DNA of 64,000 nt, taken from IMG/VR virus record IMGVR_UViG_3300032738_000111, positions 1-64,000 of that record. One strand, given 5' to 3'. The notes below the pieces were generated by a model that was not told the origin of the DNA, made no database searches, and saw nothing but the letters and a program-made list of their open reading frames with translations. The stretch comes from a virus. How positions within the stretch are numbered: position 1 is the first letter of the stretch; every line of letters begins with the position of its first letter. This document shows, piece by piece, positions 1 through 64,000 of this stretch. The translations under genes and the position numbers were made by a program.

Positions 1-696
1 GGCTAGCTGCGTGTCGTATACCCAAAACTCCTTCTTGCTTGCTTCGATGAGTCGCTTGCAACCGTGCATATCGCCGCCGATGATGATACTCACGCAGACA
101 ATATCGAGCAGCGGCACCATGTTCTTGATGTTCGGGTAGCAGACTGCGGTGCCGCAGCGTACCCCCTGGTCGTTGTTGCGATTCGTTAGCTCGCCAATGA
201 CTCTCTTCTCAGCACTAGTCATCGGTTTGCCGCGACCGGGTTCGTCAATGTTGTAGGCTACAATCTCCGGCCATTGGTCGGGATACTTGGACATGCTCCG
301 GGCGAGTTTAGTGAGGTAGGCCTTGCCAGCAAACTGTCCTTGTCCATGCCCTGGCAGCGGGTTCTTCTCAGCGGCCTTGACCTTCTCCCAGTCAGGTACG
401 AGTTGCGCGAATGTTGCCTCCCCGATGTTGGCAAACGCAAAGACAGGGAATTGCGGGTCAAGCATTTCCTCCTCAATAGCTATGTCTATCTGGTCGCGGA
501 ACTCCTCGACCGTGCCATACTCAATGACAAACGTGTTCATCCCGTACTTCTTCATCAGCTTGACGTGTGCTCGCCAGTTCTGCACGCCGCCGATATGCGA
601 ACGGTAGGCATACGTTCCGAAACCCGTCTGCGCCTGCGGAACCGTTGCGGCCAGTAGTACGAGTGCGGCTATGGCAAACGCCCTTAGCATTCTCAT
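1..696 (-). CDS. Secreted glycoside-hydrolase-like (TIM-barrel) protein, 3'-truncated by window edge
   Basis: Not in ORF track. Manual translation from ATG at 696 stays open to base 1: MRMLRAFAIAALVLLAATVPQAQTGFG (signal peptide)...LMKKYGMNTFV...IVAYNIDEPG...EFWVY. The GMNT and DEP motifs resemble GH-like barrels. Confidence 0.6.
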   Translation of the reverse strand, partial: MRMLRAFAIAALVLLAATVPQAQTGFGTYAYRSHIGGVQNWRAHVKLMKKYGMNTFVIEYGTVEEFRDQIDIAIEEEMLDPQFPVFAFANIGEATFAQLVPDWEKVKAAEKNPLPGHGQGQFAGKAYLTKLARSMSKYPDQWPEIVAYNIDEPGRGKPMTSAEKRVIGELTNRNNDQGVRCGTAVCYPNIKNMVPLLDIVCVSIIIGGDMHGCKRLIEASKKEFWVYDTQLA

Positions 697-698
697 AA

Positions 699-1637
699 TT
701 AGTCAGTCCCCTTTGTAGCTCTGTTTGCTGCGGCCTCTCGTGCTCGTTTCCGCCTTGCCCGTAAGCTCGTCTTGGTACGTGTTCGCATCATCTTGATATG
801 CGCGCGGGCCTCTGGTTCATACGGCTTACCCGGTATGCTACTGCTGTGCGTCTCCTCCGCGTAGAAGTCATCCAATTCGACCGGGCGCACCTTGGCAGAG
901 GTCAGGTAGCCGTGAGGTATCAGTAGTTGCGTATTGTTCGCGGGGAATACATCTCCATCGCTTGTCAGGTGTTCCCTCCCGTGGTCAACGCCCATCTGCC
1001 GCAGGCTACGCAAGATGTCCCCAGGTATATAGCCAGCCTCACGCAAGCTCCGTATCGAGTCATCGCCATTGTTGCTGTCGCTCTTGCTTATCTTGGCACC
1101 GGTAAGCTCATGGCGTATGGTCGGCATATACTGCTGGCATGGCGTCTTCCAACCTAGCGCGCAACAGAAGTAGTCGTAAAGCTCCGTCTGCGCTATCAAG
1201 TCGGCCCCTCTGTAGAATCCGCCAATCTCCATTGTGTGGTCATCAACAACGCTGGTGAATGTAAGCCAAGGATGGTATGGGTGTTCAATTGCCGGTGTTG
1301 CATCCATGTTGGTAACCGCGCGGTTTGTGCCCCAGAAGCGTGGCACCTGCGGGACTAGCCTCTGGTTCGCTTCCCAGTGTGCATCGGCGTTCCTCGTGCT
1401 CCACATCACATCGTCCGGCGACAACCCCAGCCAAGCCAAGTCCTCAATGTAGTGTTCAACAAGCGTGGCTATGGAGTGGCACCCCTTCGCGTATTGCTTC
1501 AAGTAGTACGGCGCGTCGTGCAGGTGCAAGATGAACTTGCCACCAGTGTGAAACGCCTTTGCCCAGTTGGCTTCGATGATCCGGATATGCCCGATGTGCA
1601 GGTCGTGATATATTGCGATGGAAAAGCGTGTGTTCAT
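699..1637 (-). CDS. Divergent glutamyl-tRNA synthetase / GluQ-like class I aaRS catalytic-domain protein (no anticodon-binding domain)
   Basis: MNTRF...LHIGHIR (HIGH), GGKFILHLHD, DLAWLGL, VVDDHTMEI..YRGADL, GAKISKS (KMSKS), SIRSLREAGY. Collinear with the GluRS Rossmann fold. Start placed at MNTRF. Confidence 0.8.
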   Translation of the reverse strand: MNTRFSIAIYHDLHIGHIRIIEANWAKAFHTGGKFILHLHDAPYYLKQYAKGCHSIATLVEHYIEDLAWLGLSPDDVMWSTRNADAHWEANQRLVPQVPRFWGTNRAVTNMDATPAIEHPYHPWLTFTSVVDDHTMEIGGFYRGADLIAQTELYDYFCCALGWKTPCQQYMPTIRHELTGAKISKSDSNNGDDSIRSLREAGYIPGDILRSLRQMGVDHGREHLTSDGDVFPANNTQLLIPHGYLTSAKVRPVELDDFYAEETHSSSIPGKPYEPEARAHIKMMRTRTKTSLRARRKRAREAAANRATKGTD

Positions 1638-1659
1638 TGAAAACCCCCATTCGTTTCGT

Positions 1660-1699
1660 GTTGAAGAAAGAGGGGCGGCAGCCGATAGACCGCCGCCCC
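1660..1699 (-). terminator. Probable intrinsic terminator/attenuator after prepilin gene
   Basis: GGGGCGGC...GCCGCCCC stem followed by TCTTTCTT on the minus strand. Confidence 0.55.
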
Positions 1700-1720
1700 A
1701 TCCGTGTCTATTGGCGTGGT

Positions 1721-2437
1721 CTACGGTTGGGCTTCGATGGCCGCCCACCAGTTCAGGCCCGACATCATTTCGCCCTGAGTCAACCCCTTCACATGGCCGT
1801 CGCGGAAACACATATTGTTCCTGTTGCCATGCGCGGCGTACTTTGCCTGATACGGTTGTGCTGGCGTGCCCTTCTCCGCCCCCTTAGGCTCGTAGAAGTA
1901 GGTGGCGTGGCCGTAGAAGTCGCAGCTATCAGGGGATACCATCAGCTCAGGCGGGATGGATATGTCTGCTACCATCATCGCGTTCGCCGCCGACAGCCCC
2001 ATGTGTTCATAGACATTGGTCGCATCTATATTCCACTGCGGGGTCTGGCCGGGCCATGAGCCGCCGCCAGCCCAGGGCAGCCCGTAGGTTGTCTTCTTGC
2101 CCTTGCCGTCGCATACGAATACGGGATTGATGTCGTTCGTCCACCTGTTCCTGATAGGCAACCCATAAGGTCCGAGTTTGTGCAGGCCATTCGAACCGGG
2201 GTAGTCGGTATCTCCAGCATTCCAGGTAAGCATCGGGCCGAACCCGTCATGGTCTCCGCAGTATTGGATAAGAGCCAGTCCAATCTGCTTGAGGTTGCTG
2301 ACACAGGTTGCCGTCTTTGCCTTCTCCCGCGCCTTTGCGAAGACGGGGAAGAGGATCGCCGCCAGCACCGCGATTATCGCGATGACTACCAGCAATTCAA
2401 TGAGCGTAAAGCCGAGTTTTGATTTGTAGGCCTTCAT
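1721..2437 (-). CDS. Prepilin-type N-terminal cleavage/methylation protein with DUF1559 and H-X9-DG C-terminal motif
   Basis: [47 protein letters not shown]; C-terminal [15 protein letters not shown]; GGAGAG RBS. Confidence 0.93.
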
Positions 2438-2559
2438 GTTTGTCTCTCCATTCAGTTGTCAAGGTTCGCGTGTTGCTACTGCTGTCACCCTGCTTGCGTC
2501 TTGTCTGTGCCCCTAGTTGTTAGTGTCCTCCTTTCACTGCTGGATTTGGGTTCGCCGTA

Positions 2560-3177
2560 CTAGGCCTTCCCGCTCGGTGGCTTTGGGTGCGGGCCTTCAG
2601 GCCTTGGCACATCCATTGTCGGATTTACTGTAGCGTAGCCACTGCGGAGTATGTCAGGCGGGCGTTCACACTCCTGCATTTCCTCGTCACTTGGCCTCTT
2701 CACTGGCCTTGTGTAGCGGTCAAATGTATAGCTTGCACGCGGGAAAGATAGGCGTCGGCTGTTCTGTTGTTTTGGCTTGAGCCATCGGCAAAGGCGGCGG
2801 AGCCAACTGATACGTTCCTGGCGCAGCGTATCCTTTGCGAGTAAGACAAGCTGTCTTACCTGCTCTGCGAGCTCGTCCTCGGCACCGTCGCCATAAGCCG
2901 ATACAATGCGATACTCCCGCCAGCCGCGGTCAGTTGCAAGTGCGATACTGGCCGTTATCTTGGGCTCAGCAACGACGGCACTACGCAGACTCGCTGGCCT
3001 GGTATTCCGGTAGCAGCGCACCTCAACGCGCGGCCCAAAGAAGTTGCTAGTCTCAAACCAACCGCAACTGTGGTATGACCAACGCCATCCCTGTTTGCCC
3101 TGCTTTGTTCTTTCAGCGAGGCGCGCGATTACTTCCTGTAGCAGTTCGCGTTCTTCGCCCGTCGGGTTGCGACCCAT
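2560..3177 (-). CDS. Hypothetical protein
   Basis: 205 aa ORF with GGGGTG RBS in a co-oriented run. Confidence 0.6.
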   Translation of the reverse strand: MGRNPTGEERELLQEVIARLAERTKQGKQGWRWSYHSCGWFETSNFFGPRVEVRCYRNTRPASLRSAVVAEPKITASIALATDRGWREYRIVSAYGDGAEDELAEQVRQLVLLAKDTLRQERISWLRRLCRWLKPKQQNSRRLSFPRASYTFDRYTRPVKRPSDEEMQECERPPDILRSGYATVNPTMDVPRPEGPHPKPPSGKA

Positions 3178-3194
3178 TGCCTGTCACCCCTTCG

Positions 3195-3308
3195 CTATTC
3201 CCCTTTGGCCTTCCCGTATCCCCACAACACCAACACGACAACCAGCACCACCTCGAAGACGAATAGACTGATAGCGCCGAGCCAGAACATTGGAATGTGG
3301 AAGTCCAT
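3195..3308 (-). CDS. Small single-pass membrane protein
   Basis: MDFHIPMFWLGAISLFVFEVVLVVVLVLWGYGK; GGAGGAG RBS. Confidence 0.55.
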   Translation of the reverse strand: MDFHIPMFWLGAISLFVFEVVLVVVLVLWGYGKAKGE

Positions 3309-3309
3309 G

Positions 3310-3972
3310 TTATTCGCCCTCCTCCAACTTCGGCCTGAATCGCTTGTGCCACTCTGGGTTACTTGTCTCAGACGCGAGTACGCCCTGCCGAGCCACCAAG
3401 TCTTCCGCCCATAGCCGCCAACACTGCCCCGTTGGATAGCATGGGCAGTCAGCGCACTCGCTGTGTTCTGGGCAGAGGTCATCCACATCAAGCCATCTAG
3501 TAATGTGGCAGCTAGACCAGTGGATGCCTGCGCCGAACGGGCAGGCCTCGCCGTGCGCTGCGGACAGCCACTCTATTACGAAGTCGAGGGCGTCCTTGCC
3601 CTTGTCTGCCCAAGTTGGCGCGGGTATTGGCTCATCAAGTATCTCAATGCCCTTCTCTACACCTTGGGTCAATAACCACAAGCGTCCAGGGTCGCCCCAG
3701 TCCTCCTCATCACCTCCGCTACCTGCTATCTTGGCCTGTCGGCGCGGCGGCCCCTCATCAATGACTAGTACCTGACTGCTGTCCTCACAGATGTATATCT
3801 CAAACGAAATCCCTGGCGGTAGGTCGCCCACCTCGGCAGCAACCAACTCCTCTATCGCACTGCTTCTGCCTGCCTTTAGGAGACGGCGTTGGCGTGCGAG
3901 TACTCTAAGAACCGCGTCCTGTTCCTCTTCGTGCTCAGTTAGTTCCTGCACCATCGCCCTGCGCCCCTTCAC
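3310..3972 (-). CDS. Hypothetical protein with Cys-rich C-terminus
   Basis: 220 aa ORF; GTGA overlap with upstream gene. Confidence 0.6.
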   Translation of the reverse strand: MKGRRAMVQELTEHEEEQDAVLRVLARQRRLLKAGRSSAIEELVAAEVGDLPPGISFEIYICEDSSQVLVIDEGPPRRQAKIAGSGGDEEDWGDPGRLWLLTQGVEKGIEILDEPIPAPTWADKGKDALDFVIEWLSAAHGEACPFGAGIHWSSCHITRWLDVDDLCPEHSECADCPCYPTGQCWRLWAEDLVARQGVLASETSNPEWHKRFRPKLEEGE

Positions 3973-4154
3973 CTGTAATCGTTACAGTGAAACCCGCTAC
4001 CCCGAAAGATGATAGCCAGTGGCGGAGAAATCACCCGCCGCAGCTTGCCCCTGCAACCCTTGACTAGACAGGTCTTCGGCGCTTGCTCGTCTCGCGCATG
4101 GCGGACCTCAAAAGTGTGGCCGCAACTTTTGCAACGGTATTCATAGAGGGGCAT
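3969..4154 (-). CDS. FmdB-family zinc-ribbon regulatory protein
   Basis: MPLYEYRCKSCGHTFE...C..C..KLRRVIS...IFRGSGFH.NDY, the classic FmdB/CxxC_CxxC_SSSS pattern. Confidence 0.85.
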   Translation of the reverse strand: MPLYEYRCKSCGHTFEVRHARDEQAPKTCLVKGCRGKLRRVISPPLAIIFRGSGFHCNDYR

Positions 4155-4171
4155 GGGCTAGCTTTCCTGCA

Positions 4172-4375
4172 CTACCCGTTTCCCAGCGCCAATATGATCA
4201 TTATGCCCAGCAGCACACTCCAAATAGCAACCAACGCCCAGTGCTTGCTTGCCGCCCTCACGCCGGCATTATCGTTTGCATCACATATCGCGCTAGCCAC
4301 TACACAAATAACACTCAATACTGAGGTTACAGCTACAACAATGTCTATCGCCATCGCCCTCACCCCTTCTAACAA
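4172..4375 (-). CDS. Small two-TM membrane protein
   Basis: Two hydrophobic segments. Confidence 0.55.
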   Translation of the reverse strand: MLEGVRAMAIDIVVAVTSVLSVICVVASAICDANDNAGVRAASKHWALVAIWSVLLGIMIILALGNG

Positions 4376-4866
4376 TCTGCCTCCAACTTCGCCCTGTACG
4401 GTTCCAAGTTCACGCCCGCCTCCACCAGCAACGCCCAGTTCTCCTCTGTCTCCTCTGCCGACAACTCTACCGCCTGCCAGACCTCCGCGCGATTCCCAAA
4501 CCTGGCAATCAGGAACTGCCAGGGAACATCGGCGCGGCTGGCGAGGTTGATTGCCTCTTCATCCCATGTGTCCTTGAGCTTCAGTTGCTCGTACATTGCC
4601 AGGTTGGGTAGGAGTAGCCAGTTGGTGACGCTGGCTAGCCCATCTGTTATGTAGGTGAAGAGGGCTTCGTGGAATGGGTCAGCGGGGGCGGGCTGGACGG
4701 CGGCAAGCAGCTCCGCAAGGGATGTGATGCCGAACCTGTGCTCAATCCTCATGACATCGCGTTCGCTGAGTTCGTTGAGATAGTCAGTCATCATCGCATT
4801 CGCCCTGGGGCTGAATTGGCCGCCTGCATCAGTCTGCTTCACAGTCGCACCCCTCCGCATTGGCAA
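4369..4866 (-). CDS. Hypothetical protein
   Basis: 165 aa ORF in operon. Confidence 0.55.
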   Translation of the reverse strand: MPMRRGATVKQTDAGGQFSPRANAMMTDYLNELSERDVMRIEHRFGITSLAELLAAVQPAPADPFHEALFTYITDGLASVTNWLLLPNLAMYEQLKLKDTWDEEAINLASRADVPWQFLIARFGNRAEVWQAVELSAEETEENWALLVEAGVNLEPYRAKLEADC

Positions 4867-5191
4867 GGTAAGTCACATCGAAGACGGCCTCGTGTTGAGC
4901 GCTGGGCTGGAGCATTACCGTCAGGACATCCTTGACCTCGCAGCCAATCACCGCAGCGCAGGCCTTATCACAAATCCCCCAGAACTCAACCACCCCTATG
5001 TCCTTGCTAACCCTGCCCAAGGCGTTCCGCTTACACAGCCAATCCCTGGCCTTGTCGTATAGAGCATGGGGATCATCCTTCCCGCCACGCCATTGGACGG
5101 CGATGTCATCAACAATCGGTATGCCAAACTGCTCTTTGATATACGGTTCGGCCTCCGCGTATTCTATGCGGACTTCCTTCTTAGCCCTCAT
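4829..5191 (-). CDS. Hypothetical protein, paralogue family A
   Basis: C-terminus ACAAVIGCEVKDVLTV...FDVTYLANAEG resembles neighbouring ORFs. Confidence 0.6.
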   Translation of the reverse strand: MRAKKEVRIEYAEAEPYIKEQFGIPIVDDIAVQWRGGKDDPHALYDKARDWLCKRNALGRVSKDIGVVEFWGICDKACAAVIGCEVKDVLTVMLQPSAQHEAVFDVTYLANAEGCDCEAD

Positions 5192-5717
5192 CGCACCCCT
5201 CCGCCTCAGCCAAGTACCGCACTATCCACACACTGAATGCCTGCTTGTCAATGTCAATGATGTCCTCGCTGCCTACGCCTAGCAGCGCCGCCGCCACCTT
5301 GCACCCCAGCTCCCCATTGTCTACAGTTGCACCCGGCTCTATCATTTCCGTTACCGGCGCAACCGCAGGCAAGTTCCTCACTAATCGCCTTGCTACCTCA
5401 CGGGTATAGTCAGGCCAGCTCCAATCACCCTCCTCGTCTGGGTCGGGCGGCTCAACATCAATTCCCTCGGCGTGCTGAGGACGCTTGCCTAAACCTTCGG
5501 GTCGCGCCGGGCATCTGTACCCTTCCTCGCTCGCGCAGTAGGCAAGTATGACAAGGAACCCGCGTTCGTCACAATGACCGTCGAGCTTGAGGTGCTCTGA
5601 AACAACATCCTGCGCGAAACGGATGAAGTCCCCGCCTGGCAAAGACGCCGCGCTGATTTGGACGGTCTTGACTGTGCGAACTTGCGGCTTCTGTTGGCGC
5701 ATCCAGTCAGTCGCCAT
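5181..5717 (-). CDS. Hypothetical protein, paralogue family A (long insertion)
   Basis: VRTVKTVQI...VAAALLGVGSEDIIDIDK...WIVRYLAEAEG. Confidence 0.6.
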   Translation of the reverse strand: MATDWMRQQKPQVRTVKTVQISAASLPGGDFIRFAQDVVSEHLKLDGHCDERGFLVILAYCASEEGYRCPARPEGLGKRPQHAEGIDVEPPDPDEEGDWSWPDYTREVARRLVRNLPAVAPVTEMIEPGATVDNGELGCKVAAALLGVGSEDIIDIDKQAFSVWIVRYLAEAEGCDEG

Positions 5718-5743
5718 TGGCGTTGCCCCTTGCGATAACTTCT

Positions 5744-6025
5744 CTATTTTGTGGCAGACCCATTCTGCGGAAGCGGAATGTATTCCGGCACAAGTACCTG
5801 CGCACAGCACTTGATGCCTTCCCGACGTTGGACTGCGTATAGATAGAGGAGTATCTCAGTTACTTCTTCTTTGTCTTCAGGATTCGCAGGTAACTCCTCG
5901 CCGCAGCCTGAGCAGTAGCTGCTTTGCAGTTCCTCGTATCCAACAGGGCCGTGTCTATTATGCCATGTCTGCGTCCCGCTATCCCATACCCATTCCCCAC
6001 AATTACAGGTCGGCGTACTTTTCAT
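5744..6025 (-). CDS. Small Cys-rich (zinc-finger-like) protein
   Basis: CNCGEW...YCSGCGEEL. Confidence 0.5.
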   Translation of the reverse strand: MKSTPTCNCGEWVWDSGTQTWHNRHGPVGYEELQSSYCSGCGEELPANPEDKEEVTEILLYLYAVQRREGIKCCAQVLVPEYIPLPQNGSATK

Positions 6026-6264
6026 GCGTTGCCCTCCCCCTGCTTCTCCTGCCAGTGGATGCAACCGAACTTGGAACCCGTGTATAAATCCGGAGGCGAC
6101 CAAGGGTCTTCTTGGTCTACATAAACATGCTCGGAACTCGGCGGCCCAGGCCTATCCCACCGCACGAATGTTTCGCAGGCGCCAAGGGCCACGAGCTTCT
6201 CCGCCAACTGTTCGCGGAGCTTCGATGGCTTCCAGAACCTACACGTCTCGCAGTACCCTTCCAC
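6022..6264 (-). CDS. Cys-rich small protein, paralogue family B
   Basis: CETCRFW...GACE...YTGSKFGCIHW. Confidence 0.65.
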   Translation of the reverse strand: MEGYCETCRFWKPSKLREQLAEKLVALGACETFVRWDRPGPPSSEHVYVDQEDPWSPPDLYTGSKFGCIHWQEKQGEGNA

Positions 6265-6265
6265 C

Positions 6266-6517
6266 CTAGTCCTCCCGTTGCTTCTTCCGCCAGTGGATGC
6301 AACTGAACCTAGAGCCTGTGTATGAATTCGGCCCCGACATCGGGTCCTCGAACTGCACATAGATATGCTCAATGTTCGGCGGCCAACTCGCTTCCTCCGC
6401 TTCGTATTCTACCACTGCCTCGCAAGTGCCAAAGCCGTCGAAGTCGTGCTTTAGACTCCATGATGATTCGGCAATCTTTTCGGGGTGCCAGAACCTACAC
6501 GTCTCGCATCGTTGCAT
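6266..6517 (-). CDS. Cys-rich small protein, paralogue family B
   Basis: CETCRFW...GTCE...YTGSRFSCIHW. Confidence 0.7.
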   Translation of the reverse strand: MQRCETCRFWHPEKIAESSWSLKHDFDGFGTCEAVVEYEAEEASWPPNIEHIYVQFEDPMSGPNSYTGSRFSCIHWRKKQRED

Positions 6518-6523
6518 GATGAC

Positions 6524-6552
6524 AGTTTACCGAAAACACTATAGGTTGTCAA
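6524..6552 (-). promoter_or_regulatory. Sigma70-type promoter, probably leaderless transcript
   Basis: TTGACA-17 nt-TAAACT, with ATG (6517) 6 nt downstream of the -10 box. Confidence 0.6.
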
Positions 6553-6730
6553 GGTGCTTCTGTTCGGCGAGGTAGGTGACCGTCCAACAGCGTTCCGATT
6601 CCTTCTCCACATTCAGGATGCTACCCCTGCCTATGCCGAGAGCCTCTGCTGCAATAGCCCGTTCCGTAAGCGGGGTACGTCGCAGCTGCACCGTCTTGAT
6701 TTCGCGTACCTCAGTACTCGGCTTGCCCAT
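6539..6730 (-). CDS. Hypothetical protein, paralogue family A
   Basis: VREIKTVQL...IAAEALGIGRGSILNVEK...WTVTYLAE. Confidence 0.6.
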   Translation of the reverse strand: MGKPSTEVREIKTVQLRRTPLTERAIAAEALGIGRGSILNVEKESERCWTVTYLAEQKHLDNL

Positions 6731-6843
6731 TGGTCTTGCCCCTTTTCCCTTAGTTGTTTTGGTGGCATAGCCGGGACGTCGTCTAATGGGAAGACTACCT
6801 ACGCCCACTTCGTCGTTTGCAGGTTTGCGTCCCGTCGCCCCGG

Positions 6844-7050
6844 CTATACCAATGCGGCAGCTTCGGGTTCATCATCCTTTGGTATCGACGGCTCAGTCAC
6901 ATAGACCACATCCCAACACTCCCTATCGGTTTCGGTAATGGAAATGATTCGCCCGTACCTGGTTTTCGCAATAAACCTAGCAAGCGCCTGCTCAATGTTG
7001 ACTACGAGCCCACCAACTACCCGCGTCCTCCTTATTCCGCAACTCATCAT
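6844..7050 (-). CDS. Hypothetical protein, paralogue family A
   Basis: GIRRTRVV...GRIISITETDRECWDVVYVTE. Confidence 0.65.
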   Translation of the reverse strand: MMSCGIRRTRVVGGLVVNIEQALARFIAKTRYGRIISITETDRECWDVVYVTEPSIPKDDEPEAAALV

Positions 7051-7065
7051 TCTCGCCCCTTTTCG

Positions 7066-7257
7066 TCAGTTGTCCGCACACTCGGCTTCTGGCATCGGCG
7101 TTTCGGGTGTGTAGGTTATTTCCCAACCCTCCCTATCTTGAACGATAGAGATGATGTGCCCATGCTTGACTGCCGCCTTGAACTTAGCGATTGCGTGGTC
7201 AATCTCAAATATGCGACTCGTTTCGACTACTCGCGCCTTCTTTATTTCCCAGCACAT
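7066..7257 (-). CDS. Hypothetical protein, paralogue family A
   Basis: EIKKARVV...GHIISIVQDREGWEITYTPE. Confidence 0.65.
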   Translation of the reverse strand: MCWEIKKARVVETSRIFEIDHAIAKFKAAVKHGHIISIVQDREGWEITYTPETPMPEAECADN

Positions 7258-7296
7258 ACCCTTGCCCCTTTCACTTCATGGTGTGCGGTGTGCGGG

Positions 7297-8559
7297 TTAG
7301 CTTGCGGCGGGTGTGGCGGTCGGTTCAAGTAGGTGCCCTAGTTCCGCAAGGGCTTCCTGCTCCCAACGGAGGCGGACTAGGGTGCCCTCGTTAGACGTTG
7401 TCCAGTAGTGACATTCATCGCAGAGGCAGATACCGTTTGCAACCTCGCTACGGAGTTCTGCGTATTTAGCGAATGCGGCCTTATGGTGGACGTGAAGGTC
7501 GTTACTGTGTTTGCTGAAGCCCTCGCCGCAACGCTGACAAGTATAGGCGTCGCGCTTGCGACAGTTGCGCTTGAACGATTTCCCTTCCTTGGTGGACTGC
7601 CAGTGATTTCTCTCGCCCGAACCCCCCTGCCAATTATGAACCTTATCACCGCGATAGTGCTTACTTCGATACTCAGCATAGCATCGCTTGTGGTTGCAAA
7701 ACTTTCTGTCCCCGTCACATAGAAATACCTCAAATTCCCTTCCGCAGTTTTCGCAGGTCAATTTTGGGTGTATTGTTTTGACAATCTGTTTCACGCGATT
7801 AGCACTATCCCACAACCCGCGATGCTTCGGGTTACAGAAGACATTGCCACTTTCAGGAATCTGGCCGGGGTGGCGCTTCACAGGCCCTTCGCACCAAGCG
7901 CATTCGAGCTGGAGTTTTCCGCCCTTCCAGCTATGGCTCTCCTTACCACTACTCGTACCCGGTAGGCGGCCCCGCTTTTCTATTTCGTGGGTACGGAGTG
8001 CAACATAGACATGGCTAAGGGAACAATCCAAGTCATTAGCAATGGCAACCATAGTCTGTGTAGCATAAGCTCGTTCAAGCCATTCCTTGTTATTTAGTTC
8101 GGGTATACGAAAGAGTTTTGGGCCGTGCTTTCGGTACTTTTCGCGGCGACCAATCTTAGCGCATTCAGAACGGCAATACTGGCGTGTGCCAGGCGCTGGC
8201 TTGCCACAGATAGGGCACGGCGTGGGTTCTGCAGGAATAACGCCCCTCTCTCTACGCTCTACCCCATTCGCCTTGAACGCGTTATAGAGCGTTGATGTAG
8301 CTATGTGTAGCTTTTGTGATACAGCGCCGAGGGACATCGGGCTCCGATAAAGACTAACGGCTTCCGCGAAAAGCTCTGGGTCTCTCCAGATGGCGCTCCT
8401 ATTCCGGCCTAGACGATTCATTATGCCGAACTGCTTGAGTGCGCGCCCAACGGTTGTAGTGCCGCAACCTAATTTAGAAGCGATGCTAGCTGCGGAATAT
8501 ATAGTATAGGCATCCTTGAGCCATTCTTTGTCATTCAGTTCAGGTATCCGAGAGGCCAT
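7297..8559 (-). CDS. Multidomain HNH endonuclease (repeated HTH and zinc-binding modules)
   Basis: Two RIPELNxKEWL-HTH modules, several CxxC...FC modules, HSWKGG/HNWQGG, C-terminal RDAYTCQRCG..LHVHH..NGICLCDECH. Confidence 0.85.
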   Translation of the reverse strand: MASRIPELNDKEWLKDAYTIYSAASIASKLGCGTTTVGRALKQFGIMNRLGRNRSAIWRDPELFAEAVSLYRSPMSLGAVSQKLHIATSTLYNAFKANGVERRERGVIPAEPTPCPICGKPAPGTRQYCRSECAKIGRREKYRKHGPKLFRIPELNNKEWLERAYATQTMVAIANDLDCSLSHVYVALRTHEIEKRGRLPGTSSGKESHSWKGGKLQLECAWCEGPVKRHPGQIPESGNVFCNPKHRGLWDSANRVKQIVKTIHPKLTCENCGREFEVFLCDGDRKFCNHKRCYAEYRSKHYRGDKVHNWQGGSGERNHWQSTKEGKSFKRNCRKRDAYTCQRCGEGFSKHSNDLHVHHKAAFAKYAELRSEVANGICLCDECHYWTTSNEGTLVRLRWEQEALAELGHLLEPTATPAAS

Positions 8560-8708
8560 TACCCCTCGCCCCCTTCTCGCTCAACCTTCTCCGCAATCGC
8601 TTGCCGGATATACTCCGACCGGCTCATGCGCGCCTGCCAGCGAGCGTCCTCCAACCGCTCAAGGAAAGCCTCGTCAACAAAGAACAGAACCTGCTTATCC
8701 TTCTTCAT
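8559..8708 (-). CDS. Ribbon-helix-helix (CopG-like) regulator
   Basis: Manual translation MKKDKQVLFFVDEAFLERLEDARWQARMSRSEYIRQAIAEKVEREGGEG; TAATG coupling to the HNH gene. Confidence 0.75.
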   Translation of the reverse strand: MKKDKQVLFFVDEAFLERLEDARWQARMSRSEYIRQAIAEKVEREGGEG

Positions 8709-8746
8709 GGTCTGCGCTTCCTGTGTTAGACTAGGTACTGTTATAG

Positions 8747-8775
8747 ACTATACAGGAAATGAGAATACTTGTCAA
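8747..8775 (-). promoter_or_regulatory. Sigma70-type promoter for RHH-HNH cassette
   Basis: TTGACA-17 nt-TATAGT. Confidence 0.7.
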
Positions 8776-9512
8776 GGGCCGCACGAAGATTTCTGACTGG
8801 CCTCCGCCACAACCCGCGCCGCCGTAGCTTCCGCAGACTTCGGGTTCGTGTCAAAGCCTATCCATCGCCGCCCGTACTTCGCAGCAGCAACCGCCGTCGT
8901 GCCGGAACCCATGAATGGGTCGAGCACTATGTCACCTTCGTTGCTCGACGCCTTCACAATTCGTTCTACTATCTGCAATGGTACCCGTTTCCCCCAGTTG
9001 CCCTCCTGCTCCGGCGAGTTCTGTGGAGCCTCATATTCCCACCAGTCGTATGTCTCGTCGGCATGGAAAGTGTAGCCATCCCCCTTAGTCAGAAAGATGA
9101 TTGCGCGGTGCGCCCGCTTCCAGTTGCGTTGCGGGTCCTCAGTCGCATACGGATATACCCAAGTGGCCTCATGTGGATGCACCCATGTCAACCAGCGGCG
9201 GAAGGTCAGCGGCAAGTCTTGGATCATCGCCAGCCAATCAGCGCAACACTCCGGCAGGTGCTTGAGGTACAGGCTACCCCCTTCGGCCAGCACTCGCGCA
9301 CATTCGCTAATCCAGCTTCGGCACCAATCGCGGTATTCCTCGGCGGGATAGCTGGCACCAGCGGCATAGTGCGGCGCGTCGGTGAAGATAAGGTCAACCG
9401 AGTTTGGGTGCAGGCAGCGCAGGCCCTCGAGTATGTCAAGGCAATGGACTTTGCCGCAGGACAGGCCGATAGAGGGTTCGGTATTGGTGGGCTGGACTGC
9501 AACCTGAGACAC
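8772..9512 (-). CDS. N4-C/N6-A DNA methyltransferase (beta class), variant catalytic motif
   Basis: VDLIFTDAPHY (in place of DPPY) and VLDPFMGSGTT. Confidence 0.8.
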   Translation of the reverse strand: MSQVAVQPTNTEPSIGLSCGKVHCLDILEGLRCLHPNSVDLIFTDAPHYAAGASYPAEEYRDWCRSWISECARVLAEGGSLYLKHLPECCADWLAMIQDLPLTFRRWLTWVHPHEATWVYPYATEDPQRNWKRAHRAIIFLTKGDGYTFHADETYDWWEYEAPQNSPEQEGNWGKRVPLQIVERIVKASSNEGDIVLDPFMGSGTTAVAAAKYGRRWIGFDTNPKSAEATAARVVAEASQKSSCGP

Positions 9513-9556
9513 GGTCGCGGCCTTCTTTCGGTAGCAAGGTTGTCAAGGTGCGGGGT

Positions 9557-9590
9557 GTAGAAAGGGGGCCGCGTTTTGAGCGACCCCCTT
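9557..9590 (-). terminator. Intrinsic terminator
   Basis: AAGGGGGTCGC...GCGGCCCCCTTTCT. Confidence 0.6.
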
Positions 9591-9612
9591 GCATCCTGTT
9601 CGTGCTTATGGA

Positions 9613-10326
9613 CTACGCATACACAGTCGGCGGCACGGGATTGGAATGGGCAACTGGCCGTAATGGTGTCGGGTCGCTTCGCTGCTTTTCCGTAGCCACC
9701 AGCCGGATGCTGATAGTCGTCGTGTACGATTCGTCGTAGTCCATTGAGCAGACCGTTACGAACTCTTGGTCGCTGTGACCAGACAGGCCAGTTATGCCGG
9801 CAGTTCCTCCATCAGTCGTTGAGAGTATTTCGACTTGGCCTGATGGACTGTCTGACAAGGTGCTTCGCATGACATTATGAGCAACTACCGGACTATAGCT
9901 AGGCGTAGTGTATGTCGTCCATGTGTGCTGATATGCTATTGGTTCCCCCCAGGGCTTGGGCCAGGTTCCGTCGTGCCAGAAATACAGATTAGCCTTCTCT
10001 GCCTTGAATGCGACTTGGACTAGGCCATAACTGTCGGCGACAATGTCAGCCTGTCCGCTTTCCTGCGCATCCCCCGTATCCGCCTTGTAGAACGTAAACC
10101 GCTTGTCCTCGTTGGGCGGTCTTTCGAGTGTGATGCTGGAATTGGCATCTATGCGGAAGCTACCGATTGGCTTCCCGTCAATCGTCACCTCCGCGTCGCA
10201 CGATACACCCCTACTGTTCCTGAGTACGAGCGTGTACTGCTTGCCATGATTCAGTTCTACATACCCCGACTCTTTTTCGGTACCTTCTGGCACCCTGACG
10301 CTGAAACTGTTCAAGTACATTTTCAT
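9613..10326 (-). CDS. Beta-rich hypothetical protein in a self-contained transcription unit
   Basis: 237 aa; AAGGAG RBS; flanked by promoter and terminator. Confidence 0.75.
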   Translation of the reverse strand: MKMYLNSFSVRVPEGTEKESGYVELNHGKQYTLVLRNSRGVSCDAEVTIDGKPIGSFRIDANSSITLERPPNEDKRFTFYKADTGDAQESGQADIVADSYGLVQVAFKAEKANLYFWHDGTWPKPWGEPIAYQHTWTTYTTPSYSPVVAHNVMRSTLSDSPSGQVEILSTTDGGTAGITGLSGHSDQEFVTVCSMDYDESYTTTISIRLVATEKQRSDPTPLRPVAHSNPVPPTVYA

Positions 10327-10371
10327 CGCTCCTTAGGCTTGTGTTGGCCGTTCAGGATTTGTACTGCGCTT

Positions 10372-10411
10372 ATTGTAGAAGGGGCCGCGCTGTTAGTCAA
10401 CCCGGCCCCCT
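10372..10411 (-). promoter_or_regulatory. Sigma70 promoter overlapping a terminator-like hairpin
   Basis: TTGACT-17 nt-TACAAT inside a GGGGCCG/CGGCCCC inverted repeat. Confidence 0.6.
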
Positions 10412-10430
10412 CGTTACTCACGTCAACGGC

Positions 10431-10841
10431 TTACTGCGTGCTTATGGCCGGCCTCTTCACACTGAACCGCGCGATGATGTGCGTGTTCACGAAAGTCTGG
10501 CCTTCGCCGCTGCAGACGGTGCTAACGAAGATGTTCTCCGCAGCGGTGGTGCAATCAATCCAACGATACGTCGAGGAAATGCTCGTGAACGCCAGGCCCG
10601 CAGCCGGTACAGCCGTCGAACTAGGCGCGGAGCAAACCAGATTCCCGTCGGTATCGTTCAACTGCCAGGTTGTCACGTTCGTGGTGCCAGCAGCTTCGTT
10701 GGTCTCCGAGTATATGTAGCAGTCCTCCAAGTAGTAAAGGTAACCTGCCGGCAGTCTCGTGTGCCACTGGTAAGTATCCTCGGTGCTATGAATAGTCAGC
10801 GCACCGATGTTGAAGTCTCTCACTATCTGATTCGGAACCAT
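10431..10841 (-). CDS. Hypothetical protein, possible capsid decoration/accessory virion protein
   Basis: Thr-rich, beta-rich 136 aa ORF directly after the capsid gene; AGGAGAG RBS. Confidence 0.5.
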   Translation of the reverse strand: MVPNQIVRDFNIGALTIHSTEDTYQWHTRLPAGYLYYLEDCYIYSETNEAAGTTNVTTWQLNDTDGNLVCSAPSSTAVPAAGLAFTSISSTYRWIDCTTAAENIFVSTVCSGEGQTFVNTHIIARFSVKRPAISTQ

Positions 10842-10969
10842 GTTGCTCTCCTGTTTGTATTGTGCCGCTGCTGACTACGCCGCGACATGTAGGCAGTACG
10901 CCCCAGGCGCTCTATATGGCCGCCTGACAACGGTGTTCTTGGCAGCCCTGGCGACCCCTCGGAATAGAG

Positions 10970-10997
10970 GAGGGTCGGGGGTTTAGCCCCGACCCTC
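10970..10997 (-). terminator. Strong hairpin after major capsid gene
   Basis: GAGGGTCGGGG/CCCCGACCCTC 11 bp stem, weak U-tract. Confidence 0.55.
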
Positions 10998-11076
10998 ACG
11001 GATGCTGTGACTACTAACCGGGCGAACCCGGTTAATGTCGTGGCAGAGCATCCGCCCCATACGTATTGGGACGCGG

Positions 11077-12585
11077 TTACGGAGTGATGTTGTAACCGTG
11101 GCCGGTGGTTACATCCGTTGTACCATACATGTGAGTAAAAGACCCACGCCATACGGCCAGGATGTTAGAACGACCCTTCATCGGTTCGCGCACCAGCTCG
11201 ATAGTCAGGTTGCGCCGGTCAGCGAACAACCACGTCTGCTTGGGCACGACGAGCAGAGAGGTGGTGGTCAGAGTAGTCCCGTCGTACTTGCCGGTTGCGG
11301 CCAGGTTCGTCGGTATCCAGGCTGAGGAGACAATCGGAGAACCGAAGAAGTCCCCCACTTGGCCCGTCAGGACCGTGCGGTCGCCGAGTTCCGTGTTGCG
11401 CATGAACACGACCGTCTTGTTGGTGGTGTTGTCAACGAGCGTATAAGTCTTCGCCCGCAACTTGCTGGGGATTATGACGACTACATCCTCCAGCGGCTCC
11501 AGATACTCCTGGTTCATCGCGGTAAAGATGGACAGCAGGTTATCGCCGTTGTATGTGGCCAGGTCCTTGCTCGCCGTCGTGGTGACGTTGAGGGCATAGT
11601 CGCGCAAGCCATTCCAGGCCTTGCGGCGGTCGATGGTGCTAACCACATTCGTATCCATGTGCGTAGTTGCGTCATCACCTGAGATGACAGCCTCTTCGAT
11701 GGCCTCGCCCATAATCCGCGCGATGGTCTTGCGCAGTTCGGGCAGGAGGGGAACGATACTGTCTTCCTCTGCCTCTTCCGAGTAGGAAATCAGCGCGGCT
11801 AGCTTTTTTGCGGCTAGGCTACGGCTGGCCGTGGCCGGCGTAGTGCGCTCATACTCGGCGGGGGCGTCATCTTCTGCCTCCCCCTGCAGGTAGGCAGTGC
11901 CACCAGTAAGGCCGAACGGCAGCGTGAACGCATCCTTCGGCTGCTCGATACGCGGGAAGAGTGCCGTCACCACAAGCTGCTTGTGGATAGCTTCCACGAG
12001 CTCGGAGCTGTACTCAGTCGGGCACCATTCCAAGCCCTCAGCAGTGGTCGCGGTATCAATAGCCTTAGCCATGAGTGGATTGCTTTCGGTCAGTCGCCGG
12101 TAGTATTCCAACCGTGCAACTGGCACCGGATTGCCAATCTCGCCGCGAATAACGGACATGGTATAGAGGTCATCCCATACTGTCTTGAACGCCTTTTCGC
12201 TCTCATCCTGCGCAGGCTCGCGAATCGCCCGCTGAATCTCGGGCATTGACTTCATCCGGCTAACTCGGTCGTAGGCTATCCGGCTTTCGTCGGGGTCAAC
12301 ATCAGGACGCTGGAACTCGGCCAGCTTCTGCGACAGGTCGGCATTCTCTTTCCTGTCCTCACCAGCCTGTGTGGCGAACTCGGTTACTTGCTTCTCAAGG
12401 GCTTCGATGTCCTCGCGCGTCACACTGTCAGCGTCAACCTGGTCGGCGCGTTCTTTATCAGCAGCAGACGCCTTCATGATACTGGCGGCGTGCTCCTGCG
12501 CACCTGCGATTTCCTCGTCGGTCACTTCGGCCACAGGCTTATCAAGCGCCTCGGCAACCTTCTCTCTCAGTGCTTCGTTATCCAT
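11077..12585 (-). CDS. Major capsid protein (HK97 fold) with N-terminal scaffold (delta) region
   Basis: Coiled-coil N-terminus; GLEWCPTEYSSELVE; KKLAALISYSEEAEEDS; EEAVISGD; position after the protease. Confidence 0.9.
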   Translation of the reverse strand: MDNEALREKVAEALDKPVAEVTDEEIAGAQEHAASIMKASAADKERADQVDADSVTREDIEALEKQVTEFATQAGEDRKENADLSQKLAEFQRPDVDPDESRIAYDRVSRMKSMPEIQRAIREPAQDESEKAFKTVWDDLYTMSVIRGEIGNPVPVARLEYYRRLTESNPLMAKAIDTATTAEGLEWCPTEYSSELVEAIHKQLVVTALFPRIEQPKDAFTLPFGLTGGTAYLQGEAEDDAPAEYERTTPATASRSLAAKKLAALISYSEEAEEDSIVPLLPELRKTIARIMGEAIEEAVISGDDATTHMDTNVVSTIDRRKAWNGLRDYALNVTTTASKDLATYNGDNLLSIFTAMNQEYLEPLEDVVVIIPSKLRAKTYTLVDNTTNKTVVFMRNTELGDRTVLTGQVGDFFGSPIVSSAWIPTNLAATGKYDGTTLTTTSLLVVPKQTWLFADRRNLTIELVREPMKGRSNILAVWRGSFTHMYGTTDVTTGHGYNITP

Positions 12586-12657
12586 GTTGGATATTCGGTT
12601 TCCTTTTGATGTAGCCCTACTATAGTGCCCCTTGATATTGCATTGCTGCTATACTGC

Positions 12658-13875
12658 TTACGGCTTGCCAGCGAAATGCACTGGCCTCTTCTCGCGTATC
12701 TGCCAGCCGGATAGGTCTCCAACCTGCCCGTCCTCGCCTGCCGCTGTCACATCGGGCTGCAACAGTCGGTCAAGCTGCTCACGGGCTTCCGCGAGGCGTG
12801 CTATGTAATCGGCAGATAGGTCTCTGCCTTCCTTCCGCCAATGGGTAGTGATATTGCCTACTGATATGAGGCCGGTGCGGACTGCCTCAATGTCATCCTC
12901 GAAGCGTTGTTCCTCTGATAGCTCCTCTTCACCGGCCTTCCATATCGCTGCGCCGTCGTCCGCCTTCTCGGGGAATGGCTTGTCAAACTTCGCGTAATAC
13001 TTCTTCGCGTGGGAAAGACAACGGGCTTTGTCAGCATCAGGGATGTCAACCCCTCCGCGCGCCCCGTGCAAAGCACCAACCGCAGCCGCTATGCCACGCC
13101 AGACTGCCGATAGCTCACCGTCAACGATGTCGGCAAAGCCCAGCTTGTACGCGCCGAGGGCTTGCTTGTCGGCGCTGTCATACCAGAGGAAGGCCTTCCG
13201 ATACAACGTCCAGTCCATGTCTTCGCCATTAGCCCAGTTGCGGACACGCTTGCTGGCTCCGCGCTTATCCCAAGGGCGTTCCTCGTCTGCCAACGGGAGG
13301 TCGCCGAACGGGACTGCGCCGAGTTCAATGTCAGGGGCGATGGTCTGCTGCTCCATGTCCAGGCCGAGCGACTTCGCAAAGGCCATAGTGGCACCAGGAT
13401 TAGCAGGTATCGAAACTAGAGCTGTCTCCAGCCAGTCGATTCGCCTCCAGACCTTGATGCCGTCGTCGCGGTCCTCGAAATCGGGTGTTCCGTCTGGATG
13501 CGGACCGTAGAGGGATGAATATGGGCTAAACCCTATGGAGAGGCAACGAATCACCTTGTCGCGAACTAGATTGAGCGCCTTTCCTGCTTGTTCTGTTGCA
13601 TCTGTCAGATATACTTGGATACTTGTTTCCCGCTCAGTAACCCGCGCGTCGCGTGCATAGCCAATTGGTTCGTATGTATCATGTTGCCACGTCATTAGGG
13701 GGTTTGCCATGTAACGGTCAACAGTCTCTGCCATTGCCTCGCTAGCTACTATTTCGCGAGTGCGGTCCTCTTGCGGAGTGCTGCAAGTAGCCCAGAATGT
13801 CCTACTCTCCTCGTCAAATTCCTTGACCTCCATCGGCATGACATTGATACGGTCAAAGGCGTTCATGTTAGACAT
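12658..13875 (-). CDS. HK97-type prohead protease fused to an additional phage domain
   Basis: WQHD..EPIG, LSIGF, ETALVSIPANPGA; C-terminal YRKAFLWYD...YKLGFADIVDG...GARGGVDIP domain. Confidence 0.88.
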   Translation of the reverse strand: MSNMNAFDRINVMPMEVKEFDEESRTFWATCSTPQEDRTREIVASEAMAETVDRYMANPLMTWQHDTYEPIGYARDARVTERETSIQVYLTDATEQAGKALNLVRDKVIRCLSIGFSPYSSLYGPHPDGTPDFEDRDDGIKVWRRIDWLETALVSIPANPGATMAFAKSLGLDMEQQTIAPDIELGAVPFGDLPLADEERPWDKRGASKRVRNWANGEDMDWTLYRKAFLWYDSADKQALGAYKLGFADIVDGELSAVWRGIAAAVGALHGARGGVDIPDADKARCLSHAKKYYAKFDKPFPEKADDGAAIWKAGEEELSEEQRFEDDIEAVRTGLISVGNITTHWRKEGRDLSADYIARLAEAREQLDRLLQPDVTAAGEDGQVGDLSGWQIREKRPVHFAGKP

Positions 13876-14022
13876 GTGTAGCTCCTCTTATTCCGCCCCT
13901 GAGTTCGATTGGTTGTCAGTCAAGGATGTTCGGCTCTTCGGGCTGCCTACATTAGTTTTGACAGGGCCGTCGCCCCGTCTCACCGCGCAGACTCAACATA
14001 GGCAGCCGGAAGGGCCGCGTGT

Positions 14023-14295
14023 TCACTCATATTCCATCGCTCGCCGTCCACTGTGCCACAGTGCGTGTATGTTCTCCCTCATTTCCTCCAAGCCTTCGTC
14101 CGTCCATTCGTAGGGGCTATCATCATCGCTTGCCATGATTTCGTCAGCGGATGGCATATTCCACGAACTCATCTCAGGAAGCATCGGGGTAACAACTGGG
14201 CCTACTGCGGCTTGTGGCAATATCACGTAAGCAGCAGATGACGTGTATTGCTTCAGTGTGCAGACCTTGAATTGTTGGGATAGCATCTCAATCAC
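14023..14295 (-). CDS. Hypothetical protein
   Basis: 90 aa co-oriented ORF. Confidence 0.45.
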   Translation of the reverse strand: MIEMLSQQFKVCTLKQYTSSAAYVILPQAAVGPVVTPMLPEMSSWNMPSADEIMASDDDSPYEWTDEGLEEMRENIHALWHSGRRAMEYE

Positions 14296-14322
14296 CTGTT
14301 CGCCTATTGCGTATACTCGTTC

Positions 14323-14649
14323 CTATTCCGCGAACGGTTCGCGCAGGGTAAATAGGCGGCGCAGGCTGATAGGCTTGCCCTTGTAATCGCCGTCTATGTT
14401 CAACCGCGTGTCCGCCTCGCTGTGATAATACCAGAAGCGCCTACCTACTCGCGCTGCAAGGAATAGGTAGCGGTGTAGCCCCCACCGAAAGTCGCCCGAT
14501 AGTCCATACCGCACCCGCAAACAGGTCAACATAAATGGGCCTACGTTGACACTGAAGTTGGGCCAAGGACGCTCAATGATGAACGGTATGGTCATAGTTG
14601 TTGTTGCCGCCTGCGCACTATTGCCTATTGACGTCGGCCCGCCCCACAT
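14323..14649 (-). CDS. Hypothetical protein
   Basis: Start placed at MWGG directly after the upstream stop. Confidence 0.5.
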   Translation of the reverse strand: MWGGPTSIGNSAQAATTTMTIPFIIERPWPNFSVNVGPFMLTCLRVRYGLSGDFRWGLHRYLFLAARVGRRFWYYHSEADTRLNIDGDYKGKPISLRRLFTLREPFAE

Positions 14650-14650
14650 A

Positions 14651-14848
14651 TCAAACCCCATTCCCTTCCCGCTCGGCCAGCCCCCGCTGATACCCTTTCT
14701 CCTCAGCCTGCTCCATGCACTTCTGGCATACATCAACTCGAAAGGAAGGCAGCGCATTCTCGTCCCCACGGGTAGAGGTTGTTTGATTGCACAACCCTGC
14801 CCCACAAGTATTGCACCAGACATCAACTACAACCGACAGGTCGGGCAT
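14651..14848 (-). CDS. Small zinc-finger protein, paralogue family C
   Basis: WCNTCGAGLCNQT...RVDVCQKC...GYQRG. Confidence 0.7.
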   Translation of the reverse strand: MPDLSVVVDVWCNTCGAGLCNQTTSTRGDENALPSFRVDVCQKCMEQAEEKGYQRGLAEREGNGV

Positions 14849-14867
14849 CGTAGCGTGGCCTCCTCGC

Positions 14868-15128
14868 TCAAGCCTGCAACATTTCCCTCAGTATCGCCTT
14901 CTCGTCCTCGTGCATGTTTGCCAGGGCCTCGCCGAGCTTCCCGACAGCAGACGCCGCTCCCCGCCTGTAGCCTGCTTCGTCAGCCCGCGCCAGGCAGTGC
15001 TTGCATGTGTTGACGCGGATGGCGGGTATCTGTCTCTCGTCCCCAGGCGTACATACCGTCTGATTGCACAGGCCCGCGTTGCAGACATTACAGCAGACAT
15101 TGATTTCGGTCGCCACTGTTGCTGGCAT
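14868..15128 (-). CDS. Small zinc-finger protein, paralogue family C
   Basis: CCNVCNAGLCNQT...RVNTCKHC...GYRRG. Confidence 0.7.
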   Translation of the reverse strand: MPATVATEINVCCNVCNAGLCNQTVCTPGDERQIPAIRVNTCKHCLARADEAGYRRGAASAVGKLGEALANMHEDEKAILREMLQA

Positions 15129-15507
15129 GGTTGGCCCCTCTATTCTTGGTTCCGCCCGTTGACTTCTTTACTAGGGGCCTCCCGCTCCGGCGCTCGAGGT
15201 GCCTGTCGGCAAGTTGCTCGAGAAGGTGTATTGCGCCGACTAGCTTCCTACCGCGCGGTAAACCAACGTATATATTCTCGTTAGTAAGTATCGTACGCAA
15301 TTTGTTTGCCGCGAATCGCAATAGCCTTACCTCGGTAGCCTTCTGCCCAGCGAGCCGATGGCCCTCCGCAACAGTCTTGGGTTGCAGCCTGGCCTGGCCG
15401 GAGAGCTGCGCGCTAATGTAGTTCCGGGTAACATGCAGGACCTCGGCGATTGAGTTCACGCTGACGCCGCTCGCCTCGAGAAATTCCTTGAATTCTGTGT
15501 TAGTCAT
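15088..15507 (-). CDS. HTH DNA-binding protein
   Basis: FKEFLEASGVSVNSIAEVLHVTRNYISAQLSG. Confidence 0.65.
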   Translation of the reverse strand: MTNTEFKEFLEASGVSVNSIAEVLHVTRNYISAQLSGQARLQPKTVAEGHRLAGQKATEVRLLRFAANKLRTILTNENIYVGLPRGRKLVGAIHLLEQLADRHLERRSGRPLVKKSTGGTKNRGANHASNSGDRNQCLL

Positions 15508-15527
15508 TTCGCCCCAGACCCCTGTGC

Positions 15528-17627
15528 CTACACTACCGGCAATAATACACAACGACAGTTGATAATGTTCCCCGCGCTACCTTTCGGGTCGCCGGGATGG
15601 TCGAGTGCCTGCCCTGATACTATGAACGGCTTGTCTATCAATACCGCCTGCCCATTAGCAGCAACGTGGTTATACCTATCTCCCGGCTTGAGTCCGCGCA
15701 CCTTCTCATCAAGCGCGGTCAGCCACTCCTTCTTCTCTATGTCGTTCTGCCGATAGCCCTCGAGCGCACCCTTGTTGTTCGCCCCGACCGTCTCAGTCCG
15801 TGCTACCCGCTCGGCCTTATAGCGTTCGTACCCAGGCTCCATGTCGCGAATGCGGCTTGCCATTTCCGGTACGCCGACGCCTTCGTTGACCGCCTCCTGC
15901 AGCACCACGCGCAGGTCAGTGAACATAGTCTCTGGTAGCGTGGTAATCTTTAGCCGCTTCTCCCCAAGCCACTGCATTACCTCGGGTCTGCCTATGTCCC
16001 AAGCCCCGCCGCCGATGTCGGCCAAGGCACGCTGCCCACCTAGCTCCAGCCCCTCTTCAACGTGCGGCATGATCCCCGCTACCCAGCGCTCGGCCTGCTC
16101 ATCGGTGAATATCTCGCGCAGGATACTGTCCGGCGTCGGCACCGTAGCCTTGAGGTGCTTGTCGTCCTCCTCGGCAAGCGCGGCCAGTACTTCGTCCAGT
16201 GCCTCGATATAGAGCGCGGCCATCGTCTTGTGGAAGCGTTCCTCTAGCAGGCGCAGGCTATTGTCAAAAGCCCTCCAGTATTCGACATGCTGCGCGCTAC
16301 CAAACTCCCCGAACCTGCCCTTGTTCTCCGGCGGCGATTGCTTGATATGCCAGGGGGTTGCGGCAGCCTTAGGCGGTGTCGGCTCCTGCTGCGTTGCCTC
16401 CGGTTGCGGCACCGCACCTAGCGGCACCATGTTCATCGGCTGCCACAGCTTCTCGGCGTCGCCACCAAACGGTTCGCGGCCCGTCTCGGCACGGGCTTCA
16501 TCGGGGGTCAGATAAGGCACCCCTACCGCTGGCTGCAACCGTTCCGCCTGCTCATTCCTGCCCTCCTGCAAAGCCTCCACGTCAGAGAAGTCGGGCCTCA
16601 GCTCAAGGTCATTGCCATAACGCGGCACCAACTTCTCATTCAGCCTGCCGAAGGTGTACTTGACCTCAGGCACAATACAGGACTTCCAGTAAATCTCTTC
16701 TTCCTCGTCAGCGCTGGCATAGCTGGCGTTATCAAGGATACCAACGCGGATAGGCGGCACATGGAAGGCGGCGATGATTTCCTCGCGCGTCATCTTGGCT
16801 AGCTCGATGTACTGCCCGTCACGGGAGTTCTTGCCTAGCTCCTGGTATTTGAGATTCTTGCCAGCGATAAACGTCTTGCCCGCCGCTGCATCGCCGCCAT
16901 AAGTGGACTCCCACGCCGCCCGCATTTGCTCCAGCAGCTCTGGCTTTACCTCCCCTTCCGCTGAGAGCATCCCCGACGGGACTGCGCCGCGCTTGAGGAA
17001 CTCATAATTGAACTTGCGCACCCTGTTGTCCAGGTTGATGGACGTTTCAATGGGCTGCACTGCGGACTGCCCGTACAGGTCATTGAGGGGATTCCAGCGG
17101 CGGAAGTGGATTACCTGATGCGGGTCGTAAGGTATTTCGTTCCGCTTGTCGCCAGGCGTTGGGTTATAGACGTACCTCTGGATGGCTTCCTTAGTCGCGA
17201 CAATCCTCACGCGGTCAGGTCGCAGTGGGAAGATGGCGTCAACCCTGCTGCTTGGTGTAGCGCCGCCTACCAATAGCCAGTAGGAATCGCCAGCCAACCT
17301 GCGATAGCCGACCGTCGCCCACATCAATCCCGCCCAGTCATCATCTGCGTTGACGCGGGCAAGCAGGTCAAGCAGCGGGTGTTCCTCTACCGGCTCGCCC
17401 TTCCTGAAGAGGCCATACGGTACCGCCGCGCAGTCATTGCAGATGGCTTCGATGCAAGCAGCTACCCAGACATTGAGCTGGTAGGCCTGAAGGTAATTCT
17501 CTTGGTCTATGGCGGGGCCAGAGTCAGTGATTTTCCAGAGGCTGGCGGCGATAAAATCGGATAGGCTATCAGCAGCCTTAGCGGTGCCACCGAGGAATCG
17601 GCGCAGCCAGAACCAGTCGCGGGCCAT
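15528..17627 (-). CDS. Portal protein (HK97 family) fused to MuF/SPP1 gp7-like head morphogenesis domain
   Basis: PLRPDRV, VIHFR..NP.NDLYGQS, FHVPP..VG; C-terminal AERVARTE, KKEWLTALD, GNIINCRC. Confidence 0.92.
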   Translation of the reverse strand: MARDWFWLRRFLGGTAKAADSLSDFIAASLWKITDSGPAIDQENYLQAYQLNVWVAACIEAICNDCAAVPYGLFRKGEPVEEHPLLDLLARVNADDDWAGLMWATVGYRRLAGDSYWLLVGGATPSSRVDAIFPLRPDRVRIVATKEAIQRYVYNPTPGDKRNEIPYDPHQVIHFRRWNPLNDLYGQSAVQPIETSINLDNRVRKFNYEFLKRGAVPSGMLSAEGEVKPELLEQMRAAWESTYGGDAAAGKTFIAGKNLKYQELGKNSRDGQYIELAKMTREEIIAAFHVPPIRVGILDNASYASADEEEEIYWKSCIVPEVKYTFGRLNEKLVPRYGNDLELRPDFSDVEALQEGRNEQAERLQPAVGVPYLTPDEARAETGREPFGGDAEKLWQPMNMVPLGAVPQPEATQQEPTPPKAAATPWHIKQSPPENKGRFGEFGSAQHVEYWRAFDNSLRLLEERFHKTMAALYIEALDEVLAALAEEDDKHLKATVPTPDSILREIFTDEQAERWVAGIMPHVEEGLELGGQRALADIGGGAWDIGRPEVMQWLGEKRLKITTLPETMFTDLRVVLQEAVNEGVGVPEMASRIRDMEPGYERYKAERVARTETVGANNKGALEGYRQNDIEKKEWLTALDEKVRGLKPGDRYNHVAANGQAVLIDKPFIVSGQALDHPGDPKGSAGNIINCRCVLLPVV

Positions 17628-17636
17628 AGGGTAACC

Positions 17637-18989
17637 TCAGATTACGTCAAACCAAAGCTCAGTGAACTCGCCCTGTGCCAACTGTGCGAATGCGCCTGAC
17701 ATGGCATCCACCTGGTCGTCATGCGCGCCGAATGGAAATAGCGCCACCTCGTCAAGGAAGTCACTTATCCACGGCCCGCTCACCAGCTTGACATTGCCAT
17801 GCCACGCCTGGCTAGACACGGGATTGGCACGGACCTCTTTGCTACCAGTGCTGCGGACGCCGCAAAAGTTATACCCGTCGAGGATACGGCGGGTGTAGTG
17901 GTCTATCGTATTGACGCCACTACTGCCAGGCTCTTGCTCCATCGCAATTTCTACATCAACCCCATCGCGCTCAGCGGTCTGGCGGATAAGCGCTTCGACT
18001 TTGCCCGGCGCTGCTTGAGTACGTTTTACATCACAGATGTAGTAAGTCGCAGCATCGGTACGGTCTAGGTGACGCCCCATGAGTACGCCAGCAGTATAGT
18101 CAGGGTCCTTGCCGGGCTTGGGCTCCGTTGCCGCCAAGTCCCAGAAGCGTACTCGACGCATTTCCACAGGCGCGACATCCACTGGCGCAAACCAATCGCG
18201 CTGAAACTTGTTTCCTGTCGCCTCAATATCCCAGTCGCCCTTCTTCAACTGCTCGCGGGTAACAGGGTCAAGTTCGTCCAGCGCCTTGTTATACTCCTCA
18301 ACATCAAGGTGGGGGTTGTCCTCAAGGCAGGCTGGTATGAATACGCGCTCTTGGCTACGCCCCTCGACAATGAACCGTTGTTTTACCCATTGATGTCCTT
18401 GGTCGCCTGGGTTGCTTGCTGAGCGCATACGCAACGGTACTGCTGCGCCCTCAAGTCTCCGCAGGCGAGAGAATAGGTAGCGATATTGGCTCTCACTAAA
18501 CTGCGTCAATTCGTCGAAAGCAATATACTGGAAGGCCGCTGACTGATACCGAAACTTGTCCTTCTCGGCATCCAAGTAAGCAAAGCTCAAAGTAGCCCCC
18601 GAGGGGAATATCCAGGTCTTAGCCTTGTCGCTCCAGCGTGCGTCGGTTGGCCCCAGCCACTCCTGCGCCCTGTCCATCAGGGCCTCAGGCAGTATCAGGT
18701 CAGTATAGGTGCGCCGAAAGATGATGGCGGCATAGCTTGGAATATCAACGTACTGCAATGCGGCCATGAGTAAGGCGTCAGACTTGCCACCGCCTGCCGC
18801 GCCGCCGTAGAAAGCCTCGCGGCAAGTTAGCCAGAGGAATGCTTGCTGCTTAGGTGTCGGGGTGTGCGGGCAGTACTCACTCAGCCGCGGCGTCAGGTGC
18901 GCCTTCAGCTCCGGCCTCGACTGCACCAGATTCGACCAGTATTCGGAGGACTTCTCCAAGGTGTCCACTGCTTGTGTCGATGTTGCCAC
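17637..18989 (-). CDS. terL: Terminase large subunit
   Basis: YGGAAGGGKS (Walker A), IAFDE (Walker B), WDLAAT and HDDQVDA nuclease motifs. Confidence 0.95.
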   Translation of the reverse strand: MATSTQAVDTLEKSSEYWSNLVQSRPELKAHLTPRLSEYCPHTPTPKQQAFLWLTCREAFYGGAAGGGKSDALLMAALQYVDIPSYAAIIFRRTYTDLILPEALMDRAQEWLGPTDARWSDKAKTWIFPSGATLSFAYLDAEKDKFRYQSAAFQYIAFDELTQFSESQYRYLFSRLRRLEGAAVPLRMRSASNPGDQGHQWVKQRFIVEGRSQERVFIPACLEDNPHLDVEEYNKALDELDPVTREQLKKGDWDIEATGNKFQRDWFAPVDVAPVEMRRVRFWDLAATEPKPGKDPDYTAGVLMGRHLDRTDAATYYICDVKRTQAAPGKVEALIRQTAERDGVDVEIAMEQEPGSSGVNTIDHYTRRILDGYNFCGVRSTGSKEVRANPVSSQAWHGNVKLVSGPWISDFLDEVALFPFGAHDDQVDAMSGAFAQLAQGEFTELWFDVI

Positions 18990-19365
18990 TGTGATTCACA
19001 TCCTGCTTGCTCTTCTCCGTGCTGATGTCAAACATGCCTGCTATCGCCTTGAGGCCCTCCTGCACCTTGCCGAGTGCGCCCACCTTGGCGTTGTCATTGT
19101 CCGCGCCAGCATAGATAGCCCACGCCGCTGAGATTGTTTCCTGATAGCCACTCAGGATCTCCGCGATTTCGTCGCCAGTCTCAATGCGCTCTTTGGTCTG
19201 CTCCCGTTGATGGTCAATGTACTTCTTCGTGGTCTTCCGATGGACGCCAATGGTGCGGGAGATTTCGCTGACATTACGGACACCTCGGCACCATAATTGC
19301 CACGCCTGCTTGCGAAGGCGGTCGCGCTCTTCGTCTGTCGGATTGTAGGTCTCTGGTTTACCCAT
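18877..19365 (-). CDS. terS: Terminase small subunit (putative)
   Basis: N-terminal HTH, ...DVNHSG C-terminal motif, immediately upstream of and overlapping terL. Confidence 0.7.
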   Translation of the reverse strand: MGKPETYNPTDEERDRLRKQAWQLWCRGVRNVSEISRTIGVHRKTTKKYIDHQREQTKERIETGDEIAEILSGYQETISAAWAIYAGADNDNAKVGALGKVQEGLKAIAGMFDISTEKSKQDVNHSGNIDTSSGHLGEVLRILVESGAVEAGAEGAPDAAAE

Positions 19366-19454
19366 GATTGGCTACTGCCAATTCTCACTTTCCCTGCTTC
19401 TACTTCTGCTTCTCCGGCTTGTCATATGGGAACGGTTCGCCCGTGGCGTCTATG

Positions 19455-19997
19455 TCAGTCGCGCCACTCATATTCGCACTGAGGGCATTTGTGGAGGCCT
19501 GAAACCTGTTCGCCTGCGGTTGCTTGTGTATCCGCGTCGTCTGATGGGAACGGCCCCGGTGTGGCTGCCTGTTCAAGCAGCGCGTTTAGCTCGGCCTCGT
19601 CGAAGCTGACTGGCAGGCACTCATCCTCCTGCAACTTCACAAGTAGACCCGCAAGGACAGCATCATCATCCTCTGCGAAGTTGCTCAGGTTGTTATCATC
19701 AATCAGATACGCGGCGGCCTCAATATCCGAGCAATCCCACACGTCGCAGCGAACCGTCTCCCAACCTATGCGTTGCGCAGACTGGACTACCGCGTGGTGT
19801 GCGATAATCCGCATGGTGCTGGCCTGCACGACCACTGCGGAGCGTTGCCCATAGCGCAGGAGACTTTCGTCAAGCCGGAGGAGTTGGGATTCGGGATGAT
19901 TGCGATAGTTCTGCGGCCACGGTTTCAAGTCTGCTATCGCTACATCGCGAATCTCACCCCGTGGCTTATGCTTGTCAAAGGTCAGTTTCTTCGCCAT
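19455..19997 (-). CDS. ParB/Srx N-terminal domain protein with C-terminal zinc ribbon
   Basis: LKPWPQNYRNH..SLLRYGQ..IIAHH..DNNLS; CPQCEYEW. Confidence 0.8.
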   Translation of the reverse strand: MAKKLTFDKHKPRGEIRDVAIADLKPWPQNYRNHPESQLLRLDESLLRYGQRSAVVVQASTMRIIAHHAVVQSAQRIGWETVRCDVWDCSDIEAAAYLIDDNNLSNFAEDDDAVLAGLLVKLQEDECLPVSFDEAELNALLEQAATPGPFPSDDADTQATAGEQVSGLHKCPQCEYEWRD

Positions 19998-20291
19998 TGA
20001 ACATTCTCTCGTTGCCAATCAAGCTGTCAGCCCGGCGGGCGACCCCATCAAGCTCCCCGGAACCTCTTACGGGTGTCCTCCGTGTCTAGGCTGGTGTTGT
20101 TCGTTCGCAGGAGCACCGGGCTGAGTTTTGTTCGTTATCATTGTCCGCGTTTTTCCCACCGGACAGTCATCGCCGCTCACCGTCAAGGACTATTACGGGT
20201 GGATAGTCGGGTGCGTTGGGCAGGGCTTTTACCTTGCACCCTATGCGGTGCTACTTCACCGTTTCCTAGCCCTGAAAGGTACGGTGAGGAA

Positions 20292-20366
20292 TGGTCGCCG
20301 CTAATGGGCAATGATACTGCCGGAGCAGCCATCGCCACGCGGGTGAACCCGATTCGGCGGCGGCAA
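20292..20366 (-). ncRNA. Possible Y-shaped CCA-ended tRNA-like RNA
   Basis: TGCCGC/GCGGCG closing stem plus ACCA; two internal hairpins; no canonical tRNA loops. Confidence 0.3.
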
Positions 20367-20380
20367 TATGTTGCTTTGCA

Positions 20381-20455
20381 TGGTGAGGGCAATTGGATTT
20401 GAACCAATGACCGGCCGCTTATGAGGCGGCTGCTCTTCCGCTAAGCTATGCCCTC
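20381..20455 (-). tRNA. tRNA with CAT anticodon (likely tRNA-Ile2, otherwise elongator Met), encoded CCA
   Basis: GAGGGCA-TA-GCTTAGCGGAAGAGC-A-GCCGC-CTCATAA-GCGGC-CGGTC-ATTGG-TTCAAAT-CCAAT-TGCCCTC-ACCA full cloverleaf. Confidence 0.92.
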
Positions 20456-20466
20456 GTATGGATGAT

Positions 20467-20520
20467 TGGTCTGGGCGGTATGTTCCTAAGACATACGCTC
20501 ATCTATTGAGCTACGCCCAG
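20467..20520 (-). ncRNA. T-armless tRNA-Leu(TAG)-like RNA (54 nt)
   Basis: CTGGGCG-TA-GCTC-AATAGAT-GAGC-G-TATGT-CTTAGGA-ACATA-C-CGCCCAG-A-CCA; perfect acceptor, D and anticodon stems; no variable or T arm. Confidence 0.75.
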
Positions 20521-20807
20521 ACCATGAATGCGCAGAAGGCCCGGCGCAAGCCAGACCCTCGCTTTCCCTTAGCCGAAGCACCGGGGTAGTTATTGCACGT
20601 CTGCGTTCGCCGCCCTGGATTGGTTACCTGGACGGGGAACGATCTCCTCCTACGCATGGCAGGGGAGGCAATGGAAATGATTCTCCTCAAAACACATAGT
20701 TTTCTAGTGTGTTGTGAGGAGAATTGTCAATCGGGGTGCGAGGCGGTGGGAGCAAGACCAACGTGGTTGCCTGTCCGGCAGCGTCTGTCCCGAAGGCAGC
20801 GCAGCCC

Positions 20808-21077
20808 CTAATTCTCTGCAAGTAACGGCTGGTGGCGTTGGCGGGCCTCTCGGCGTAACCAATCCCGCATTTCGTTCCGGGCGATAACTCGGCAAAGAGC
20901 AAGCGGCTTCCGCGCCCGTGCTATCTGTTCACTCCTAGCAAACACTTTCACCCGCGCCTCCTGGAGCAAGTCCTCCAAGTCCTCGGGCTGATACTCTTCG
21001 GCAATAGCGCGGCAGGCCTCTTCGGCGATGACTTTCTCATATTCCACTGGCAATTCCTTCCGCGCTTTCTCCTTCAT
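20808..21077 (-). CDS. Sigma70 region-2-like protein
   Basis: EDLEDLLQEARVKVF...LCRVIARNEMRDWLRRE, matching the ECF sigma2 pattern. Confidence 0.75.
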   Translation of the reverse strand: MKEKARKELPVEYEKVIAEEACRAIAEEYQPEDLEDLLQEARVKVFARSEQIARARKPLALCRVIARNEMRDWLRREARQRHQPLLAEN

Positions 21078-21498
21078 CCGAAAGGATGACGAGCGCAGAG
21101 GCCATCTTTATGCACGCGCGGGATAAAATTCTGGAAATGGTTGACTGGTTCACCCGCAACATTCTCCCCACCTGCTCCTGGATAACCTTCTCACGATAGC
21201 ACAGAAGGATAACTATCTGCCACTTTGTGGGTAGTGCGCCAATGGCTTTGTCGAGGTCAGCTTTGATACAAACCAATTCTACATAGGCCGCCTCTCCGCT
21301 TACGCCACCGCTAGATAAACCGCTATCATCAGATACGTCGAGCGTGCAGCCTAGATAACATGCCTCGGCGAGTTCTGAGTACCGATGCAACCAACCACGC
21401 ACCCTTCGCTCCGCACAAGCCTGAGGGTCAAACAGGTCTCTCATCGGAAACGGGCGGCTCCAGTAGTCGTCGGAAGTTTCCACGGTGTCTCCCGTCAC
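21037..21498 (-). CDS. Sigma70 region-4 / RinA-ArpU-like late transcription activator
   Basis: DLDKAIGALPTKWQIVILLCYREKVIQEQVGRMLRVNQSTISRILSRA. Confidence 0.8.
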   Translation of the reverse strand: MTGDTVETSDDYWSRPFPMRDLFDPQACAERRVRGWLHRYSELAEACYLGCTLDVSDDSGLSSGGVSGEAAYVELVCIKADLDKAIGALPTKWQIVILLCYREKVIQEQVGRMLRVNQSTISRILSRACIKMASALVILSDEGESAEGIASGI

Positions 21499-21641
21499 CC
21501 AACCAGAAATGTCTCAGCCAACCAGTAGCCAAGCACGAAGCAGGCATAGAGCAAGCAGCCGAATGTCACCGCCGCGAAGAAGAGCTTGGTGCTTATCAGG
21601 ATGCAACTCCAGAGGAAGCTGCCGACGGTGCGGAGGGTCAT
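21495..21641 (-). CDS. Small membrane protein
   Basis: Manual translation MTLRTVGSFLWSCILISTKLFFAAVTFGCLLYACFVLGYWLAETFLVG; 4-nt start/stop overlaps on both sides. Confidence 0.55.
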   Translation of the reverse strand: MTLRTVGSFLWSCILISTKLFFAAVTFGCLLYACFVLGYWLAETFLVG

Positions 21642-21904
21642 GGATACTCGTCACTCTCGCTGACACGATTCAGCTCCTCCGTTATCGCCACCATGTCCGT
21701 CATCATCCAGTCGATACGGTCCTTGGCTAAGGCATTGGCAAGCTTGCCCATGTCGCGCAGGTTGTCCGCTTCGAGTATTCTGCTGATGCGCTTCCGGCTC
21801 ATGTTGAGTAAATCAGCATAGGCAATTATCACCTTCATGCCCTCCTGCATCTCCCTAAACTTGCCCAACACATCATCCATTTCCTCGTCTGGCATCTCCA
21901 TCAC
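21638..21904 (-). CDS. Hypothetical protein
   Basis: AGGAGGA RBS; helical 88 aa. Confidence 0.55.
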   Translation of the reverse strand: MMEMPDEEMDDVLGKFREMQEGMKVIIAYADLLNMSRKRISRILEADNLRDMGKLANALAKDRIDWMMTDMVAITEELNRVSESDEYP

Positions 21905-21985
21905 TCCTCCTGTTTAGCCTCAGCCGCCGCCGGTTTACCGTGTAGCGATAACCGTTCTCCGCGATCACGAGGGCATTGCTTCCCT

Positions 21986-22435
21986 TCACGGTATAAACTG
22001 GCTGGCTGTTTGCAGGAACTCGCGCATGGCGTGATATTCGGGGGCCAGCAACAGCCCCATGTGACTACCGGAAAGACCAGCACCAAACATAGCGCACAGG
22101 AATGCCAGAATTCCGAATATACATGGAAGCCCACCATCATCGTGCAGTGTGCGAATACACAAGACGGTCAAACAAACCCCCAGCATGATGAGAAGCAAAC
22201 CCGCACCCACCCCCACCTTCCCATACAACTTGTTCTTCGCCACCAACACATCGTAGTAATCTTTCGCAGGCCCACTCAGCTTCTTCTCAAGCAAGTCGGC
22301 CAGCCCCTCGACGCCTTCCGTCAACTCCTGTGCATCAAGCGCAACCTCGTACCGCTTCGTCTCTTTGGCCTCGTCCTCCGCCATAGCCATGATCGTCAGT
22401 GCTGCCAAAGCTACGACCATCAATGCTCTCATCAT
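21986..22435 (-). CDS. Exported/membrane protein (signal peptide plus 2 TM)
   Basis: MMRALMVVALAALTIMAMA; AAGGAG RBS. Confidence 0.65.
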   Translation of the reverse strand: MMRALMVVALAALTIMAMAEDEAKETKRYEVALDAQELTEGVEGLADLLEKKLSGPAKDYYDVLVAKNKLYGKVGVGAGLLLIMLGVCLTVLCIRTLHDDGGLPCIFGILAFLCAMFGAGLSGSHMGLLLAPEYHAMREFLQTASQFIP

Positions 22436-22607
22436 CAGTCTCCTTTTCGCTGTGTACTGGCAACTATTCTCGCGCAGTTCCGGTTGCGTCCACTTGTCTC
22501 CGAGGTAGGTATAGCGGGTCATGTACAAAACCTCTTCACTTGTGCGTAACTACCTAGCTTTCTGCCGGTACCAGTTATTCAGGATTAGTGAATAGGTGAG
22601 CGTAAGC

Positions 22608-22862
22608 TCATTCGCCCCGCTCCTCCGCATCCCATTCGCCAGCAGCCGCCATGATTCTGTGAGCGTTGTCGTGTGCCTTATGCAGGATTCGCGCGCACTT
22701 GGCGCACAATGGTTTGCCCAAAGCCGCCGCTTCTTCTATGGAACATGCTGCTACACGAAGCAGGCTCGTGTCACAAAGTGTTACGAGATAGCTGTCGTCA
22801 AAGCTGTCGGCATGAAAGACCCTTTTATTCGGGTCGTACAGCGCGCGCAGTTCTTTCATCAT
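22608..22862 (-). CDS. Hypothetical zinc-binding protein
   Basis: H...LC...LCAKC. Confidence 0.55.
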   Translation of the reverse strand: MMKELRALYDPNKRVFHADSFDDSYLVTLCDTSLLRVAACSIEEAAALGKPLCAKCARILHKAHDNAHRIMAAAGEWDAEERGE

Positions 22863-23110
22863 TATTCACTACCCCAACCAAGCAACGTTCGCACAACCTC
22901 TGCGAGTCGATTCAGCTCGGTTACGCTCAACTTACCTGCGCACGTTGGGCAGAGGTATCCATACTCCTCATCATCGCGCACATACTGTACCCATCCATGC
23001 ATCCTTGCCCAGTAAGCAACACCCTCGTCGCGCAGGGATTCCAAGTCCGTCTCTTGTTCATTCGCACAAGTGTCGCAAGAAATCCAGCATTCGGGCCGCC
23101 ATTTACCCAT
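22862..23110 (-). CDS. Small zinc-ribbon protein, paralogue family D
   Basis: ISCDTC...HGWV...YLCPTCA. Confidence 0.6.
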   Translation of the reverse strand: MGKWRPECWISCDTCANEQETDLESLRDEGVAYWARMHGWVQYVRDDEEYGYLCPTCAGKLSVTELNRLAEVVRTLLGWGSE

Positions 23111-23282
23111 GCTTCTCCCCCCACTCCTCACACGCCTTCCCGTCTGTAATCTCGCGGCCCTTCCTGCAAGCATACCAGCACGTAGTCCCCTCGTCAATAC
23201 TGCCCGGCTTGTCGCCGATGAAGTCCCGCGCGCCTGAGGTAACGAATGAGTGCTTGCAGGTGTAGCAGGTTTGGTTGGTCAT
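23103..23282 (-). CDS. Small Cys-rich protein
   Basis: Manual translation MTNQTCYTCKH...CRKG...CEEW, 59 aa; ATGA overlap with the MTase. Confidence 0.5.
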   Translation of the reverse strand: MTNQTCYTCKHSFVTSGARDFIGDKPGSIDEGTTCWYACRKGREITDGKACEEWGEKHG

Positions 23283-24376
23283 GCCTCACTACTCCCTTCG
23301 TCTGCCTGCATAATCCTTTGCCCTATCCAATACACCACATTCACCGTCACTGCATTTCCGAGTCCTCGGTATCGGGCACTGTCCATCCCACGAGGAAGCC
23401 CTGGAGCTTCTCGCACTCTGTCGGCGTCAACCTGCGGACAGACAATACCCTCGAATTGCTTGCCGCTTCGGCTTCCCGTGAGTGAACCTGCCCTTCCGCT
23501 GGTTCGGAGTTCTCCGCGTTGGTTTGCGTGGAGGCCGCAGACGAATTGATAACTGTGGCTGGCTCCGCTTCGTAAGGCTCTTGCCCTTCCGCTTCCAGCA
23601 AGTTGCCCGCTGATGTTTTCATGCCAAGCAATGAGTCCGGTGTACTCCTGTTTAGCAGGCCAACCTCGCCTTGCCCATTTAGGAGTAACTGTGTGGCTCC
23701 GTTCGGAGATGGTGTCTTCGCTATCGGCGATGAATGTTCGCTGTTGCTCCTTCCCACTGTCGCCTCCAGTGCGGCTATCAAGGCAGTGGGCAACGCCCTC
23801 CCCCGTTTTCCTGCTCGCCTCAGGATGCCAGCCGCCGCCTTCGCGCTCAAATAGAATCGCTCCGGCACGTCGCCATCCAGAATCTCCCTGAGCGAACACA
23901 CCAAAGACTCGTCGCCTCCGCTGGGCCACTCCGAAGAACTGTGAGTCCAGCACCCGCCAGGCTCCGAAATACCCGATTTCGGCAAGGGCGGCAAGGACTG
24001 CGCGGAAGTCATCGCCTCCGTTGCTGCTGAGTAGTCCGGGAACATTCTCCCAAACAAGGTAGCGAGGCTTTGCTTCAGCCACCACTCGCACCAACTCGAA
24101 GAACAGGCCGCTGCGCGCTCCAGTGATTCCCGCACGGTTGCCGGCCACGGAAAGGTCTTGGCACGGAAACCATCCGCTGATGATGCCAATGTCTCTGTAT
24201 TCTCGCCCGTCAAGCTCTTCGATGTTCTCATGTATTAGCACCTCCGGCCAGTGGGTTTTCAATACCCGTCGGCAGAATTTATCACACTCGCACATGGCAA
24301 CGGTCTCAATTCCCGCAAGCTCGAAGCCGAGGTCGAAGCCGCCTATGCCAGTGAAGAGTGATAGGTGGGTCATCAT
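23279..24376 (-). CDS. dcm: C5-cytosine DNA methyltransferase, alpha polypeptide
   Basis: LFTGIGG (I), FPCQDLS (IV), ENVPG (VI), QRRRRVF (VIII), RYRGLGNAV (X); motif IX absent from this frame. Confidence 0.9.
   Translation of the reverse strand: MMTHLSLFTGIGGFDLGFELAGIETVAMCECDKFCRRVLKTHWPEVLIHENIEELDGREYRDIGIISGWFPCQDLSVAGNRAGITGARSGLFFELVRVVAEAKPRYLVWENVPGLLSSNGGDDFRAVLAALAEIGYFGAWRVLDSQFFGVAQRRRRVFGVFAQGDSGWRRAGAILFEREGGGWHPEASRKTGEGVAHCLDSRTGGDSGKEQQRTFIADSEDTISERSHTVTPKWARRGWPAKQEYTGLIAWHENISGQLAGSGRARALRSGASHSYQFVCGLHANQRGELRTSGRAGSLTGSRSGKQFEGIVCPQVDADRVREAPGLPRGMDSARYRGLGNAVTVNVVYWIGQRIMQADEGSSEA
23347..24231 (-). CDS. Overlapping-frame beta polypeptide of the C5 methyltransferase (motif IX)
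   Basis: Nested 294 aa ORF with SLREILD..VPERFYLS..AAAGILRRA and VRRLTPTECEKLQGF. Confidence 0.7.
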   Translation of the reverse strand: MRTSKSLTGENTETLASSADGFRAKTFPWPATVRESLERAAACSSSWCEWWLKQSLATLFGRMFPDYSAATEAMTSAQSLPPLPKSGISEPGGCWTHSSSEWPSGGDESLVCSLREILDGDVPERFYLSAKAAAGILRRAGKRGRALPTALIAALEATVGRSNSEHSSPIAKTPSPNGATQLLLNGQGEVGLLNRSTPDSLLGMKTSAGNLLEAEGQEPYEAEPATVINSSAASTQTNAENSEPAEGQVHSREAEAASNSRVLSVRRLTPTECEKLQGFLVGWTVPDTEDSEMQ

Positions 24377-25041
24377 TCCCCCGCCTCACCCGCCCACATA
24401 GCCAATACGCCATCCAGGTACACAGGCACCGTCAGGATGTCAGCGTACACCGGCAGGCCCTTGCTGCTGGCGTAACCGTGCTCCAACTTTGCACCATCCG
24501 ATTCCCCCCACCTCGGCAACATCATTATCGCCCCGGAGCAGTCTAACCCACTCATGCAATTGTCAAGGTGCGCCTGGCGGGTAATGTCGGGAAAATCGCG
24601 CTCGAAGTGTGCGCTCTCTGTATGCGGGCAGAAGGTATAGTGGCCGCGCCGCATGAGTGCCGCCTTCATTAGCTTGGCTTGCAGGATGTTCTTGCAGACA
24701 TCCAGATTCCGGTCGGCCTGATACGGCCCGCTGATGAAGAATCGCATGGGCATGTCACAGGTCGGTAGCCAATCAAGTTCGGCCTGCAACTGTTGCGCCG
24801 CCGCCCTGATTCGCGCCTCGTCCATATCAGCCCCGCGCCTTAGCTGCAGCACCAAGTACATCCAGCTATCCATCCGCTCATGTACGGCCTCCAGCGCATG
24901 GTCAGTCCACGGCTGCAGGTGATTCACCGCGCCATATTCAGCTTGTCCCGCGCGGAACCTTGCCAGCAGGACATCGGATAGCGCGGACAGGTCGCACTGT
25001 CCAGCTTGGTAACGGATTAGGTCAATGGTCTGGTCTGGCAT
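24373..25041 (-). CDS. Fusion of an all-alpha NTP-pyrophosphohydrolase-like domain and a DUF4406/nucleoside 2-deoxyribosyltransferase-like domain
   Basis: RFRAGQAEYG...EAVHERMDSWMY; FFISGPY...CPH...MLPRWGESDGAKLEH.YA. Confidence 0.65.
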   Translation of the reverse strand: MPDQTIDLIRYQAGQCDLSALSDVLLARFRAGQAEYGAVNHLQPWTDHALEAVHERMDSWMYLVLQLRRGADMDEARIRAAAQQLQAELDWLPTCDMPMRFFISGPYQADRNLDVCKNILQAKLMKAALMRRGHYTFCPHTESAHFERDFPDITRQAHLDNCMSGLDCSGAIMMLPRWGESDGAKLEHGYASSKGLPVYADILTVPVYLDGVLAMWAGEAGE

Positions 25042-25053
25042 ATCGGGCCTCCC

Positions 25054-26394
25054 CTACACTGGCCGCCTCGCCGCGACCACATCAGTATCGCCTTCGAGCG
25101 AAGGTGTGTCAAGACTTTTGATACGTGCTCCGTGTTCGTCTGGCGGGCGCAGCTTCGGCGCGTCGTCCATGTACAATTCCAAGTTCCAGCCGACGCCATA
25201 TTCCGGCGCAAACGAAAGGAACTGTTGACTCGGCCTCGCGCATCCCTGCATCTCACCGATACTAAACTCAGTCCCGCCCGGCCAGCTACCATTCGCAACC
25301 CATCCCGGTGCGGCGGCGGCTTGATGGTGATGTCCTAAGAACGCTCGCCGATAGACCATGCCGACCATTCGGTTGCTTCGCTGAATCGCGCGGTCAACCC
25401 CGTACCACGGGAAGCCCATATATCGCTTTGCTTCCTGTCCGTGTAGCAAGAGGTATTCGTAAGTCTTGTCTATATCGCCGAAGTCAAGCGGGCCGTGTTG
25501 TGGACCTAGTGTAAAGGCATTGAACCGCGCGGGGCTTACATTGATGTAGATACTCTCTTGTTCTTTGAGCAGTGCCTGAATCCACTGGTAGCACATGATG
25601 TCGTTGTTGTTCGTCGTGAACCGTTCCTGCCCGTGGTTGCCCCACTGAAAGAAGCAGTGCGTCGAGGTAAACTGCCGCGCCATTGCCAGGATCAGGCGGC
25701 CCATTTCCTGTGCCCCAGCCATGACTTGCTCGCGGAGCATCAAGTCAATTCGCGTCGGCTGTTTCGGAAAGATGTCCTCGCCGGTCACCCAGTCGCCGAG
25801 GCCCAGGATATAAAGATGGTCTGCTTTGTAGGCGCGGCGGAAGTCAGCAAGCGCATTGGAGAACGCTTCGAGATAACGGTCGCGGCGCTGGCGAAAGATG
25901 TCGTAGTTGTATTCGGACAGGCCCGCCGTCTCATCCCCGCGCACCCACTCGCCTACGTGAACATCGGACAATAGCGCAAAGATAGCATGGTCAACGCCGG
26001 GCCCCTTAGTGCGTTTTGGGTACTTGAGAAGCTTGATGGGGCTAACATTTGCCGCGATTGCGTCGGCAACAACAGCATTCATCTGTCGCGCCTTCTCAAG
26101 TTGTTTGCGGAGGGACTTATTCTGCCGCTGGTACATTTCAGCAACGCGGCGGGGGTCAGCCTCCACCTGCTGCGCCTCAGTTTCTTCTTCAAGCGGCTCA
26201 ATTTCCTCACCGCCACTCGCCGGCTGCCAATCCACAATTCCATAGCACTCATCCTTCGACCGAATCTCGCATGTCTGCTTGAACTGGCCGGGCAAGCTGT
26301 TGGACGACTTCAACCCCAGGTGTTTCGCCATCTCGCTGAATGTGCCGCAGTACAGCCGGTAAGCCGCAGCCTCCTGTCGTGATAGGTCTCGCAA
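25054..26394 (-). CDS. Calcineurin-like metallophosphoesterase with N-terminal coiled coil
   Basis: SDVHVGE, GDWVTG, GNHG, LLHG, GHHH; the reading frame extends about 30 codons upstream (see findings). Confidence 0.85.
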   Translation of the reverse strand: MRDLSRQEAAAYRLYCGTFSEMAKHLGLKSSNSLPGQFKQTCEIRSKDECYGIVDWQPASGGEEIEPLEEETEAQQVEADPRRVAEMYQRQNKSLRKQLEKARQMNAVVADAIAANVSPIKLLKYPKRTKGPGVDHAIFALLSDVHVGEWVRGDETAGLSEYNYDIFRQRRDRYLEAFSNALADFRRAYKADHLYILGLGDWVTGEDIFPKQPTRIDLMLREQVMAGAQEMGRLILAMARQFTSTHCFFQWGNHGQERFTTNNNDIMCYQWIQALLKEQESIYINVSPARFNAFTLGPQHGPLDFGDIDKTYEYLLLHGQEAKRYMGFPWYGVDRAIQRSNRMVGMVYRRAFLGHHHQAAAAPGWVANGSWPGGTEFSIGEMQGCARPSQQFLSFAPEYGVGWNLELYMDDAPKLRPPDEHGARIKSLDTPSLEGDTDVVAARRPV

Positions 26395-26543
26395 CGCAGG
26401 AGCGCGCCGCCCTTGGAGTGCCGCTAGCTTATCGCCGAGTATCTGCTTACAGTGTTCGATTAGCGCCGGTTCGGTATCAATGGCAATTGCCTCCTATTGA
26501 ACTATTCGGCATCTCCGAATGGTTGACCTGCTATCGCCGCCCG

Positions 26544-27566
26544 CTATATCAAATTGAGCTGCGTTGGATTCTCTGCTTCCCTTATCCGCTCTTCGCTCCG
26601 CTGGCACCAATGCTCCGATAGTTCAATGCCGATAAACTCTCGCCCATACTTCACCGCTGCCTCGCCAGTCGCGCCCGAACCACAGAAGCAGTCCAGCACC
26701 GTATCACCTTCCCTGCTGCTGGCGGTGACTATGTGCTCCAGCATGGCAAGCGGCTTCTCGCAAGGATGTTTGCCTGCGTAGGGCTTGACTGTCGGGAAAT
26801 CCCACACGTCGGTGTACGGCACGTCGGCGGTGACGGAGAACGGGCGGCGGAGGTCTTCGTATTCGGTGCGGAGGTCTTCGTATTCGCGGGTCAGGTAGCC
26901 GCCACTGTTGCGAGAATTGAAGAGGTCGCGAAGCCACTGGTAGTTTTCAGCGGTCGGGAGCGTCCACTGCACACGGGAAAACCAATGCCCTGCCATGCCT
27001 GTGACTGTTCGGCTCCCTGTTACCTTTTGGTATTCCTCTGCGACGCGACGGGTTGACCAATCAGCCCGCGCCTTCTCCCCGTCCAGATAAGCCCTCAGCG
27101 GCTCGAACACGAACCCGCGCAACTCGTCGCACTTGGCGGCATATCCCGCTTCGCCCTTCGCCATATTGTCCGCGCCGTAGTGCTCAGCAAAGATGATTTC
27201 CTCCCACGGCGATAGGTAGGAGCGCACCATTTCCTTGTCGGTCTTGTTGTGCCAGCCAGCTTCCTTCACCCAGCGGATACGGTTCAACACCTCGAAGAAC
27301 TCCGCAGTCTTGCACTCCACCCGCGCCGCCATCTTTGGGCTTGCGAACACGTACAGGCTACCGTTCGGCTTGAGTATCCGCTGCCATTCCGCGCATAGCA
27401 GGCCGAACCATTCAATGAACCCTTCGGCGCTATCCCATTGCCTGTCCCAAGGTTCGTTCTTGACGCGGTAGTAGGGAGGGTCAGTGCAGATTAGACTGAC
27501 GCTATTGTCGGGAAGCGTTGGCATGACCTGCAAGCAATCGCCCTCGATTATCTGCCAGCTACTCAT
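26544..27566 (-). CDS. N6-adenine/N4-cytosine DNA methyltransferase (beta class)
   Basis: TDPPY, HPCEKP, VLDCFCGSG. Confidence 0.92.
   Translation of the reverse strand: MSSWQIIEGDCLQVMPTLPDNSVSLICTDPPYYRVKNEPWDRQWDSAEGFIEWFGLLCAEWQRILKPNGSLYVFASPKMAARVECKTAEFFEVLNRIRWVKEAGWHNKTDKEMVRSYLSPWEEIIFAEHYGADNMAKGEAGYAAKCDELRGFVFEPLRAYLDGEKARADWSTRRVAEEYQKVTGSRTVTGMAGHWFSRVQWTLPTAENYQWLRDLFNSRNSGGYLTREYEDLRTEYEDLRRPFSVTADVPYTDVWDFPTVKPYAGKHPCEKPLAMLEHIVTASSREGDTVLDCFCGSGATGEAAVKYGREFIGIELSEHWCQRSEERIREAENPTQLNLI
26847..26886. repeat. 21-bp-period tandem repeat (2 copies) encoding EYEDLR
   Basis: gcggaggtcttcgtattcg twice. Confidence 0.8.
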
Positions 27567-27769
27567 AACCCGTTCCCTCGCACAATGCTTGTCCTCCCGA
27601 CCGGCCCCAACTTCCGGCGAGGCCGCCTCAACTCGCTATCGCGCATATCGGTATAAACGCCACGCAGGCGACAGTCTGGACAGAATGCCTTATTGCTATC
27701 AGACGAGACATACCCTGTAAATCCACAGACCTTGCAAGTATAGGTGACGCGACGCTTAGTGCGGGTCAT
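27563..27769 (-). CDS. Small zinc-ribbon protein
   Basis: YTCKVCG...FCPDC; GGAGG RBS. Confidence 0.65.
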   Translation of the reverse strand: MTRTKRRVTYTCKVCGFTGYVSSDSNKAFCPDCRLRGVYTDMRDSELRRPRRKLGPVGRTSIVRGNGL

Positions 27770-27788
27770 GCTTTCCTCCGCTACAGCA

Positions 27789-27817
27789 AATATACCACGC
27801 GGGCCTTCTCATTGCAA
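27789..27817 (-). promoter_or_regulatory. Sigma70-type promoter
   Basis: TTGCAA-17 nt-TATATT. Confidence 0.5.
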
Positions 27818-27875
27818 GACTATTCCCCGATTCTCTCCTGTCCGTTCTAGGCGATTGCAAGGCGTCAGGCGCGGC

Positions 27876-29324
27876 CTAACCTTCTTCTGCTCCCGAATCG
27901 CCTGTATCGGACACCTCGCCGCCGGACTCGCTACTTGCGCTGGCCTGCGCCACCCGGCGCTTCTCGTACTCGGCAGCGGCATCCACTACGCACTTGTTCG
28001 CCGCTTGCCAGCTCTTTGCCCTCGCGCATTGGACCTCTCCGTCCGGCGTCGTGTAGCTCCACCGCCACCGCCAAGGCCCCTCTTGTACTTCCCACACGTT
28101 GCTACGCCCGCCGCTTGCGTGGTGGCCTGAGTAGCATATCGGCATGGCGGAGTCTGCTTGAGAAGGTTCTGGGCAAGCGTTGCAGGCATCTGCGGATGGA
28201 TGCTCGTGTACGTCTTTCTCCCTGAGTTCCTCGAAGGCCTCGTTGACTACCCTGCTTCTCATCGCCCGCCAATCAGTCTCTATGCGCTTGCAGACTGCTG
28301 TGAGTGCCGCGCCTGCGATGTCGTGAACCCTCACCACTATGTGAAATCTCTCCTCCAACCCCGCAATCTCATCTGTGGCCGCGTTGAGTTCCTGCTGGAC
28401 GGCGTTGCGCTCTTTCTCCCACTCTTTCTGCCGTTCCCGTCGCATCTCATCCAAGACCCGATAACTCTCGCTATAGGCTTGCTTCACAGCACCCAAGCGA
28501 CCCTCCAGTTCCGCCACGCGCTCTTGCAGCTTCGATACCTGAGGGTCAGCGATATGGAATGTGCCGCCGCTCCAGTAGTACGGGCGCTTTGTTGCATCCG
28601 CGCAGTAGGCGAATACGTCGCAAAGGTCGCCCTGAAACTTCGGCTTCTCGGACTCATCCTCCGCCGGGCACGGGACGCCAGTCTCGGCGCAGGCGGACTG
28701 GACATTAGCAGCAGACCCCTTGGGATAGTGCATTACGGACTCGCCATTCAAGTCCTTACCATGCACCTCCTGGCATTCGCCGCAGCCGCGATAAATGTTC
28801 GTGACCTCAGTGTAATATACGAGAGAACCATCGCTGCAACGCGGAAATGCCACCACCGGCGGCTCGGCTCCCAGACAATTCCACTCAGCACCGAAGGCCT
28901 TTTCGTCGCGGGCGAGGCTGGTGACAACGGCAGGGGATTCGGCGACTGACTGATGTATGCCCGTTCGCCCATCGTGGTCGCCTCCGACTAACGAGCTCTC
29001 TGGTATTGTGCCATGAGAGCATAGCTCGCTAATGGATGTGATACGAGTAAAGTGAAACTCGGAGTTGTCGAAAACACAATGCAGCGTCACCGTCAGCTCT
29101 TGCGCGGCAAGCTCCTCGGCCTCGGCTATTAGCGCATCTATCTGCTTGGTGGATTCGGCGACAGCGGAGCTGGTTATGTCACCGTGCCCACATACCTGCA
29201 CAATAGTGTGACCGACCTGACGACTATATGAGGCAATGTTGGCAACAGGGATACGCCAACTCCAGCCGCCAGTCTCACAGTGCAACACAATCTCGGCCTG
29301 CCCTGCTTTATCCTGATTCATCAT
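27876..29324 (-). CDS. Modular repeat-domain / coiled-coil protein, paralogue family E
   Basis: Shares LARD..AFG..W.C.GAEPPVV, GVPCP and ERVAELE blocks with 38314..40020. Confidence 0.7.
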   Translation of the reverse strand: MMNQDKAGQAEIVLHCETGGWSWRIPVANIASYSRQVGHTIVQVCGHGDITSSAVAESTKQIDALIAEAEELAAQELTVTLHCVFDNSEFHFTRITSISELCSHGTIPESSLVGGDHDGRTGIHQSVAESPAVVTSLARDEKAFGAEWNCLGAEPPVVAFPRCSDGSLVYYTEVTNIYRGCGECQEVHGKDLNGESVMHYPKGSAANVQSACAETGVPCPAEDESEKPKFQGDLCDVFAYCADATKRPYYWSGGTFHIADPQVSKLQERVAELEGRLGAVKQAYSESYRVLDEMRRERQKEWEKERNAVQQELNAATDEIAGLEERFHIVVRVHDIAGAALTAVCKRIETDWRAMRSRVVNEAFEELREKDVHEHPSADACNACPEPSQADSAMPICYSGHHASGGRSNVWEVQEGPWRWRWSYTTPDGEVQCARAKSWQAANKCVVDAAAEYEKRRVAQASASSESGGEVSDTGDSGAEEG

Positions 29325-29940
29325 TCTCGTCTCCTTCGTCAGTAATCTGCGCATTGCCCTTTGCTTCTCTCGCCCTCGTCGCATCCACTATTGCTATCCA
29401 TTCGGCCTCTAGGTCCGCCATGACCGCCCCGCACTTCGGGCATACCCGCTCCGTCGTCGGCCTATCGCAACACTCAATCGGCCAGCCCGGCGTTACCACC
29501 ACGCCCGTACAGGTCTGGAGTATCGGAGCGCACAGCCGCATAACCTCCAACCCCGCCTGCGCATACTCGACACTCAATGTCCTGTCGCAAAACGCCGCCA
29601 TCAACTCGCGCATCATCAGGCCCATGCCGAACTCCACTACGTCACCGCTGCGACTAGCCCGCACCTCCAGCGCATCATAGTCCCGCGAGCTCGTCCAGTA
29701 GCATTTGTGGCAGAGGTGCAGGCAGCCCTCGCCGTCCGCCTTGGGCACCTCGTATTTCCAGAGCACTTGTTGGCAGTAGCAGCAGTTCTCGTTGCGGAGG
29801 TTGTGGAGCGTCCGCTGGTAGGTCTCAAGGTCTGCTTCACCTGCGGCGTAGGCAAGCGTCACGTCGCGGACTGCGGTCACGACCTCGGAGTCATCTGCCG
29901 GTGCGAGGTCGCGGATGACATCCTGCATATTGTCAGTCAT
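29308..29940 (-). CDS. Hypothetical zinc-binding protein
   Basis: Several CxxC pairs. Confidence 0.6.
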   Translation of the reverse strand: MTDNMQDVIRDLAPADDSEVVTAVRDVTLAYAAGEADLETYQRTLHNLRNENCCYCQQVLWKYEVPKADGEGCLHLCHKCYWTSSRDYDALEVRASRSGDVVEFGMGLMMRELMAAFCDRTLSVEYAQAGLEVMRLCAPILQTCTGVVVTPGWPIECCDRPTTERVCPKCGAVMADLEAEWIAIVDATRAREAKGNAQITDEGDENDESG

Positions 29941-30721
29941 TGGACTGGTTCCCTTCGCCCATCGCAAGCTGCACCGGGGCGGGCGTGGTCTCCAATGCCT
30001 CCGGTATGCGAAGCTGCGCTATCTCTTTTCCCAACCGCTTCGTTGCCAACTCGCAGTATTCCTCGCTGATTTCTATGCCGACTCCCTTTCTGCCGAGGCG
30101 GTAGCAGGCAACGAGGGTTGTGCCCGAACCGAGGAAGGGGTCGATGACTGAGCCGCCAGGCTTGCAAAGTGTTTCTACCAGCCAACCGAATAAAGGCAGT
30201 GGCTTCTCTGTTGGGTGACGGTCTGCCTTGTTTCCCACCAACGGCGTCTCGAATACGTTATGCGTTACTCCGCCACCGCCCCACCAGAGTACAGGCCCAT
30301 CACTTTGCCGTCCGAATACAGCAGCCTCAACAGCACTACAGAAGTTCTTGCGCGGCTTCGGAGGTGGGTTCGCCTTGCGCCAGTACACGAGTTGCAGTGG
30401 GTTTAGCCCAGCCTTCTGAAAGATCGTCCACATAGTGCCGACCTGCTTGCCATCAGTCCAGACTACCGCCGCCCCACCAGGAGCCACAAGGCGCAGCGCG
30501 AGTTCTATAGCTTCACTTGGTAACTCAGTATCCCAATCAATGTCAAACTCGACGAATGCACCAGCTACCTTCCAAACCTTCGCTGCGTCCTCTTCGTTTG
30601 TGCCATACGGCGGGTCAGTCAGGCACAGGTCGAACCCCCGCTCCAGTTGCGGCATGATTTCCAAGCAATCACCCAAGTAAATCTCTAAGCCGAACTCTTC
30701 GCTGCGCCAGTACGGTTTCAT
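29933..30721 (-). CDS. N4-C/N6-A DNA methyltransferase (beta class)
   Basis: TDPPYG, HPTEKP, DPFLGSGTT. Confidence 0.92.
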   Translation of the reverse strand: MKPYWRSEEFGLEIYLGDCLEIMPQLERGFDLCLTDPPYGTNEEDAAKVWKVAGAFVEFDIDWDTELPSEAIELALRLVAPGGAAVVWTDGKQVGTMWTIFQKAGLNPLQLVYWRKANPPPKPRKNFCSAVEAAVFGRQSDGPVLWWGGGGVTHNVFETPLVGNKADRHPTEKPLPLFGWLVETLCKPGGSVIDPFLGSGTTLVACYRLGRKGVGIEISEEYCELATKRLGKEIAQLRIPEALETTPAPVQLAMGEGNQSND

Positions 30722-30915
30722 CGCCTCTCCTCCGCACACTCCGGGCAGAAATACTCGTGGTCGCCCCTGCAATCTATCTCAGATACCCAACCGTGCTCTT
30801 CGAGCCAGGCTTTGATGACGGGCGAGGTCGCGTCCTCAATGTGAGTGTTTTCCCATGCGATACCACAGTCATCACACTCTATGCGGAGCTGGCCGTTATG
30901 TGGCGTTAGGGTCAT
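30718..30915 (-). CDS. Small zinc-ribbon protein, paralogue family D
   Basis: IECDDC...HGWV...YFCPECA. Confidence 0.6.
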   Translation of the reverse strand: MTLTPHNGQLRIECDDCGIAWENTHIEDATSPVIKAWLEEHGWVSEIDCRGDHEYFCPECAEERR

Positions 30916-31588
30916 TAGTCTCAGCCTCCAGGTCCTGCCGGTGCTCAAGCTCGGCCTCACTGTCGTTCTCTTCTGCCCGCCAATCCTCCCGCGTTATCGC
31001 TCGCCGCTGGCTTGGCGTATCTGCATCCACTGCAACGAAGATGTTCACCTCGCGCCACCTGTCGAAGATGCGCTCCATCTCCGGCACTCCGCGCAGGTCC
31101 TCCGCGCTCACATTGGTCGTGACGCACGTTGCCCGCCGGTGCGCATGGCGCAGCTCCATGACCTCCTCAAACTGCGACAGCGCGAATGGCGACCGATACT
31201 CGCGGCAGAGGTCATCTAGCAGCAGCAGGCTACATTCCGCCTCGGTAATGTCCTCAAGTAATACCAGCTCCTCTCGCGACTGTTGCGCCCTCCGGTGCAG
31301 CTTCCCAAAGAGATTCGCCGCCGTGGTGAACTTCACCGCCAGAGGACCCACTGGCAACGCCTTCGCTATTAGCGCAAGGCTGCTTGTCTTGCCGATGCCG
31401 ACGCCGCCGGTCAGCACCAGGCCATGCCCTTGCGCTATGCGGGCAGGGAGTGTCTCACAGTATTCCGCCACAATCTCCCGCATGTTCCCACTCTCTGGCA
31501 CCTGCTCAAGTTGCGGCGACCAGGCGTGGCGCGGGATGCCTGCCCGCTCAAAGAACCGCTCCAGTGTTGCCTGCTTTTTTGTGCTCAT
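30896..31588 (-). CDS. DnaC/IstB-like AAA+ helicase loader
   Basis: GGVGIGKT, LLLLDDL, TTN, ERIFDR; follows the replication initiator. Confidence 0.88.
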   Translation of the reverse strand: MSTKKQATLERFFERAGIPRHAWSPQLEQVPESGNMREIVAEYCETLPARIAQGHGLVLTGGVGIGKTSSLALIAKALPVGPLAVKFTTAANLFGKLHRRAQQSREELVLLEDITEAECSLLLLDDLCREYRSPFALSQFEEVMELRHAHRRATCVTTNVSAEDLRGVPEMERIFDRWREVNIFVAVDADTPSQRRAITREDWRAEENDSEAELEHRQDLEAETNDPNAT

Positions 31589-32604
31589 ACTTTCACACTC
31601 CCATCTGGGTTGCGGTCTATCTCCTTGAAGTCACTTGGCGGGATCGGGCCGCGACCACCGCCTGCCGCCGCTCGCGATCCGCCGGACTGTTGAGGTTCAA
31701 ACTCCCAAGGCCGGTTGACTGCCAGCTTGAACTGTTTGCAAAAGAATGCCCAGGGATTCGCGTTGCCTGTCGGTTGCGGCTTTGTGACAAACGCCTTCTT
31801 CACCGCCTGCTCAATGACTTCCCATCCATCGGCCTTGAAGAGTTCCGTCAGGCCGCTGTAGCCTTTCAGGTTTCCCTTGCCCTTCGGCATGTCGCCAAGG
31901 TCAAGCATTTCCCAACACTCCCGGATGACTCTCTGCACCTCGGTTTCTTTCCGAGGCTTCTTCTCAGGAGCGGTCTCAGGAAGCGGCGGTTGTTCGGGTC
32001 CATCATCAGGTTCTTCGACTTCAGAACCCGCCGCGATAGCGGCGAGAGGTTCTTCTACCTCTGCCTCTGTGTCTGCCTCTACGTCTGAGTCTACGTCTGA
32101 GTCTACGTCTAGGGCGTTTTCGCCGGAGTAGTCCATGACAAGTCCGGGAGTAGTCCGGGACTTCGGCTCTAATGCGTCTGTAAGCCCGTAGAAGGCGGGT
32201 TGCCTGTCACAATCTTCTTCTTCCATATATTGGCGCAACTCCTGCGGAAGTCGCCAGCAAGGAGGTAAGTTATTGACGGGTTGGCCTACTCGGCCCCACT
32301 TGATGCTTTGGTGTTTGTGGAAGTTTACGATGTAGAGTAGTTGCTTCCCATTCTCACTATACGGGTAGAGAAGGCCCGCCTCTACTTGAGCATAGATACA
32401 CTTCTGGACCTCGGCTTTTGTGATGTCCATTCCAGGGCAAACGCGGGCGCGATACTCCGTCGCCGACCCCGGCATAATCGCATAGACATCCACCTTCGGT
32501 AAACTCCAAGTGAAGAGAAGCGCAGCCATTGTGTTCCGCTCGGCGAGGCCGCAGAGCTTCTCGTCTGCGCCGATCTCCTCAGTTATCTTTGCCCACCTGA
32601 GCAT
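31585..32604 (-). CDS. Phage replication initiator protein
   Basis: N-terminal winged-helix-like region ending NFHKHQ, acidic linker with internal repeats, upstream of DnaC. Confidence 0.75.
   Translation of the reverse strand: MLRWAKITEEIGADEKLCGLAERNTMAALLFTWSLPKVDVYAIMPGSATEYRARVCPGMDITKAEVQKCIYAQVEAGLLYPYSENGKQLLYIVNFHKHQSIKWGRVGQPVNNLPPCWRLPQELRQYMEEEDCDRQPAFYGLTDALEPKSRTTPGLVMDYSGENALDVDSDVDSDVEADTEAEVEEPLAAIAAGSEVEEPDDGPEQPPLPETAPEKKPRKETEVQRVIRECWEMLDLGDMPKGKGNLKGYSGLTELFKADGWEVIEQAVKKAFVTKPQPTGNANPWAFFCKQFKLAVNRPWEFEPQQSGGSRAAAGGGRGPIPPSDFKEIDRNPDGSVKV
32057..32165. repeat. Iteron-like repeats within the initiator gene (candidate origin)
   Basis: TCTACGTCT x3 at 12-bp period; GGAGTAGTCC x2; AGTCCGGGA x2. 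Confidence 0.5.
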
Positions 32605-32926
32605 CTACATCCTCCGGTTCGGTGCAATCAGGCTTTTCCCATAAAGAGAAGAAGTCCGTCTCCATCTCGTCACGCACTTCCTTGCCTGCGTTACTATGAA
32701 CGTAGCAGTGGCACGCACTGCATAAAACGATACCATTCTCGACTACTGCCCGAAGCTCTACGTGCGTGATATATGGCACTCGGTGATGCACCTCAAGGGC
32801 CATGTTTCGCTTAGGCCCATTGCCGCACAACTCACACTTGCCATTAGCCCTCCGTAGGCAAGCGTGCCGCCAAGATAGACACTCGCGCGTGTGCCGAAAC
32901 TTGTTGATCTCGCTGCGTCGTTGCAT
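32579..32926 (-). CDS. HNH endonuclease
   Basis: CELCG..LEVHH..ENGIVLCSACH; GGAGG RBS. Confidence 0.85.
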   Translation of the reverse strand: MQRRSEINKFRHTRECLSWRHACLRRANGKCELCGNGPKRNMALEVHHRVPYITHVELRAVVENGIVLCSACHCYVHSNAGKEVRDEMETDFFSLWEKPDCTEPEDVDAQVGKDN

Positions 32927-33090
32927 ATTGCCAGCCTCCAAAGACGACAAGGCCCACTGCGAAATCGCACACCCGGCAAAGAGTGAAGGCGTTTTCTGGT
33001 GCAGTGGGCCTATATGGTTTGTGGGACATGCAAAAAGCCTTCCTTCTTCGCCGGTATGCTCAGTCTATCACGCCGGGCCGCCGAAGTCAA
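32927..33090 (-). promoter_or_regulatory. Promoter plus structured leader RNA for the HNH-replication operon
   Basis: TTGACT-17-TAGACT; CCGGCGAAGA/TCTTTGCCGG and AGGCCCACTGC/GCAGTGGGCCT interleaved pairings. Confidence 0.7.
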
Positions 33091-33099
33091 GCCCCTTCT

Positions 33100-33441
33100 T
33101 CACCTTCCCACAACAAGCAACACTCGTCGCGCCCTGGTAGCTGCCGCTTCTTCGTCGAGCAATCGCGCCGCAATCTGCTTCGCTGCCGCCCATCGGCACT
33201 TCACTGTCCGCTCTAGGAGCCACAGCCGAGCGCAGGCCTTGAGTTGGGGCACCGGCGGCTCCGTGCTTTTCCAGTGGGATAGCCATGCTGTAGCCTCCTC
33301 CCAAAGCATTTCCATGAGTCGGCCAGCAACCTCCTGTTGACCTATCGGCGGTCGGCACTCACAGATGCTCTGCGAGAACGCAGTCCCTACTGGGCGCGTC
33401 CATCCTCGCAGTAATTCCTCAGCAGCGTCTATCGCCTTCAT
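33100..33441 (-). CDS. Hypothetical protein
   Basis: 113 aa, translationally coupled. Confidence 0.55.
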   Translation of the reverse strand: MKAIDAAEELLRGWTRPVGTAFSQSICECRPPIGQQEVAGRLMEMLWEEATAWLSHWKSTEPPVPQLKACARLWLLERTVKCRWAAAKQIAARLLDEEAAATRARRVLLVVGR

Positions 33442-33662
33442 CCCGCCACTCCCTTTCTCAATCTCCGCAGCATCTCGCGGCTCGTCACTTTACACACATC
33501 TGGGTCTGCCATTAGCCGCGCCTTCGGGTTCGCCCATGCGTCATAGTGCGGGTGCTTCGCGTCGGCCTGAAACCACTTGCGCTTGAGGCCCACCTGCCGT
33601 GCCTTGGTGTGGAGTTCCTCTTCATCGGTTGACATCAGGTGGGTTCCGTCGAAGAAGAGCAT
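33438..33662 (-). CDS. DUF4031-family protein
   Basis: HLMSTDEEELH..A..VGLKRKWFQ..HPHYD. Confidence 0.8.
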   Translation of the reverse strand: MLFFDGTHLMSTDEEELHTKARQVGLKRKWFQADAKHPHYDAWANPKARLMADPDVCKVTSREMLRRLRKGVAG

Positions 33663-34015
33663 CCCGCCCCTCCCTTTCGCTCAAGCTCCGCGTCTTCAAT
33701 CCGTGTCACAACACTTGACTTGCCCGCAAACGCCTCAATGCTTTCGAGTAGTCTGTTGTCTAACGAACCGCCCTCTCGCACATACTCAATCACGTATAAG
33801 CCTCCCTCGTCGCCGAATATCATGATGTGGAAATGAACGCCCCTGAGGTAGTCGAGCACTTGCCAGTGATTGCGGTTCAACTGGGTAAGCCCGAAGCCCT
33901 TTGGCCGTCCTCTCCGATGGCACAAGTAACCGAACCATTGCCAACCAGAAGCAAGCTGTCGGCACTTAGCCTTCGGCATGATGCGGAACCGGCGCATGAT
34001 CTGCGACTCAGTCAT
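33635..34015 (-). CDS. Hypothetical protein
   Basis: 126 aa, coupled. Confidence 0.55.
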   Translation of the reverse strand: MTESQIMRRFRIMPKAKCRQLASGWQWFGYLCHRRGRPKGFGLTQLNRNHWQVLDYLRGVHFHIMIFGDEGGLYVIEYVREGGSLDNRLLESIEAFAGKSSVVTRIEDAELERKGGAGCSSSTEPT

Positions 34016-34272
34016 GTTTTCACATTCTCCTTCGCGGCCTCAAGCTCCGCGTGTTTACGTTCTACATCGGCTATGGCGTCGGCAGCTAATCGGTATGGTT
34101 TCCATGTGGCCATGCGCGACGTGATGGGCGCATACTGCCAGCAACGATACTCCCAAGGTCGCCCGCGCAGGTTTTCGACAAAAGCCCAGGCATAGCGGCC
34201 ATCTGCGTCAGCGGGAAATCGCTTCATCCATCCACGCGGCACACGCTCCCATCCCTCAGGTAGCGGCTTCAT
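34012..34272 (-). CDS. Hypothetical protein (LPEGW family)
   Basis: MKPLPEGW...WA.V, similar to 35053..35382. Confidence 0.55.
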   Translation of the reverse strand: MKPLPEGWERVPRGWMKRFPADADGRYAWAFVENLRGRPWEYRCWQYAPITSRMATWKPYRLAADAIADVERKHAELEAAKENVKT

Positions 34273-34622
34273 TTCTTCGCGCCATCCTCTCCCGCAGCAT
34301 CATCAATACACCGCAGGTCAAGTATGTTGCCCATTCCCAACCTGTCTGTCATAGTCGGCTCCTGCAAGTACACCCAGAAGCTGAAGCCTCCATCCTCGTT
34401 TATCTCTCCACTGGGTGCAATCCAGCCAAAGCCGATTTGCTCCTCGCCGCGCCACACATCCACATCAAGTTCGCGTTGGGCTGCTGCGTATTCGCGGTCG
34501 CCTGTGGTAAGCGCACATAGCTCAACAGCGTCAAAGTCATCATCGGTGTAGTGCTCAGGCGATTCGCAATCGGCCCTTGCGATATTCACTATCTGGCCAC
34601 ACAGGAGTATTGTGTTACTCAT
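34269..34622 (-). CDS. Hypothetical acidic protein
   Basis: 117 aa, coupled. Confidence 0.55.
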   Translation of the reverse strand: MSNTILLCGQIVNIARADCESPEHYTDDDFDAVELCALTTGDREYAAAQRELDVDVWRGEEQIGFGWIAPSGEINEDGGFSFWVYLQEPTMTDRLGMGNILDLRCIDDAAGEDGAKK

Positions 34623-35056
34623 CCAGCCACTCCCTTTCGCGCGGCCTCAAGCTCCGCTTCGGTAATCTGCCACAACCCCTGCCGACCGCGCATAGGTATC
34701 GGTTCGTCGAAGGACTGCGGGTTCTCCAGTAGCCAGTGCCACATGCCCCCAGCAAGTTCGGCCCACTCGCTGTCGCTCGGCCAGATACATCCCACAAGTT
34801 CAACCTGGCCGATGATTGCGCCGCGCCACGCCTTCGCATGACAAAGGGTCTGAATCAATCGGAGGTCCCATTTCCTTGTGTCGTTATTGGCATACTCTAA
34901 CAACTTGTCGAAGCCATCAGTGCTCCACTGCTTGCCCGCATGTATCAGCAATGGACCTCTGTAGTGTATCCTTCGAGAACGATTCTCCACGTCCTTGATA
35001 CCGTGGATTATCAGACTTGCAAAGGGTTGGTGGACAGTCAGGCACTTATGAATCAT
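34619..35056 (-). CDS. ASCH domain protein
   Basis: LTVHQPFASLI.HGIKDVENR...YRGPLLIHAG...PIPMRGRQGLW. Confidence 0.9.
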   Translation of the reverse strand: MIHKCLTVHQPFASLIIHGIKDVENRSRRIHYRGPLLIHAGKQWSTDGFDKLLEYANNDTRKWDLRLIQTLCHAKAWRGAIIGQVELVGCIWPSDSEWAELAGGMWHWLLENPQSFDEPIPMRGRQGLWQITEAELEAARKGVAG

Positions 35057-35382
35057 CCCGCACCATCCTCTCCGACGCCCGCCGCCGCGAGGTCCCCGTA
35101 GTACAGTTGCGCGGCCTCGCGACGAAGGGTCAACAGTTTTGCCTCCGTGTTCTCGTGCAAGGCGTCACACATGAGCGCGGTACTTCTCACTGTTATGCCA
35201 GGTACGGTTTCGAGACGTTTCGCGTTCCACCAATACTCGCCGACAAACCCATCCTTGCGTTTGTACACACGAGCCCAGGGGCAGCAATGGCATTCGCCGA
35301 AACGCCTCTCCCAGTAACCACTTCCATCATCCTCAAGCTGGTGGAATACCCACCCTTCCGGCAGCTTCTCAAGATTAGTCAT
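35053..35382 (-). CDS. Hypothetical protein (LPEGW family)
   Basis: MTNLEKLPEGW...WARV. Confidence 0.55.
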   Translation of the reverse strand: MTNLEKLPEGWVFHQLEDDGSGYWERRFGECHCCPWARVYKRKDGFVGEYWWNAKRLETVPGITVRSTALMCDALHENTEAKLLTLRREAAQLYYGDLAAAGVGEDGAG

Positions 35383-35384
35383 AT

Positions 35385-36698
35385 TCAATCCCCTTTCAGT
35401 GTTGCGCGACAGGATGTAAACAATTCCGATGACTGAGAAGCTAGTGTCTCCCCTTGCGTTTGAGGTTCCTGCTTCATCAGACCTAACAACTGTATCGGCC
35501 CTCCACAGGCTTCGGATTCGGCGGGACACCCGCCTATCTGTTGCAAACCTCTGTTCAATATGTTTCGAGCCGCGTTTACGTCACGGCCAATGCTTAGTCC
35601 GCACTCAGGACAGTCATGGACTCTGTCCCACAGGCGCTTCGGTACAATCGCCCAGCACTGCGAACAGGCCTGGGTAGTCCCTCGCGCAGGCACTCTCACT
35701 AACTGCGCACCTAGTTCTTCGCACTTATACTCAAGCATCTCGACGAGCTTGCTCCAGCCCGCGTCGGCAATGCTCTTGTGCAGGCCCTTCTCCCGTTGCC
35801 CTCCGCCAGCTTCCTTCTGCAATAGGTCGCCAGCTATTCTGTCCTCTACGGCTATCAGGTCATACTGCTCGACGAGTTGACGGGACAGCGTGTGCAGAAA
35901 GGCCTCCCGCGCATTCGCCACATCATGCTCGGCACGTGCTACTTTCAGCGCCGCCTTTTTCCGGTTTGCCGAACCCTTCTTTGCCCTTGCCAGCCGACGC
36001 GCCAGTTTCGTCCGCTTCTTCTGCGCATTCCGATAGTATTGCGGTGGCTTCACTTCTTCGCCTTCCGAGGTGGTAATCAACGACGAGCAGCCTACGTCGA
36101 TGCCAATACAACGCAACGGCTCCACTATGGGCGGTGCCGGTATCCCGTTGTCGCCTGCCAAGGCAACATACCATTTCCCGGCAACGCGCCGGACAGAGAG
36201 GGCCTTCACGTCGAGGTTGGGCGGCACTTTTGGACGGGCGTTGATCAAGCCAATTTTAGGCACATTGACCTTGCCGTCGCGCCACTGCTCCACATCGCCC
36301 GCGTCGCGCGATATGAGATTCGGGGTATCGCGCTTTGGCCTTGGATACCCAGGCCGCTCGCCGTTCTTACAGCGCCGGAAGAATGCCTGGAAAGCAACGT
36401 CGAGGTTCTTCAGTACGCCTCGCGCAAAGACACTCGGCACAGCCCTCAATTCAGGATATTGTTTGCGGGACTTCGCTAACTGTGCGCATTGATCAATGTA
36501 GGATATTGACCACTTCTTCTTGATGGCGGAGGCGTCTTCATTTGGCTTCTCATCCAACTCCCGCTTGCAACCCTCCCACGCCTGCTCGCGGTCAAGCAGT
36601 GAGTAGTTCCAGAGGCGGCGGCAGATTTCCATCCATGCCAACAACTGAGCTTCCTGCGCCTTCGTCGGATATAGGCGATACTTCTGGGCGCGTATCAT
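35385..36698 (-). CDS. tnpB: TnpB RNA-guided endonuclease (IS200/IS605 family), no TnpA
   Basis: KYRLYPT, GYPRPK, GIDVG (RuvC-I), IAVED (RuvC-II), CSQC..CPEC zinc finger, RDVNAARNI (RuvC-III). Confidence 0.93.
   Translation of the reverse strand: MIRAQKYRLYPTKAQEAQLLAWMEICRRLWNYSLLDREQAWEGCKRELDEKPNEDASAIKKKWSISYIDQCAQLAKSRKQYPELRAVPSVFARGVLKNLDVAFQAFFRRCKNGERPGYPRPKRDTPNLISRDAGDVEQWRDGKVNVPKIGLINARPKVPPNLDVKALSVRRVAGKWYVALAGDNGIPAPPIVEPLRCIGIDVGCSSLITTSEGEEVKPPQYYRNAQKKRTKLARRLARAKKGSANRKKAALKVARAEHDVANAREAFLHTLSRQLVEQYDLIAVEDRIAGDLLQKEAGGGQREKGLHKSIADAGWSKLVEMLEYKCEELGAQLVRVPARGTTQACSQCWAIVPKRLWDRVHDCPECGLSIGRDVNAARNILNRGLQQIGGCPAESEACGGPIQLLGLMKQEPQTQGETLASQSSELFTSCRATLKGD
35424..35540 (-). 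ncRNA. Putative TnpB omega-RNA 3' scaffold and guide
   Basis: GCCTGTGGAG...GAAGCAGGAA...GGGGAGACAC. The loop GTGTC of hairpin GGCGG/CCGCC is complementary to the terminal GACAC. Confidence 0.6.
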
Positions 36699-36857
36699 CA
36701 CAAGCTCCAGAATCAGATAGCCCGCCCACTTTCGATTGCGCTTCGTCCGCAGAGACGCAGTGCCTTCGATAGATGGACGGGCTATAATGAGTCGCACAAA
36801 AAGCACTGCTGACTCTGCGGATACTCTGATTATAGAGGTTGCTGGCACTGGAGTCAA
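36699..36857 (-). promoter_or_regulatory. Near-consensus promoter plus structured leader upstream of tnpB
   Basis: TTGACT-17-TATAAT; TCCGCAGAG/CTCTGCGGA, GCAGTGC/GCACTGC and ATAGCCCGTCCAT/GTGGGCGGGCTAT pairings. Confidence 0.75.
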
Positions 36858-36864
36858 GGCCTTT

Positions 36865-37491
36865 CTACGGGAGTTTGTTCTGGCGGTATGCTTCTTCGAT
36901 GACTTGCTCGTGCCGTGAATGCGCTTGCCATATCCGACCGTGCTTCTGCGTCCGGTGCATGTATCCAATGGAGCGGCCTGGCAGCCAGTCGTGATAGCGG
37001 CGAGGGTAAAACACCCTCTTCGCTACAGCGTATCCGCGCAAGCCCCACTCGTAGTAACCATGCCACTCTTTGCAGTGAGCGCGAATGTTCGCCTTCGGGT
37101 CTGTGCTGCCACCTGGACGATCCGTAGGCCCCGCGCATCCATTCGTCGCCCTGTAGTGACATCGCAGGCCGATACCTGCCGCGCAATACGCCAATCCCAT
37201 TTGCCAGTCTGCGCCCATGCCGAGTCGCTCGTATTCACTCACAAAGAATTCGCAGAATGGCAGAAATCCGCTGCTTGGATAAAGTTCCCGTACAATCAGC
37301 CGACACTTAGCGACGCGCAACGCATGGACTGAGACCATCGGCCCCGCCTCGCTCACCCTCTGCGCCCTCGGCTCCGGCATGGCGGGTAGTTCCTGCGGCT
37401 CCGCCTGCGTGTGCAGGCATACAAGCCAGACTATTGCGGCGGCGACGAGGACCCAGAACAAGCCTCTGTACGGGTTGCGGTCAGGTATCAT
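36865..37491 (-). CDS. Membrane-anchored protein, possible degenerate lytic-transglycosylase fold
   Basis: N-terminal TM; DPKANIRA resembles the SLT motif, but no catalytic ES is visible. Confidence 0.45.
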   Translation of the reverse strand: MIPDRNPYRGLFWVLVAAAIVWLVCLHTQAEPQELPAMPEPRAQRVSEAGPMVSVHALRVAKCRLIVRELYPSSGFLPFCEFFVSEYERLGMGADWQMGLAYCAAGIGLRCHYRATNGCAGPTDRPGGSTDPKANIRAHCKEWHGYYEWGLRGYAVAKRVFYPRRYHDWLPGRSIGYMHRTQKHGRIWQAHSRHEQVIEEAYRQNKLP

Positions 37492-37690
37492 CGCGGGCCT
37501 CCTCCTCCGCCTGCTCGCAACAGTCTGCTGCCCGTTCTTCGCCACCGTCGAGCTTGCCACAGATGTCGCAACGCCATGCCCATCCGGGGCTGACGGTGCG
37601 GGCATGGCAGACAGGACAGGTATCAGACACGCCCTCAGAGTTTGCCAGACAGTTGGAACAGTGCGCAAACGGAACGTAGCTACTTGGCAT
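37481..37690 (-). CDS. Small zinc-finger protein
   Basis: CSNC, CPVC, CDIC, CC. Confidence 0.65.
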   Translation of the reverse strand: MPSSYVPFAHCSNCLANSEGVSDTCPVCHARTVSPGWAWRCDICGKLDGGEERAADCCEQAEEEARDDT

Positions 37691-38162
37691 TGTTCTCCTC
37701 CTCCGCCTGAAAGAACTCGCGGGCCTGCTGGAGCCATGCCTTTGTCTCTGGAGCCGTTGCCAAGTCGTCCATGTGCTTGATAGTTCTTTGGATTGTAGTG
37801 AAGTTCTGCGGTGCCCAGTTAGCCACGTCAGTCAAGCTGTCGAGGTCATAGAGTTGGACGAGCACAGTCGCACCAAATCGGAAGCACTCAAAGTGCTCTA
37901 TGTCTTCGAGCAACAGGTGGGCAGCAAGCCTCGCCGCAATCTCCAGCGCGCGCCGCTCCCTGTCTGGACTGAGCTTCTCGGTCTGCTCAATAAGCTCTCC
38001 GATGCGGCTGAAAACAGGCCCCCAGTGGATGTGGTACTGGCTGTCGCCAAACTCCACGCGCAAATCGGCAGCGTACTTTTCAATACTCGCCTTGACACGT
38101 TGGAGACTGCTCGGCGTCTCGACCACCGCCTCGGTTATCGGCTGCTTCGCCCTCTCGACCAT
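37680..38162 (-). CDS. Hypothetical protein
   Basis: 160 aa; GGAGG RBS. Confidence 0.6.
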   Translation of the reverse strand: MVERAKQPITEAVVETPSSLQRVKASIEKYAADLRVEFGDSQYHIHWGPVFSRIGELIEQTEKLSPDRERRALEIAARLAAHLLLEDIEHFECFRFGATVLVQLYDLDSLTDVANWAPQNFTTIQRTIKHMDDLATAPETKAWLQQAREFFQAEEENNAK

Positions 38163-38165
38163 TCT

Positions 38166-38276
38166 CTACAGGCCTCCCTTCAGAACATAGCCGAGAACAC
38201 CTGCAAGCAACGCAGCAGCGATTACCGCAACGCAGCCCCATCCGCTCGGCCATTCGTCGTATTCCCGCTTTCCCAT
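38166..38276 (-). CDS. Small membrane protein
   Basis: MGKREYDEWPSGWGCVAVIAAALLAGVLGYVLKGGL. Confidence 0.45.
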   Translation of the reverse strand: MGKREYDEWPSGWGCVAVIAAALLAGVLGYVLKGGL

Positions 38277-38313
38277 TTCAGTCCCTCCCGAAGAATCTGC
38301 GCCTCGTCTGTTG

Positions 38314-40020
38314 TCACTCATCGCAATCTCCCTTCGCATCGGCTATCAGTGCGGCTATCTTTCCAAGCATCTCCTCAACGATCCCATGACACCCACATTT
38401 CACAGAAACAAGTGTACCACCGCGACCATATAACCACCGATAATTCAATAGTTCGCTAATGCGGATATGCCACTCGCTGCCATCAGATTGATGATGCAAC
38501 ACAATCTCCGGCTCCGGCTTGTCCCGCGCGGGCTTTACCACGAGGCCCGTGCCGAGACAGTAGGGGCACTGAGCAACAACACCAGGTGCAACAGTGTGAA
38601 AGAAACCGCTGCCTTTGCCATAGCACCGAGGGCACTCCTCCGTCTCCCGCCAGTCTGCCCGCGCGTCGAGTTGCGCTTGCAGGGCGGCGCGGGTCTCACG
38701 AGCCTCATTGCGCTCTTGGCGCAGTTCGCGCACACGGACATCTAGCCCGTCGCGCTGATTTCGCATCCTAATCCAGTCGGCGGATTCCTCCTCTGCACGG
38801 ACGCGGCTTTCGGTCTCTAGTTTCGCCACGCGCTTGGCATTCTCATCCGAGGCCGCGTTGACCTCATTCTGCAGGTTCTTGATGGTGCGTACCTGAGCGG
38901 CATTCTGTTGCTCCAGTTCCGCGACGCGCTCCCGCAGCAGTACCGATTCCCGCCGCTCCTGCCAGACATCTGCGCCTAGTTGGGTTATCTGTTGCTTGAG
39001 TTTCGCCACGCGCGCCTCAGTGTTTGTCGAGCGCCCAGTCAGGTTTGCGACCTGTGCCTGCAATTTCCCAACCTCACCATCCTCTACGCCGCAAGCTACG
39101 CAACGCCCTTGATGCCACGGGCCACGGTCGGGCTTCTCCGGCTCCTCCTCCGGGCACGGCACGCCCGCAGCAGCGCAGTCGGCGCGGACTTCCTCACAGG
39201 CGCAATCTGTACGCATTCTGCCTTCGCGATTCTCGCAAGAAGGCCTGTTGCCCACAACTGCGCAGCCACGGCCATCAGGCGACAAGTGAGTAATCTTGCT
39301 GAACGTCCAACTATCCATGTCTCGGCGTAGCACCACCACCGGCGGCTCCGCACCCTCGCAATCCCAGGTCGGGCCGAATGCGTCGGGGTCACGGGCGAGG
39401 CGGGTGACCTCAGCGGCGGATTCGGTGACGGGTTGAGGACCACTACGGTCATTCCATGCGCCGCCGGGATAGCGCCATGAGCCTATGATGTCTGGAGTGA
39501 CATTCCCGTCAATGTTTTCGATAGAGCGATATTCATACCCTTGTCCAGACGCGCCGTGCAGCGTCACCGTCGGCTCCAACCTCGGCACCGCACCCTCGCA
39601 GTCCCAATCGGCGCCCCAAGCATCACGCGCAAGCTCGGTGATTTCGGCAACGGTCTGGCAGACGAGCGTACCGTCATCTGGCTTTCTCGTCTCCCCGTAA
39701 ACACAACGCCCCATCACTATGCGCCCGGTGTGACCACTCTTGATGCTGATAATACTGTAGAACACTCGCTTTGCATGAGTATAGGGGTCATGCAGCGTCA
39801 CCGTCTTCGGCTCCGGCGCGGGGGTGGCGTCAGCTATCCGAGCATTGACCACACCAACAGGCATGTTGAGATTCTGCCACGACGTTGTCTCGACGAAGCG
39901 CACCTGCGCTCGCCAAGGCGAAGGCGGCGCAAGTCTCACCTCCGCAATTCTCTCGACTGGCACCTGTACGACTTGCCCTGTAAGAAGCTCCAGTGTTACC
40001 TCATTCTCATTGCCCATCAT
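38314..40020 (-). CDS. Modular repeat-domain / coiled-coil protein with DnaJ-like CxxCxGxG motif, paralogue family E
   Basis: Repeated VTLH...V.E...E...LARD modules, long coiled coil, CPRCYGKG..CPYCLGTG. Confidence 0.7.
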   Translation of the reverse strand: MMGNENEVTLELLTGQVVQVPVERIAEVRLAPPSPWRAQVRFVETTSWQNLNMPVGVVNARIADATPAPEPKTVTLHDPYTHAKRVFYSIISIKSGHTGRIVMGRCVYGETRKPDDGTLVCQTVAEITELARDAWGADWDCEGAVPRLEPTVTLHGASGQGYEYRSIENIDGNVTPDIIGSWRYPGGAWNDRSGPQPVTESAAEVTRLARDPDAFGPTWDCEGAEPPVVVLRRDMDSWTFSKITHLSPDGRGCAVVGNRPSCENREGRMRTDCACEEVRADCAAAGVPCPEEEPEKPDRGPWHQGRCVACGVEDGEVGKLQAQVANLTGRSTNTEARVAKLKQQITQLGADVWQERRESVLLRERVAELEQQNAAQVRTIKNLQNEVNAASDENAKRVAKLETESRVRAEEESADWIRMRNQRDGLDVRVRELRQERNEARETRAALQAQLDARADWRETEECPRCYGKGSGFFHTVAPGVVAQCPYCLGTGLVVKPARDKPEPEIVLHHQSDGSEWHIRISELLNYRWLYGRGGTLVSVKCGCHGIVEEMLGKIAALIADAKGDCDE

Positions 40021-40023
40021 CGC

Positions 40024-40440
40024 TCACTCCTCGTCCTTCGGATTGTCGCGCGTGTCGAAGTTCCCGTCCACGCGCAGGTACTCCTCCACCAGTTTCACCT
40101 TCATGCGCTCTTGGTAATCTTCATTGGCGCGGATGGCGGCACAGACCATTTCATCGAAGAGTTCTGGGATACGACCACTATTCGCGAGTTCCATGACAGC
40201 CATTATATCCCCGCTCCTGCCGTCCCGATACGACTCTTCGACGATCCGCAGATAGAACACGTAGAGACTTCGCTGGTTGTAGCATTCGTCAAAGACTTCC
40301 AGCATCTCCACGGCACCGATGCCAAGCCCGTCGCAGAGGTCGGCCAAGTCCATCTCAGCCAGCTTGCCCTCCACGTTGTCATTCGCGTAGTCCATCGCGC
40401 GGTTGCCCTTGTCGTCATCAGGATCGCCGGGATGTCTCAT
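40024..40440 (-). CDS. Acidic hypothetical protein, paralogue family F
   Basis: DPDDDKGNRAMDYANDNVEGKLAEMDL...AAIRANEDYQ. Confidence 0.7.
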   Translation of the reverse strand: MRHPGDPDDDKGNRAMDYANDNVEGKLAEMDLADLCDGLGIGAVEMLEVFDECYNQRSLYVFYLRIVEESYRDGRSGDIMAVMELANSGRIPELFDEMVCAAIRANEDYQERMKVKLVEEYLRVDGNFDTRDNPKDEE

Positions 40441-40441
40441 G

Positions 40442-40690
40442 TCACCTGCTTTCCTTCGCGCGCTTTTCCTGCTTGCGCTGGTATCGCTCGACAGATTCGG
40501 CAGTCAGGAAAACTGTTCTTTTTTCTTCACCGAGCCCGATAATGTCATCGGGCACATAGCGTTCAAGAACGGGGCCGCTAGTCTCGAAATCATGCTGCCG
40601 CGAAAGTACGCTCATTTGCGGTTGGCTCAGTTTCAATAACTTGCGAGCAGCCTTCAACGTATACGCATTCGGCTTTGTTGCGGTCATCAT
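40442..40690 (-). CDS. Small DNA-binding-like protein
   Basis: YTLKAARKLLKLSQPQMS, HTH-like. Confidence 0.5.
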   Translation of the reverse strand: MMTATKPNAYTLKAARKLLKLSQPQMSVLSRQHDFETSGPVLERYVPDDIIGLGEEKRTVFLTAESVERYQRKQEKRAKESR

Positions 40691-41895
40691 TCAGCCTCCT
40701 CAATTTGTTCTGTAACTGCCCGTTTGCCCCATGTGTCATTAGGTACTACCGGCTCCAGCAGTGTCACCACATCCTGCAACGCCTCCGATGCAACCTCGCT
40801 ATCAGCGTCGCCGAACGGGTTATCTGGGTCAGGTTCGCCCGCATCTGCTATTTCCCAAAACGCCTTACCCAACTTCTTCTCATCGAAGGCAATGAAATCC
40901 CACGGTTGCAGCCCCGCCTTTTCCAGCATAGCAAAGAGCTTCTCACTGTCCTTCGCTCGGAACCTGTGCTTGCCCTCTTGATACCATACCGGAGCTTGAT
41001 AGTCATGCCAGCTACCGCCGCGCTCAAAGCCACCGTGTTCCTTCACCCAAGCCTGCACAAGGGCCGTCAGGTCGTTCGCGAGTGTTCTATGGGCTTCCGC
41101 CTTACCCATGAGTTCTCCGGCCTCCTGTGCGCTTGTGGGCGCACTGAATGACAGGTCTGTGATAGCTGGGCAGTCGGTTTTGTAAGCACACCACCTGCAC
41201 GCATTCTCCGACGGAGTAGCGGGATAGGATTCGGCGTTCAATGCTTCATTTGCCAGCATGACAATCTCGTCGCGGGTAGAGGTGTGTGGGCCATATGGGA
41301 GTATCCACGCCTGGGCCTCTCCGGTTGCGACAAGCCACCTGCACACCTCAATTTCTTGTATGCGCTCGCCGGTCTCTGGATTGCGGAAGGCCTCCTGCGC
41401 GGCCCACGCATAGTAGCGTAACTGAAGGGGAGGTTGGTCAGGGAAGTCACGGATGCGCGGGGTCTTGTAGTCAGTAATGACTAGCCTCTCGTTGTGCGGG
41501 TCGAGTTCCAGGCAGTCAATGCGGCCAACGAAGTCCAGCGAGCCCTCAGGAAGCGGGACGCGGAAGCTCACCTCGGACGCACCGACTCGATAGGCCCAGT
41601 CAAATCTCCAACTATCGCAGAACGTCTCGGCTAAGGCCAGAAGCTCAGGGCAGTCATACGTCCTTGCAATAGCGAGGCCTTCTGAGCGGGCGGAGGGAAC
41701 GTCAAGGTCAGCGCATATCTTTGTGTACGATTCTGCCCATTCGTGGAATCTGCTGCCGATGTTGTCGGCGAGTCTCGCGGCGGGCTTCACCACGGACTGA
41801 AGGTAGCGGAAATGGAAGTGCGCTGGACACTCTCTCCACGTCTTGAGCGAGGAATATGATAAGTGGTCAAGGGAAATCGGCTTCTTCGCGGCCAC
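40687..41895 (-). CDS. PD-(D/E)XK exonuclease (RecB/Cas4-like, Fe-S cysteines)
   Basis: HLSYSSL..W.ECP, GRID, ITDYKT, QL.YYA, CRWCAYKTDC. Confidence 0.88.
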   Translation of the reverse strand: MAAKKPISLDHLSYSSLKTWRECPAHFHFRYLQSVVKPAARLADNIGSRFHEWAESYTKICADLDVPSARSEGLAIARTYDCPELLALAETFCDSWRFDWAYRVGASEVSFRVPLPEGSLDFVGRIDCLELDPHNERLVITDYKTPRIRDFPDQPPLQLRYYAWAAQEAFRNPETGERIQEIEVCRWLVATGEAQAWILPYGPHTSTRDEIVMLANEALNAESYPATPSENACRWCAYKTDCPAITDLSFSAPTSAQEAGELMGKAEAHRTLANDLTALVQAWVKEHGGFERGGSWHDYQAPVWYQEGKHRFRAKDSEKLFAMLEKAGLQPWDFIAFDEKKLGKAFWEIADAGEPDPDNPFGDADSEVASEALQDVVTLLEPVVPNDTWGKRAVTEQIEEAE

Positions 41896-41907
41896 TCGGA
41901 GGCCTCC

Positions 41908-42429
41908 TCAGTCTTGATAGGCGGCAAGCCTTGCGCAGGCTGCCACTTCTTCTTCGCTCACTGGCGGCAGATTGTGAATCCGCCGCTGGAATGTATCCCA
42001 GGGTTTGCCAGTCGCGGGCGCAACTTCGTCAAGTGGCTTGAAAGGAACGCGGTAGTCAATGCCCTCGTTGCTATCCTTGTATTCCACTAAGCCGCCGAAG
42101 AAATCCGCGAGCCGTTGAAACAAGGCAATCCAACGTGGAAACGAACGCTGGCGCAGACAACGGTTGCCGTCGTCATCATTCTCGAAGTGATACCAAACAC
42201 TCAGAACAGGAACATCAAAGAGCGACGGATTCTCCACGACTATCTGCGCAAGTTCCGCAATAGTCGAAGGCTTGTATGAGACGCCCTGCACATTGCTGAA
42301 AACCGCGTCGGAACCTCCAAGTGGCTTTAGCTCTGATTCGCAGCCGCAGAGTTTCCCGACTACATCCGCTACGTGAATGATTTTGCTATACGGCGGTAGC
42401 TGTACTGTCGCGTCAACTCCCATTATCAT
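41908..42429 (-). CDS. Hypothetical protein
   Basis: GAGGAGG RBS; about 173 aa. Confidence 0.6.
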   Translation of the reverse strand: MIMGVDATVQLPPYSKIIHVADVVGKLCGCESELKPLGGSDAVFSNVQGVSYKPSTIAELAQIVVENPSLFDVPVLSVWYHFENDDDGNRCLRQRSFPRWIALFQRLADFFGGLVEYKDSNEGIDYRVPFKPLDEVAPATGKPWDTFQRRIHNLPPVSEEEVAACARLAAYQD

Positions 42430-43957
42430 CGCCCTCCTCAAAGTCCATCTGTTCCGTCGCCTCAAAGATAGCGGGAAACGGTTCGGTCAACTCGCGCTCC
42501 TGTGCCCTGTTGTGCAAGCCGCGAATCACCTGCCATGCGAGGTCATTGTCCTCCGTGAGCGCGGCGGGCTTGGGCAAGTTGCCCGACTCAATCTGCGCGG
42601 CCTTCATTGCTTCGATGATATGCTCGTTCGTCCAATCGCTCGTACCAGTCAGGTCTTTCATGCGCGCAATGATAGTGTCGCCGTCTGGCATACTCTCGTC
42701 GGCAGGCCGCAATATGTCTCGTGGCTTGTCGGGTTTATCCGGTTCCGGCGCGGCTTCTATCTCGTCCTCAAACTCAGCATCTATGATGTCCTCGTTTTCC
42801 CCTTGGGTTGATGCTTCTCCTGTTGCGCCAGTTGCTACCTCTGCCGCGCCGGAACCGATACGCTCTATCGCCTCCTCCCATGCGTCTGTGCGGGTACACT
42901 CTACGATCATCGCGTCTATCTGCGATTGAGCTATGCCCGCCTTCTCTGCCGCGTCTCGCAACTCCATTTCCCATACCGCGACTGACTTGCCTTCGCCGGT
43001 CGCAGGAGCATCTGGATGAAACTCGTCGTCGAAGCCCGCCTCCTTGCTATACTCAGTCAGGCCCGCCGACAATTGCTGCACCTGTTTGGTGATAAGCAGC
43101 CGCCGCCGCTTGTCATCCGCAACCGCGTCAAGCATCTGCTCAATGGTGCCGTCGGCTTCGAGCGTTGCGTAAGGCACAAAGACATTCTGCCCATCCGGTG
43201 TCTTGGTGCCGCGCTCGCCGCGCACTAGCCAGAATGGCAAGCCCGCAAGCGTTCCATCCGTTTCGTGCAGGAAGTGATTCATCCAGTAGTGCAGCTCCTG
43301 CCAACTCTTGAGACTGGAGGTGCGGAAGGCCGCGATAGGACAGCCGCCTTGGATGAACCCACGAAGCCGCACAGTCAGTATCGCTTGCACCTTGCAAGTC
43401 CTGTCCGCAATATACGGGCAGGTGTGCCAGTCACAAACAGCAGGCTTCGCCTCTGCGATTGTCTTGCCTGATTGGTCATAGTCCTGCCAGACTGCCTCGC
43501 CGACATAATACTGGCGCGGCAGATTGCCAAGTTCGTCGCGCAAGGCCTCGGCGTCTGGTAGCTTCTGTGCGGTATATTCCCCTGGCGTCTTCTCCCGCCA
43601 GTCCTCGCACACACAGATACGCCGCCCGCCCGCGCCGAACTTTGCATAGGCTCCATACAGGTTCGATTCGGGCCGGTCGAATATCAGGTACACCGGCACT
43701 CGCTGAGGCTTTGCCGCACCTGCAACACCGCGCTCCTTCAGATACTCGACGAGGGCCTCCTGCAATTCTGGTACCACATCATAGACGATTCGATTGCGCC
43801 CACTGAGCTTGACCATTTCCCGCCTGCGTTTCGTGATACGAATATGGTCGCCCTTGCGCGGGATACCCTTCTCATCCATTTCGCCAAAGCTGATTCGCAG
43901 GGCTTGCTCTGGTCGCCACTGTCCGGGCGGCCTTGTGGCTGTCTGCTCAGTTGTCAT
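42413..43957 (-). CDS. Gp3-like (recombination directionality factor-like / SSAP-associated) protein
   Basis: ISFGE..GIP.K.DHIRIT, ICVCED, CPY...CK, FRTSS..S, GTLAGLPF.L; next to the exonuclease. Confidence 0.7.
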   Translation of the reverse strand: MTTEQTATRPPGQWRPEQALRISFGEMDEKGIPRKGDHIRITKRRREMVKLSGRNRIVYDVVPELQEALVEYLKERGVAGAAKPQRVPVYLIFDRPESNLYGAYAKFGAGGRRICVCEDWREKTPGEYTAQKLPDAEALRDELGNLPRQYYVGEAVWQDYDQSGKTIAEAKPAVCDWHTCPYIADRTCKVQAILTVRLRGFIQGGCPIAAFRTSSLKSWQELHYWMNHFLHETDGTLAGLPFWLVRGERGTKTPDGQNVFVPYATLEADGTIEQMLDAVADDKRRRLLITKQVQQLSAGLTEYSKEAGFDDEFHPDAPATGEGKSVAVWEMELRDAAEKAGIAQSQIDAMIVECTRTDAWEEAIERIGSGAAEVATGATGEASTQGENEDIIDAEFEDEIEAAPEPDKPDKPRDILRPADESMPDGDTIIARMKDLTGTSDWTNEHIIEAMKAAQIESGNLPKPAALTEDNDLAWQVIRGLHNRAQERELTEPFPAIFEATEQMDFEEGDDNGS

Positions 43958-44570
43958 CGCCCACCTCCAGTACGGCATCATTGAAACTATCGCGCAATGC
44001 CCGCACCCACTGCGTCCGTTCGTTGGCGCGTTGGACTTCCTTAGTATGATGCTCCGTGTGATACTCGATGTCCCGTCGCGCCTTGTCCGCCTCCTGCCGA
44101 TGGTAGGTGGAGCCGTGAAGCATTGTCGGCCTGTGAGGATCGCCGCAGTCGAATTCAATGCTCTTCTCTAGTTGCTCGGCCATGAGTTCCTTGAGGCCAT
44201 CATGGTCAGGTGTCGGCGGCGTCCAATCCTTTACCTGAATGAGCATCAGGCCATAGTCTTGGCGGCGACGTTGGTTCTCCAAAACCCACTTCTCGTACCG
44301 TTCCACATCGGCCCTATGGTTGCTTCGCGCCTCGGCATCAGCGCGACTGTAGTCCCACGCCTCAACATCTGCCAATCGCGCCTGCGCCTCCTTCAGCCCC
44401 TTGACATGATAGTCCGAGGGCTTGAACTCCTCAGGAATTGGTGCGCCCGTCGGTTCGTCGCGCATGGTTACCAACGCCCCGAAGGCGCGAGCGCATGTCC
44501 ATACGAAATCCTCGAAGCTCACGTCTTTCCCATCATAGATGTCACCCGTGTATCCAGTTGGCATAGTCAA
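43947..44570 (-). CDS. Conserved phage hypothetical protein (MPTGYT family)
   Basis: MPTGYT...F...CARAFGALVTMRDEP...WTPPTPDH.GLK..M.EQL..SI.FDC. Confidence 0.7.
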   Translation of the reverse strand: MTMPTGYTGDIYDGKDVSFEDFVWTCARAFGALVTMRDEPTGAPIPEEFKPSDYHVKGLKEAQARLADVEAWDYSRADAEARSNHRADVERYEKWVLENQRRRQDYGLMLIQVKDWTPPTPDHDGLKELMAEQLEKSIEFDCGDPHRPTMLHGSTYHRQEADKARRDIEYHTEHHTKEVQRANERTQWVRALRDSFNDAVLEVGDDN

Positions 44571-44902
44571 CTCCCCTCTCTTATTTCCAACGCGGCCTTC
44601 ACAATCCGCCGCGCCTCCGCCGACGGTATGAGCATCAAGCCACTCGCGGCATCATACATTTCGTTTTCGCGCACGAACGTCGTGTTGATACCCTGTGCAG
44701 CAAGCCACGCGCCGAGCGTCACTTCGCTTGTACCCAGTGCGTCGGCGGTCGCCTTCAGCGTTTCACAATGCGCCACGGTTGCGACGAGAATATCCCGCAG
44801 CGGCAACCCTCCGAAGCGGGCGCAGACTGCTCGTTGTAGCGCATACCTCTTATCCTCTGCTAAGTCCATGACTACCAACCCCTCTCGTTTCTGTTGCATC
44901 AT
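44567..44902 (-). CDS. HTH-like protein
   Basis: TLKATADALGTSEVTLGAWL. Confidence 0.55.
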   Translation of the reverse strand: MMQQKREGLVVMDLAEDKRYALQRAVCARFGGLPLRDILVATVAHCETLKATADALGTSEVTLGAWLAAQGINTTFVRENEMYDAASGLMLIPSAEARRIVKAALEIREGS

Positions 44903-44930
44903 TATATCCGTACCGATGGTTTCGTGTCAA
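44901..44930 (-). promoter_or_regulatory. Sigma70-type promoter
   Basis: TTGACA-18 nt-TATAAT. Confidence 0.6.
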
Positions 44931-45064
44931 GGATTATTTCGATACCGCTTGTGTGATTCCTCTGCGTGGTCATCGCTGGCCCGCGCTACCCAGACTAATC
45001 CGGCCAGCAGGAGTAGCCCGATTGCGAGGCAAAGAAGAAGGCCGATGAGTTGCCAGCTATTCAT
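44927..45064 (-). CDS. Small membrane protein
   Basis: MNSWQLIGLLLCLAIGLLLLAGLVWV; AGAGGAG RBS. Confidence 0.55.
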   Translation of the reverse strand: MNSWQLIGLLLCLAIGLLLLAGLVWVARASDDHAEESHKRYRNNP

Positions 45065-45425
45065 TGGATGTCTCCTCTGCAATTCGTTGCTCAACATGCC
45101 CCGCGCCCTCTGGGTCACTGCGCGGGAATGGTTCCTCTATCGGCACATCCACCCTCGCGCTGATAGCACTCGCCCGCTTGACTGGTTCTATCGCCGGCCA
45201 CCTGCCAAAGAGCCAAGCCCAGAACCCGCGCGGCCCGTAGAGCAGACGCGGAAGCGAGTAGCCAAATACGATAGCCATGTCCTCCACAACCCGCACCTTC
45301 GGGTCTATCAGGTCGCGCTCCAACTTACTGATGGTCGCGACGCTGAGGCCGACGATCTTGCCAAGGTCCTTCTGGGTCAAGCATCTGTCCTCTCGCGCCT
45401 GTTTGATACGGTCGCCTATGGTCAT
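45057..45425 (-). CDS. XRE/Cro-CI family HTH regulator
   Basis: IGDRIKQAREDRCLTQKDLGKIVGLSVATISKLER. Confidence 0.88.
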   Translation of the reverse strand: MTIGDRIKQAREDRCLTQKDLGKIVGLSVATISKLERDLIDPKVRVVEDMAIVFGYSLPRLLYGPRGFWAWLFGRWPAIEPVKRASAISARVDVPIEEPFPRSDPEGAGHVEQRIAEETSNE

Positions 45426-45477
45426 GTTGATTCCTCCCGCGCGTTGGTGAGCCGCGCCCCTCGGATATTATGCGTAC

Positions 45478-46170
45478 CTATTCTCTAGGCCCTGTTGCAC
45501 AATCCACACCGCGCACATGCGCCCGCCATACCTCAGGGGAGACTTGGTTTGTGCCCGCATCATTTTCATGCTCGGCAACAGTGCAGGTCACACACTTTCG
45601 CGTACCATCGTATTCAATATCATAAGCAACGCCATCAACAATTCCGTCCGTTAGGGCGGCAATTATCTTACTGTGCCACCTGCCCGTTACTATGTTGACC
45701 TCAATCGTACCGTTACCCGTAGTCTTGTTGAGTGCCCCGTCATCTGCCCGCGCCATCAATAGTGGTCGCCAGCCCGCATCATCTCCATACGGGGCAGTAC
45801 AGACAAGCTCTATACTAATCCAGAAGTGCTTGCCTGCGATTTGTAGTCGCGCAACAGGAGAGCCGCCGGGGTGCGCCATCTCATGGGCTGCAATCCATGT
45901 CTGCTTTGGCGTCGCGCCGAGCACCTTGCGATATGCCTCAGACCGCTGGGTGCAGCAGTTGAAGGTTGCCACATCTGGCGGAACAATCCTAGCCCGCTTT
46001 AGTAGCTCGTATTTACGAATTGCCTCCTGTGCCTTCGTTAGCCTATCCTGTTCTATTAGCTCGCGTTCCTGAATTATCTCCTGTGCCTTCGTTGGCTTTG
46101 TTGGCAATGCGTCACCAGCATACGCATGACACATCCTTCTCCATTCTCCCGCCGGGCTTCTCCGCATCAT
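45478..46170 (-). CDS. Hypothetical protein
   Basis: About 230 aa; GGGAGG RBS; coupled to the excisionase-like gene. Confidence 0.55.
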   Translation of the reverse strand: MMRRSPAGEWRRMCHAYAGDALPTKPTKAQEIIQERELIEQDRLTKAQEAIRKYELLKRARIVPPDVATFNCCTQRSEAYRKVLGATPKQTWIAAHEMAHPGGSPVARLQIAGKHFWISIELVCTAPYGDDAGWRPLLMARADDGALNKTTGNGTIEVNIVTGRWHSKIIAALTDGIVDGVAYDIEYDGTRKCVTCTVAEHENDAGTNQVSPEVWRAHVRGVDCATGPRE

Positions 46171-46382
46171 AATTCCTCCCGCTTCTCTATGAACCGCTGT
46201 ATCTCCGAAATGTGAAACCTGCGCTTGCCGCCAGGACCTCGGAAACACTCCAGCCGCCCGCGTTCTACATATCGGCGCACGGTAGCTGGACAGACGCCGA
46301 GTAACTCTGCCGCCTCGCTCATCCACACTACGCGGTCAAGCATCCGCGCCTTGAACGCTTCGCGCGCCTCGCTGAGGGTCAC
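46167..46382 (-). CDS. Excisionase-like (HTH_17/MerR) DNA-binding protein
   Basis: MSEAAELLGVCPATVRRYVERGRLECFRGPGGKRRF. Confidence 0.85.
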   Translation of the reverse strand: MTLSEAREAFKARMLDRVVWMSEAAELLGVCPATVRRYVERGRLECFRGPGGKRRFHISEIQRFIEKREEL

Positions 46383-46582
46383 TCTGGCACCTCTGCTTTC
46401 TCAGCCTCGCTCTTCGGCTCCTCCGTGCTCGCCACCTGCACATCATCATCCGTCAACCCTTCCCACCACTTAGTCTTGCAGACGGGGCAGGTCAGGCGGC
46501 GCAGGTAAAGGAAGCCGGCTTTCTCGACACGTTCCCTCCGAAAGTTGTGGCAGTAGCACTTGCGATTCCAGCAGTGTTGCAT
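46379..46582 (-). CDS. Small zinc-ribbon protein
   Basis: CWNRKC...CPVC. Confidence 0.55.
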   Translation of the reverse strand: MQHCWNRKCYCHNFRRERVEKAGFLYLRRLTCPVCKTKWWEGLTDDDVQVASTEEPKSEAEKAEVPE

Positions 46583-46583
46583 G

Positions 46584-46859
46584 TCAGTCCTCCTCTTCTG
46601 AGTTATCGCCCGGCAGCCGAGACCATCCACTGCCGCCCAACTCGCCCATTGTCTCGCTGCCGCCAATCTGAATCTCCTCGACTGTGACAGATTCGTGCTC
46701 TTCGCCGAGCGAGACTTGGATAGGTTGCGGCAGTAGGATTCTCAGTACAACATCAGGCGGCATGATAGATGCGAGACTGCGACACCTCCCTTGCGCATCG
46801 TATGTTTCCGCGCATTCGCCAACACCCAAGATATGGCCTGTCTGTATGTACCTAATCAT
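46584..46859 (-). CDS. Hypothetical protein
   Basis: GAGG RBS. Confidence 0.5.
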   Translation of the reverse strand: MIRYIQTGHILGVGECAETYDAQGRCRSLASIMPPDVVLRILLPQPIQVSLGEEHESVTVEEIQIGGSETMGELGGSGWSRLPGDNSEEED

Positions 46860-46967
46860 GATTCTTCCTCCTATTCTTCAGAGTGTGCTACTATCTCCCG
46901 AACCATCTGCGCCAAAGTACCGGCCCTAGCACGAACGCCATGAGACCTGCAATCAGGCCGAGTGTGT

Positions 46968-47147
46968 TCATACCCGTTCGCCCTTTCCCGTAGTGTCATT
47001 GACGCGGCTCACACACTGGCCGGGGTAAGTCACCTTAGCCATCAGGCCGTACCTCTCAGCAAACCACACCTCGCCAGTCACGGTATTCAAGATAACTGCC
47101 TCAGTATCCGTTGTTGCTAGCTGGTATCTGCCCACTTCGTTGTCCAT
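46968..47147 (-). CDS. Small hypothetical protein
   Basis: GRYQL...VILNTVTGEVW; GGGGAG RBS. Confidence 0.55.
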   Translation of the reverse strand: MDNEVGRYQLATTDTEAVILNTVTGEVWFAERYGLMAKVTYPGQCVSRVNDTTGKGERV

Positions 47148-47182
47148 GTCCGTCTCCCCTTTGCCCGTTGTGGTTGCCCGTA

Positions 47183-47527
47183 TTAGTGTTCCCGTTCTCT
47201 CGCTCTTTCCTCGGCCCTGTCCTGCTCGCCCCAGTCCTCCGTCTCGCCCGCGCGGTGCTTCTCTTGGAGCTTCTCGGACATGCGCTGCTGGTAGGTCTCG
47301 TTGGCGCGGATGGCGGCGGCAATGTGTTGCTGGAATGCTACTGATAGTTCTAGCCGCCAATCACACACAAAGTTCTCCATTTCGAACAGTAGGTCAGAGT
47401 CGCTGATGTCAAGTTCCTCGCAGAGTTCAACCAAGTCCATCTCGGCCAGCTTCGCCTCCACGTTGTCGGTAGCGTAGTCCAAAGCCCTGTTGCCTGCGTC
47501 GTCGTGCGGGTCATTAGTGCCGGTCAT
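47183..47527 (-). CDS. Acidic hypothetical protein, paralogue family F
   Basis: DPHDDAGNRALDYATDNVEAKLAEMDL...AAIRANETYQ. Confidence 0.7.
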   Translation of the reverse strand: MTGTNDPHDDAGNRALDYATDNVEAKLAEMDLVELCEELDISDSDLLFEMENFVCDWRLELSVAFQQHIAAAIRANETYQQRMSEKLQEKHRAGETEDWGEQDRAEERAREREH

Positions 47528-47913
47528 TTCGAGGCCTCCCTTTTTGCTGCCGTCAACATTGCGGCCCTCGCCTCCAGCCGTTCTTTTCCGCCGCCTTCTA
47601 CATAGCGCCGGTAAGCGCGTTCGTCCTCTAATCTCTCGCCACGCTCCGCACCTTCGTTTTCCTTCTTCTTCTTCTCCGCATCCAACCGTTCTTTCCATTG
47701 CCGATACCAAGCATCTGCGCACTTGCAGGCCATGTTGAGGGACCGATACCCCTCGTTGCCGCCAAATGCGCGGACCTTATGCCCATTCTCTGATATGGCA
47801 ATCCATGCGTAGCGACCAATGCCTCGACCTGTCACGAGCAACACCGTATAGTGCTCGAAGCGTCGCCAACAAATCTCCCCGCTGTCGGTAGTAACCTCGT
47901 GCCAAGATGTCAT
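47524..47913 (-). CDS. Hypothetical protein
   Basis: Coupled early-region ORF. Confidence 0.55.
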   Translation of the reverse strand: MTSWHEVTTDSGEICWRRFEHYTVLLVTGRGIGRYAWIAISENGHKVRAFGGNEGYRSLNMACKCADAWYRQWKERLDAEKKKKENEGAERGERLEDERAYRRYVEGGGKERLEARAAMLTAAKREASK

Positions 47914-48095
47914 GTTCCGCCCTCCCTAAGCGTCTCCAACAGCTTATCAGTCGCTTCCCGCAACTGCTCTGCAGCTTCCGTCGCCTCTGCTATCTTGACA
48001 ACAAGCCTCGCATCCATTTCCTCGAGGCGCTCAATGTCCTGAGCGTACTTGAGGTTGCCGAGAAACCAGTGCCGCACTCGTTGTTGCCAGGTCAT
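47910..48095 (-). CDS. Hypothetical coiled-coil protein
   Basis: GGAGG RBS. Confidence 0.55.
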   Translation of the reverse strand: MTWQQRVRHWFLGNLKYAQDIERLEEMDARLVVKIAEATEAAEQLREATDKLLETLREGGT

Positions 48096-48096
48096 C

Positions 48097-48378
48097 TCAT
48101 CCCTCCTCCAATCTAAGCAACTCGTCTATCCGCGCTGCCTTCTCCAGCAGGTCCGGTGCAAGCGCGTCCATCCCGTCCCGCACCTGCCGCAGGATAGTCC
48201 CGCTCACCTGCGCCCCTTGCTCCAGCGCGGTCAGTATATCTCCCGTAGTCTGCGCCGCCCTCTCTGCCTGCTGCTGCCATTCTTGCAGGTCGAGTATCAC
48301 ACGGTCGCGCAGGTTCTGCTTGTGTTGCTCGGCCTCCTGTGCGGACATGCCGATGCGTCCGATGATTGTTGGGGTCAT
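48097..48378 (-). CDS. Hypothetical coiled-coil protein
   Basis: GAGGAG RBS. Confidence 0.5.
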   Translation of the reverse strand: MTPTIIGRIGMSAQEAEQHKQNLRDRVILDLQEWQQQAERAAQTTGDILTALEQGAQVSGTILRQVRDGMDALAPDLLEKAARIDELLRLEEG

Positions 48379-48545
48379 GGCGAGGACTCCTCTTCGATTT
48401 CGTCTGCCAGCTTCCTGACGAGCCGCGCGCCCCACCCATAAGCACTGCGGGCACTTGATTCGGCTACGGGTGCACAATCCTCCGCGTCGGCAGTTAGATT
48501 CCCTTGTATCCCTCGTAGCTTCGCAACTATGTCCTTGGTAGTCAT
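48375..48545 (-). CDS. Hypothetical protein
   Basis: GGGAGG RBS. Confidence 0.5.
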   Translation of the reverse strand: MTTKDIVAKLRGIQGNLTADAEDCAPVAESSARSAYGWGARLVRKLADEIEEESSP

Positions 48546-48573
48546 CGTATTTCCTCCCGCGCTGTCGCGCTGC

Positions 48574-48927
48574 TCAAGTGGTGGCTGCCCATACGTGTAG
48601 CAATTCACTGTCCGTCACTTCCTCCGGCGGCGGGCAGTCTACACGCCACTCGCGAATCACTATGCCGGTTGACTTGATAGTATACTCAGAGTAACGCAGG
48701 CGGCGGCGCGGCACTTGCCAACGGCGGCGCACCAGCCCGTCGTGCTCTTCGCAGCAAAGGACATACTTGCCTTTGAGGGCCTCAATGTACGCAGTCGTGT
48801 ATGTCCGGCAACCCATCAGATACCCGTAGCAGAGGCAGACTGGGTCGCCCACGCGAAGCCCTTGCGATTTGTCGGCCCGCTGGCGACTATCCTGAATTGC
48901 CTTGCGTTGCGCGTCTGTGTATGCCAT
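48574..48927 (-). CDS. Hypothetical protein (SH3-like barrel?)
   Basis: LRVGDPVC... pattern. Confidence 0.5.
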   Translation of the reverse strand: MAYTDAQRKAIQDSRQRADKSQGLRVGDPVCLCYGYLMGCRTYTTAYIEALKGKYVLCCEEHDGLVRRRWQVPRRRLRYSEYTIKSTGIVIREWRVDCPPPEEVTDSELLHVWAATT

Positions 48928-48997
48928 GTGATTCTTTCCTTCCCGTTTGATACTACCGCTTGAGGGCAGGAACCCGGCCTGCCCTCCCGCAGGAGTA

Positions 48998-49177
48998 TCA
49001 CCCTTTCCGTAGTCGCCGCGCCCAGTACAGGCAGGCGGCGGCTCCCAACCGTGCCGCCTTCTGGTCACGTTTCAACTGCTGTTGCCTCGCGATCTCTGTC
49101 ATTCGCGCCGCCATGTTCACACAGTCTATCACGGTGTATTTCTCCGGCAACTGCCATGTCTTCCATGCTTGTTCCAT
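48998..49177 (-). CDS. Hypothetical protein
   Basis: GGGAGG RBS. Confidence 0.5.
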   Translation of the reverse strand: MEQAWKTWQLPEKYTVIDCVNMAARMTEIARQQQLKRDQKAARLGAAACLYWARRLRKG

Positions 49178-49245
49178 CTTAGCTTCCTCCCGTCCTGTTG
49201 ATCCGCCCGCCTCTGCCCTCCCGCAAGAGGGCAGGTGTAGATGGG

Positions 49246-49527
49246 TCAATGCTCTGCACCCTCCGGTATTGGCTCCAGTCCATACGTCATTCCCTCCAGC
49301 ACCTCATCCCATAGTTCGTGTATCGGTGCGTCCTCCACTGTCGCACGGGAGCGGTCTATGACATAGAACATACACCCGTTGCTGCCGAACACAAACCCGT
49401 CTGGCGCCTCCAACTCTATCTCGCTAATCCAGTTCGCGCTGTAGTCATCGCCTTGGGATATGTGCAGCACCACGTTCATTTCCTCTGCTTGCCGGAGAGC
49501 CTTCTGTTTGATGCTTTCCCTTGCCAT
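49246..49527 (-). CDS. Hypothetical protein
   Basis: GGGAGG RBS. Confidence 0.6.
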   Translation of the reverse strand: MARESIKQKALRQAEEMNVVLHISQGDDYSANWISEIELEAPDGFVFGSNGCMFYVIDRSRATVEDAPIHELWDEVLEGMTYGLEPIPEGAEH

Positions 49528-49607
49528 GCCCTTCCTCCCTACTCGTTCTAACCGCCCGCGCAGGCCTTCCGTGAAAGCCCGCGCCGAGGGTTACTCGGCG
49601 GTCAATG

Positions 49608-49829
49608 CTACACCTCCTCAAATATGGATATGACCATCTGTGGATACTTCGCGGAGGCTTGGTCGGCCACATTGACAGCGCAGGCCTCCTCAGTGAACTT
49701 CGTACCGCGCCCGGACTTGACGAGTTCCAACTTGCCATCCGAGTCCACGACCACTTCATCTGCCCCGCCGAGCGGCCACTTCGCTGCGCTTCTGTGAAGC
49801 GCCTCTATCCAAATCTTTCCCTTTGCCAT
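49608..49829 (-). CDS. Hypothetical protein
   Basis: AAGGAG RBS. Confidence 0.6.
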   Translation of the reverse strand: MAKGKIWIEALHRSAAKWPLGGADEVVVDSDGKLELVKSGRGTKFTEEACAVNVADQASAKYPQMVISIFEEV

Positions 49830-49889
49830 GCCATTCTCTCCTTCGCCTGTCTGCCAGGCTTGATGGGTGCGGGTGGGGCGAGGGGCTGG

Positions 49890-50105
49890 TTAGCTATAGC
49901 CGCGAGCTGTCCAGAGGCCCGCTATGTAGAGCTGCAGGCAACGGGTTCGCCGGCCTGAGTTATTCGGGAACCGTGACGCCAGTGCTTGCTTGCAATCCTC
50001 TATCAGACTGTTGTAGTGCTCATCGCCGGATAGTTCGGCCAGTCTCTGCTTGAGTAGGTTTGTCTTCGTGTTTGCCATGTTATTCGCCTCCAGTGTGTTG
50101 TTCAT
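49890..50105 (-). CDS. Hypothetical protein, first gene of the early region
   Basis: Directly downstream of the promoter; GGAGG before the second ATG. Confidence 0.55.
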   Translation of the reverse strand: MNNTLEANNMANTKTNLLKQRLAELSGDEHYNSLIEDCKQALASRFPNNSGRRTRCLQLYIAGLWTARGYS

Positions 50106-50114
50106 TGTGCCTGT

Positions 50115-50172
50115 ATTCTACCAAATGGTTTAGCCTAAGTCAAGGGTCTAAGCTCAAGATTAGCTCAAGATT
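50115..50172 (-). promoter_or_regulatory. Early promoter with upstream direct repeat (candidate operator)
   Basis: TTGACT-17-TAGAAT (50143-50115); AGCTCAAGATT x2 (50151-50172). Confidence 0.65.
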
Positions 50173-50251
50173 GATGGGTGCTCGAATTGGACAAACAGTT
50201 GGCATTTCTTTACGTGTGCCCGCATTGTCTGACGGCCAGAATCCAGGCACG

Positions 50252-50286
50252 AAAAAACACCCGCCGGAAGCGTCTCCAGCGGGCGT
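50252..50286 (-). terminator. Intrinsic terminator ending the late/lysis operon
   Basis: ACGCCCGCTGGA...TCCGGCGGGTG-TTTTTT. Confidence 0.85.
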
Positions 50287-50319
50287 AAGTTACTCAGTCG
50301 GCGAGGTGGAGCGGTTGTC

Positions 50320-50652
50320 TTAGAAGGTCACGTTGATGATATACAGGCGGCCCTTGATGCAATCGTATCGGAATGACCAGTACGCACAGAAGCCTCCGCC
50401 TTTCACAAGCGGCGTCAACTCACCGAGCTTGTCATACCTTCCCGATACTCCGAGGGCCAGAGAATTCTCATCGGACAGATAGAGCAGGTCAACCCAACCA
50501 GACAGGTCGCCCTTCTCAGCTACTTTGTACGAGGCCATTCCGTTGATGGGAATGGTACCCGTGCTTGTCACGATGCTGAATGACAGAGCATCTCCAGCAA
50601 ACGCGGTGCAGGTCAATGCCAGCAACGCGACTGCGATCATCAGTGGTCTCAT
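50320..50652 (-). CDS. Exported beta-strand-rich protein ending in Phe
   Basis: Signal peptide ...TAFA; amphipathic strands; C-terminal YIINVTF. Confidence 0.65.
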   Translation of the reverse strand: MRPLMIAVALLALTCTAFAGDALSFSIVTSTGTIPINGMASYKVAEKGDLSGWVDLLYLSDENSLALGVSGRYDKLGELTPLVKGGGFCAYWSFRYDCIKGRLYIINVTF

Positions 50653-50665
50653 GTTTCACCTCCAG

Positions 50666-51373
50666 TCAGTCAGCCCAGTCAGGCCGTTCTATGTAGAGCT
50701 TCTTTTGGTCGGCGATGTGGTCACCGCCGCGTACCATCCGCAGTGCGGCCACGACCTCGCCGTTGCTATGCTCGATGAGTTTCACGAGCGTAGTCTGCTC
50801 CCCTCCGAGCCGCGTTGCAAGTTCGCTCCGTACCCAACCCATTGACACCTTGCTACCGGGGCAGGTCTTGTTCGCCACATCCCTATGGGCAAAGCAGTTC
50901 TCTGCTGGTATCTCCCATATCTTGTGAACCATTGCCAGCACGTCAAGAGAAGTCGCCATTGCGCGGGAGGTCTCCGGGTCTTCCGTGTCGAAATCGCCGA
51001 TGGTCTCTATGCCGAAGCCATAATGATTCGGCCACGCGCGGTCAAAGTTGCAGAGGTTGTAGAGCCGCCGTGACCGCTGCTTGACATCATTCCACGAGCG
51101 CGACACATGAGCATGGCACCAATTGCCTGCGCGGAGGTTGCGCCCGTTGTACACATTCCCGTCTGGCGCGGTGTAGGCATTGGCAGCGATGTCAGACCAA
51201 CCCAGGCCCAGGTGATACCGGCGGATGTTCTCAATGGTACTCAGCCCGCGATACTGACTGGCGTTCGGCGACCAAGTGTGGTGCAGGAACGTAGCCCTCG
51301 GAGCGCGGTACGTCTGCTGGCCCTTCAGGTATAGCTCGAAGTCCTCAAGCGTGTGCGCCCGGATAGTGACCAT
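50666..51373 (-). CDS. Endolysin, N-acetylmuramoyl-L-alanine amidase (Amidase_2)
   Basis: LHHT, IRRYH..GWSDI, GIETIGDFD, AHRD..KTCPG. Confidence 0.9.
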   Translation of the reverse strand: MVTIRAHTLEDFELYLKGQQTYRAPRATFLHHTWSPNASQYRGLSTIENIRRYHLGLGWSDIAANAYTAPDGNVYNGRNLRAGNWCHAHVSRSWNDVKQRSRRLYNLCNFDRAWPNHYGFGIETIGDFDTEDPETSRAMATSLDVLAMVHKIWEIPAENCFAHRDVANKTCPGSKVSMGWVRSELATRLGGEQTTLVKLIEHSNGEVVAALRMVRGGDHIADQKKLYIERPDWAD

Positions 51374-51376
51374 TGG

Positions 51377-51706
51377 CTAGGCCCCTTCGCCTTGGTCGCC
51401 GTCATCCCACTCAGTAATCATCTTGATATGCTCTGCTGCCTTGCGTGGTGCCCGCACTACATCGCGGACAATCTTGGGGGCGTACACTGCGACCATGGCG
51501 ATTGCCGCGACGGCTACCCACTCCGGCAGGATACCCAACACGCCACAGCTAGTTGCAGTCACTGTAAGCAAGCCCGCGATAGTCGCAGCCCACTCACCCG
51601 CAAGCGCAGGCACAACATGCTTGAACAAGTCAACCAGTGCCGCGCTCGCCGGTGCGAATATGGCGATGAGAATCGCGGCCTCCTGTGCTATCGTTGCGTA
51701 GTCCAT
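51377..51706 (-). CDS. Holin (putative)
   Basis: Three hydrophobic segments, charged C-terminus, adjacent to the endolysin. Confidence 0.7.
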   Translation of the reverse strand: MDYATIAQEAAILIAIFAPASAALVDLFKHVVPALAGEWAATIAGLLTVTATSCGVLGILPEWVAVAAIAMVAVYAPKIVRDVVRAPRKAAEHIKMITEWDDGDQGEGA

Positions 51707-51981
51707 TATTGGTCCCTCCTTGTATTTGATTCGATGCGCCTCAGACTGCGCCGTATCTCGTCGAACTGCGCGTCTATTTCGCCCCTCGACATGAAGGCTT
51801 CGTCAAGGACAGTCTTGCTCCAGTGGATATTGTTATCGGCTACATGGCTTGTGAGTATCTGGCCTTGTGCGGCGGCGTAGGACACCCAACCGACTAGCGC
51901 GGTCGCGAGTAGTATCGCAACGCCGAGTGTCACCGTGTACCGCTTGCTGATATTGTAACCACCGTTGCCATCGCGCCTCAT
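51706..51981 (-). CDS. Single-TM lysis-cassette membrane protein
   Basis: TM plus C-terminal coiled coil. Confidence 0.55.
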   Translation of the reverse strand: MRRDGNGGYNISKRYTVTLGVAILLATALVGWVSYAAAQGQILTSHVADNNIHWSKTVLDEAFMSRGEIDAQFDEIRRSLRRIESNTRRDQ

Positions 51982-52081
51982 GCTCGATTCTCCCTGTGCG
52001 ATTCTGCGTTTCTTCACTTAGTGGTAAACCCCGGCGCAGTCACCGACGGAGGGCAGGCCGTCGGCGACATGCGCTAGGGGC

Positions 52082-52108
52082 AAAAGGCGGGGAGGGGCAT
52101 CCCCGCCC
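52082..52108 (-). terminator. Intrinsic terminator after tail genes
   Basis: GGCGGGGA/TCCCCGCC stem plus TTTT. Confidence 0.65.
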
Positions 52109-52125
52109 AAACTGCGGTGAATGCC

Positions 52126-52713
52126 TCAGTCGAACACATTGATGTCATAGGTGCAACCGTCGCGCTCCACATCGCCCGCCGCTGTGGTATAGGTCACAAG
52201 TATCTTTACCCGCTTCACACCTGGCCGCGTTGTAACCCCGCTGGCCGCAGTGATACCATAGCTGGCAACGCCACTGCTGATAGCCATAGCCACTGGCCCG
52301 ACGATTGCGTAGCCGGGCAACCGGAATGTATCACCGGCTGCGGGCGTCACTGGCAACGGAATCCCCGTAGTCGCAAGGGTGAAGGTTCCGTCGCTGACAA
52401 AGCTAGTGACCATCCACGCCCCGTCCTTGAGCGCAGTACCGGAAGTGAACTGAAGCATCATGTACTTCCAGAGGTCATTAGCCTGGTCGAAATCGCTATC
52501 AACTACCGTCGTGCTCGTGGCGCTATCAACGGTGCCAGTGACTTCCTCGTCAGCGTCATATATCCAAATCTCAGCGGAGGTTATATTGAGCTTCGCTTCA
52601 CCCGCCAGTGATAGGTCGGTACTACTGCGTATCCTCTGCATCAGTTGCAGGCGGATAGTCTTGTCGCCATTGACGGGTATGTGGAGCGCGAACTTTGAGC
52701 CTTGGTCGGCCAT
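52126..52713 (-). CDS. Putative virion structural protein
   Basis: Beta-rich, GTVDSATSTTVVDS..NDLW..LQFTSG module; lies in the tail cluster. Confidence 0.6.
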   Translation of the reverse strand: MADQGSKFALHIPVNGDKTIRLQLMQRIRSSTDLSLAGEAKLNITSAEIWIYDADEEVTGTVDSATSTTVVDSDFDQANDLWKYMMLQFTSGTALKDGAWMVTSFVSDGTFTLATTGIPLPVTPAAGDTFRLPGYAIVGPVAMAISSGVASYGITAASGVTTRPGVKRVKILVTYTTAAGDVERDGCTYDINVFD

Positions 52714-54026
52714 TAGTTATCACTCACATCGGCAGGCTGGATTGTACCTCTTGCGTTTGCGGCGCGGACAAGTTCCCAAATCTCAGCAAACAGAACTGCG
52801 TCGTGGCCATCGGCGGCGCAGATAATACCTCGCAGGTCGGCGGGGGAAATTGCGTCACGGACATCGCCGATACTGATAGCGCTGCGGGCATCGGCGACGA
52901 GGATTATATTGCAGGCGTCGCCTATGCGGATGACATGCCGAATGTCTGCGGATAGGACTGCGTCTCGTGCATCGCGGGCGCTGAGAACATCCCACGCCTC
53001 GGCGGGGAGCACTGCGTCGCGAGCGTCACGAATAGCAGCTTCAGAGATGAGTTCGGTAACTGAGGGTAGCGTCACTACGATGTTCGTGACGCCGGCCTGG
53101 ATATAGGCACCCGTGATAACTGCTACCGCTGGCAACGAGGCTACAACATCTAGGACCGCAGCCGCGACCGTTGCCCCGCCAGTACCAGCGGCGGTCGGAG
53201 CGCTTGCGGTGATAGTTGAGGTGGCTGCTGCAATCGCTGCCCCGCCTGCTATACTAGCCAACTGCGCGGACGCTATAAGCTCGGCTACACTGGCGGATAT
53301 AATCGCCCCGGTAATCACGCCGGCTGTCGGCGCGGAGGCCGTCAGACTACTGGCCGCCGCAGCGATAGTGGCTCCGCCGGTAGCAGTGACGGTCGGTGCA
53401 GAACTGAGCAGGTCAGCAACTGATGCTGGAACGATAGCCCCGGTTGTTATACCCGGCGCGGGCACAGAACTGAGCAAGTCAGTTACCGATGCGGCGACAA
53501 TGGCTCCAGTCGTCAAGCTGGGTATTGGCGCGGAACTGAGTAGGTCGGTTACTGACGCAGCAATGACAGCGCCGGTCGTCAAGCTGGGTGTCAGCACAGA
53601 ACTCAACAGGTCAGTTACCGACGCCGCGATGATAGCTCCGGTCGTCAGGCTAGGCGCGGGCACAGAACTGAGCAGCTCGGCGACCGATACTGGAATAGTA
53701 GCCCCGCCGGTTGCAGTAACCGTCGGCACCGAACTCAACAGGTCGGCTACTGATACGGCGACAATAGCTCCACCAATTGCGGTAGCTGTTGGCATAGAAC
53801 TAAGCAAGTCGGTCACTGATGCGGCGACCGTAGCCCCACCTGTCGCAACAGCAGTCGGCGCGGACGCAAGCAGGTCGGCAACCGATACAGATACAACAGC
53901 CCCGCCAGTCGCAATAGCACTTGGTGCGGATGCTGTCAACTCAGCTGCCGACGCATCAATCTCCACGTTGCCTACCGCAGGCCCGGCATTGAATTGCGCG
54001 CCATTGAATCCCGCGTCATTGAACAT
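52713..54026 (-). CDS. Ala/Ser/Thr/Val-rich repeat protein (putative tail filament/fibre)
   Basis: About 14 x 22-aa repeats followed by about 11 x 9-aa repeats. Confidence 0.7.
   Translation of the reverse strand: MFNDAGFNGAQFNAGPAVGNVEIDASAAELTASAPSAIATGGAVVSVSVADLLASAPTAVATGGATVAASVTDLLSSMPTATAIGGAIVAVSVADLLSSVPTVTATGGATIPVSVAELLSSVPAPSLTTGAIIAASVTDLLSSVLTPSLTTGAVIAASVTDLLSSAPIPSLTTGAIVAASVTDLLSSVPAPGITTGAIVPASVADLLSSAPTVTATGGATIAAAASSLTASAPTAGVITGAIISASVAELIASAQLASIAGGAAIAAATSTITASAPTAAGTGGATVAAAVLDVVASLPAVAVITGAYIQAGVTNIVVTLPSVTELISEAAIRDARDAVLPAEAWDVLSARDARDAVLSADIRHVIRIGDACNIILVADARSAISIGDVRDAISPADLRGIICAADGHDAVLFAEIWELVRAANARGTIQPADVSDN
53036..53960. repeat. Degenerate 66-bp tandem coding repeat
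   Basis: Unit AASVTDLLSSxPxxxxTxGAxx; gaactgagcagg-like words recur at 66-bp period. Confidence 0.85.
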
Positions 54027-54045
54027 GAATCACCCTGCCTGTTGC

Positions 54046-54234
54046 CTAGTCGCCCGCAAGGGTTAGTGGCGGAATCTCGTCCCCGTCACCCGCCGACAGG
54101 AGCTTCTCTTGCAGGCTGACAATAATCCCCGCAAGCTGCGTCGGCACAGAAATCTGCGGCGACCTCATCATGCCGAGTAGCACGGCGCGTTCGTCAATGG
54201 TCAGCTCTATTAGGTACGTTTGTTCATTCATCAT
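54046..54234 (-). CDS. Small tail-fibre-associated protein
   Basis: GGAGAGG RBS; follows the fibre gene. Confidence 0.5.
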   Translation of the reverse strand: MMNEQTYLIELTIDERAVLLGMMRSPQISVPTQLAGIIVSLQEKLLSAGDGDEIPPLTLAGD

Positions 54235-54298
54235 CTGGTATCCGCCCTCTCCTGTAGTCTGCTTGGTATCGAAATGAATGGTTTCATCTGTGCCCCTC

Positions 54299-55867
54299 CT
54301 AAGACTGCTTCACCAAGCCGAGATTCTGCAAGGCTGTTATCACGTTGTCCACTGTCGCGCCGACGCCCGTTGCAAGGACTGCCTGCGCGATTGGCGCAGT
54401 GCCGTAGAAGCCAACGTTGCTCCCGTCGTGGTCAAAGTCTCCGTCAACCTCCAGGCCGGTGCCATGAACGACTACCGTACCCGTTCCCGCGCATATCAGC
54501 CGGAGGTCCGCGTCGGTCACTTCGTTTGCAATGGTGAAGGTCGCCGCTGCTCCCGACGGATGGCCGAGGTAGGCGCTGCGAGCGTTCCCCAATCCAAGGC
54601 GGTAGAAGCCCATGTATGTGAGTGAAGTTCCCGCAAGGCGGAGGCTCTGCCCGTTGTGCGTTACCGTCGTCTGGCCGCCAATGGTAGTGGTACTGCCAAC
54701 ATCGACAGTAGCACCTACTGCAAAACTGTCATCGGTCTTGAGCGCGTTAGCCGCGCTGCGATAGAGGTTAGTATCCTCAGCGGCTCCGAAGTAAAGCGTT
54801 CCGCCGAGAACATTCTTGGCGGTCCCATTCTGATAGAAGCCGTAGTCAACGCCGGTCTGTTCCCACAGGTACATCATGTACGTAGTACCGCCGACGGTGC
54901 CATCGAAGTCTCCACGAATCATGGCGGCAAAGGCATCGCCGGTTATCTCGTTAGCTGCTTCTTGGTCAATCTCGGCGAGGAGGCCGCGCACATCGCCCCA
55001 GACCTTGCCGCCGTCGAGGTCAGCAAAAGCGCGAGCGCCATAGACATAAGCATCGGCAATAGCGTCGCCAACATTGCCATCGGTGAGGATGGCGCGAGAG
55101 AAAGTGCCGTAGAGGTTGCCTATCGTGCCTGCGGCTTGCTCCATCCGCATATAATGATAGGCACCAGAGTACTCATGGGCAGTAGTTGAAGCACCAGCAG
55201 TCTTGCGATTCTGTGAGTACATACCTATGTAGTTAGCAGCGGAATCAATGTTCCAGTTGGATAGGTAAATTGGCGATAATCCTGGCGTCGGCACCGGTGG
55301 AATCCCCACGCTGACACCAGCAAAGCGCGGCGTCCCCGTCGTCGTCACGTCCTGCCCGATGTAGCTATGGTCAGTCCCCGTGCTCAAGTCCGCGAGGTCA
55401 CCATGACTCACCGCCGCGCCGTCCCTATCGGGATGGTGGTCATGTAGGGTAATCACACCAGTAATCTGTTCGAGCAACTCGGCTACTACATGCAATCGGA
55501 CAGCGTCGCCATCAGCGTGCCCGACATCGCCAACCCCGTCCTGATTTCGCGTCACGGTAAGGACGTTGCCGGAGATAGCAATTACCCGCATAACCTCCAT
55601 GCCTTCGCCGCTACCGCCGCCATCATCATCGCCAGGGTCATAATAGGTTTCCCTGTCCCAAACCGTTATCAGGAACGGCATGGTCGTGGGAAACTCCGAG
55701 GCGTCATTGAGAGTGATAGTCGAGTCGCCCGCCGACACCGCACCATCCAGCGTATCCTTGGCATTGTTCTCGACTCTGTACCAAGCAGTCGGTATATTGA
55801 TGGTCGGGCCTGCTGCTATAGCACTCGTTAGACTAATAGCTGTTGCTGTTACTTCTACATCAGCCAT
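54299..55867 (-). CDS. Tail fibre / spike-like protein
   Basis: TITLNDASEFP..EVMRV..VLTVTR N-domain, beta-helix-like middle, DTNLYRSAANALKTD, VGFYGTAPIAQ. Confidence 0.65.
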   Translation of the reverse strand: MADVEVTATAISLTSAIAAGPTINIPTAWYRVENNAKDTLDGAVSAGDSTITLNDASEFPTTMPFLITVWDRETYYDPGDDDGGGSGEGMEVMRVIAISGNVLTVTRNQDGVGDVGHADGDAVRLHVVAELLEQITGVITLHDHHPDRDGAAVSHGDLADLSTGTDHSYIGQDVTTTGTPRFAGVSVGIPPVPTPGLSPIYLSNWNIDSAANYIGMYSQNRKTAGASTTAHEYSGAYHYMRMEQAAGTIGNLYGTFSRAILTDGNVGDAIADAYVYGARAFADLDGGKVWGDVRGLLAEIDQEAANEITGDAFAAMIRGDFDGTVGGTTYMMYLWEQTGVDYGFYQNGTAKNVLGGTLYFGAAEDTNLYRSAANALKTDDSFAVGATVDVGSTTTIGGQTTVTHNGQSLRLAGTSLTYMGFYRLGLGNARSAYLGHPSGAAATFTIANEVTDADLRLICAGTGTVVVHGTGLEVDGDFDHDGSNVGFYGTAPIAQAVLATGVGATVDNVITALQNLGLVKQS

Positions 55868-55878
55868 GGGATAGCTCC

Positions 55879-56307
55879 CTACCCGAGATTGATAATGCCT
55901 TCGCTATCCCAAGTGATTTTGAAATCCCCACCCGAGGCAGTCTTATCCGCTGCGAAATCAATCGCCGCAATCAACAGCGAGGTTGCCGCTGCACCGGATG
56001 ACTGGTAGATGATAGCTTGGCGGGCAACGATGGTGGCGGTGCTCCACGTTACATCATCAGCGTCAAACACGCCTTCATCATCAGTGTTATCCTGCGTCAC
56101 TAGTTGGTTTGCTAGCGAGGTACCCCCAGCCGAATACCCAGTTCCCGAAACCTCGTTAGAGATGTCGGCGAAGTCCTCGTGGGCATCAATATCGGCGGTA
56201 TAGCTGGAGGTGACAAGCGCAATCTTGATGGTGTCGCCTCCGTTACTAAGGTCGTATTCGCCCCCTAGTAAGCCCAGCTTGAAACGGTTGAACACTACAT
56301 TAGCCAT
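55879..56307 (-). CDS. Conserved virion structural protein
   Basis: TIKIALV..NEVSGTGYSAGG..FDADDVTW..IDF..F.ITW..GII. Confidence 0.7.
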   Translation of the reverse strand: MANVVFNRFKLGLLGGEYDLSNGGDTIKIALVTSSYTADIDAHEDFADISNEVSGTGYSAGGTSLANQLVTQDNTDDEGVFDADDVTWSTATIVARQAIIYQSSGAAATSLLIAAIDFAADKTASGGDFKITWDSEGIINLG

Positions 56308-56318
56308 TGCTCTGCTCC

Positions 56319-57110
56319 TTAGTGGGCGAGTGTGCCGTATACGATAACGCCGAGGTTTTGTGCGCCGGTGCCAACTTGGTCAACGTCTATCCGCAGTACC
56401 TCGCCAGCGTTGAGCCTCCGGGTACCATCGGGGACGCCTGAGGATTCGACTGTGTAATTGGCTGTGGTGCTACCCACTGAAGGCCGCAGGTTTGTGGTCG
56501 TGAATATAGTCGTCGGCGTGCTCCCGCTGCTGCCCGCGTGGACATCAACGATGGTGGTGGAAGCACTACCATTATCAGACATGACAATCTTGACCAGATT
56601 TATCCAGCAGTCGTAGGGAATGGGTACGGCCATCTTGATGCCGGTCGTCACCGTGTCGGTGCAGAACCAGGAGGAAACCAGCACCCGCTCTATCCCGTAC
56701 TGGCGCAGGTCAACGAGGCTGCTCAGGGTAGTCGCGCCATCCCAAGTGACCAAGCAGAATATCAGGTCGCCAGCGGTGCCGGTGGTTGGTGCGCTAGTGG
56801 ACTTGGCTAATGCCGGGACGCTGGCATCCCAATAAACGTAGTAGTCATCCGCAGCATCCGAACCGGAGAATGTGATACTCTCCGCGCCGAGGTAGCGCCT
56901 GCCGCTTGCATACCCCCTGCCGGAAGCAATGTCAATATCGGCGCTGTCAATACTGGCAGCGAGGCCGCTGATGATACCCGCCTGCGCCCATTCGTCAAGC
57001 CGCTCCTCAAACTCAAGCTGGAGGCCGTCGCCAGCGTTGTTGAATATGCTGGGCACTACGGTATCGGTACTGGCGATGCTGTACTTGTCGTCGTAATTGT
57101 CTTTTGCCAT
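56319..57110 (-). CDS. Putative tail/baseplate protein
   Basis: Two beta domains, ...AGEVLRIDVDQVG. Confidence 0.6.
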   Translation of the reverse strand: MAKDNYDDKYSIASTDTVVPSIFNNAGDGLQLEFEERLDEWAQAGIISGLAASIDSADIDIASGRGYASGRRYLGAESITFSGSDAADDYYVYWDASVPALAKSTSAPTTGTAGDLIFCLVTWDGATTLSSLVDLRQYGIERVLVSSWFCTDTVTTGIKMAVPIPYDCWINLVKIVMSDNGSASTTIVDVHAGSSGSTPTTIFTTTNLRPSVGSTTANYTVESSGVPDGTRRLNAGEVLRIDVDQVGTGAQNLGVIVYGTLAH

Positions 57111-57113
57111 TCG

Positions 57114-57419
57114 TTACTCCTCCGCAAAGTCTATGTCGCGGTTGAAGAAACTGCGCCCGTCGAAGAACCCTGTGTCTGGCTGCGATTCAGTTGCGAATAC
57201 GTTCATGTCCTCAAAGGCGTTGATACCGTCAAACAAAATCCAGCCGTAGGGAGCGAATGTAGTGAGGCCGTCGAATGTGACCGAGGCATTGAAGGTAGCG
57301 TTACCCGTCGAGCCATACCCTGGCCGCGCCGCCGCAAGCCTGCCCATAGCCTCCGCCGCACCCACAGTCAGGGCGCGGGGCTGTGCGAACCGGCCTATGA
57401 CATCCTTGGCTCGTGGCAC
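57114..57419 (-). CDS. Putative virion protein
   Basis: Phe-Asp-Gly motifs; lies in the tail cluster. Confidence 0.5.
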   Translation of the reverse strand: MPRAKDVIGRFAQPRALTVGAAEAMGRLAAARPGYGSTGNATFNASVTFDGLTTFAPYGWILFDGINAFEDMNVFATESQPDTGFFDGRSFFNRDIDFAEE

Positions 57420-57431
57420 TAGTGCTGCTCC

Positions 57432-59738
57432 CTATGCCGAACTTGTAGTAAGGGGGAAGTAGAGTTCTGCCGTGAATGTCTGCCGCGCCGAGAAGCGGTC
57501 GGGCATATCCCCCTCCTCTTCGACTATCCGGTAAATCGCATCAGTCGTTATGTTCATCTTGCTAACCTGCACCTGCACGAACTTGTTGGGGCCGAGGCTC
57601 GTATCAGGTGTCATGCTCCACTTGATACGGCTCGGCATTTCGCCCAGTTCATTCCAACGCCGCCATCCCGCCTCAAGTCCCGTTGCCATATCCGTCTCTC
57701 GTATAACCTCCCACAGGTCGCAGCCGATGAAGTTGCTGCTGCTTGAGGTCAGGTGCGAAGGTTGGTCAGCCCACAATACCGACTGCTCCCTGCCGCCAGT
57801 CGCAACAATCAGCAGCAGGTAGTTACGGAACTCTTCGCGAGAGGAAGTGTGTTCCACCATCCACGCGAAGTCGGCGGCGGTAGCGGTATCATCGTCAAGT
57901 AGCCAGTCCCGCGTGCCGCTGTAGCTTGGCCGCACTCGCAGGAAATACTGGCTAGTCTCCGCATCCCAACCCCACTCGCGGCCCATACTACCCACTACTT
58001 GGTCGAGCGCATCGGGCACGGTAGCAGTCGGGTCATAGGCATGGGCGTGTTCGTCCTGCGGCAGGCCTATCGGTATCACCGGATCGTCAACTGTATCCAC
58101 CATCGCCAGGATGTCCGTCAGGCGTGCGGCTGGTTCGCCCGCATTGTAGAGTGTGGCATGTACCCAAGTAGCAAGTTGGTCGCCGCCCGCCGCTGTAACC
58201 CACGCCATATACTTCTTGCTCAACCGCGCGTCAATCGGGTCTTGTACTGGCAGAGTGATATATGCCGCCGTACCTACCTCACGTTCGCCCTCCCGCAACC
58301 TTCCGAGGTCACCGACATGCCCTTGGAATTTCTGCGCCTTAGCGTCACCGTGCTTGCCGATACTGACGGTGACTAGCTCCTGCCCTTGCCAGGTGCGACT
58401 GCCAGCAGTGTCGCGGACGGAGATTGTTGCGCTCTGCCCGCGCCCGCTAGCGTTGAGGGAATAGCTGAGAGACTGGACATCTTGGTCGCCCGTGAGCGAG
58501 ACCGGGCTGCTGTTGGCCGCCTGCCGATGGGCATTGATTGCCATAGTCGCGACGTAGCAGACGGGGCAGGAATTCTTCGCGGCGGTATGACCGTAAGTGA
58601 AGGTGGTCTTGGCGGCTATCTCAATACTGCCCACTAATCCGCAGGCTTCCGTGCAAGTGTTGTACCCAGTAATACAAGCCTGTATAGCATCGGGGTCATC
58701 GCCAGCGTCTGTAACGCAGGTCTCATAAGCTGCGAGGCAGGCATTGAGGCAATCACGGTCGAGTTCCCCTACGCTTCCGGTCTCGGCGGTAGTGCGAACA
58801 TACCAGTAATCATTCGGCTCCCAACTATGATTGTGCCAACTACGGTCTTCGGCGGCCACGTTGTACAATTGGTCATTGAGCAGCAACCACGGGCGGCCAG
58901 TGACGGAGGACGAGCTTGGGTATTCTATCTCTGCGGCATACACTTTGCACGGAACGCCGACAACTGAGATGACTAGCCGGCCCGCTGGAATTGGCCAGGG
59001 GGTACTAGGCCGAATCACCCACGCATTGTCAACGCCGAGCCGCCTGATAACCCACGCGCCGTCCAATAGCTCAAACCAGAATTCGTCAACCAACTCCTCG
59101 TTGGCCGTCTTGTACTGCGAGCTTCCTGCACCTTGCCAGGTTGATAGTACCTCGGAGTAGCCCGTCGTGCGATTGGTGGCGAGCATAAACGGGTACTTGT
59201 ATGTCTGGTCAGCTATCGGGACGAACCACTCGTACATGTGACCTTCAGTCAGATAGGACACTAAGATATACGACGAGGAGGCGGTGTCGTCGTCTCGCTT
59301 TGGCGGCGCTGCCCTCGCTGTAACGATACCGAAATTCGGTTGCACTAACCAGTTCGTACTAATGATACCGACTGCGAGCGGGTCGGCGTTATACATATCC
59401 GCAAATTGCGGGCGTTTGTCCAGGATAGCTACGCGCGTGCGCCGCCAGTTGCCATAATCTCTCCACCAGCCGCGCCCCTCGCCCTCGCTTCCTGTTGCCC
59501 ACGTCATGTCCCCCTGCGGCAACCAACCGGCAGGCTTGACACCACGGATAGCCTCGATGTATTCCGTGCCGTCGTGGCGGGCCTCCGCTTCCTCGTTACC
59601 CCCATAAACACCGGGGCGCTTGTGGACTTTGTGATACCAGTCCTTATGTAGGCCGAAGAGGTCAATAGCGCCTTCAGCGTCCGGGTTGTCTATGACTATT
59701 TCGGCTTCGTAAAAGGGCAAAGCAATCTCCTCAGTCAA
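57432..59738 (-). CDS. Tail/baseplate hub-like protein
   Basis: 768 aa; C-terminal half has a hub-like pattern; Cys-rich insertion. Confidence 0.55.
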   Translation of the reverse strand: MTEEIALPFYEAEIVIDNPDAEGAIDLFGLHKDWYHKVHKRPGVYGGNEEAEARHDGTEYIEAIRGVKPAGWLPQGDMTWATGSEGEGRGWWRDYGNWRRTRVAILDKRPQFADMYNADPLAVGIISTNWLVQPNFGIVTARAAPPKRDDDTASSSYILVSYLTEGHMYEWFVPIADQTYKYPFMLATNRTTGYSEVLSTWQGAGSSQYKTANEELVDEFWFELLDGAWVIRRLGVDNAWVIRPSTPWPIPAGRLVISVVGVPCKVYAAEIEYPSSSSVTGRPWLLLNDQLYNVAAEDRSWHNHSWEPNDYWYVRTTAETGSVGELDRDCLNACLAAYETCVTDAGDDPDAIQACITGYNTCTEACGLVGSIEIAAKTTFTYGHTAAKNSCPVCYVATMAINAHRQAANSSPVSLTGDQDVQSLSYSLNASGRGQSATISVRDTAGSRTWQGQELVTVSIGKHGDAKAQKFQGHVGDLGRLREGEREVGTAAYITLPVQDPIDARLSKKYMAWVTAAGGDQLATWVHATLYNAGEPAARLTDILAMVDTVDDPVIPIGLPQDEHAHAYDPTATVPDALDQVVGSMGREWGWDAETSQYFLRVRPSYSGTRDWLLDDDTATAADFAWMVEHTSSREEFRNYLLLIVATGGREQSVLWADQPSHLTSSSSNFIGCDLWEVIRETDMATGLEAGWRRWNELGEMPSRIKWSMTPDTSLGPNKFVQVQVSKMNITTDAIYRIVEEEGDMPDRFSARQTFTAELYFPLTTSSA

Positions 59739-62700
59739 TCACGTCTGCAACTGCCCACGTCTCTCCGCCGTCGTCGCTGACCATTGGCCTGACCTTGTTG
59801 TCTAACGCCACCACTACTAGCACACGCCCATCGGGTATGGGTACAACGCCAGGCTGCTGCGCGTCGGCGGCAGCAATCTCTTTGACTGTACCCCCTCCGC
59901 CGAATTCACATAGCGTCTTTCCCCCATCATCGCTGCGCTGATACCACATCTTAGCCTCGCTATAGCCCGCGATATGTATGACTCCGCTACGGTCGGCTTT
60001 CGCATTCACTAAGGTCAACCCGTCGCCCAGCAATGCAACCGCCTCCCATGTCTCGCCCTGATTGATACTGATAAATGCGGCGGTCTTAGCCCTGCCCCGG
60101 TCATGTCCTGTGACTACAATCCTGTCATCGGGCAAGCGCGTCACACTAGGATTATCCCACGGGCCGGTTGTAGCGCCATCCATGACGAGCCGCTTATGTA
60201 CGCTACCCGCCTCGGGTTCTATCGCTCCGTAACGCCAGCCCTCCAACCCGTCGTCAACCTGCGCGTAATAGATGCTTCCGGCATCCATCCATGCCAGGTG
60301 GGTGATACCGTCTATGCGCCCGATGTCAATGTCCGGCTGGCCGAAGAGCGAAAGAAACTGACAGGCCCAGGGGGTCTGCGCGAGTCTTGTAATCGGCGTC
60401 GGCGCGTCAATGAAGGCGGGGGTATCCCCCACCACCCGGAAGCTGTTCGGGTCTTCGCTGAGGCTGCTCGTGATATTGGTCACGTCGGCGATGAAGTCGC
60501 AGGCGGCAGGCGTGGTCACACCCTCGGCGTCGGCGGCAACAACCTTCGCGCTTGTAGTCATCTGCTTAGGCAAGTCAAGGCCTGCTGGCAGTGGTATCAA
60601 GAAATCGCGGGCGTACCCATCGGCCATTGTGCAGGTGATTGTGTAGGTAGCATCGGCAACGATGGTTGCCGGTATTACCTTGGGTTGGACATAGACGGTA
60701 TTGACTAACTCATTGGTGGCGGCAATGGCAGCGTTATCAGCCCCGTCGGTGAAGGCGTTGCCACTCCACGTTGCCAGTGTCGGGTGTTGAACAACCCAAC
60801 GCCCGCCAGAAATATAAGCGTCGGTTTCGAGGTAGTCAACGGGCCGCAGCCACTTGTCGAGTAGCCGGTCGCTAAGGTTGTTGGGGCGATAGCGAAGGGC
60901 GCGAACATCATAGTCGTCACTCGCTACGGAACTGCCCACACTTGGGAGTCTTACCCAACTTCGTGCATCCCTCCAGCACAACGTCTGCATACAGTAGCCG
61001 TACAGGTAACCGGAAGCAGACGGCCAACGCCAGACAGGACCGTGGCAATAAGGGCAGGTGTTGCCCGTGATACAGCCTACGTGTACATTGTCATCCCCGC
61101 CGTCACCCGACAGCACCCGCACCTCGTGCCGCCGCCAGTCACCCCATTCCAATCCATAGCGGTCAGCCTCCGTGAGGTTCCCGGAATGTATGCGCGTGAA
61201 GTGCCCGTCAACGATATTGCCGGATAACTTGCCGCCGACGAGTTTTGGCGATATTCGGGAGGAGCCGATTTGTTGATCGTACAGTGGTGTGGCTGGGTCT
61301 TGGTACAGACCGTTGGGATCACCAGTGCGGCTGGACGTATTTGGCGCGACATTGAGGACACTTTCGTCATGCGCTTCTAGGTCCCAGATATAATCGCCAT
61401 CTGCGCTCCACTGCCACGTATAGTCACCCGTAGGTAACCCTGTTCCAGGATCGATTTCTTCTATCTGTTCCGGCGCAGGCCTCACACGGACAGGTTCCGA
61501 CCTTACTCCGCGTGGGATACTCTCGAAGCCGACACTAGGCTGCCGCCCGTTTCTTTCTACCAATAAGTACGGTGGGCGCATCGTTTGCCAGTAGAGGTCG
61601 CGGTGGGCAGTGTCATCCCTGAACCAGACGTAGCCGCCCGCCTCCTCGGGGTCTATGAGTATGCAACGACCTCTAGCAGTGACTTCGTAACATATGCGGT
61701 CTGGAGGGTCGGCATCGCGCCGTACATAGAATCCAGTATCATTTAGTACAACAACGCAAGGCCAAGTGCCCCCAGATGCCGTCATGTCCGCCTCTGTCCA
61801 AGCAATCTGCGAACCGCTACCGATATACCCCACGGGTGCTTCGCTATAGAGGTCTGCACTAACTGGATCGCCCGCCTCATCATAGGCGTATAGCCAATAT
61901 GTATCTGCTGGCGGCGCAGCTAGTGCAGGCAGCGCCACCTCTGTCGTTGCACCCGCAATGACCGTACAGGTTGTACGAGCTGCGATTTGCGTCCAGTGTA
62001 AGTCGCCCTCGATGCGTTCCACGCAGATGTATTTACCAGGTACAAGTCCCGTGATTGTACCGTTGCCCGCGCCATCGAGTTTGACTCTAGTGGTAGGGGC
62101 AGGAGTACCAGCAACGTCCTCATGCCACGCATGTGCGACAACACCAGGCGGGTCCCCGCTGGGTGTCCCCGTGAAGGCGATGGTGCCGCCCTCAACATTC
62201 AGGGTGACATCCTCGCCCTCAAGCACCCGCACCCGCTCGCCGCGATGGTAGCACCACACGGTAGCTGCGTATTCATCCGGCTTATCCGCATGGTCATCGC
62301 GCAGGTCATTCTCTCGTTGGAAAAGTGCGCCGTGTCCGTTCGGAAAGTATATGTCGTGCAGCCCGGTGCCATTAGCGCGATTCTGCATAACTCTGCCGGC
62401 GGCATTGGTCATCCACTCGCCCGTCGTGCCGCTACCCGTGTCCACGAATATGTCTGCGCCGTATTGGTGCTCCACTATCCCGTCGGCCACAGTCTGGCGC
62501 TCTACGGTGAATGTGACATACTCGTATGCCTGCACTACGCCATCGTGTTCAATGGTGATGTTCGGGCATTTCCAACCCATCACCAACGTCTCGCTGATGG
62601 GCTTAGTGCTCCCCGGCGAAGGCGCAATTCGCAGGCCGAGTGCAGGATGATAGACGCCGACTGCGTACTTGTCGGGTTCGTCAATGCCCTGCAGGACGAA

Positions 62701-62973
62701 GGCGCAGAAGTTGGCATCAGAGACAAACTGGAGGGCCTTATCCGGCCCGCGCTTCACTACCAGCGTTATGCCAGTCTCGGCGAAACCTACTCTACCCCAG
62801 GCGTCGGTAGTGTGGGTCGCTTCGATGAGTCGGAACTGCTTGCCGGCTAGCGTCACCGTGTCAAGGTTCGCGCAGGCACTCAGGCCTGAGGCCGCGCCCG
62901 GGGAGACAGTGAGTGCCCATGCCTCTATGCCGCCATAGCCGCTTGCGTTGTATTTGGTGGCGTTATAGGACAC
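59731..62973 (-). CDS. Large tail-associated protein with C-terminal BNR/Asp-box repeats
   Basis: 1080 aa; SINQGETW, SDDGGKTL, SDDGGETW; CPYC zinc site. Confidence 0.6.
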   Translation of the reverse strand: MSYNATKYNASGYGGIEAWALTVSPGAASGLSACANLDTVTLAGKQFRLIEATHTTDAWGRVGFAETGITLVVKRGPDKALQFVSDANFCAFVLQGIDEPDKYAVGVYHPALGLRIAPSPGSTKPISETLVMGWKCPNITIEHDGVVQAYEYVTFTVERQTVADGIVEHQYGADIFVDTGSGTTGEWMTNAAGRVMQNRANGTGLHDIYFPNGHGALFQRENDLRDDHADKPDEYAATVWCYHRGERVRVLEGEDVTLNVEGGTIAFTGTPSGDPPGVVAHAWHEDVAGTPAPTTRVKLDGAGNGTITGLVPGKYICVERIEGDLHWTQIAARTTCTVIAGATTEVALPALAAPPADTYWLYAYDEAGDPVSADLYSEAPVGYIGSGSQIAWTEADMTASGGTWPCVVVLNDTGFYVRRDADPPDRICYEVTARGRCILIDPEEAGGYVWFRDDTAHRDLYWQTMRPPYLLVERNGRQPSVGFESIPRGVRSEPVRVRPAPEQIEEIDPGTGLPTGDYTWQWSADGDYIWDLEAHDESVLNVAPNTSSRTGDPNGLYQDPATPLYDQQIGSSRISPKLVGGKLSGNIVDGHFTRIHSGNLTEADRYGLEWGDWRRHEVRVLSGDGGDDNVHVGCITGNTCPYCHGPVWRWPSASGYLYGYCMQTLCWRDARSWVRLPSVGSSVASDDYDVRALRYRPNNLSDRLLDKWLRPVDYLETDAYISGGRWVVQHPTLATWSGNAFTDGADNAAIAATNELVNTVYVQPKVIPATIVADATYTITCTMADGYARDFLIPLPAGLDLPKQMTTSAKVVAADAEGVTTPAACDFIADVTNITSSLSEDPNSFRVVGDTPAFIDAPTPITRLAQTPWACQFLSLFGQPDIDIGRIDGITHLAWMDAGSIYYAQVDDGLEGWRYGAIEPEAGSVHKRLVMDGATTGPWDNPSVTRLPDDRIVVTGHDRGRAKTAAFISINQGETWEAVALLGDGLTLVNAKADRSGVIHIAGYSEAKMWYQRSDDGGKTLCEFGGGGTVKEIAAADAQQPGVVPIPDGRVLVVVALDNKVRPMVSDDGGETWAVADVID

Positions 62974-62974
62974 G

Positions 62975-63181
62975 CTATCCCTCGGCTGCTTTGCGGACGA
63001 AGCCGCTATAGTCTGGTGCTAGCTCCCATGCGCCGCCGTCGGCAGTTAGTCCATGCTCATCCGACAGATAGCCAGCGAAATTGTCTACGTCTCGTTGCGC
63101 CGCGCTCAATGCCTGAATCAGCGCGGTCAACCGTCGCACCTGCGCATCCGTGAACTGTTTGTTGCCACTCTTCTTAGTCAT
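62975..63181 (-). CDS. Small hypothetical protein
   Basis: 68 aa in the tail cluster. Confidence 0.55.
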   Translation of the reverse strand: MTKKSGNKQFTDAQVRRLTALIQALSAAQRDVDNFAGYLSDEHGLTADGGAWELAPDYSGFVRKAAEG

Positions 63182-63193
63182 GCCATTTGCCCC

Positions 63194-64000
63194 TTAGCTG
63201 TCAGTGACTGTCTTCTCTACGCCGCCCCTGTATAGATGGACACCATCCGCCTCCATCCATATCATACCGTTGGCGAGGCTCGCGGGTGCGCCTGCCAAGT
63301 AAGGAACTGTCACCACACCGTCGCCGCGAATCTCCATGCCCGTCGCCTGCGAAGCGTACAGCTTGAAAAAGTCTTCGACTGGCATTGTCGGCGGGTCGCC
63401 TACGCGGGTGCGGACAACCTTGATGTAGTAAGCGTTGGTGAGGTCGGTTGCATCCGGCACCGAGCTATCCGACTTTGCCCAGCCGGTTAGCTCTGTGGTA
63501 TTCCAGTCTGCCAGGCCAGACATTGTACCATTCTGCGTACTATCATCGGGGAAGAATTCCACCCACACGCCATTCGCCTGCGAGTAGTACCATTCTAGGG
63601 CAAGGCTCTTACTGGAGCCGGTTGCCAGGATTATCTCGATGACCTCGAATGTAGCGTCATCACCGATGAGAATGTATTCGTTTGCCGCGTCCCAAATCTG
63701 GAGGTCATTGCCTGCTTCGAGGAAGGCGTTGCCATCGCCGGCAGCACCGTTGACCCTATCGGTCGTATTCTCATATCCATAGTCAGGGTCTGCTGCAGCG
63801 GCACCTGATACGTGCAGCGCTATGTCGAAACCGGTGCCGACATGCAGGGCCTGCTTTTCCAGATTGGACTGCACCTCAGTTGTCTCAAGAAATATGAGCG
63901 CGAGATTGCCAGCGGTGGCGCCCGACTCATCAACACTTATCTGCAATACCTGATTATGGTCGGCGGCCTGCAAAGCCCCCGTCTCGTAGAATATCTGGAT
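63194..64000 (-). CDS. Tail fibre-like protein, 5'-truncated by window edge
   Basis: Frame open to base 64000; C-terminal APASLANGMIWME..LY trimerisation-like motif. Confidence 0.55.
   Translation of the reverse strand: MQIFYETGALQAADHNQVLQISVDESGATAGNLALIFLETTEVQSNLEKQALHVGTGFDIALHVSGAAAADPDYGYENTTDRVNGAAGDGNAFLEAGNDLQIWDAANEYILIGDDATFEVIEIILATGSSKSLALEWYYSQANGVWVEFFPDDSTQNGTMSGLADWNTTELTGWAKSDSSVPDATDLTNAYYIKVVRTRVGDPPTMPVEDFFKLYASQATGMEIRGDGVVTVPYLAGAPASLANGMIWMEADGVHLYRGGVEKTVTDS

Follow-up and report, generated by a model that had tools for sequence, protein, structure and literature searches.

A phage-encoded lineage of small GluRS-type proteins related to GluQRS and found beside glycosidase-like genes

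Among the synthetase paralogues that abandoned tRNA charging, GluQRS, MshC and the cyclodipeptide synthases each revealed new chemistry. GluRS, GlnRS and ArgRS normally need tRNA for amino-acid activation. GluQRS activates glutamate without tRNA and esterifies a cis-diol, the product being tRNA-Asp glutamylated at queuosine 34. MshC, the Cys:GlcN-Ins ligase derived from CysRS, is a class I paralogue whose adenylate acylates a sugar-type acceptor, not tRNA. In the solved complexes, the residue at the position of Tt GluRS Glu41 and GlnRS Asp66 is the ligand of the substrate α-amino group. The Arg5/Asp195/Arg205 network of GluRS reads the carboxylate of the Glu side chain, and the Tyr187 position, where the tyrosine has been called non-critical, is Met or Leu in many archaeal GluRS (Nureki et al. 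2010, PMC2978374).

Here we describe P0001, a phage protein whose family resembles GluQRS (YadB) in being a paralogue of the GluRS catalytic domain without an anticodon domain, and which has RGxDL and the Arg/Asp/Arg triad in common with it. The P0001 insertion is 50 residues shorter than in GluQRS and carries no zinc cysteines, RIED has become DD in the phage family and HD in the branch that contains P0001 (the query branch, five representatives), PSP has become IAI, and the gene sits among phage and carbohydrate genes, where GluQRS is a chromosomal gene linked to dksA. Bacterial GluRS (PF00749; PDB 7k86, 5h4v, 1j09) provides the top matches and shares HIGH, KMSKS and the Arg5/Asp195/Arg205 triad, but P0001 is without the anticodon domain, has 60-85 fewer insertion residues and has its α-amino ligand and PSP loop replaced. 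MshC is a functional analogue only, since its parent is CysRS, its sequence relation is limited to the class I fold and it is not phage-borne. Viral clusters of the ESM Atlas and phrog_35649 belong to the same family as P0001, from which the query branch differs at positions 6-11, 38, 40 and 129.

The gene, its product and the substrate pocket

The window analysed here is bases 1-64000 of IMG/VR record IMGVR_UViG_3300032738_000111, and "genome" denotes the whole record (Table 1). The record derives from a freshwater metagenome, is 78,240 bp long with a 141-bp direct terminal repeat and has an IMG/VR completeness of 100%. Its phage origin is confirmed by the terminal repeat together with genes for the large terminase, portal, protease and major head protein.

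Table 1. Positions of the features discussed. Window and genome coordinates refer to the record named above; L numbers denote IMG/VR loci.
Feature	Location	Strand	Basis or remark
Mini GluRS-like gene (P0001)	window 699..1637	-	translation, PF00749, AF2, Foldseek, dN/dS
Rebuilt substrate loop RFSIAIYHD (canonical RFAPSPTGx)	window 1602..1628	-	R4 retained; P7, T/S8 and G11 swapped
HIGH signature (H14-I-G-H17)	window 1587..1598	-	translation
HLHD replacing RIED/RFDD; His40 at α-amino ligand position	window 1515..1526	-	translation, alignment
Side-chain pocket segment: Leu125 (Tyr187 equivalent), Ser129 (Asn191 equivalent), Asp133 (Asp195 equivalent), Arg143 (Arg205 equivalent)	window 1209..1265	-	
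KISKS (KMSKS signature)	window 1080..1094	-	S-K pair at least 90% conserved in phage family
C-terminal basic helix, residues 274-309	window 711..818	-	limited to query branch and a few clade-A members
DUF1559 protein with prepilin-type N-methylation motif, upstream neighbour	window 1721..2437	-	syntenic in L001, L002, L003, L031
Terminator-like hairpin, 12 G+C-rich pairs and T-run, between DUF1559 gene and P0001	window 1672..1699	-	
Signal-peptide protein, ~340 aa, downstream neighbour	window 1..696, continuing to genome 77773-78099	-	
269-aa protein	genome 76339-77148 (= L005 12339-13148)	-	M20/M42 deacylase/aminopeptidase-like, weak (PDB 4q7a, E 6e-5)
397-aa cytoplasmic TIM barrel	genome 75107-76327	-	profile match to PslG, E 5e-5
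Major head protein	window 11077-12585		
Protease	window 12658-13875		
Portal	window 15528-17627		
Large terminase	window 17637-18989		
HNH endonuclease, 420 aa, N-terminal DNA-binding region	window 7297-8559	-	phrog_8446, E 4e-35
Single tRNA, CAT anticodon (Met, or Ile2 if anticodon modified)	window 20381-20455	-	
Three DNA methyltransferases (one C5-cytosine, two N6/N4 type)	window 23279-24376, 26544-27566, 29933-30772	-	
Transposase-like gene	window 35385-36968	-	phrog_506, E 2e-92
1080-aa protein with C-terminal BNR/Asp-box (sialidase-like) repeats	window 59731-62973	-	
Tandem paralogous 284-aa genes, N-termini near-identical	genome 68264-69118, 69208-70062	-	one homologue in L002/L003
Second PslG-like barrel copy	L002 4655-5605, L003 11927-12877		both candidate catalytic glutamates lost (WGE->WGS, TEWG->TGFG)
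GH42-like barrels on both sides of a mini GluRS-like gene	L017 6978-9760		340-kb IMG/VR contig, huge phage; 4-6 nt spacers

The P0001 reading frame runs from an ATG at 1637, with a GGGGG Shine-Dalgarno-like run on its 5′ side, to a TAA stop at 699-701, and its product has 312 residues. An alternative GTG start at 1811 was rejected because it would overlap the upstream gene and the terminator hairpin, and because all homologues begin MNTRF. The product matches PF00749, the catalytic domain of GluRS and GlnRS with which the first-pass annotation of this DNA had proposed a comparison, above the Pfam cut-off (E 9.1e-19), and a Pfam search gave no match to the anticodon-binding domain PF19269. Scores against the NCBIfam GluRS and GluQRS models are only 10-62 bits where the cut-offs are 250-650. 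For example, P0001 falls below the cut-off of the GluRS model TIGR00464 (61.7 bits against 289.95) and of the GluQRS model TIGR03838 (38 bits against 276.7), and the best of the five GluQRS models (TIGR03838, NF004312-15) reaches 57.3 bits against 250. The top PDB sequence matches are bacterial GluRS proteins, aligned over residues 3-100 and 121-228 as separate blocks, with the acceptor-binding insertion skipped. An AlphaFold2 model built on a 138-sequence alignment has a pLDDT of 91 and a pTM of 0.88, and its top Foldseek matches are GluRS catalytic domains at probability 1.0. With this fold, H14-I-G-H17 and K182-I-S-K-S186, the protein falls in the class I aaRS, or HIGH-KMSKS Rossmann, superfamily. 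Comparison with the orthologue in L001 gives a dN/dS of 0.15, at a dS close to saturation. P0001 is a folded protein under purifying selection, paralogous to the catalytic (Rossmann) core of GluRS and devoid of tRNA-binding domains.

Between the equivalents of G71 and R143, the insertion spans 71 residues in P0001 and 70-72 in its phage family, without any Cys, compared with 121 residues and 3 Cys in E. coli GluQ and 131-158 residues in GluRS, so that the acceptor-binding insertion of the family is shorter by 50-85 residues than in GluQ and GluRS. The lysine of KMSKS is followed by 127 residues in P0001, by about 52 in clade B of the family (defined below) and by about 225 (223-231) in GluRS. 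From these segment lengths and the missing cysteines it follows that the P0001 family has neither an anticodon domain nor a zinc site and lacks most of the insertion that binds the acceptor stem. It is the smallest GluRS-type core among those compared here. The first-pass annotation was right that the insertion had shrunk, but its figure of about 25 residues is better replaced by the span given above. It was also right that the anticodon domain is gone, although what it called a short basic tail is a region of 127 residues that the AF2 model folds into short strands and helices, including a long basic one that spans 274-309. This tail is missing from clade B, whose members have a median length of 245 aa and a median pI of 5.6-5.7, and from much of clade A.

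The same annotation had reported intact HIGH and KISKS motifs, the altered sequences RFSIAIYHD and HLHD, and the retention of both pocket arginines, and the translation and alignment bear it out on each of these points (the arginines are R4 and R143). Its statement that GluQ keeps the canonical residues is likewise correct, as E. coli GluQ has RFAPSPSG and RIED. The tyrosine of the PTY motif has indeed been lost, with Leu125 in its place, but the loss is not diagnostic because it is family-wide and present in many archaeal GluRS. Most members of the phage family have Leu at this position. The residues R4, D133 and R143, corresponding to Arg5, Asp195 and Arg205, are conserved throughout the family, and the fourth His of HxGH has been restored family-wide, unlike in GluRS. 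At the Asn191 position most of the family has Lys or Arg; the query branch has Ser, like bacterial GluRS.

What sets the query branch apart is the site that would hold the α-amino group. The ligand position is Asp in 57 of the 62 other members of clade A and in 60 of the 76 members of clade B, and solely in the five representatives of the query branch is it His (four proteins) or Tyr (one, P0028). The same branch alone replaces P7 with I, L or V, T8 with A or V, G11 with His and the residue at position 38 with His. All 35 canonical sequences compared combine D or E as the α-amino ligand with an A-P-S-P loop, where P0001 has His40 and S-I-A-I. Other family members retain Asp-Asp and a loop of P-T-P type, and these may well still use an α-amino acid. 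The substitutions are kept across the five query-branch representatives, which are 46-81% identical. Because the changes are retained in five representatives down to 46% identity, and because dN/dS is 0.15, the altered pocket is, as judged from these sequences, a coordinated and selected remodelling and not the product of decay. The scenario of a decaying pseudogene, which had been raised as a way in which the first-pass reading could fail, is contradicted by the same two observations.

A phage family beside GluQRS

Relatives of P0001 are numerous. A word-indexed search found four, three of them 70-81% identical to P0001 and the fourth 32%. When 1.84 billion cluster representatives were searched with a profile, 51 scored below 1e-30 and 465 below 1e-10, and the first true GluRS ranked behind approximately 130 short proteins of 210-340 aa with end-to-end matches. 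Identity across the family is 25-35%, and P0001 displays all of its common traits: a length of 210-340 aa, membership of a single clade, a short insertion, HxGH, RGxDL and SK motifs, and a GH-A TIM-barrel gene nearby.

All family members examined are metagenomic, and the sole label given to any of them is the generic "glutamyl/glutaminyl-tRNA synthetase". In ESM Atlas clusters of short PF00749 proteins (231-298 aa), 71-100% of the members are viral, and the automatic label there is [quoted passage not shown], with no assigned function. We retrieved 29 IMG/VR loci that carry members of the family. PHROGs yielded one weak match, phrog_35649, of unknown function; a search of cultured phages in INPHARED gave nothing beyond partial 30-35% matches to unannotated records; and BFVD gave weak structural matches (E 0.03-0.3) to cytidylyltransferase-like phage proteins. 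A narrow, pattern-based scan of genome contigs found as cellular matches only the GluQ-like genes of two Rhodospirillales MAGs. The family has been found almost exclusively on phage and metagenomic contigs, and we found no description of it in the literature.

In a FastTree phylogeny of 178 rows, 143 short proteins form one clade with a support of 99 on a branch of 0.88. This clade has two halves, namely clade A (67 rows, including P0001) and clade B (76 rows, with proteins of about 245 aa). A second tree, computed with IQ-TREE under LG+C20 PMSF, added E. coli GluQ and GluRS, six GluQRS sequences that exceed the TIGR03838 cut-off, a pair of GluQ-like genes from alpha-proteobacteria and the GluRS of 41 Pseudomonadota genomes. 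Homologues retrieved with E. coli GluQ were all close enterobacterial sequences, so the diversity of GluQRS was sampled by a genome search. The phage family is again a clade (SH-aLRT 99, branch 0.97), the seven GluQRS sequences form their own clade (99), as do the GluQ-like genes (98), and these three lineages group apart from GluRS with an SH-aLRT of 94. A topology constrained to put the query branch inside GluQRS is 101 lnL worse and is rejected by the AU test (p 7e-75). Since the clades are separate and the forced placement is rejected, the sequences place the phage family as a sister lineage of GluQRS and not as a member of it, on long branches and with GluQRS sampled from Pseudomonadota only. 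Placement within the ordinary GluQ clade, together with activation of Glu, had been named beforehand as the outcome that would overturn the first-pass reading, and both the tree and the AU test put the gene outside it. The suggestion of a class I paralogue with a new function in a phage holds insofar as the enzyme is phage-encoded and of GluRS/GluQ type, but P0001 is not unique, since its branch is only one among those of a large phage family.

Gene neighbourhoods

On the minus strand of this genome, the gene order is the DUF1559 gene, the hairpin, P0001, the gene for the ~340-aa secreted protein, that for the 269-aa protein and that for the 397-aa barrel. A pseudopilin is an unusual cargo for a phage, and DUF1559 pilins often lie close to genes of the family. 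The ATG of the ~340-aa gene is 2 nt after the P0001 stop, and this gene crosses the 141-bp terminal repeat, so that the linear record splits it. Its product has a weak profile match to beta-N-acetylgalactosaminidases (PDB 8k2j, E 5e-5) and is syntenic in L001, L002, L003 and L028. The 269-aa protein has no Pfam match and is shared by this phage and L001 alone; it could be the step of the P0001 pathway that takes off an acyl or aminoacyl group. The TIM barrel is located two genes downstream of P0001 and is not adjacent to it. Its Atlas model aligns over 300-326 residues with barrels of GH42, GH39 and GH5 type (TM 0.64-0.70), and by features its nearest clusters come from Planctomycetota and Verrucomicrobiota. 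These relatives and the DUF1559 gene give a lead, and only a lead, to a host of Planctomycetota or Verrucomicrobiota type. A predicted complex of P0001 with its own barrel scored 0.25, where the mark is 0.32, which counts neither for nor against a contact of the two proteins.

Neighbourhoods of homologues, which the first-pass annotation had proposed to inspect, were drawn from the IMG/VR loci, with ORF clustering over all loci, and they contain GH-A barrels and sugar genes. The PslG/GH39-like barrel family of the present genome recurs, in one to three copies, beside the enzyme in L002/L003, L004 and L028. In clade B, a different, GH42-like barrel family (GH42 Pfam E down to 1e-9; PDB 6lvw, E 3e-11) occurs within 0-4 kb in 10 non-redundant loci and is often start/stop-coupled to the enzyme gene; in L017 such barrels flank it. 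No sequence homology between the two barrel families was detected with hhalign, so the same kind of partner has apparently been recruited twice. With the same method, no recognisable barrel of either type was found among the neighbours in L020 and L031. The second PslG-like copy in L002 and L003 is possibly a non-catalytic binding paralogue. Other nearby genes encode glycosyltransferases of the GT2, GT4 and TOD1 types, an NDP-sugar 4,6-dehydratase, sugar ABC binding proteins and permeases, and melibiase. Members of the family adjoin GH-A TIM-barrel glycosidase-like genes, usually inside wider sugar gene clusters. Neighbourhood in the moron regions of phages can mirror shared regulation, not a shared pathway.

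Of 19 loci, 18 have no tRNA gene close to the enzyme, and a tRNA for Glu, Asp or Gln lies close to it in none of the 19. A distant relative, L004, carries tRNA-Tyr, tRNA-Met and tRNA-Trp.

The remainder of the phage genome offers several observations of its own. The three DNA methyltransferases probably serve restriction evasion, and a PD-(D/E)XK nuclease is also encoded. The BNR/Asp-box protein is likely a tail fibre or receptor-binding protein for glycan recognition, and the tandem 284-aa genes are probably duplicates of a tail tube or other structural protein. TGT and QueC are absent from this genome, which rules out for this phage a link to deazaguanine or queuosine modification of DNA or tRNA. 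GT1 and GT2 are absent as well, so that a link to virion glycosylation through glycosyltransferases was rejected for this genome; several clade-B loci do contain glycosyltransferases.

What the enzyme may do

By analogy with known paralogues, we propose that P0001 may be a tRNA-independent adenylating ligase that joins a Glu-like acid to a carbohydrate-type acceptor, a reading to which we assign a probability of roughly 45%. The enzyme would convert ATP and a Glu-like dicarboxylic acid to an acyl-adenylate without tRNA, as in GluQRS, and the acyl group would then be moved to a hydroxyl or amine of an acceptor other than tRNA. The likeliest acceptor would be a sugar or glycan that the co-encoded GH42/GH39-like barrel acts on, in chemistry that would be akin to the cis-diol ester of GluQRS or to the transfer of an amino acid onto an amino sugar by MshC. 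Activation without tRNA is proposed by analogy with GluQRS alone. A Glu-like acid would fit because the Arg/Asp/Arg triad is kept while the α-amino ligand has changed, and a carbohydrate-type acceptor is favored by the gene context and by the analogies with GluQRS and MshC. The carbohydrate gene context, on which the first-pass annotation did not touch, is the strongest clue to the acceptor.

In the query branch, the acid activated is probably not plain L-glutamate, because the ligand of the α-ammonium group is now His or Tyr and the P-T/S-P-x-G loop has become hydrophobic with an added Tyr-His. The pocket may instead accept a Glu-shaped acid with a different α substituent (for example hydroxy, oxo or N-substituted) and no free ammonium group. 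The first-pass reading, of a substrate other than glutamate and an acceptor other than a normal tRNA, is supported in part and extended.

Several of the observations above count against a ligase of this kind: the distance of two genes between P0001 and its own barrel, the loci L020 and L031 with no barrel detected, the lack of detectable sequence homology between the two barrel families, the alternative of shared regulation in moron regions, and the absence of GT1 and GT2 from this genome. The basic C-terminal helix of the query branch also speaks against it, as it would suit the binding of nucleic acid. The main rival, which we hold to be unlikely, is worded around that helix: P0001 would be a GluQRS-like modifier that esterifies Glu or an analogue to a modified base or ribose of host tRNA, other RNA or DNA, with helix 274-309 binding the target. 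The sister relationship with GluQRS, the RGxDL motif common to both and the retained Glu-reading triad are consistent with such an activity. Nevertheless, the tail is missing from clade B and much of clade A, the insertion and zinc site that GluQRS retains are gone, neither tRNA genes alongside nor queuosine/deazaguanine genes in the phage's own genome accompany the enzyme, and the conserved neighbours are sugar enzymes.

Alternatively, P0001 might transfer a nucleotide, or use ATP in some other way that involves no acyl-adenylate. For example, AMP could be transferred to a sugar phosphate if the HxGH/SK site were reused as in cytidylyltransferases. The family-wide restoration of the fourth HxGH His, which GluRS does not have, and the weak BFVD matches to cytidylyltransferase-like phage proteins (E 0.03-0.3) point in this direction, and the sugar-related context would suit it. 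Sequence and fold are much closer to GluRS, however, and the amino-acid-pocket triad, which a pure nucleotidyltransferase would not need, is conserved family-wide, so we regard this alternative as quite improbable.

Phages often encode decoys, and all parts for tRNA recognition are absent from P0001, as might be expected of a non-catalytic binder that soaks up a host factor or a GluRS-targeting kinase, or that senses ATP or glutamate. Such a role is hard to reconcile with catalytic signatures and pocket residues that are conserved over deep divergence (25-35% identity), and PADLOC gave no match for P0001 or its neighbours, nor was there any other defence-related match; we consider it very improbable. 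Least credible of all is that P0001, in spite of its PF00749 match, is a minimal genuine glutamyl-tRNA synthetase for translation, given a score far below the GluRS cut-off (61.7 against 289.95 bits), the missing anticodon domain, the shortened insertion and a His as α-amino ligand, or else a decaying remnant, given intact ORFs and a dN/dS of 0.15.

Returning to the proposed adenylating ligase, a more specific version can be formulated for P0001 itself, although we think it rather doubtful. The enzyme might adenylate a non-amino acid shaped like Glu, such as a sugar diacid or a dicarboxylate with a 2-hydroxy or 2-oxo group, and, together with a GH42/GH39-like barrel, might link this acid by an ester or amide bond to a glycan of the host surface or the virion. 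If true, an aaRS core would here have given rise to a way of acylating glycans that was not known before.

As a sister lineage of GluQRS, the P0001 family is deep and abundant and is essentially restricted to phages. If its members acylate sugars or glycans, they would add an aaRS-derived step to the ways in which phages manipulate carbohydrates. Moreover, the query branch would exemplify how the α-amino site of a class I enzyme has been rebuilt in nature for another acid.

Follow-up and report, generated by a model that had tools for sequence, protein, structure and literature searches.

Mitochondrial tRNAs without a T arm carry a TV-replacement loop of 6-12 nt, which allows an L-like shape, and are served by a dedicated EF-Tu. 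The 54-nt phage element described here is like the T-armless mitochondrial tRNAs of nematodes in having an acceptor, a D and an anticodon arm but no T arm, and a D loop without GG. However, the nematode tRNAs have a replacement loop of 6-12 nt where the element has a 1-nt connector, and they form conserved gene families that function in decoding, whereas the element is a phage singleton. In addition, the body and the anticodon of the element disagree and its CCA end is paired, unlike in the nematode tRNAs. T-armless mitochondrial tRNAs have been reviewed in two articles (PMC4394434, PMC9976931).

A further comparison is provided by tRNAs with which phages escape or disarm defences that cleave tRNAs, such as the T5 tRNA against PARIS or retron effectors, as described in three reports (PMC11464382, PMC11555353, PMC10264068). 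The element resembles these tRNAs in being phage-encoded, tRNA-derived and altered in its anticodon loop. The defence-evading tRNAs are reported to be full-length and chargeable, to replace cleaved host tRNAs and to have no arm missing, whereas the element lacks its T arm, and we found no link of the element to any defence. In our literature search, no paper dealt with phage tRNAs that lack an arm or with truncated phage tRNA pseudogenes. According to the sequence comparisons presented below, the element derives from a tRNA-Pro(UGG), and we take it most likely for a defunct leftover of that gene rather than a novel type of RNA.

The source record is a complete viral genome of 78,240 bp with direct terminal repeats, and the window, meaning the whole stretch of DNA that was analysed, is its first 64 kb. 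Four runs from a single freshwater metagenome study contain the phage sequence, and most genes of the phage lie on the minus strand. The element sits inside a gene-free stretch of 790 nt (20019-20807), which has two small sigma-factor-like genes on one side and a packaging block on the other. A homologous tRNA array is found in a 70.5-kb viral contig, IMGVR_UViG_3300014656_000025 (L167), whose record (G001) is 79% complete. The neighbourhood is composed of the following features.

15528-17627, portal gene, packaging block
17637-18989, large terminase gene, packaging block
19455-20018, ParB-like gene, packaging block, on the side of the gene-free stretch opposite to the sigma-factor-like genes
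20219-20290, minus strand, non-coding element X, 85% identity over 72 nt to L167 7311-7379
20381-20455, minus strand, intact tRNA-Met(CAT), from ARAGORN, Rfam (69.4 bits) and the alignment with L167
20456-20466, minus strand, 11-nt spacer between the element and tRNA-Met, of the same length as in L167, with 4 of 11 bases different
20467-20520, minus strand, 54-nt T-armless tRNA-like element with apparent anticodon UAG and encoded ACCA, from sequence, fold and alignment with the L167 tRNA-Pro (7468-7542)
20521-20524, minus strand, 5′ leader TGGT, which pairs with the ACCA, from sequence and fold
20611-20669, minus strand, non-coding element Y, 80% identity over 59 nt to L167 7629-7687
20808-21077, minus strand, small sigma-factor-like gene with Sigma70_r2, on the sigma side of the gene-free stretch
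21037-21498, minus strand, small sigma-factor-like gene with Sigma70_r4, on the sigma side of the gene-free stretch

The tRNA-Met(CAT), which starts 11 nt downstream of the end of the element, is the only standard tRNA that ARAGORN and Rfam detect in the phage. Regions 2 and 4 of sigma-70 are divided between two overlapping small genes, of which the region 4 gene comes first, just upstream of the non-coding tRNA region. A TTGACA box followed by a 17-bp imperfect inverted repeat (20690-20735, minus strand) could be a candidate promoter and operator for a transcript with Y, the T-armless element, tRNA-Met, X and the packaging genes. At a distance of 19 kb from the element, the phage encodes a protein resembling the catalytic domain of GluRS/GlnRS (699-1811, minus strand; PF00749, E 1.5e-18, with only part of the domain matched), and because of this gene the phage may tamper with translation. 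A prepilin/DUF1559-type gene (1721-2437) adjoins the aaRS-like gene. Among the 27 phage ORFs scanned, none was EF-Tu-like.

The element itself, read on the minus strand, consists of the following parts, all taken from the sequence.

20514-20520 with 20471-20477, minus strand, 7-bp acceptor stem (5′ and 3′ strand, respectively)
20512-20513, minus strand, U8 and A9
20508-20511 with 20497-20500, minus strand, 4-bp D stem
20501-20507, minus strand, D loop AATAGAT, without GG (GGTGGAT in L167)
20496, minus strand, G26
20491-20495 with 20479-20483, minus strand, 5-bp anticodon stem
20484-20490, minus strand, anticodon loop CTTAGGA (CTTGGGA in L167, G35A being the sole difference)
20478, minus strand, single C connector
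20478/20479, minus strand, deletion junction, between which 21 nt of L167 (variable loop and whole T arm) are missing
20470 and 20467-20469, minus strand, A73 and CCA

The initial annotation had described a 54-nt T-armless tRNA-like RNA with perfect stems, U8-A9, a CU-UAG-GA loop, A73 and CCA, and this description can be read directly from the sequence, with 16 of 16 stem pairs being Watson-Crick. The sequence and the predicted fold also bear out its observation that TGGT and ACCA can pair to give an 11-bp terminal inverted repeat, so that the closing helix comprises 11 bp. The minus-strand sequence is predicted to fold into a three-way junction of -31.6 kcal/mol (z -6.6). The plus strand is predicted to fold at -34.3 kcal/mol (z -8.5), which is automatic because every stem pair is Watson-Crick. 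None of 200 shuffles folded as well.

The shape of the element alone is not significant, because a bare three-stem descriptor that allows G-U pairs is expected about 1.07 times per shuffled 78-kb genome. Adding an NCCA end reduces this expectation to 0.0175 per genome, and restricting the pairs to Watson-Crick gave 0 occurrences in 400 shuffled genomes. The element lacks two features of a canonical tRNA, namely the T arm and the G18-G19 of the D loop. As the initial annotation anticipated, standard ARAGORN misses the element, and it is likewise undetected by cmscan with the Rfam tRNA model RF00005 even at E<=10. In its metazoan-mitochondrial mode ARAGORN calls a 'TV-loop mtRNA-Leu(tag)' at the element, with a shifted register in which the acceptor stem is unpaired to obtain the loop; the same mode makes 7 further spurious calls in this phage genome.

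To place the body of the element, we searched with a pattern in which the acceptor 5′ strand and D stem are separated by 28-58 nt from the acceptor 3′ strand with ACCA. This pattern matched 19 viral and 47 bacterial loci, and 64 of the matches (19 viral, 45 bacterial) are full-length tRNA genes of 75-78 nt. ARAGORN called tRNA-Pro for all 19 viral matches (19/19), and the bacterial full-length matches have Pro-type anticodon loops. Two pattern matches (L203 and L228) were short, G+C-rich and without tRNA-like arms, and were taken as chance. The C1-G72 pair, A73 and Pro-type acceptor and D stems of the element are common to annotated tRNA-Pro genes, which makes the body that of a proline tRNA. 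T-1 and G-2 are frequent in tRNA-Pro leaders, so that part of the pairing of TGGT with ACCA is inherited. In six tRNA-Pro(UGG) genes from Melainabacteria/Obscuribacterales MAGs (L185, L199, L201, L206, L214, L222), the D loop is without GG (AGCAGCA or similar) and the T loop is GGCAGCA, not the usual TTCRANY, which looks like a joint change of the docking loops.

The initial annotation had called the element tRNA-Leu(UAG)-like. Its proposal of a tRNA-derived RNA that truly lacks a T arm holds, whereas the leucine identity does not, given that the body matches the 64 full-length Pro-type genes. The element shares the anticodon UAG, G37 and the discriminator A73 with phage and bacterial tRNA-Leu(UAG), but has a body very unlike that of the phage tRNA-Leu(UAG) genes among the fetched loci. 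The tRNA-Leu genes of the fetched phage arrays, unlike the element, start with G1 and have a 3-bp D stem and a long, GG-containing D loop. A long variable arm is a normal feature of bacterial leucine tRNAs, and the element is without one. The apparent leucine anticodon arises because G35A changes the UGG anticodon to UAG. A short variable loop in place of this long arm occurs, together with a Leu-type D arm, in the 77-nt tRNA-Leu(UAG) genes of five viral contigs (L169:6089-6165, L176:3568-3644, L177:3155-3231, L178:2141-2217, L179:1756-1832).

The array in L167 consists of a tRNA-Met(CAT) (7382-7455), a tRNA-Pro(UGG) (7468-7542), an 11-nt spacer and a second tRNA-Met(CAT) (7554-7627). The minus strand of the window at 20522-20382 aligns with L167 7466-7627 (E 4e-37), and the downstream tRNA-Met genes of the two phages are identical at 69 of 74 positions (93%). 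The L167 copy of this tRNA-Met has a 1-72 mismatch, with A opposite C72, where the window copy has G1-C72. Compared with the L167 tRNA-Pro, the element shows one clean 21-column gap, which spans the variable loop and the whole of the T arm. The two are identical in the acceptor stem, A73-CCA, U8-A9 and D stem, and they have the same D-loop length and anticodon-loop frame. Outside the gap they differ by six substitutions, all G:C to A:T. The D loop accounts for three of these (GGTGGAT to AATAGAT) and the anticodon for one, G35A (UGG to UAG); the other two alter both sides of one anticodon-stem pair, which is C31-G39 in L167 and U31-A39 in the element. A second phage tRNA-Pro (L229) also has C31-G39, indicating that U31-A39 is derived in the lineage of this phage because L229 and L167 share the other pair. 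In the leader, L167 has only GT opposite the TGGT of the window, which has two more leader bases paired to the CCA; both leader differences from L167 extend the closing helix. The initial annotation had envisaged, as evidence against its own reading, that relatives carry a full tRNA-Leu in this slot and that the deletion is unique to this assembly. In substance this is what L167 presents, as a tRNA-Pro and not a tRNA-Leu.

The two phages are related mosaically, through scattered genes of 40-78% protein identity. The 79%-complete L167 record holds no match to the window terminase, and the aaRS-like protein was undetected in it. Common to both phages are the array, the two flanking non-coding elements and one 237-residue gene of no known family. 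The ORF of this gene (window 9613-10326, minus strand) is 78% identical to L167:6599-7306 and has no Pfam or PHROG family; it directly precedes the tRNA array in L167, and in the window it lies 10 kb from the array, beside a DNA methylase. Element X forms two hairpins with one compensatory change each and has no Rfam match, and its identity (85%) is higher than the DNA-level identity of the shared protein gene (76%). X lies downstream of the array in the window and upstream in L167, whereas Y lies upstream of the array in the window and directly downstream in L167. Because X and Y are found on opposite sides, the array and its flanks are circularly permuted between the phages. The upstream tRNA-Met of L167 has no remnant in the 88 nt before the element, where similarity is not above that of shuffles. 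From its sequence, the array locus looks rearranged, with the upstream tRNA-Met missing and the order of X and Y permuted.

Searches for further relatives returned little. When IMG/VR was probed for the shared tRNA-Met and for element X, L167 was the single match and no third carrier appeared, and patterns built on the D arm and anticodon loop of the element had no match in IMG/VR or JGI metagenomes. Several patterns found no second copy of the element in IMG/VR, JGI metagenomes or 185,579 genomes, and no other T-armless fold with an NCCA end was present in 1.7 Mb of fetched loci. A BLAST search against 50,697 phage records matched the tRNA-Met only, apart from one insignificant antisense tRNA-Pro match. 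The best terminase relatives in IMG/VR and metagenomes (62-64% protein identity) have no tRNA or similar element upstream of their packaging genes. Two distant loci (L037 and L040) have a tRNA-Pro near the terminase that is not specifically similar to the element. The ParB-like neighbour has relatives at 70-78% identity, and the one IMG/VR locus that its protein matched comes without upstream sequence.

The initial annotation took the absence of mismatches in the stems as a sign of selection rather than decay. The probability that random changes leave all stems Watson-Crick is 0.004-0.007 for six changes and 0.14-0.17 for two. G18A and G35A are the only changes that must be later than tRNA function, and for this reason the clean stems can be explained without selection on the truncated element; they are inherited from a working tRNA, and two random changes spare them with p of about 0.15. 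Judging from the sequences, constraint certainly acted along the lineage of the element at some time, because the stems are perfect across six differences and one pair changed on both sides. This constraint could be ordinary tRNA function before the deletion, and it could also extend beyond the deletion. Divergence from L167 is 6/54 for the element, 5/74 for tRNA-Met, 4/11 for the spacer and 15-20% for X and Y, which places the element between the working tRNA-Met and the spacer, X and Y, although the counts are too small to separate these parts.

The stems that stayed intact through six changes (p about 0.005 if unconstrained) speak for a reading in which selection would have preserved the truncated tRNA-Pro as a tRNA-like RNA with no part in decoding, acting as a nuclease or toxin decoy, an uncharged-tRNA mimic or the substrate of the phage's own aaRS-like enzyme. 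The compensatory pair in the anticodon stem, the encoded CCA, the strong predicted fold and the PF00749 gene are consistent with this reading, as are known phage tRNAs that counter tRNA-cleaving defences (PMC10264068, PMC11464382, PMC11555353). We nevertheless regard it as rather unlikely, given that the element has no second copy or conserved family in the collections searched, that its sole relative, L167, keeps a normal tRNA-Pro, and that ancestry accounts for the stem pattern. Moreover, the CCA end is buried in the 11-bp helix, a proline body with a UAG loop fits no known nuclease target, and the aaRS-like gene, besides being 19 kb away and undetected in the 79%-complete L167 record, does not link to the element, nor does any other of the supporting points. 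For the decoy, mimic or carrier roles raised in the initial annotation we found nothing in support. A different role, which we consider unlikely, is that the stable three-way junction serves tRNA-Met, either as a 5′ leader that guides or protects precursor processing or by insulating it from the upstream transcript. The 11-nt spacing to tRNA-Met is kept in both phages and the two leader differences lengthen the closing helix to 11 bp, within a 790-nt non-coding leader that has other conserved structures; yet the spacing has just been passed down from a tRNA-tRNA array, and the full tRNA in L167 does the same job, leaving truncation with no specific advantage.

A role at the level of DNA, in which the 11-bp terminal inverted repeat and inner hairpins form a recombination, packaging or priming site, would fit a fold that is strand-symmetric and stronger on the plus strand, as well as a position upstream of the ParB-like, terminase and portal genes. 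It is highly improbable, however, as stems made of Watson-Crick pairs alone give a symmetric fold in any case, each arm is accounted for by descent from a tRNA gene, and phages with related terminases have nothing similar at that place. The chance that an assembly or sequencing artefact removed a T-arm hairpin is next to negligible. Hairpins may drop out in assembly, but four Logan assemblies, from four runs of one study that may include the source sample, are identical at the contig level to the IMG/VR record over 19400-21600 at 10-19x. The junction is not an assembly artefact because all of these agree exactly, which upholds it as real, and the six accompanying substitutions are not assembly errors. 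The other objection foreseen by the initial annotation, a junction unsupported by reads, is thus not borne out at the contig level.

The explanation that we consider probable is that the element is a tRNA-Pro(UGG) pseudogene, which would still be transcribed in the tRNA-Met precursor and then discarded. It combines clear homology to a working tRNA with lesions, namely the 21-nt T-arm deletion, G35A and the loss of GG, and it carries UAG where a functional tRNA-Pro has an NGG anticodon. The main identity elements of E. coli ProRS are G35/G36, A73 and G72. The T arm is used by bacterial RNase P, EF-Tu, the CCA enzyme and the ribosome, and in a normal tRNA the D-loop GG docks on the T loop. Any one of the three lesions alone should disable a bacterial tRNA-Pro. 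A proline body with a leucine anticodon, a 1-nt connector and a CCA within an 11-bp helix bears no resemblance to an adaptor that could be charged.

In the scenario that we favour, an ancestral phage array would have contained a tRNA-Pro(UGG), an 11-nt spacer and a tRNA-Met(CAT). One internal 21-nt deletion in the lineage of this phage would have taken the variable loop and the whole T arm, fusing the anticodon stem to the 3′ acceptor strand via a single C. In addition, UGG would have become UAG by G35A, and the D loop would have lost the GG that docks on the T loop. The clean stems would be inherited from the working ancestor, with later changes too few to break them. The remnant is probably transcribed with the downstream tRNA-Met in the leader of a late packaging operon, where it may fold as a stable three-way junction that is discarded once RNase P frees the tRNA-Met, and it would be neither charged nor decoding. 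Phage genomes usually shed useless DNA, which speaks against the pseudogene reading and, together with the helix-lengthening leader changes, the perfect stems and the aaRS-like gene, keeps the bolder reading of a retained RNA alive.

Our analysis indicates how one deletion within a phage tRNA array can produce what deceptively passes for a flawless "minimal tRNA", whose apparent leucine identity is here the accident of one anticodon mutation, and this calls for caution in scans that seek armless or rewired phage tRNAs. As a pseudogene, the element matters little. If it has retained a function, it would represent natural tRNA miniaturisation in a bacterial virus, and a selected T-armless RNA would be the first armless tRNA derivative functioning outside mitochondria.

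Follow-up and report, generated by a model that had tools for sequence, protein, structure and literature searches.

The analysed stretch of DNA (the window) comprises positions 1 to 64,000 of the IMG/VR virus record IMGVR_UViG_3300032738_000111, and the full record of 78,240 bp represents a complete freshwater phage. In the early/recombination region of this phage we located a minus-strand module of ~ 1.45 kb, extending from 36857 to about 35408, that sits between two phage genes and is built around a tnpB-type gene (Table 1). The module has a GC content of 0.568, compared with 0.572 for the phage genome, and its GC3 of 0.64 is the same as that of the neighbouring genes.

Table 1 Coordinates of the tnpB-type module and its flanking genes in the window
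Feature	Position	Strand	Remarks
Stop codon of upstream phage gene	36867-36865		promoter begins 8 nt beyond
Sigma-70-type promoter	36829..36857	minus	TTGACT 36857-36852, 17-nt spacer, TATAAT 36834-36829
Structured 5′ leader	36717..36785	minus	long hairpin closed by AGCCCGUCC / GGGCGGGCU; between promoter and ribosome-binding site
Ribosome-binding site GGAG	36708-36705	minus	
tnpB-type RNA-guided nuclease gene (predicted)	35385..36698	minus	ATG at 36698, stop at 35385; 437 codons
RuvC triad	D201 36098-36096, E285 35846-35844, D373 35582-35580	minus	invariant columns, 13 homologues
C4 zinc finger	C345, C348, C363, C366		invariant columns, 13 homologues
omegaRNA-like scaffold	35444..35537	minus	94 nt, ATAGG to GAGACAC; inside 3′ end of the ORF
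Stem 1 loop GUGUC, 5′ half of pseudoknot	35525..35529	minus	GUGU invariant, fifth base C/U
Repeat-equivalent 3′ module	35444..35469	minus	GGAACC-(CCUC hairpin GGGG)-AGACAC; 32-nt version is the CRISPR-like repeat in relatives
Terminal hairpin CCTC/GGGG	35465-35462 / 35453-35450	minus	
GACAC, 3′ half of pseudoknot	35448-35444	minus	
Guide (putative)	35408..35443	minus	35443 (T) is the conserved pyrimidine, variable part from 35442 (AGCTTCTCAGTCATCGGAAT...); length of 36 nt assumed, relatives having spacers of 32-36 nt
Start of downstream gene	35382		

The product of the tnpB-type gene matched the Pfam domains HTH_OrfB_IS605, OrfB_IS605 and Cas12f1-like_TNB, and passed the NCBIfam guided_TnpB model with 251 bits (cut-off 100), while it remained far under the cut-offs of the NCBIfam Cas12f2 and C2c8 models. 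The PADLOC profiles Cas12u2, Cas12u4 and Cas12f also matched, with E values of 1e-54 to 1e-59. By sequence, the best natural relative of solved structure was ISDra2 TnpB (8bf8/8h1j; E 1.8e-36). LaTranC (PDB 9jfo) aligned only to residues 253-382, i.e., the C-terminal third (E 1.7e-13), which places the window TnpB in a different lineage from LaTranC. The first-pass annotation had described the RuvC D-E-D triad and the zinc finger as intact, and the invariant columns listed in Table 1 bear this out, supporting a nuclease that is catalytically intact as judged by its residues. The conserved core reaches from the first residue to about residue 390; the C-terminal ~ 31 residues are a read-through of the scaffold and the guide, following a 1-nt indel relative to relatives of 406-408 aa. 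A dN/dS of about 0.12, calculated against two relatives (L002 and L005), indicates that the gene is under purifying selection and argues for a working protein.

The promoter had been called near-consensus from the letters alone, and a scan of positions 35000-37300 (2.3 kb) agreed, with 11 of 12 positions matching and no other promoter-like site in that interval. An equal layout, TTGACT-17-TATACT, is present in the relative L006 with a spacer sequence unrelated to that of the window, which suggests selection for expression and supports the promoter as a part of the module. The leader downstream of it has a predicted fold of -52.4 kcal/mol (z -3.85), and none of 200 shuffled sequences was equally stable. 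Its closing stem is kept in L002/L007 and in L006, where a G-C pair is replaced by a compensatory A-U pair. In relatives, the leader hairpin is followed by a U-rich, terminator-like tract that is weaker in the window.

The scaffold is predicted to fold into three nested stems, a terminal hairpin and a pseudoknot. Its covariance model had a single match in the window, this locus, at 105.5 bits. Pairing was kept in 99.3% of the cells across 12 copies, with 5 compensatory pairs, versus 40-51% in slid controls. We set the 5′ end by comparison with stand-alone copies in relatives, because their near-consensus promoter (TTGACA-17-TATACT) ends 7 nt ahead of ATAGG. At the other side, conservation among 19 related copies ends exactly at GAGACAC; this confirms the 3′ end that the first-pass annotation had deduced from the complementarity of GACAC to the GTGTC loop. 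The loop pairs with GACAC in 12 of 12 scaffolds, with a G-U wobble at one position in half of the copies. If the guide RNA were split into two molecules, the GACAC/GUGUY pseudoknot and 2 bp of stem 2 would be the pairing available. The terminal hairpin, previously described as reduced, is indeed replaced in relatives by a longer CCTTACGCGCGC...AAGG hairpin. The 3′ module is 96% identical to a stand-alone single-guide scaffold (L010:1943-1968), and the window scaffold as a whole is a mosaic, with 91% and 96% identity to stand-alone scaffolds and 76-79% to those located within genes.

The putative guide directly abuts GACAC, as had been proposed. In all 24 unique guides, however, GACAC is directly followed by a pyrimidine; the variable part therefore probably begins at 35442 and not at 35443, where the first-pass annotation had placed it. 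Downstream of the guide we detected no significant remnant of a second repeat, as 7-8% of shuffled sequences scored equally well. The earlier impression that the guide has no full match elsewhere in the window holds for the whole phage, where only chance matches were found (3 mismatches in 16). A host or phage target with a shared 5′ TAM, which had also been envisaged, did not emerge from the collections searched. The guide 20-mer had no match in IMG/VR, and the 61 matches of a 16-mer belonged to ~ 17 unrelated sequence families, none being longer than 17 nt. Searches against GenBank phages yielded chance-level matches only (E 0.4-5), and those against plasmids yielded none. Among 401 genomes of Planctomycetota, the guessed host phylum, there were 3 matches at 2 mismatches, with 4 for the control. 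These 3 matches looked codon-structured, yet their contexts were unrelated. Spacers of relatives matched nothing outside their own loci in 1 Mb of retrieved loci or in the window phage, and two of them gave nothing in IMG/VR; with no spacer matches, no PAM/TAM was derived.

We also examined the phage for hallmarks of transposition and of CRISPR adaptation. As the first-pass annotation had noted for tnpA, no Y1 TnpA is encoded in the complete 78,240-bp record, nor is there a serine recombinase, a second tnpB copy, a Cas1 or another adaptation gene. No recognisable LE/RE ends were seen at the locus, and no left-end hairpin resembled the right-end hairpin. A 437-aa ORF at 52713-54026, considered as a second tnpB candidate, proved to be unrelated to the window tnpB. 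Neither the window nor the rest of the phage contains a CRISPR-like array, and only one repeat-equivalent unit is present. To find related phages without the module, the flanking proteins were searched against the viral contig collection, which yielded no relatives; 6 kb of the phage DNA had no match among GenBank phages. Four runs of one freshwater study, possibly including the source sample, carry an identical phage, and their contigs contain no joint that skips the module; as contigs of possibly that one sample, they do not speak against a tnpB-free allele.

Close relatives of the module are spread over at least five distinct contexts. One, L002, lies on an IMG/VR phage contig, where the module comes after a tape-measure gene; the others, including those that bear arrays, are short unannotated metagenome contigs. 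Across these contexts the module is kept from the -35 box to GACAC. Four relatives (L006, L009, L010 and L011), with 79-84% protein identity to the window, carry CRISPR-like arrays, located upstream as well as downstream of the gene, with repeats of 32 nt and, in all, roughly 20 spacers of 32-36 nt. The repeat corresponds to the 3′-terminal 32 nt of the scaffold, and every array opens with a repeat that belongs to a full scaffold. Spacer content turns over between loci, L011 having two extra scaffold-proximal spacers relative to L010, which in turn has one that is missing from L011. The relatives also contain the stand-alone scaffolds with their own promoter, and the short-hairpin single-guide form recurs in L002, L009, L010, L159 and L163. 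In the phylogenetic tree, a clade supported at 100/99 splits into two subclades that each include array-bearers, and the window copy is nested among these; the support value refers to the whole clade and not to the branching order within the subclade of the window. Given the absence of an array or repeat remnant in the window, its CRISPR-like character is read from these relatives only. Based on these comparisons, the single-guide short-hairpin form of the window probably arose by secondary reduction. Distant relatives, on the other side, are true multi-copy IS elements, represented by five copies with 91-99% identity in Paracoccaceae MAGs; the right ends of these copies are sharp and the left ends are too complex for a TAM reading.

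Taken together, we consider it reasonably likely that the locus is a self-contained, transposase-less phage module for an RNA-guided nuclease of a TranC/type V-U-like lineage, serving as a probable fixed-guide weapon or exclusion device. The sigma-70-type promoter would transcribe the leader, the tnpB-type gene, the 94-nt scaffold and one guide as a single transcript. If it works like ISDra2 TnpB, the protein may then bind this RNA and trim the guide RNA from its own mRNA, and the resulting nuclease would cut guide-matching DNA beside a 5′ motif (TAM/PAM). For the phage, such a device could be directed at competing phages or mobile elements, and possibly at the host. Because no guide target was found, the role against other DNA, although probable, is drawn by analogy only. 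The first-pass annotation had proposed a domesticated RNA-guided nuclease, and this part of its reading stands. The route has to be revised: the window tnpB lacks the look of an IS element that decayed in place, and fits better into a clade in which its closest relatives carry scaffold-derived arrays and stand-alone scaffold genes.

The module could also be an ordinary IS1341-type (tnpB-only) insertion of the IS200/IS605 group located 3′ of TTGAC, with flanking phage DNA as its guide. In that case TnpB would help the element to persist or to home, by cleaving copies of the phage that lack tnpB when both infect one cell. The guide adjoins the scaffold directly, as at every IS605 right end, and TTGAC at the left boundary (36857-36853), shared with L006, may be an insertion-site motif besides being part of the -35 box. 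The TAM of ISDra2 is the similar TTGAT. The IS200 left end carries a terminator, which the leader hairpin with its U-tract in relatives recalls. The affinity to ISDra2 TnpB, the guided_TnpB score and the multi-copy IS elements among the distant relatives point in the same direction. We nevertheless regard this explanation as unlikely, if with an appreciable chance of being right, since TnpA is missing from the entire phage, the copy is single, no left-end counterpart of the right-end hairpin was seen, the boundary of L002 lacks TTGAC, and the closest relatives are array-bearing rather than IS-like. No identical copies with IS ends at many host sites, as such an element might show, came to light, and 185,579 species genomes contained no relative with more than 40% identity. 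Furthermore, conservation of the promoter layout without its spacer sequence suggests that expression is selected.

Another view would be that the module is a recently acquired, non-functional relic, intact by chance, whose guide has no target at all. The lack of a guide target in every collection searched, the non-conserved 31-residue tail of the ORF and the reduced terminal hairpin would fit such a relic. Its probability appears low in light of the dN/dS value, the intact catalytic residues and zinc ligands, a scaffold with a score of 105 bits and no pair lost, a near-consensus promoter and a composition that fully matches the phage. In addition, four runs, all of one study, carry an identical sequence, and the short-hairpin single-guide form recurs in five other loci. 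Most improbable, in our opinion, is an RNA-guided regulator of the TldR type that would repress transcription by binding phage or host DNA without cutting. Domesticated TnpB relatives acting as repressors are known (PMC10705468), and the module does reside inside a phage operon; however, TldRs are nuclease-dead through loss of RuvC catalytic residues, whereas D201, E285 and D373 are all present here, and the guide matches the phage no better than chance.

A further idea, quite speculative at present, is that guide and nuclease are traded separately among phages, with the short-hairpin single-guide scaffold as a mobile guide cassette. L159 and L163 are orphan promoter-driven scaffolds on phage fragments in which no nuclease gene is seen. 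The cassette would thus be fused to the gene in the window phage, extra and stand-alone in relatives, and orphan in these two fragments, and the mosaic scaffold of the window would be a product of such exchange. If this were true, an orphan scaffold would give its phage a means to redirect, or make use of, a TnpB-type nuclease supplied by the host or by a second phage infecting the same cell.

The locus represents a cleanly bounded, natural minimal phage-borne RNA-guided nuclease, as predicted from its sequence, with a protein of ~ 400 aa and a scaffold of 94 nt. The ends of the RNA were set by comparison, the 5′ end via promoter-driven stand-alone copies and the 3′ end via 19 differently guided copies. 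Within 16-21% protein divergence, the group includes a fused single guide, stand-alone guide genes and arrays with spacer turnover. This shallow, matched series offers a test of the path from omegaRNA to CRISPR repeat, and of whether array crRNAs need the 5′ part of the scaffold in trans. The concept has been published before (for TranC, type V-U* and phage Cas12r), so the locus brings no new principle and is of value as a good example and as a candidate for a compact editor.

Among known systems, ISDra2 TnpB (IS200/IS605 OMEGA; 8bf8, 8h1j) is alike in size, with 408 aa compared to the ~ 390-aa core of the 437-codon ORF, as well as in domain order, RuvC D-E-D triad and C4 zinc finger. Its omegaRNA likewise overlaps the 3′ end of the gene, contains a terminal pseudoknot and is directly followed by the guide. 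The window module differs in having no TnpA or recognisable ends, in its single copy, its own strong promoter, its location on a phage and its shorter scaffold; the arrays and stand-alone scaffold genes of its relatives are absent in ISDra2.

The phage-carried, phage-expressed TnpB-like nucleases Cas12r and Cas12p are similar in setting, and for both a role in conflicts between mobile elements was proposed or shown. Cas12r of Thermus Lalka phages is aimed at rival mobile elements (bioRxiv 10.64898/2026.04.20.719267), and the Cas12p 'hacker' is a phage-encoded miniature type V system (bioRxiv 10.1101/2025.01.20.633832). This likeness is one of description; both are larger (564 and 500-700 aa, respectively) and possess true arrays, and Cas12r, whose guide polarity is different, works with a crRNA alone.

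Type V-U* and Cas12f-like systems resemble the module in being TnpB-derived, with array-only loci devoid of adaptation genes, and serial duplication of omegaRNA segments was proposed as the origin of type V-U* arrays (Altae-Tran et al., PNAS 2023, PMC10691335). In contrast to these systems, the window copy has neither a REC/WED expansion nor an array, and passes the guided_TnpB model instead. TranCs (Jin et al., Cell 2025, doi 10.1016/j.cell.2025.09.004) are transposon-CRISPR intermediates; the accounts of them in PMC13565253 and bioRxiv 10.64898/2026.03.27.714800, on which the comparison below is based, include phage examples. Unlike the TranCs described there, the window carries no array and only a fused single guide, and its relatives have arrays flanking the gene on both sides with several full scaffolds per locus. 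The features shared between those TranCs and the relatives of the window are a TnpB-sized effector, short arrays, repeats of 32 nt (TranC range 32-38), an origin of the repeat in the right-end RNA, and no sign of cas1/cas2 in the vicinity. Like the window module, CauTranC9 is carried by a phage. With its array-bearing members and stand-alone scaffolds, the clade of the window thus resembles the published TranC and type V-U intermediates between transposon and CRISPR.

The locus is a tnpB with no accompanying transposase and belongs to a TranC-like clade. The promoter, gene and catalytic residues described in the first-pass annotation were all found where it had placed them, and its statement that a transposase is lacking was confirmed. 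With 11 of 12 positions fitting, the TTGACT-17-TATAAT promoter is the sole promoter-like site within 2.3 kb. The ORF, whose stop lies 2 nt ahead of the ATG of the next gene (35382), was identified as TnpB by Pfam and by NCBIfam guided_TnpB (251 bits, cut-off 100), and the closest natural solved relative of the protein is ISDra2 TnpB (E 1.8e-36). The columns of D201, E285 and D373 and of the four zinc-finger cysteines are invariant in 13 homologues, and a dN/dS of 0.12 against the relatives L002 and L005 indicates that the protein is under purifying selection. The last 31 codons (35385-35480, minus strand) are not conserved and read through scaffold and guide; they are present because a 1-nt indel shifts the frame relative to the 406-408-aa relatives. 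Upstream of the gene, the closing stem of the leader hairpin (GCCCGUCC/GGGCGGGC) is kept in L002 and in the metagenome contig L006, with one compensatory change, and in relatives a U-rich tract lies 3' of it; the hairpin may be an attenuator, a terminator or an IS200-like left-end relic.

Features of the tnpB locus in the window and scaffold copies on other contigs
Feature	Location	Strand	Remark
Upstream phage gene, stop codon	36867-36865	minus	
Promoter -35, TTGACT	36857-36852	minus	8 nt past the stop of the upstream gene
Promoter -10, TATAAT	36834-36829	minus	17-nt spacer after TTGACT
Long leader hairpin	36785-36717	minus	between promoter and ribosome-binding site, in the 125-nt leader; z -3.85
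Ribosome-binding site, GGAG	36708-36705	minus	
tnpB ORF, 437 codons	ATG 36698 to end 35385	minus	Pfam and NCBIfam
L010 scaffold 1	upstream of gene		with 4-repeat array
L010 scaffold 2	in-gene		with 3-repeat array
L010 scaffold 3	short-hairpin form		with single guide
Orphan scaffold and single guide	L159:2440-2532	minus	99-101 bits
Orphan scaffold and single guide	L163:3374-3466	minus	99-101 bits
Orphan scaffold and single guide	L163:11899-11991	plus	99-101 bits

Relatives at 79-84% protein identity were found on a viral contig (L002/L008) and on metagenome contigs (L005, L006, L007, L009, L010 and L011). When their 3' regions were aligned, strong conservation ended exactly after GAGACAC and unrelated sequence followed, which places the scaffold 3' end at 35444, as had been inferred from the window alone. 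The guide had been taken to start at 35443; in all 24 different guides, however, GACAC is followed by C or T, with positions 2-4 mixed, which makes GACACY the conserved unit and 35442 the first base of the variable guide. Several relatives also carry stand-alone copies of the scaffold RNA outside any ORF; their similarity starts at ATAGG (window 35537), and 7 nt upstream of the first A of this motif, in L006, lies the end of a TTGACA-17-TATACT promoter. The scaffold comprises 94 nt with three stems and a terminal hairpin, and its pairing holds in 99.3% of cells across 12 copies, with compensatory changes at five pairs, compared with 40-51% in slid controls. The proposed pairing of the loop GUGUY (35529-35525) with GACAC (35448-35444) is possible in all copies; this pseudoknot helix is conserved and essentially invariant, with only a C/U wobble at one position, and covariation gives no proof of it. 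A covariance model built from the scaffold copies has a single match in the window (105.5 bits) and also matches, more weakly, distant TnpB genes at their 3' ends; the RNA is thus a true homologue of omegaRNAs.

L006, L009, L010 and L011 carry arrays of up to 7 units, in which the final 32 nt of their scaffold (GGAACCTTACGCGCGCGCGCGCAAGGAGACAC) return every 64-68 nt between unique spacers of 32-36 nt. In downstream arrays the first repeat is part of the in-gene scaffold, and upstream arrays stand behind a stand-alone scaffold; one 2.7-kb locus of L010 holds three full scaffolds (L010:136-1968). L010 and L011 encode an identical nuclease protein and have differing arrays (L010:204-431 vs L011:501-796), L011 having two additional scaffold-proximal spacers and L010 one spacer absent from L011. 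The pattern points to polarised gain of spacers and to loss of internal ones, with no cas1/cas2 visible on these short contigs. The short-hairpin unit (25-26 nt, CCUC...GGGG) never occurs in arrays; it was found in the window and L002, on the minus strand of L009 and in the third scaffold of L010. Orphan scaffolds of this form lie in the phage fragments L159 and L163, the two in L163 being 8.5 kb apart; no tnpB is visible in these records, but as their completeness is only 26-27%, the nuclease gene may be elsewhere.

The tree places the window beside L002, P0003 (the protein of a relative) and L005/L006 in a subclade (support 99/97) nested in an eight-member clade (100/99), the other half of which (L009, L010/L011) is all array-bearing. 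Since the arrays of both halves share the same repeat, their common ancestor probably bore arrays and the single guide of the window is probably a reduction, the branch order inside the subclade being unsettled. The 5' two-thirds of the window scaffold are 91% identical to a stand-alone scaffold of L005 and its 3' module shares 96% identity with the stand-alone single-guide scaffold in L010, whereas identity to the in-gene scaffolds of relatives is only 76-79%. Both this mosaic and the frame-shifted ORF tail would be explained if the 3' end of the gene had once been exchanged for that of a stand-alone scaffold.

The guide-bearing tnpB could instead be an ordinary IS-type or homing insertion. 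TTGAC stands at the left boundary in both the window and L006, where a target motif might double as the -35 box; it is close to the ISDra2 TAM, TTGAT, and the leader hairpin with the U-tract of relatives recalls an IS200 left end. However, the left end has no hairpin resembling that of the right end, and neither a Y1 transposase (TnpA), a serine recombinase nor a second tnpB copy was found in the complete 78,240-bp phage. No relative above 40% identity was found in 185,579 species genomes with search patterns fitted exactly to the window's protein; close relatives occupy at least five different contexts, one behind a tape-measure gene, and L006 keeps the promoter layout although its spacer is unrelated. 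The layouts of more distant relatives are also unlike a plain IS: L015 (49% identity) carries, 3' of the gene, two copies of another 28-nt repeat that lie 53 nt apart (L015:1271-1351), and L012 and L014 (52%) have an additional scaffold-like copy upstream of it (L012:1791-1880; L014:4698-4787). We regard such an insertion as unlikely; it keeps a modest share of the probability because no tnpB-free relative of the phage was found with the flanking proteins in viral contigs, with 6 kb of its DNA in GenBank phages or among the contigs of four public runs. The first-pass observation is confirmed, and its interpretation is supported in part.

The window makes up the first 64 kb of the IMG/VR phage record, which has direct terminal repeats and a completeness rating of 100%, and identical copies occur in 4 public runs, all from one freshwater study. 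No Cas1 was found in the complete phage. The module matches the base composition of the phage in GC, and its neighbours (small unknown genes, an ASCH-domain protein, a PD-(D/E)XK exonuclease and a Gp3-like protein) point to a place in the early/recombination part of the genome. Elsewhere, the phage carries a tRNA gene (20384-20455, minus strand; Rfam tRNA, 69.4 bits). Two stretches about 7.1 kb apart (40077-40425 and 47254-47512) are 72-78% identical, which suggests a diverged paralogous gene pair. At least six tandem 66-nt units, 62-72% identical (53395-53856), lie within a 437-aa minus-strand ORF (52713-54026) whose product is a repetitive protein with no relation to TnpB.

The guide had no match above chance in the phage itself, IMG/VR (20-mer and 16-mer), GenBank phages, PLSDB plasmids or 401 Planctomycetota genomes. 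No protospacer was found for the spacers of relatives, so no TAM/PAM is readable.

In its mode of action, the module may be likened to the ISDra2-type TnpB-omegaRNA complex. Arrays arising from duplicated omegaRNA segments have been proposed for type V-U* intermediates (PMC10691335) and, according to the summaries of Jin et al. 2025 in PMC13565253 and bioRxiv 10.64898/2026.03.27.714800, for TranC. The latter preprint describes a TnpB-sized phage TranC with an array aimed at phages, and Cas12r (bioRxiv 10.64898/2026.04.20.719267) is a small phage-borne type V system against rival mobile elements. The value of the locus lies in a precisely delimited minimal specimen together with a closely related array-bearing series. 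Through these relatives its lineage matches the published idea of an intermediate, but the window itself has no array and is therefore not filed as a TranC or CRISPR system.
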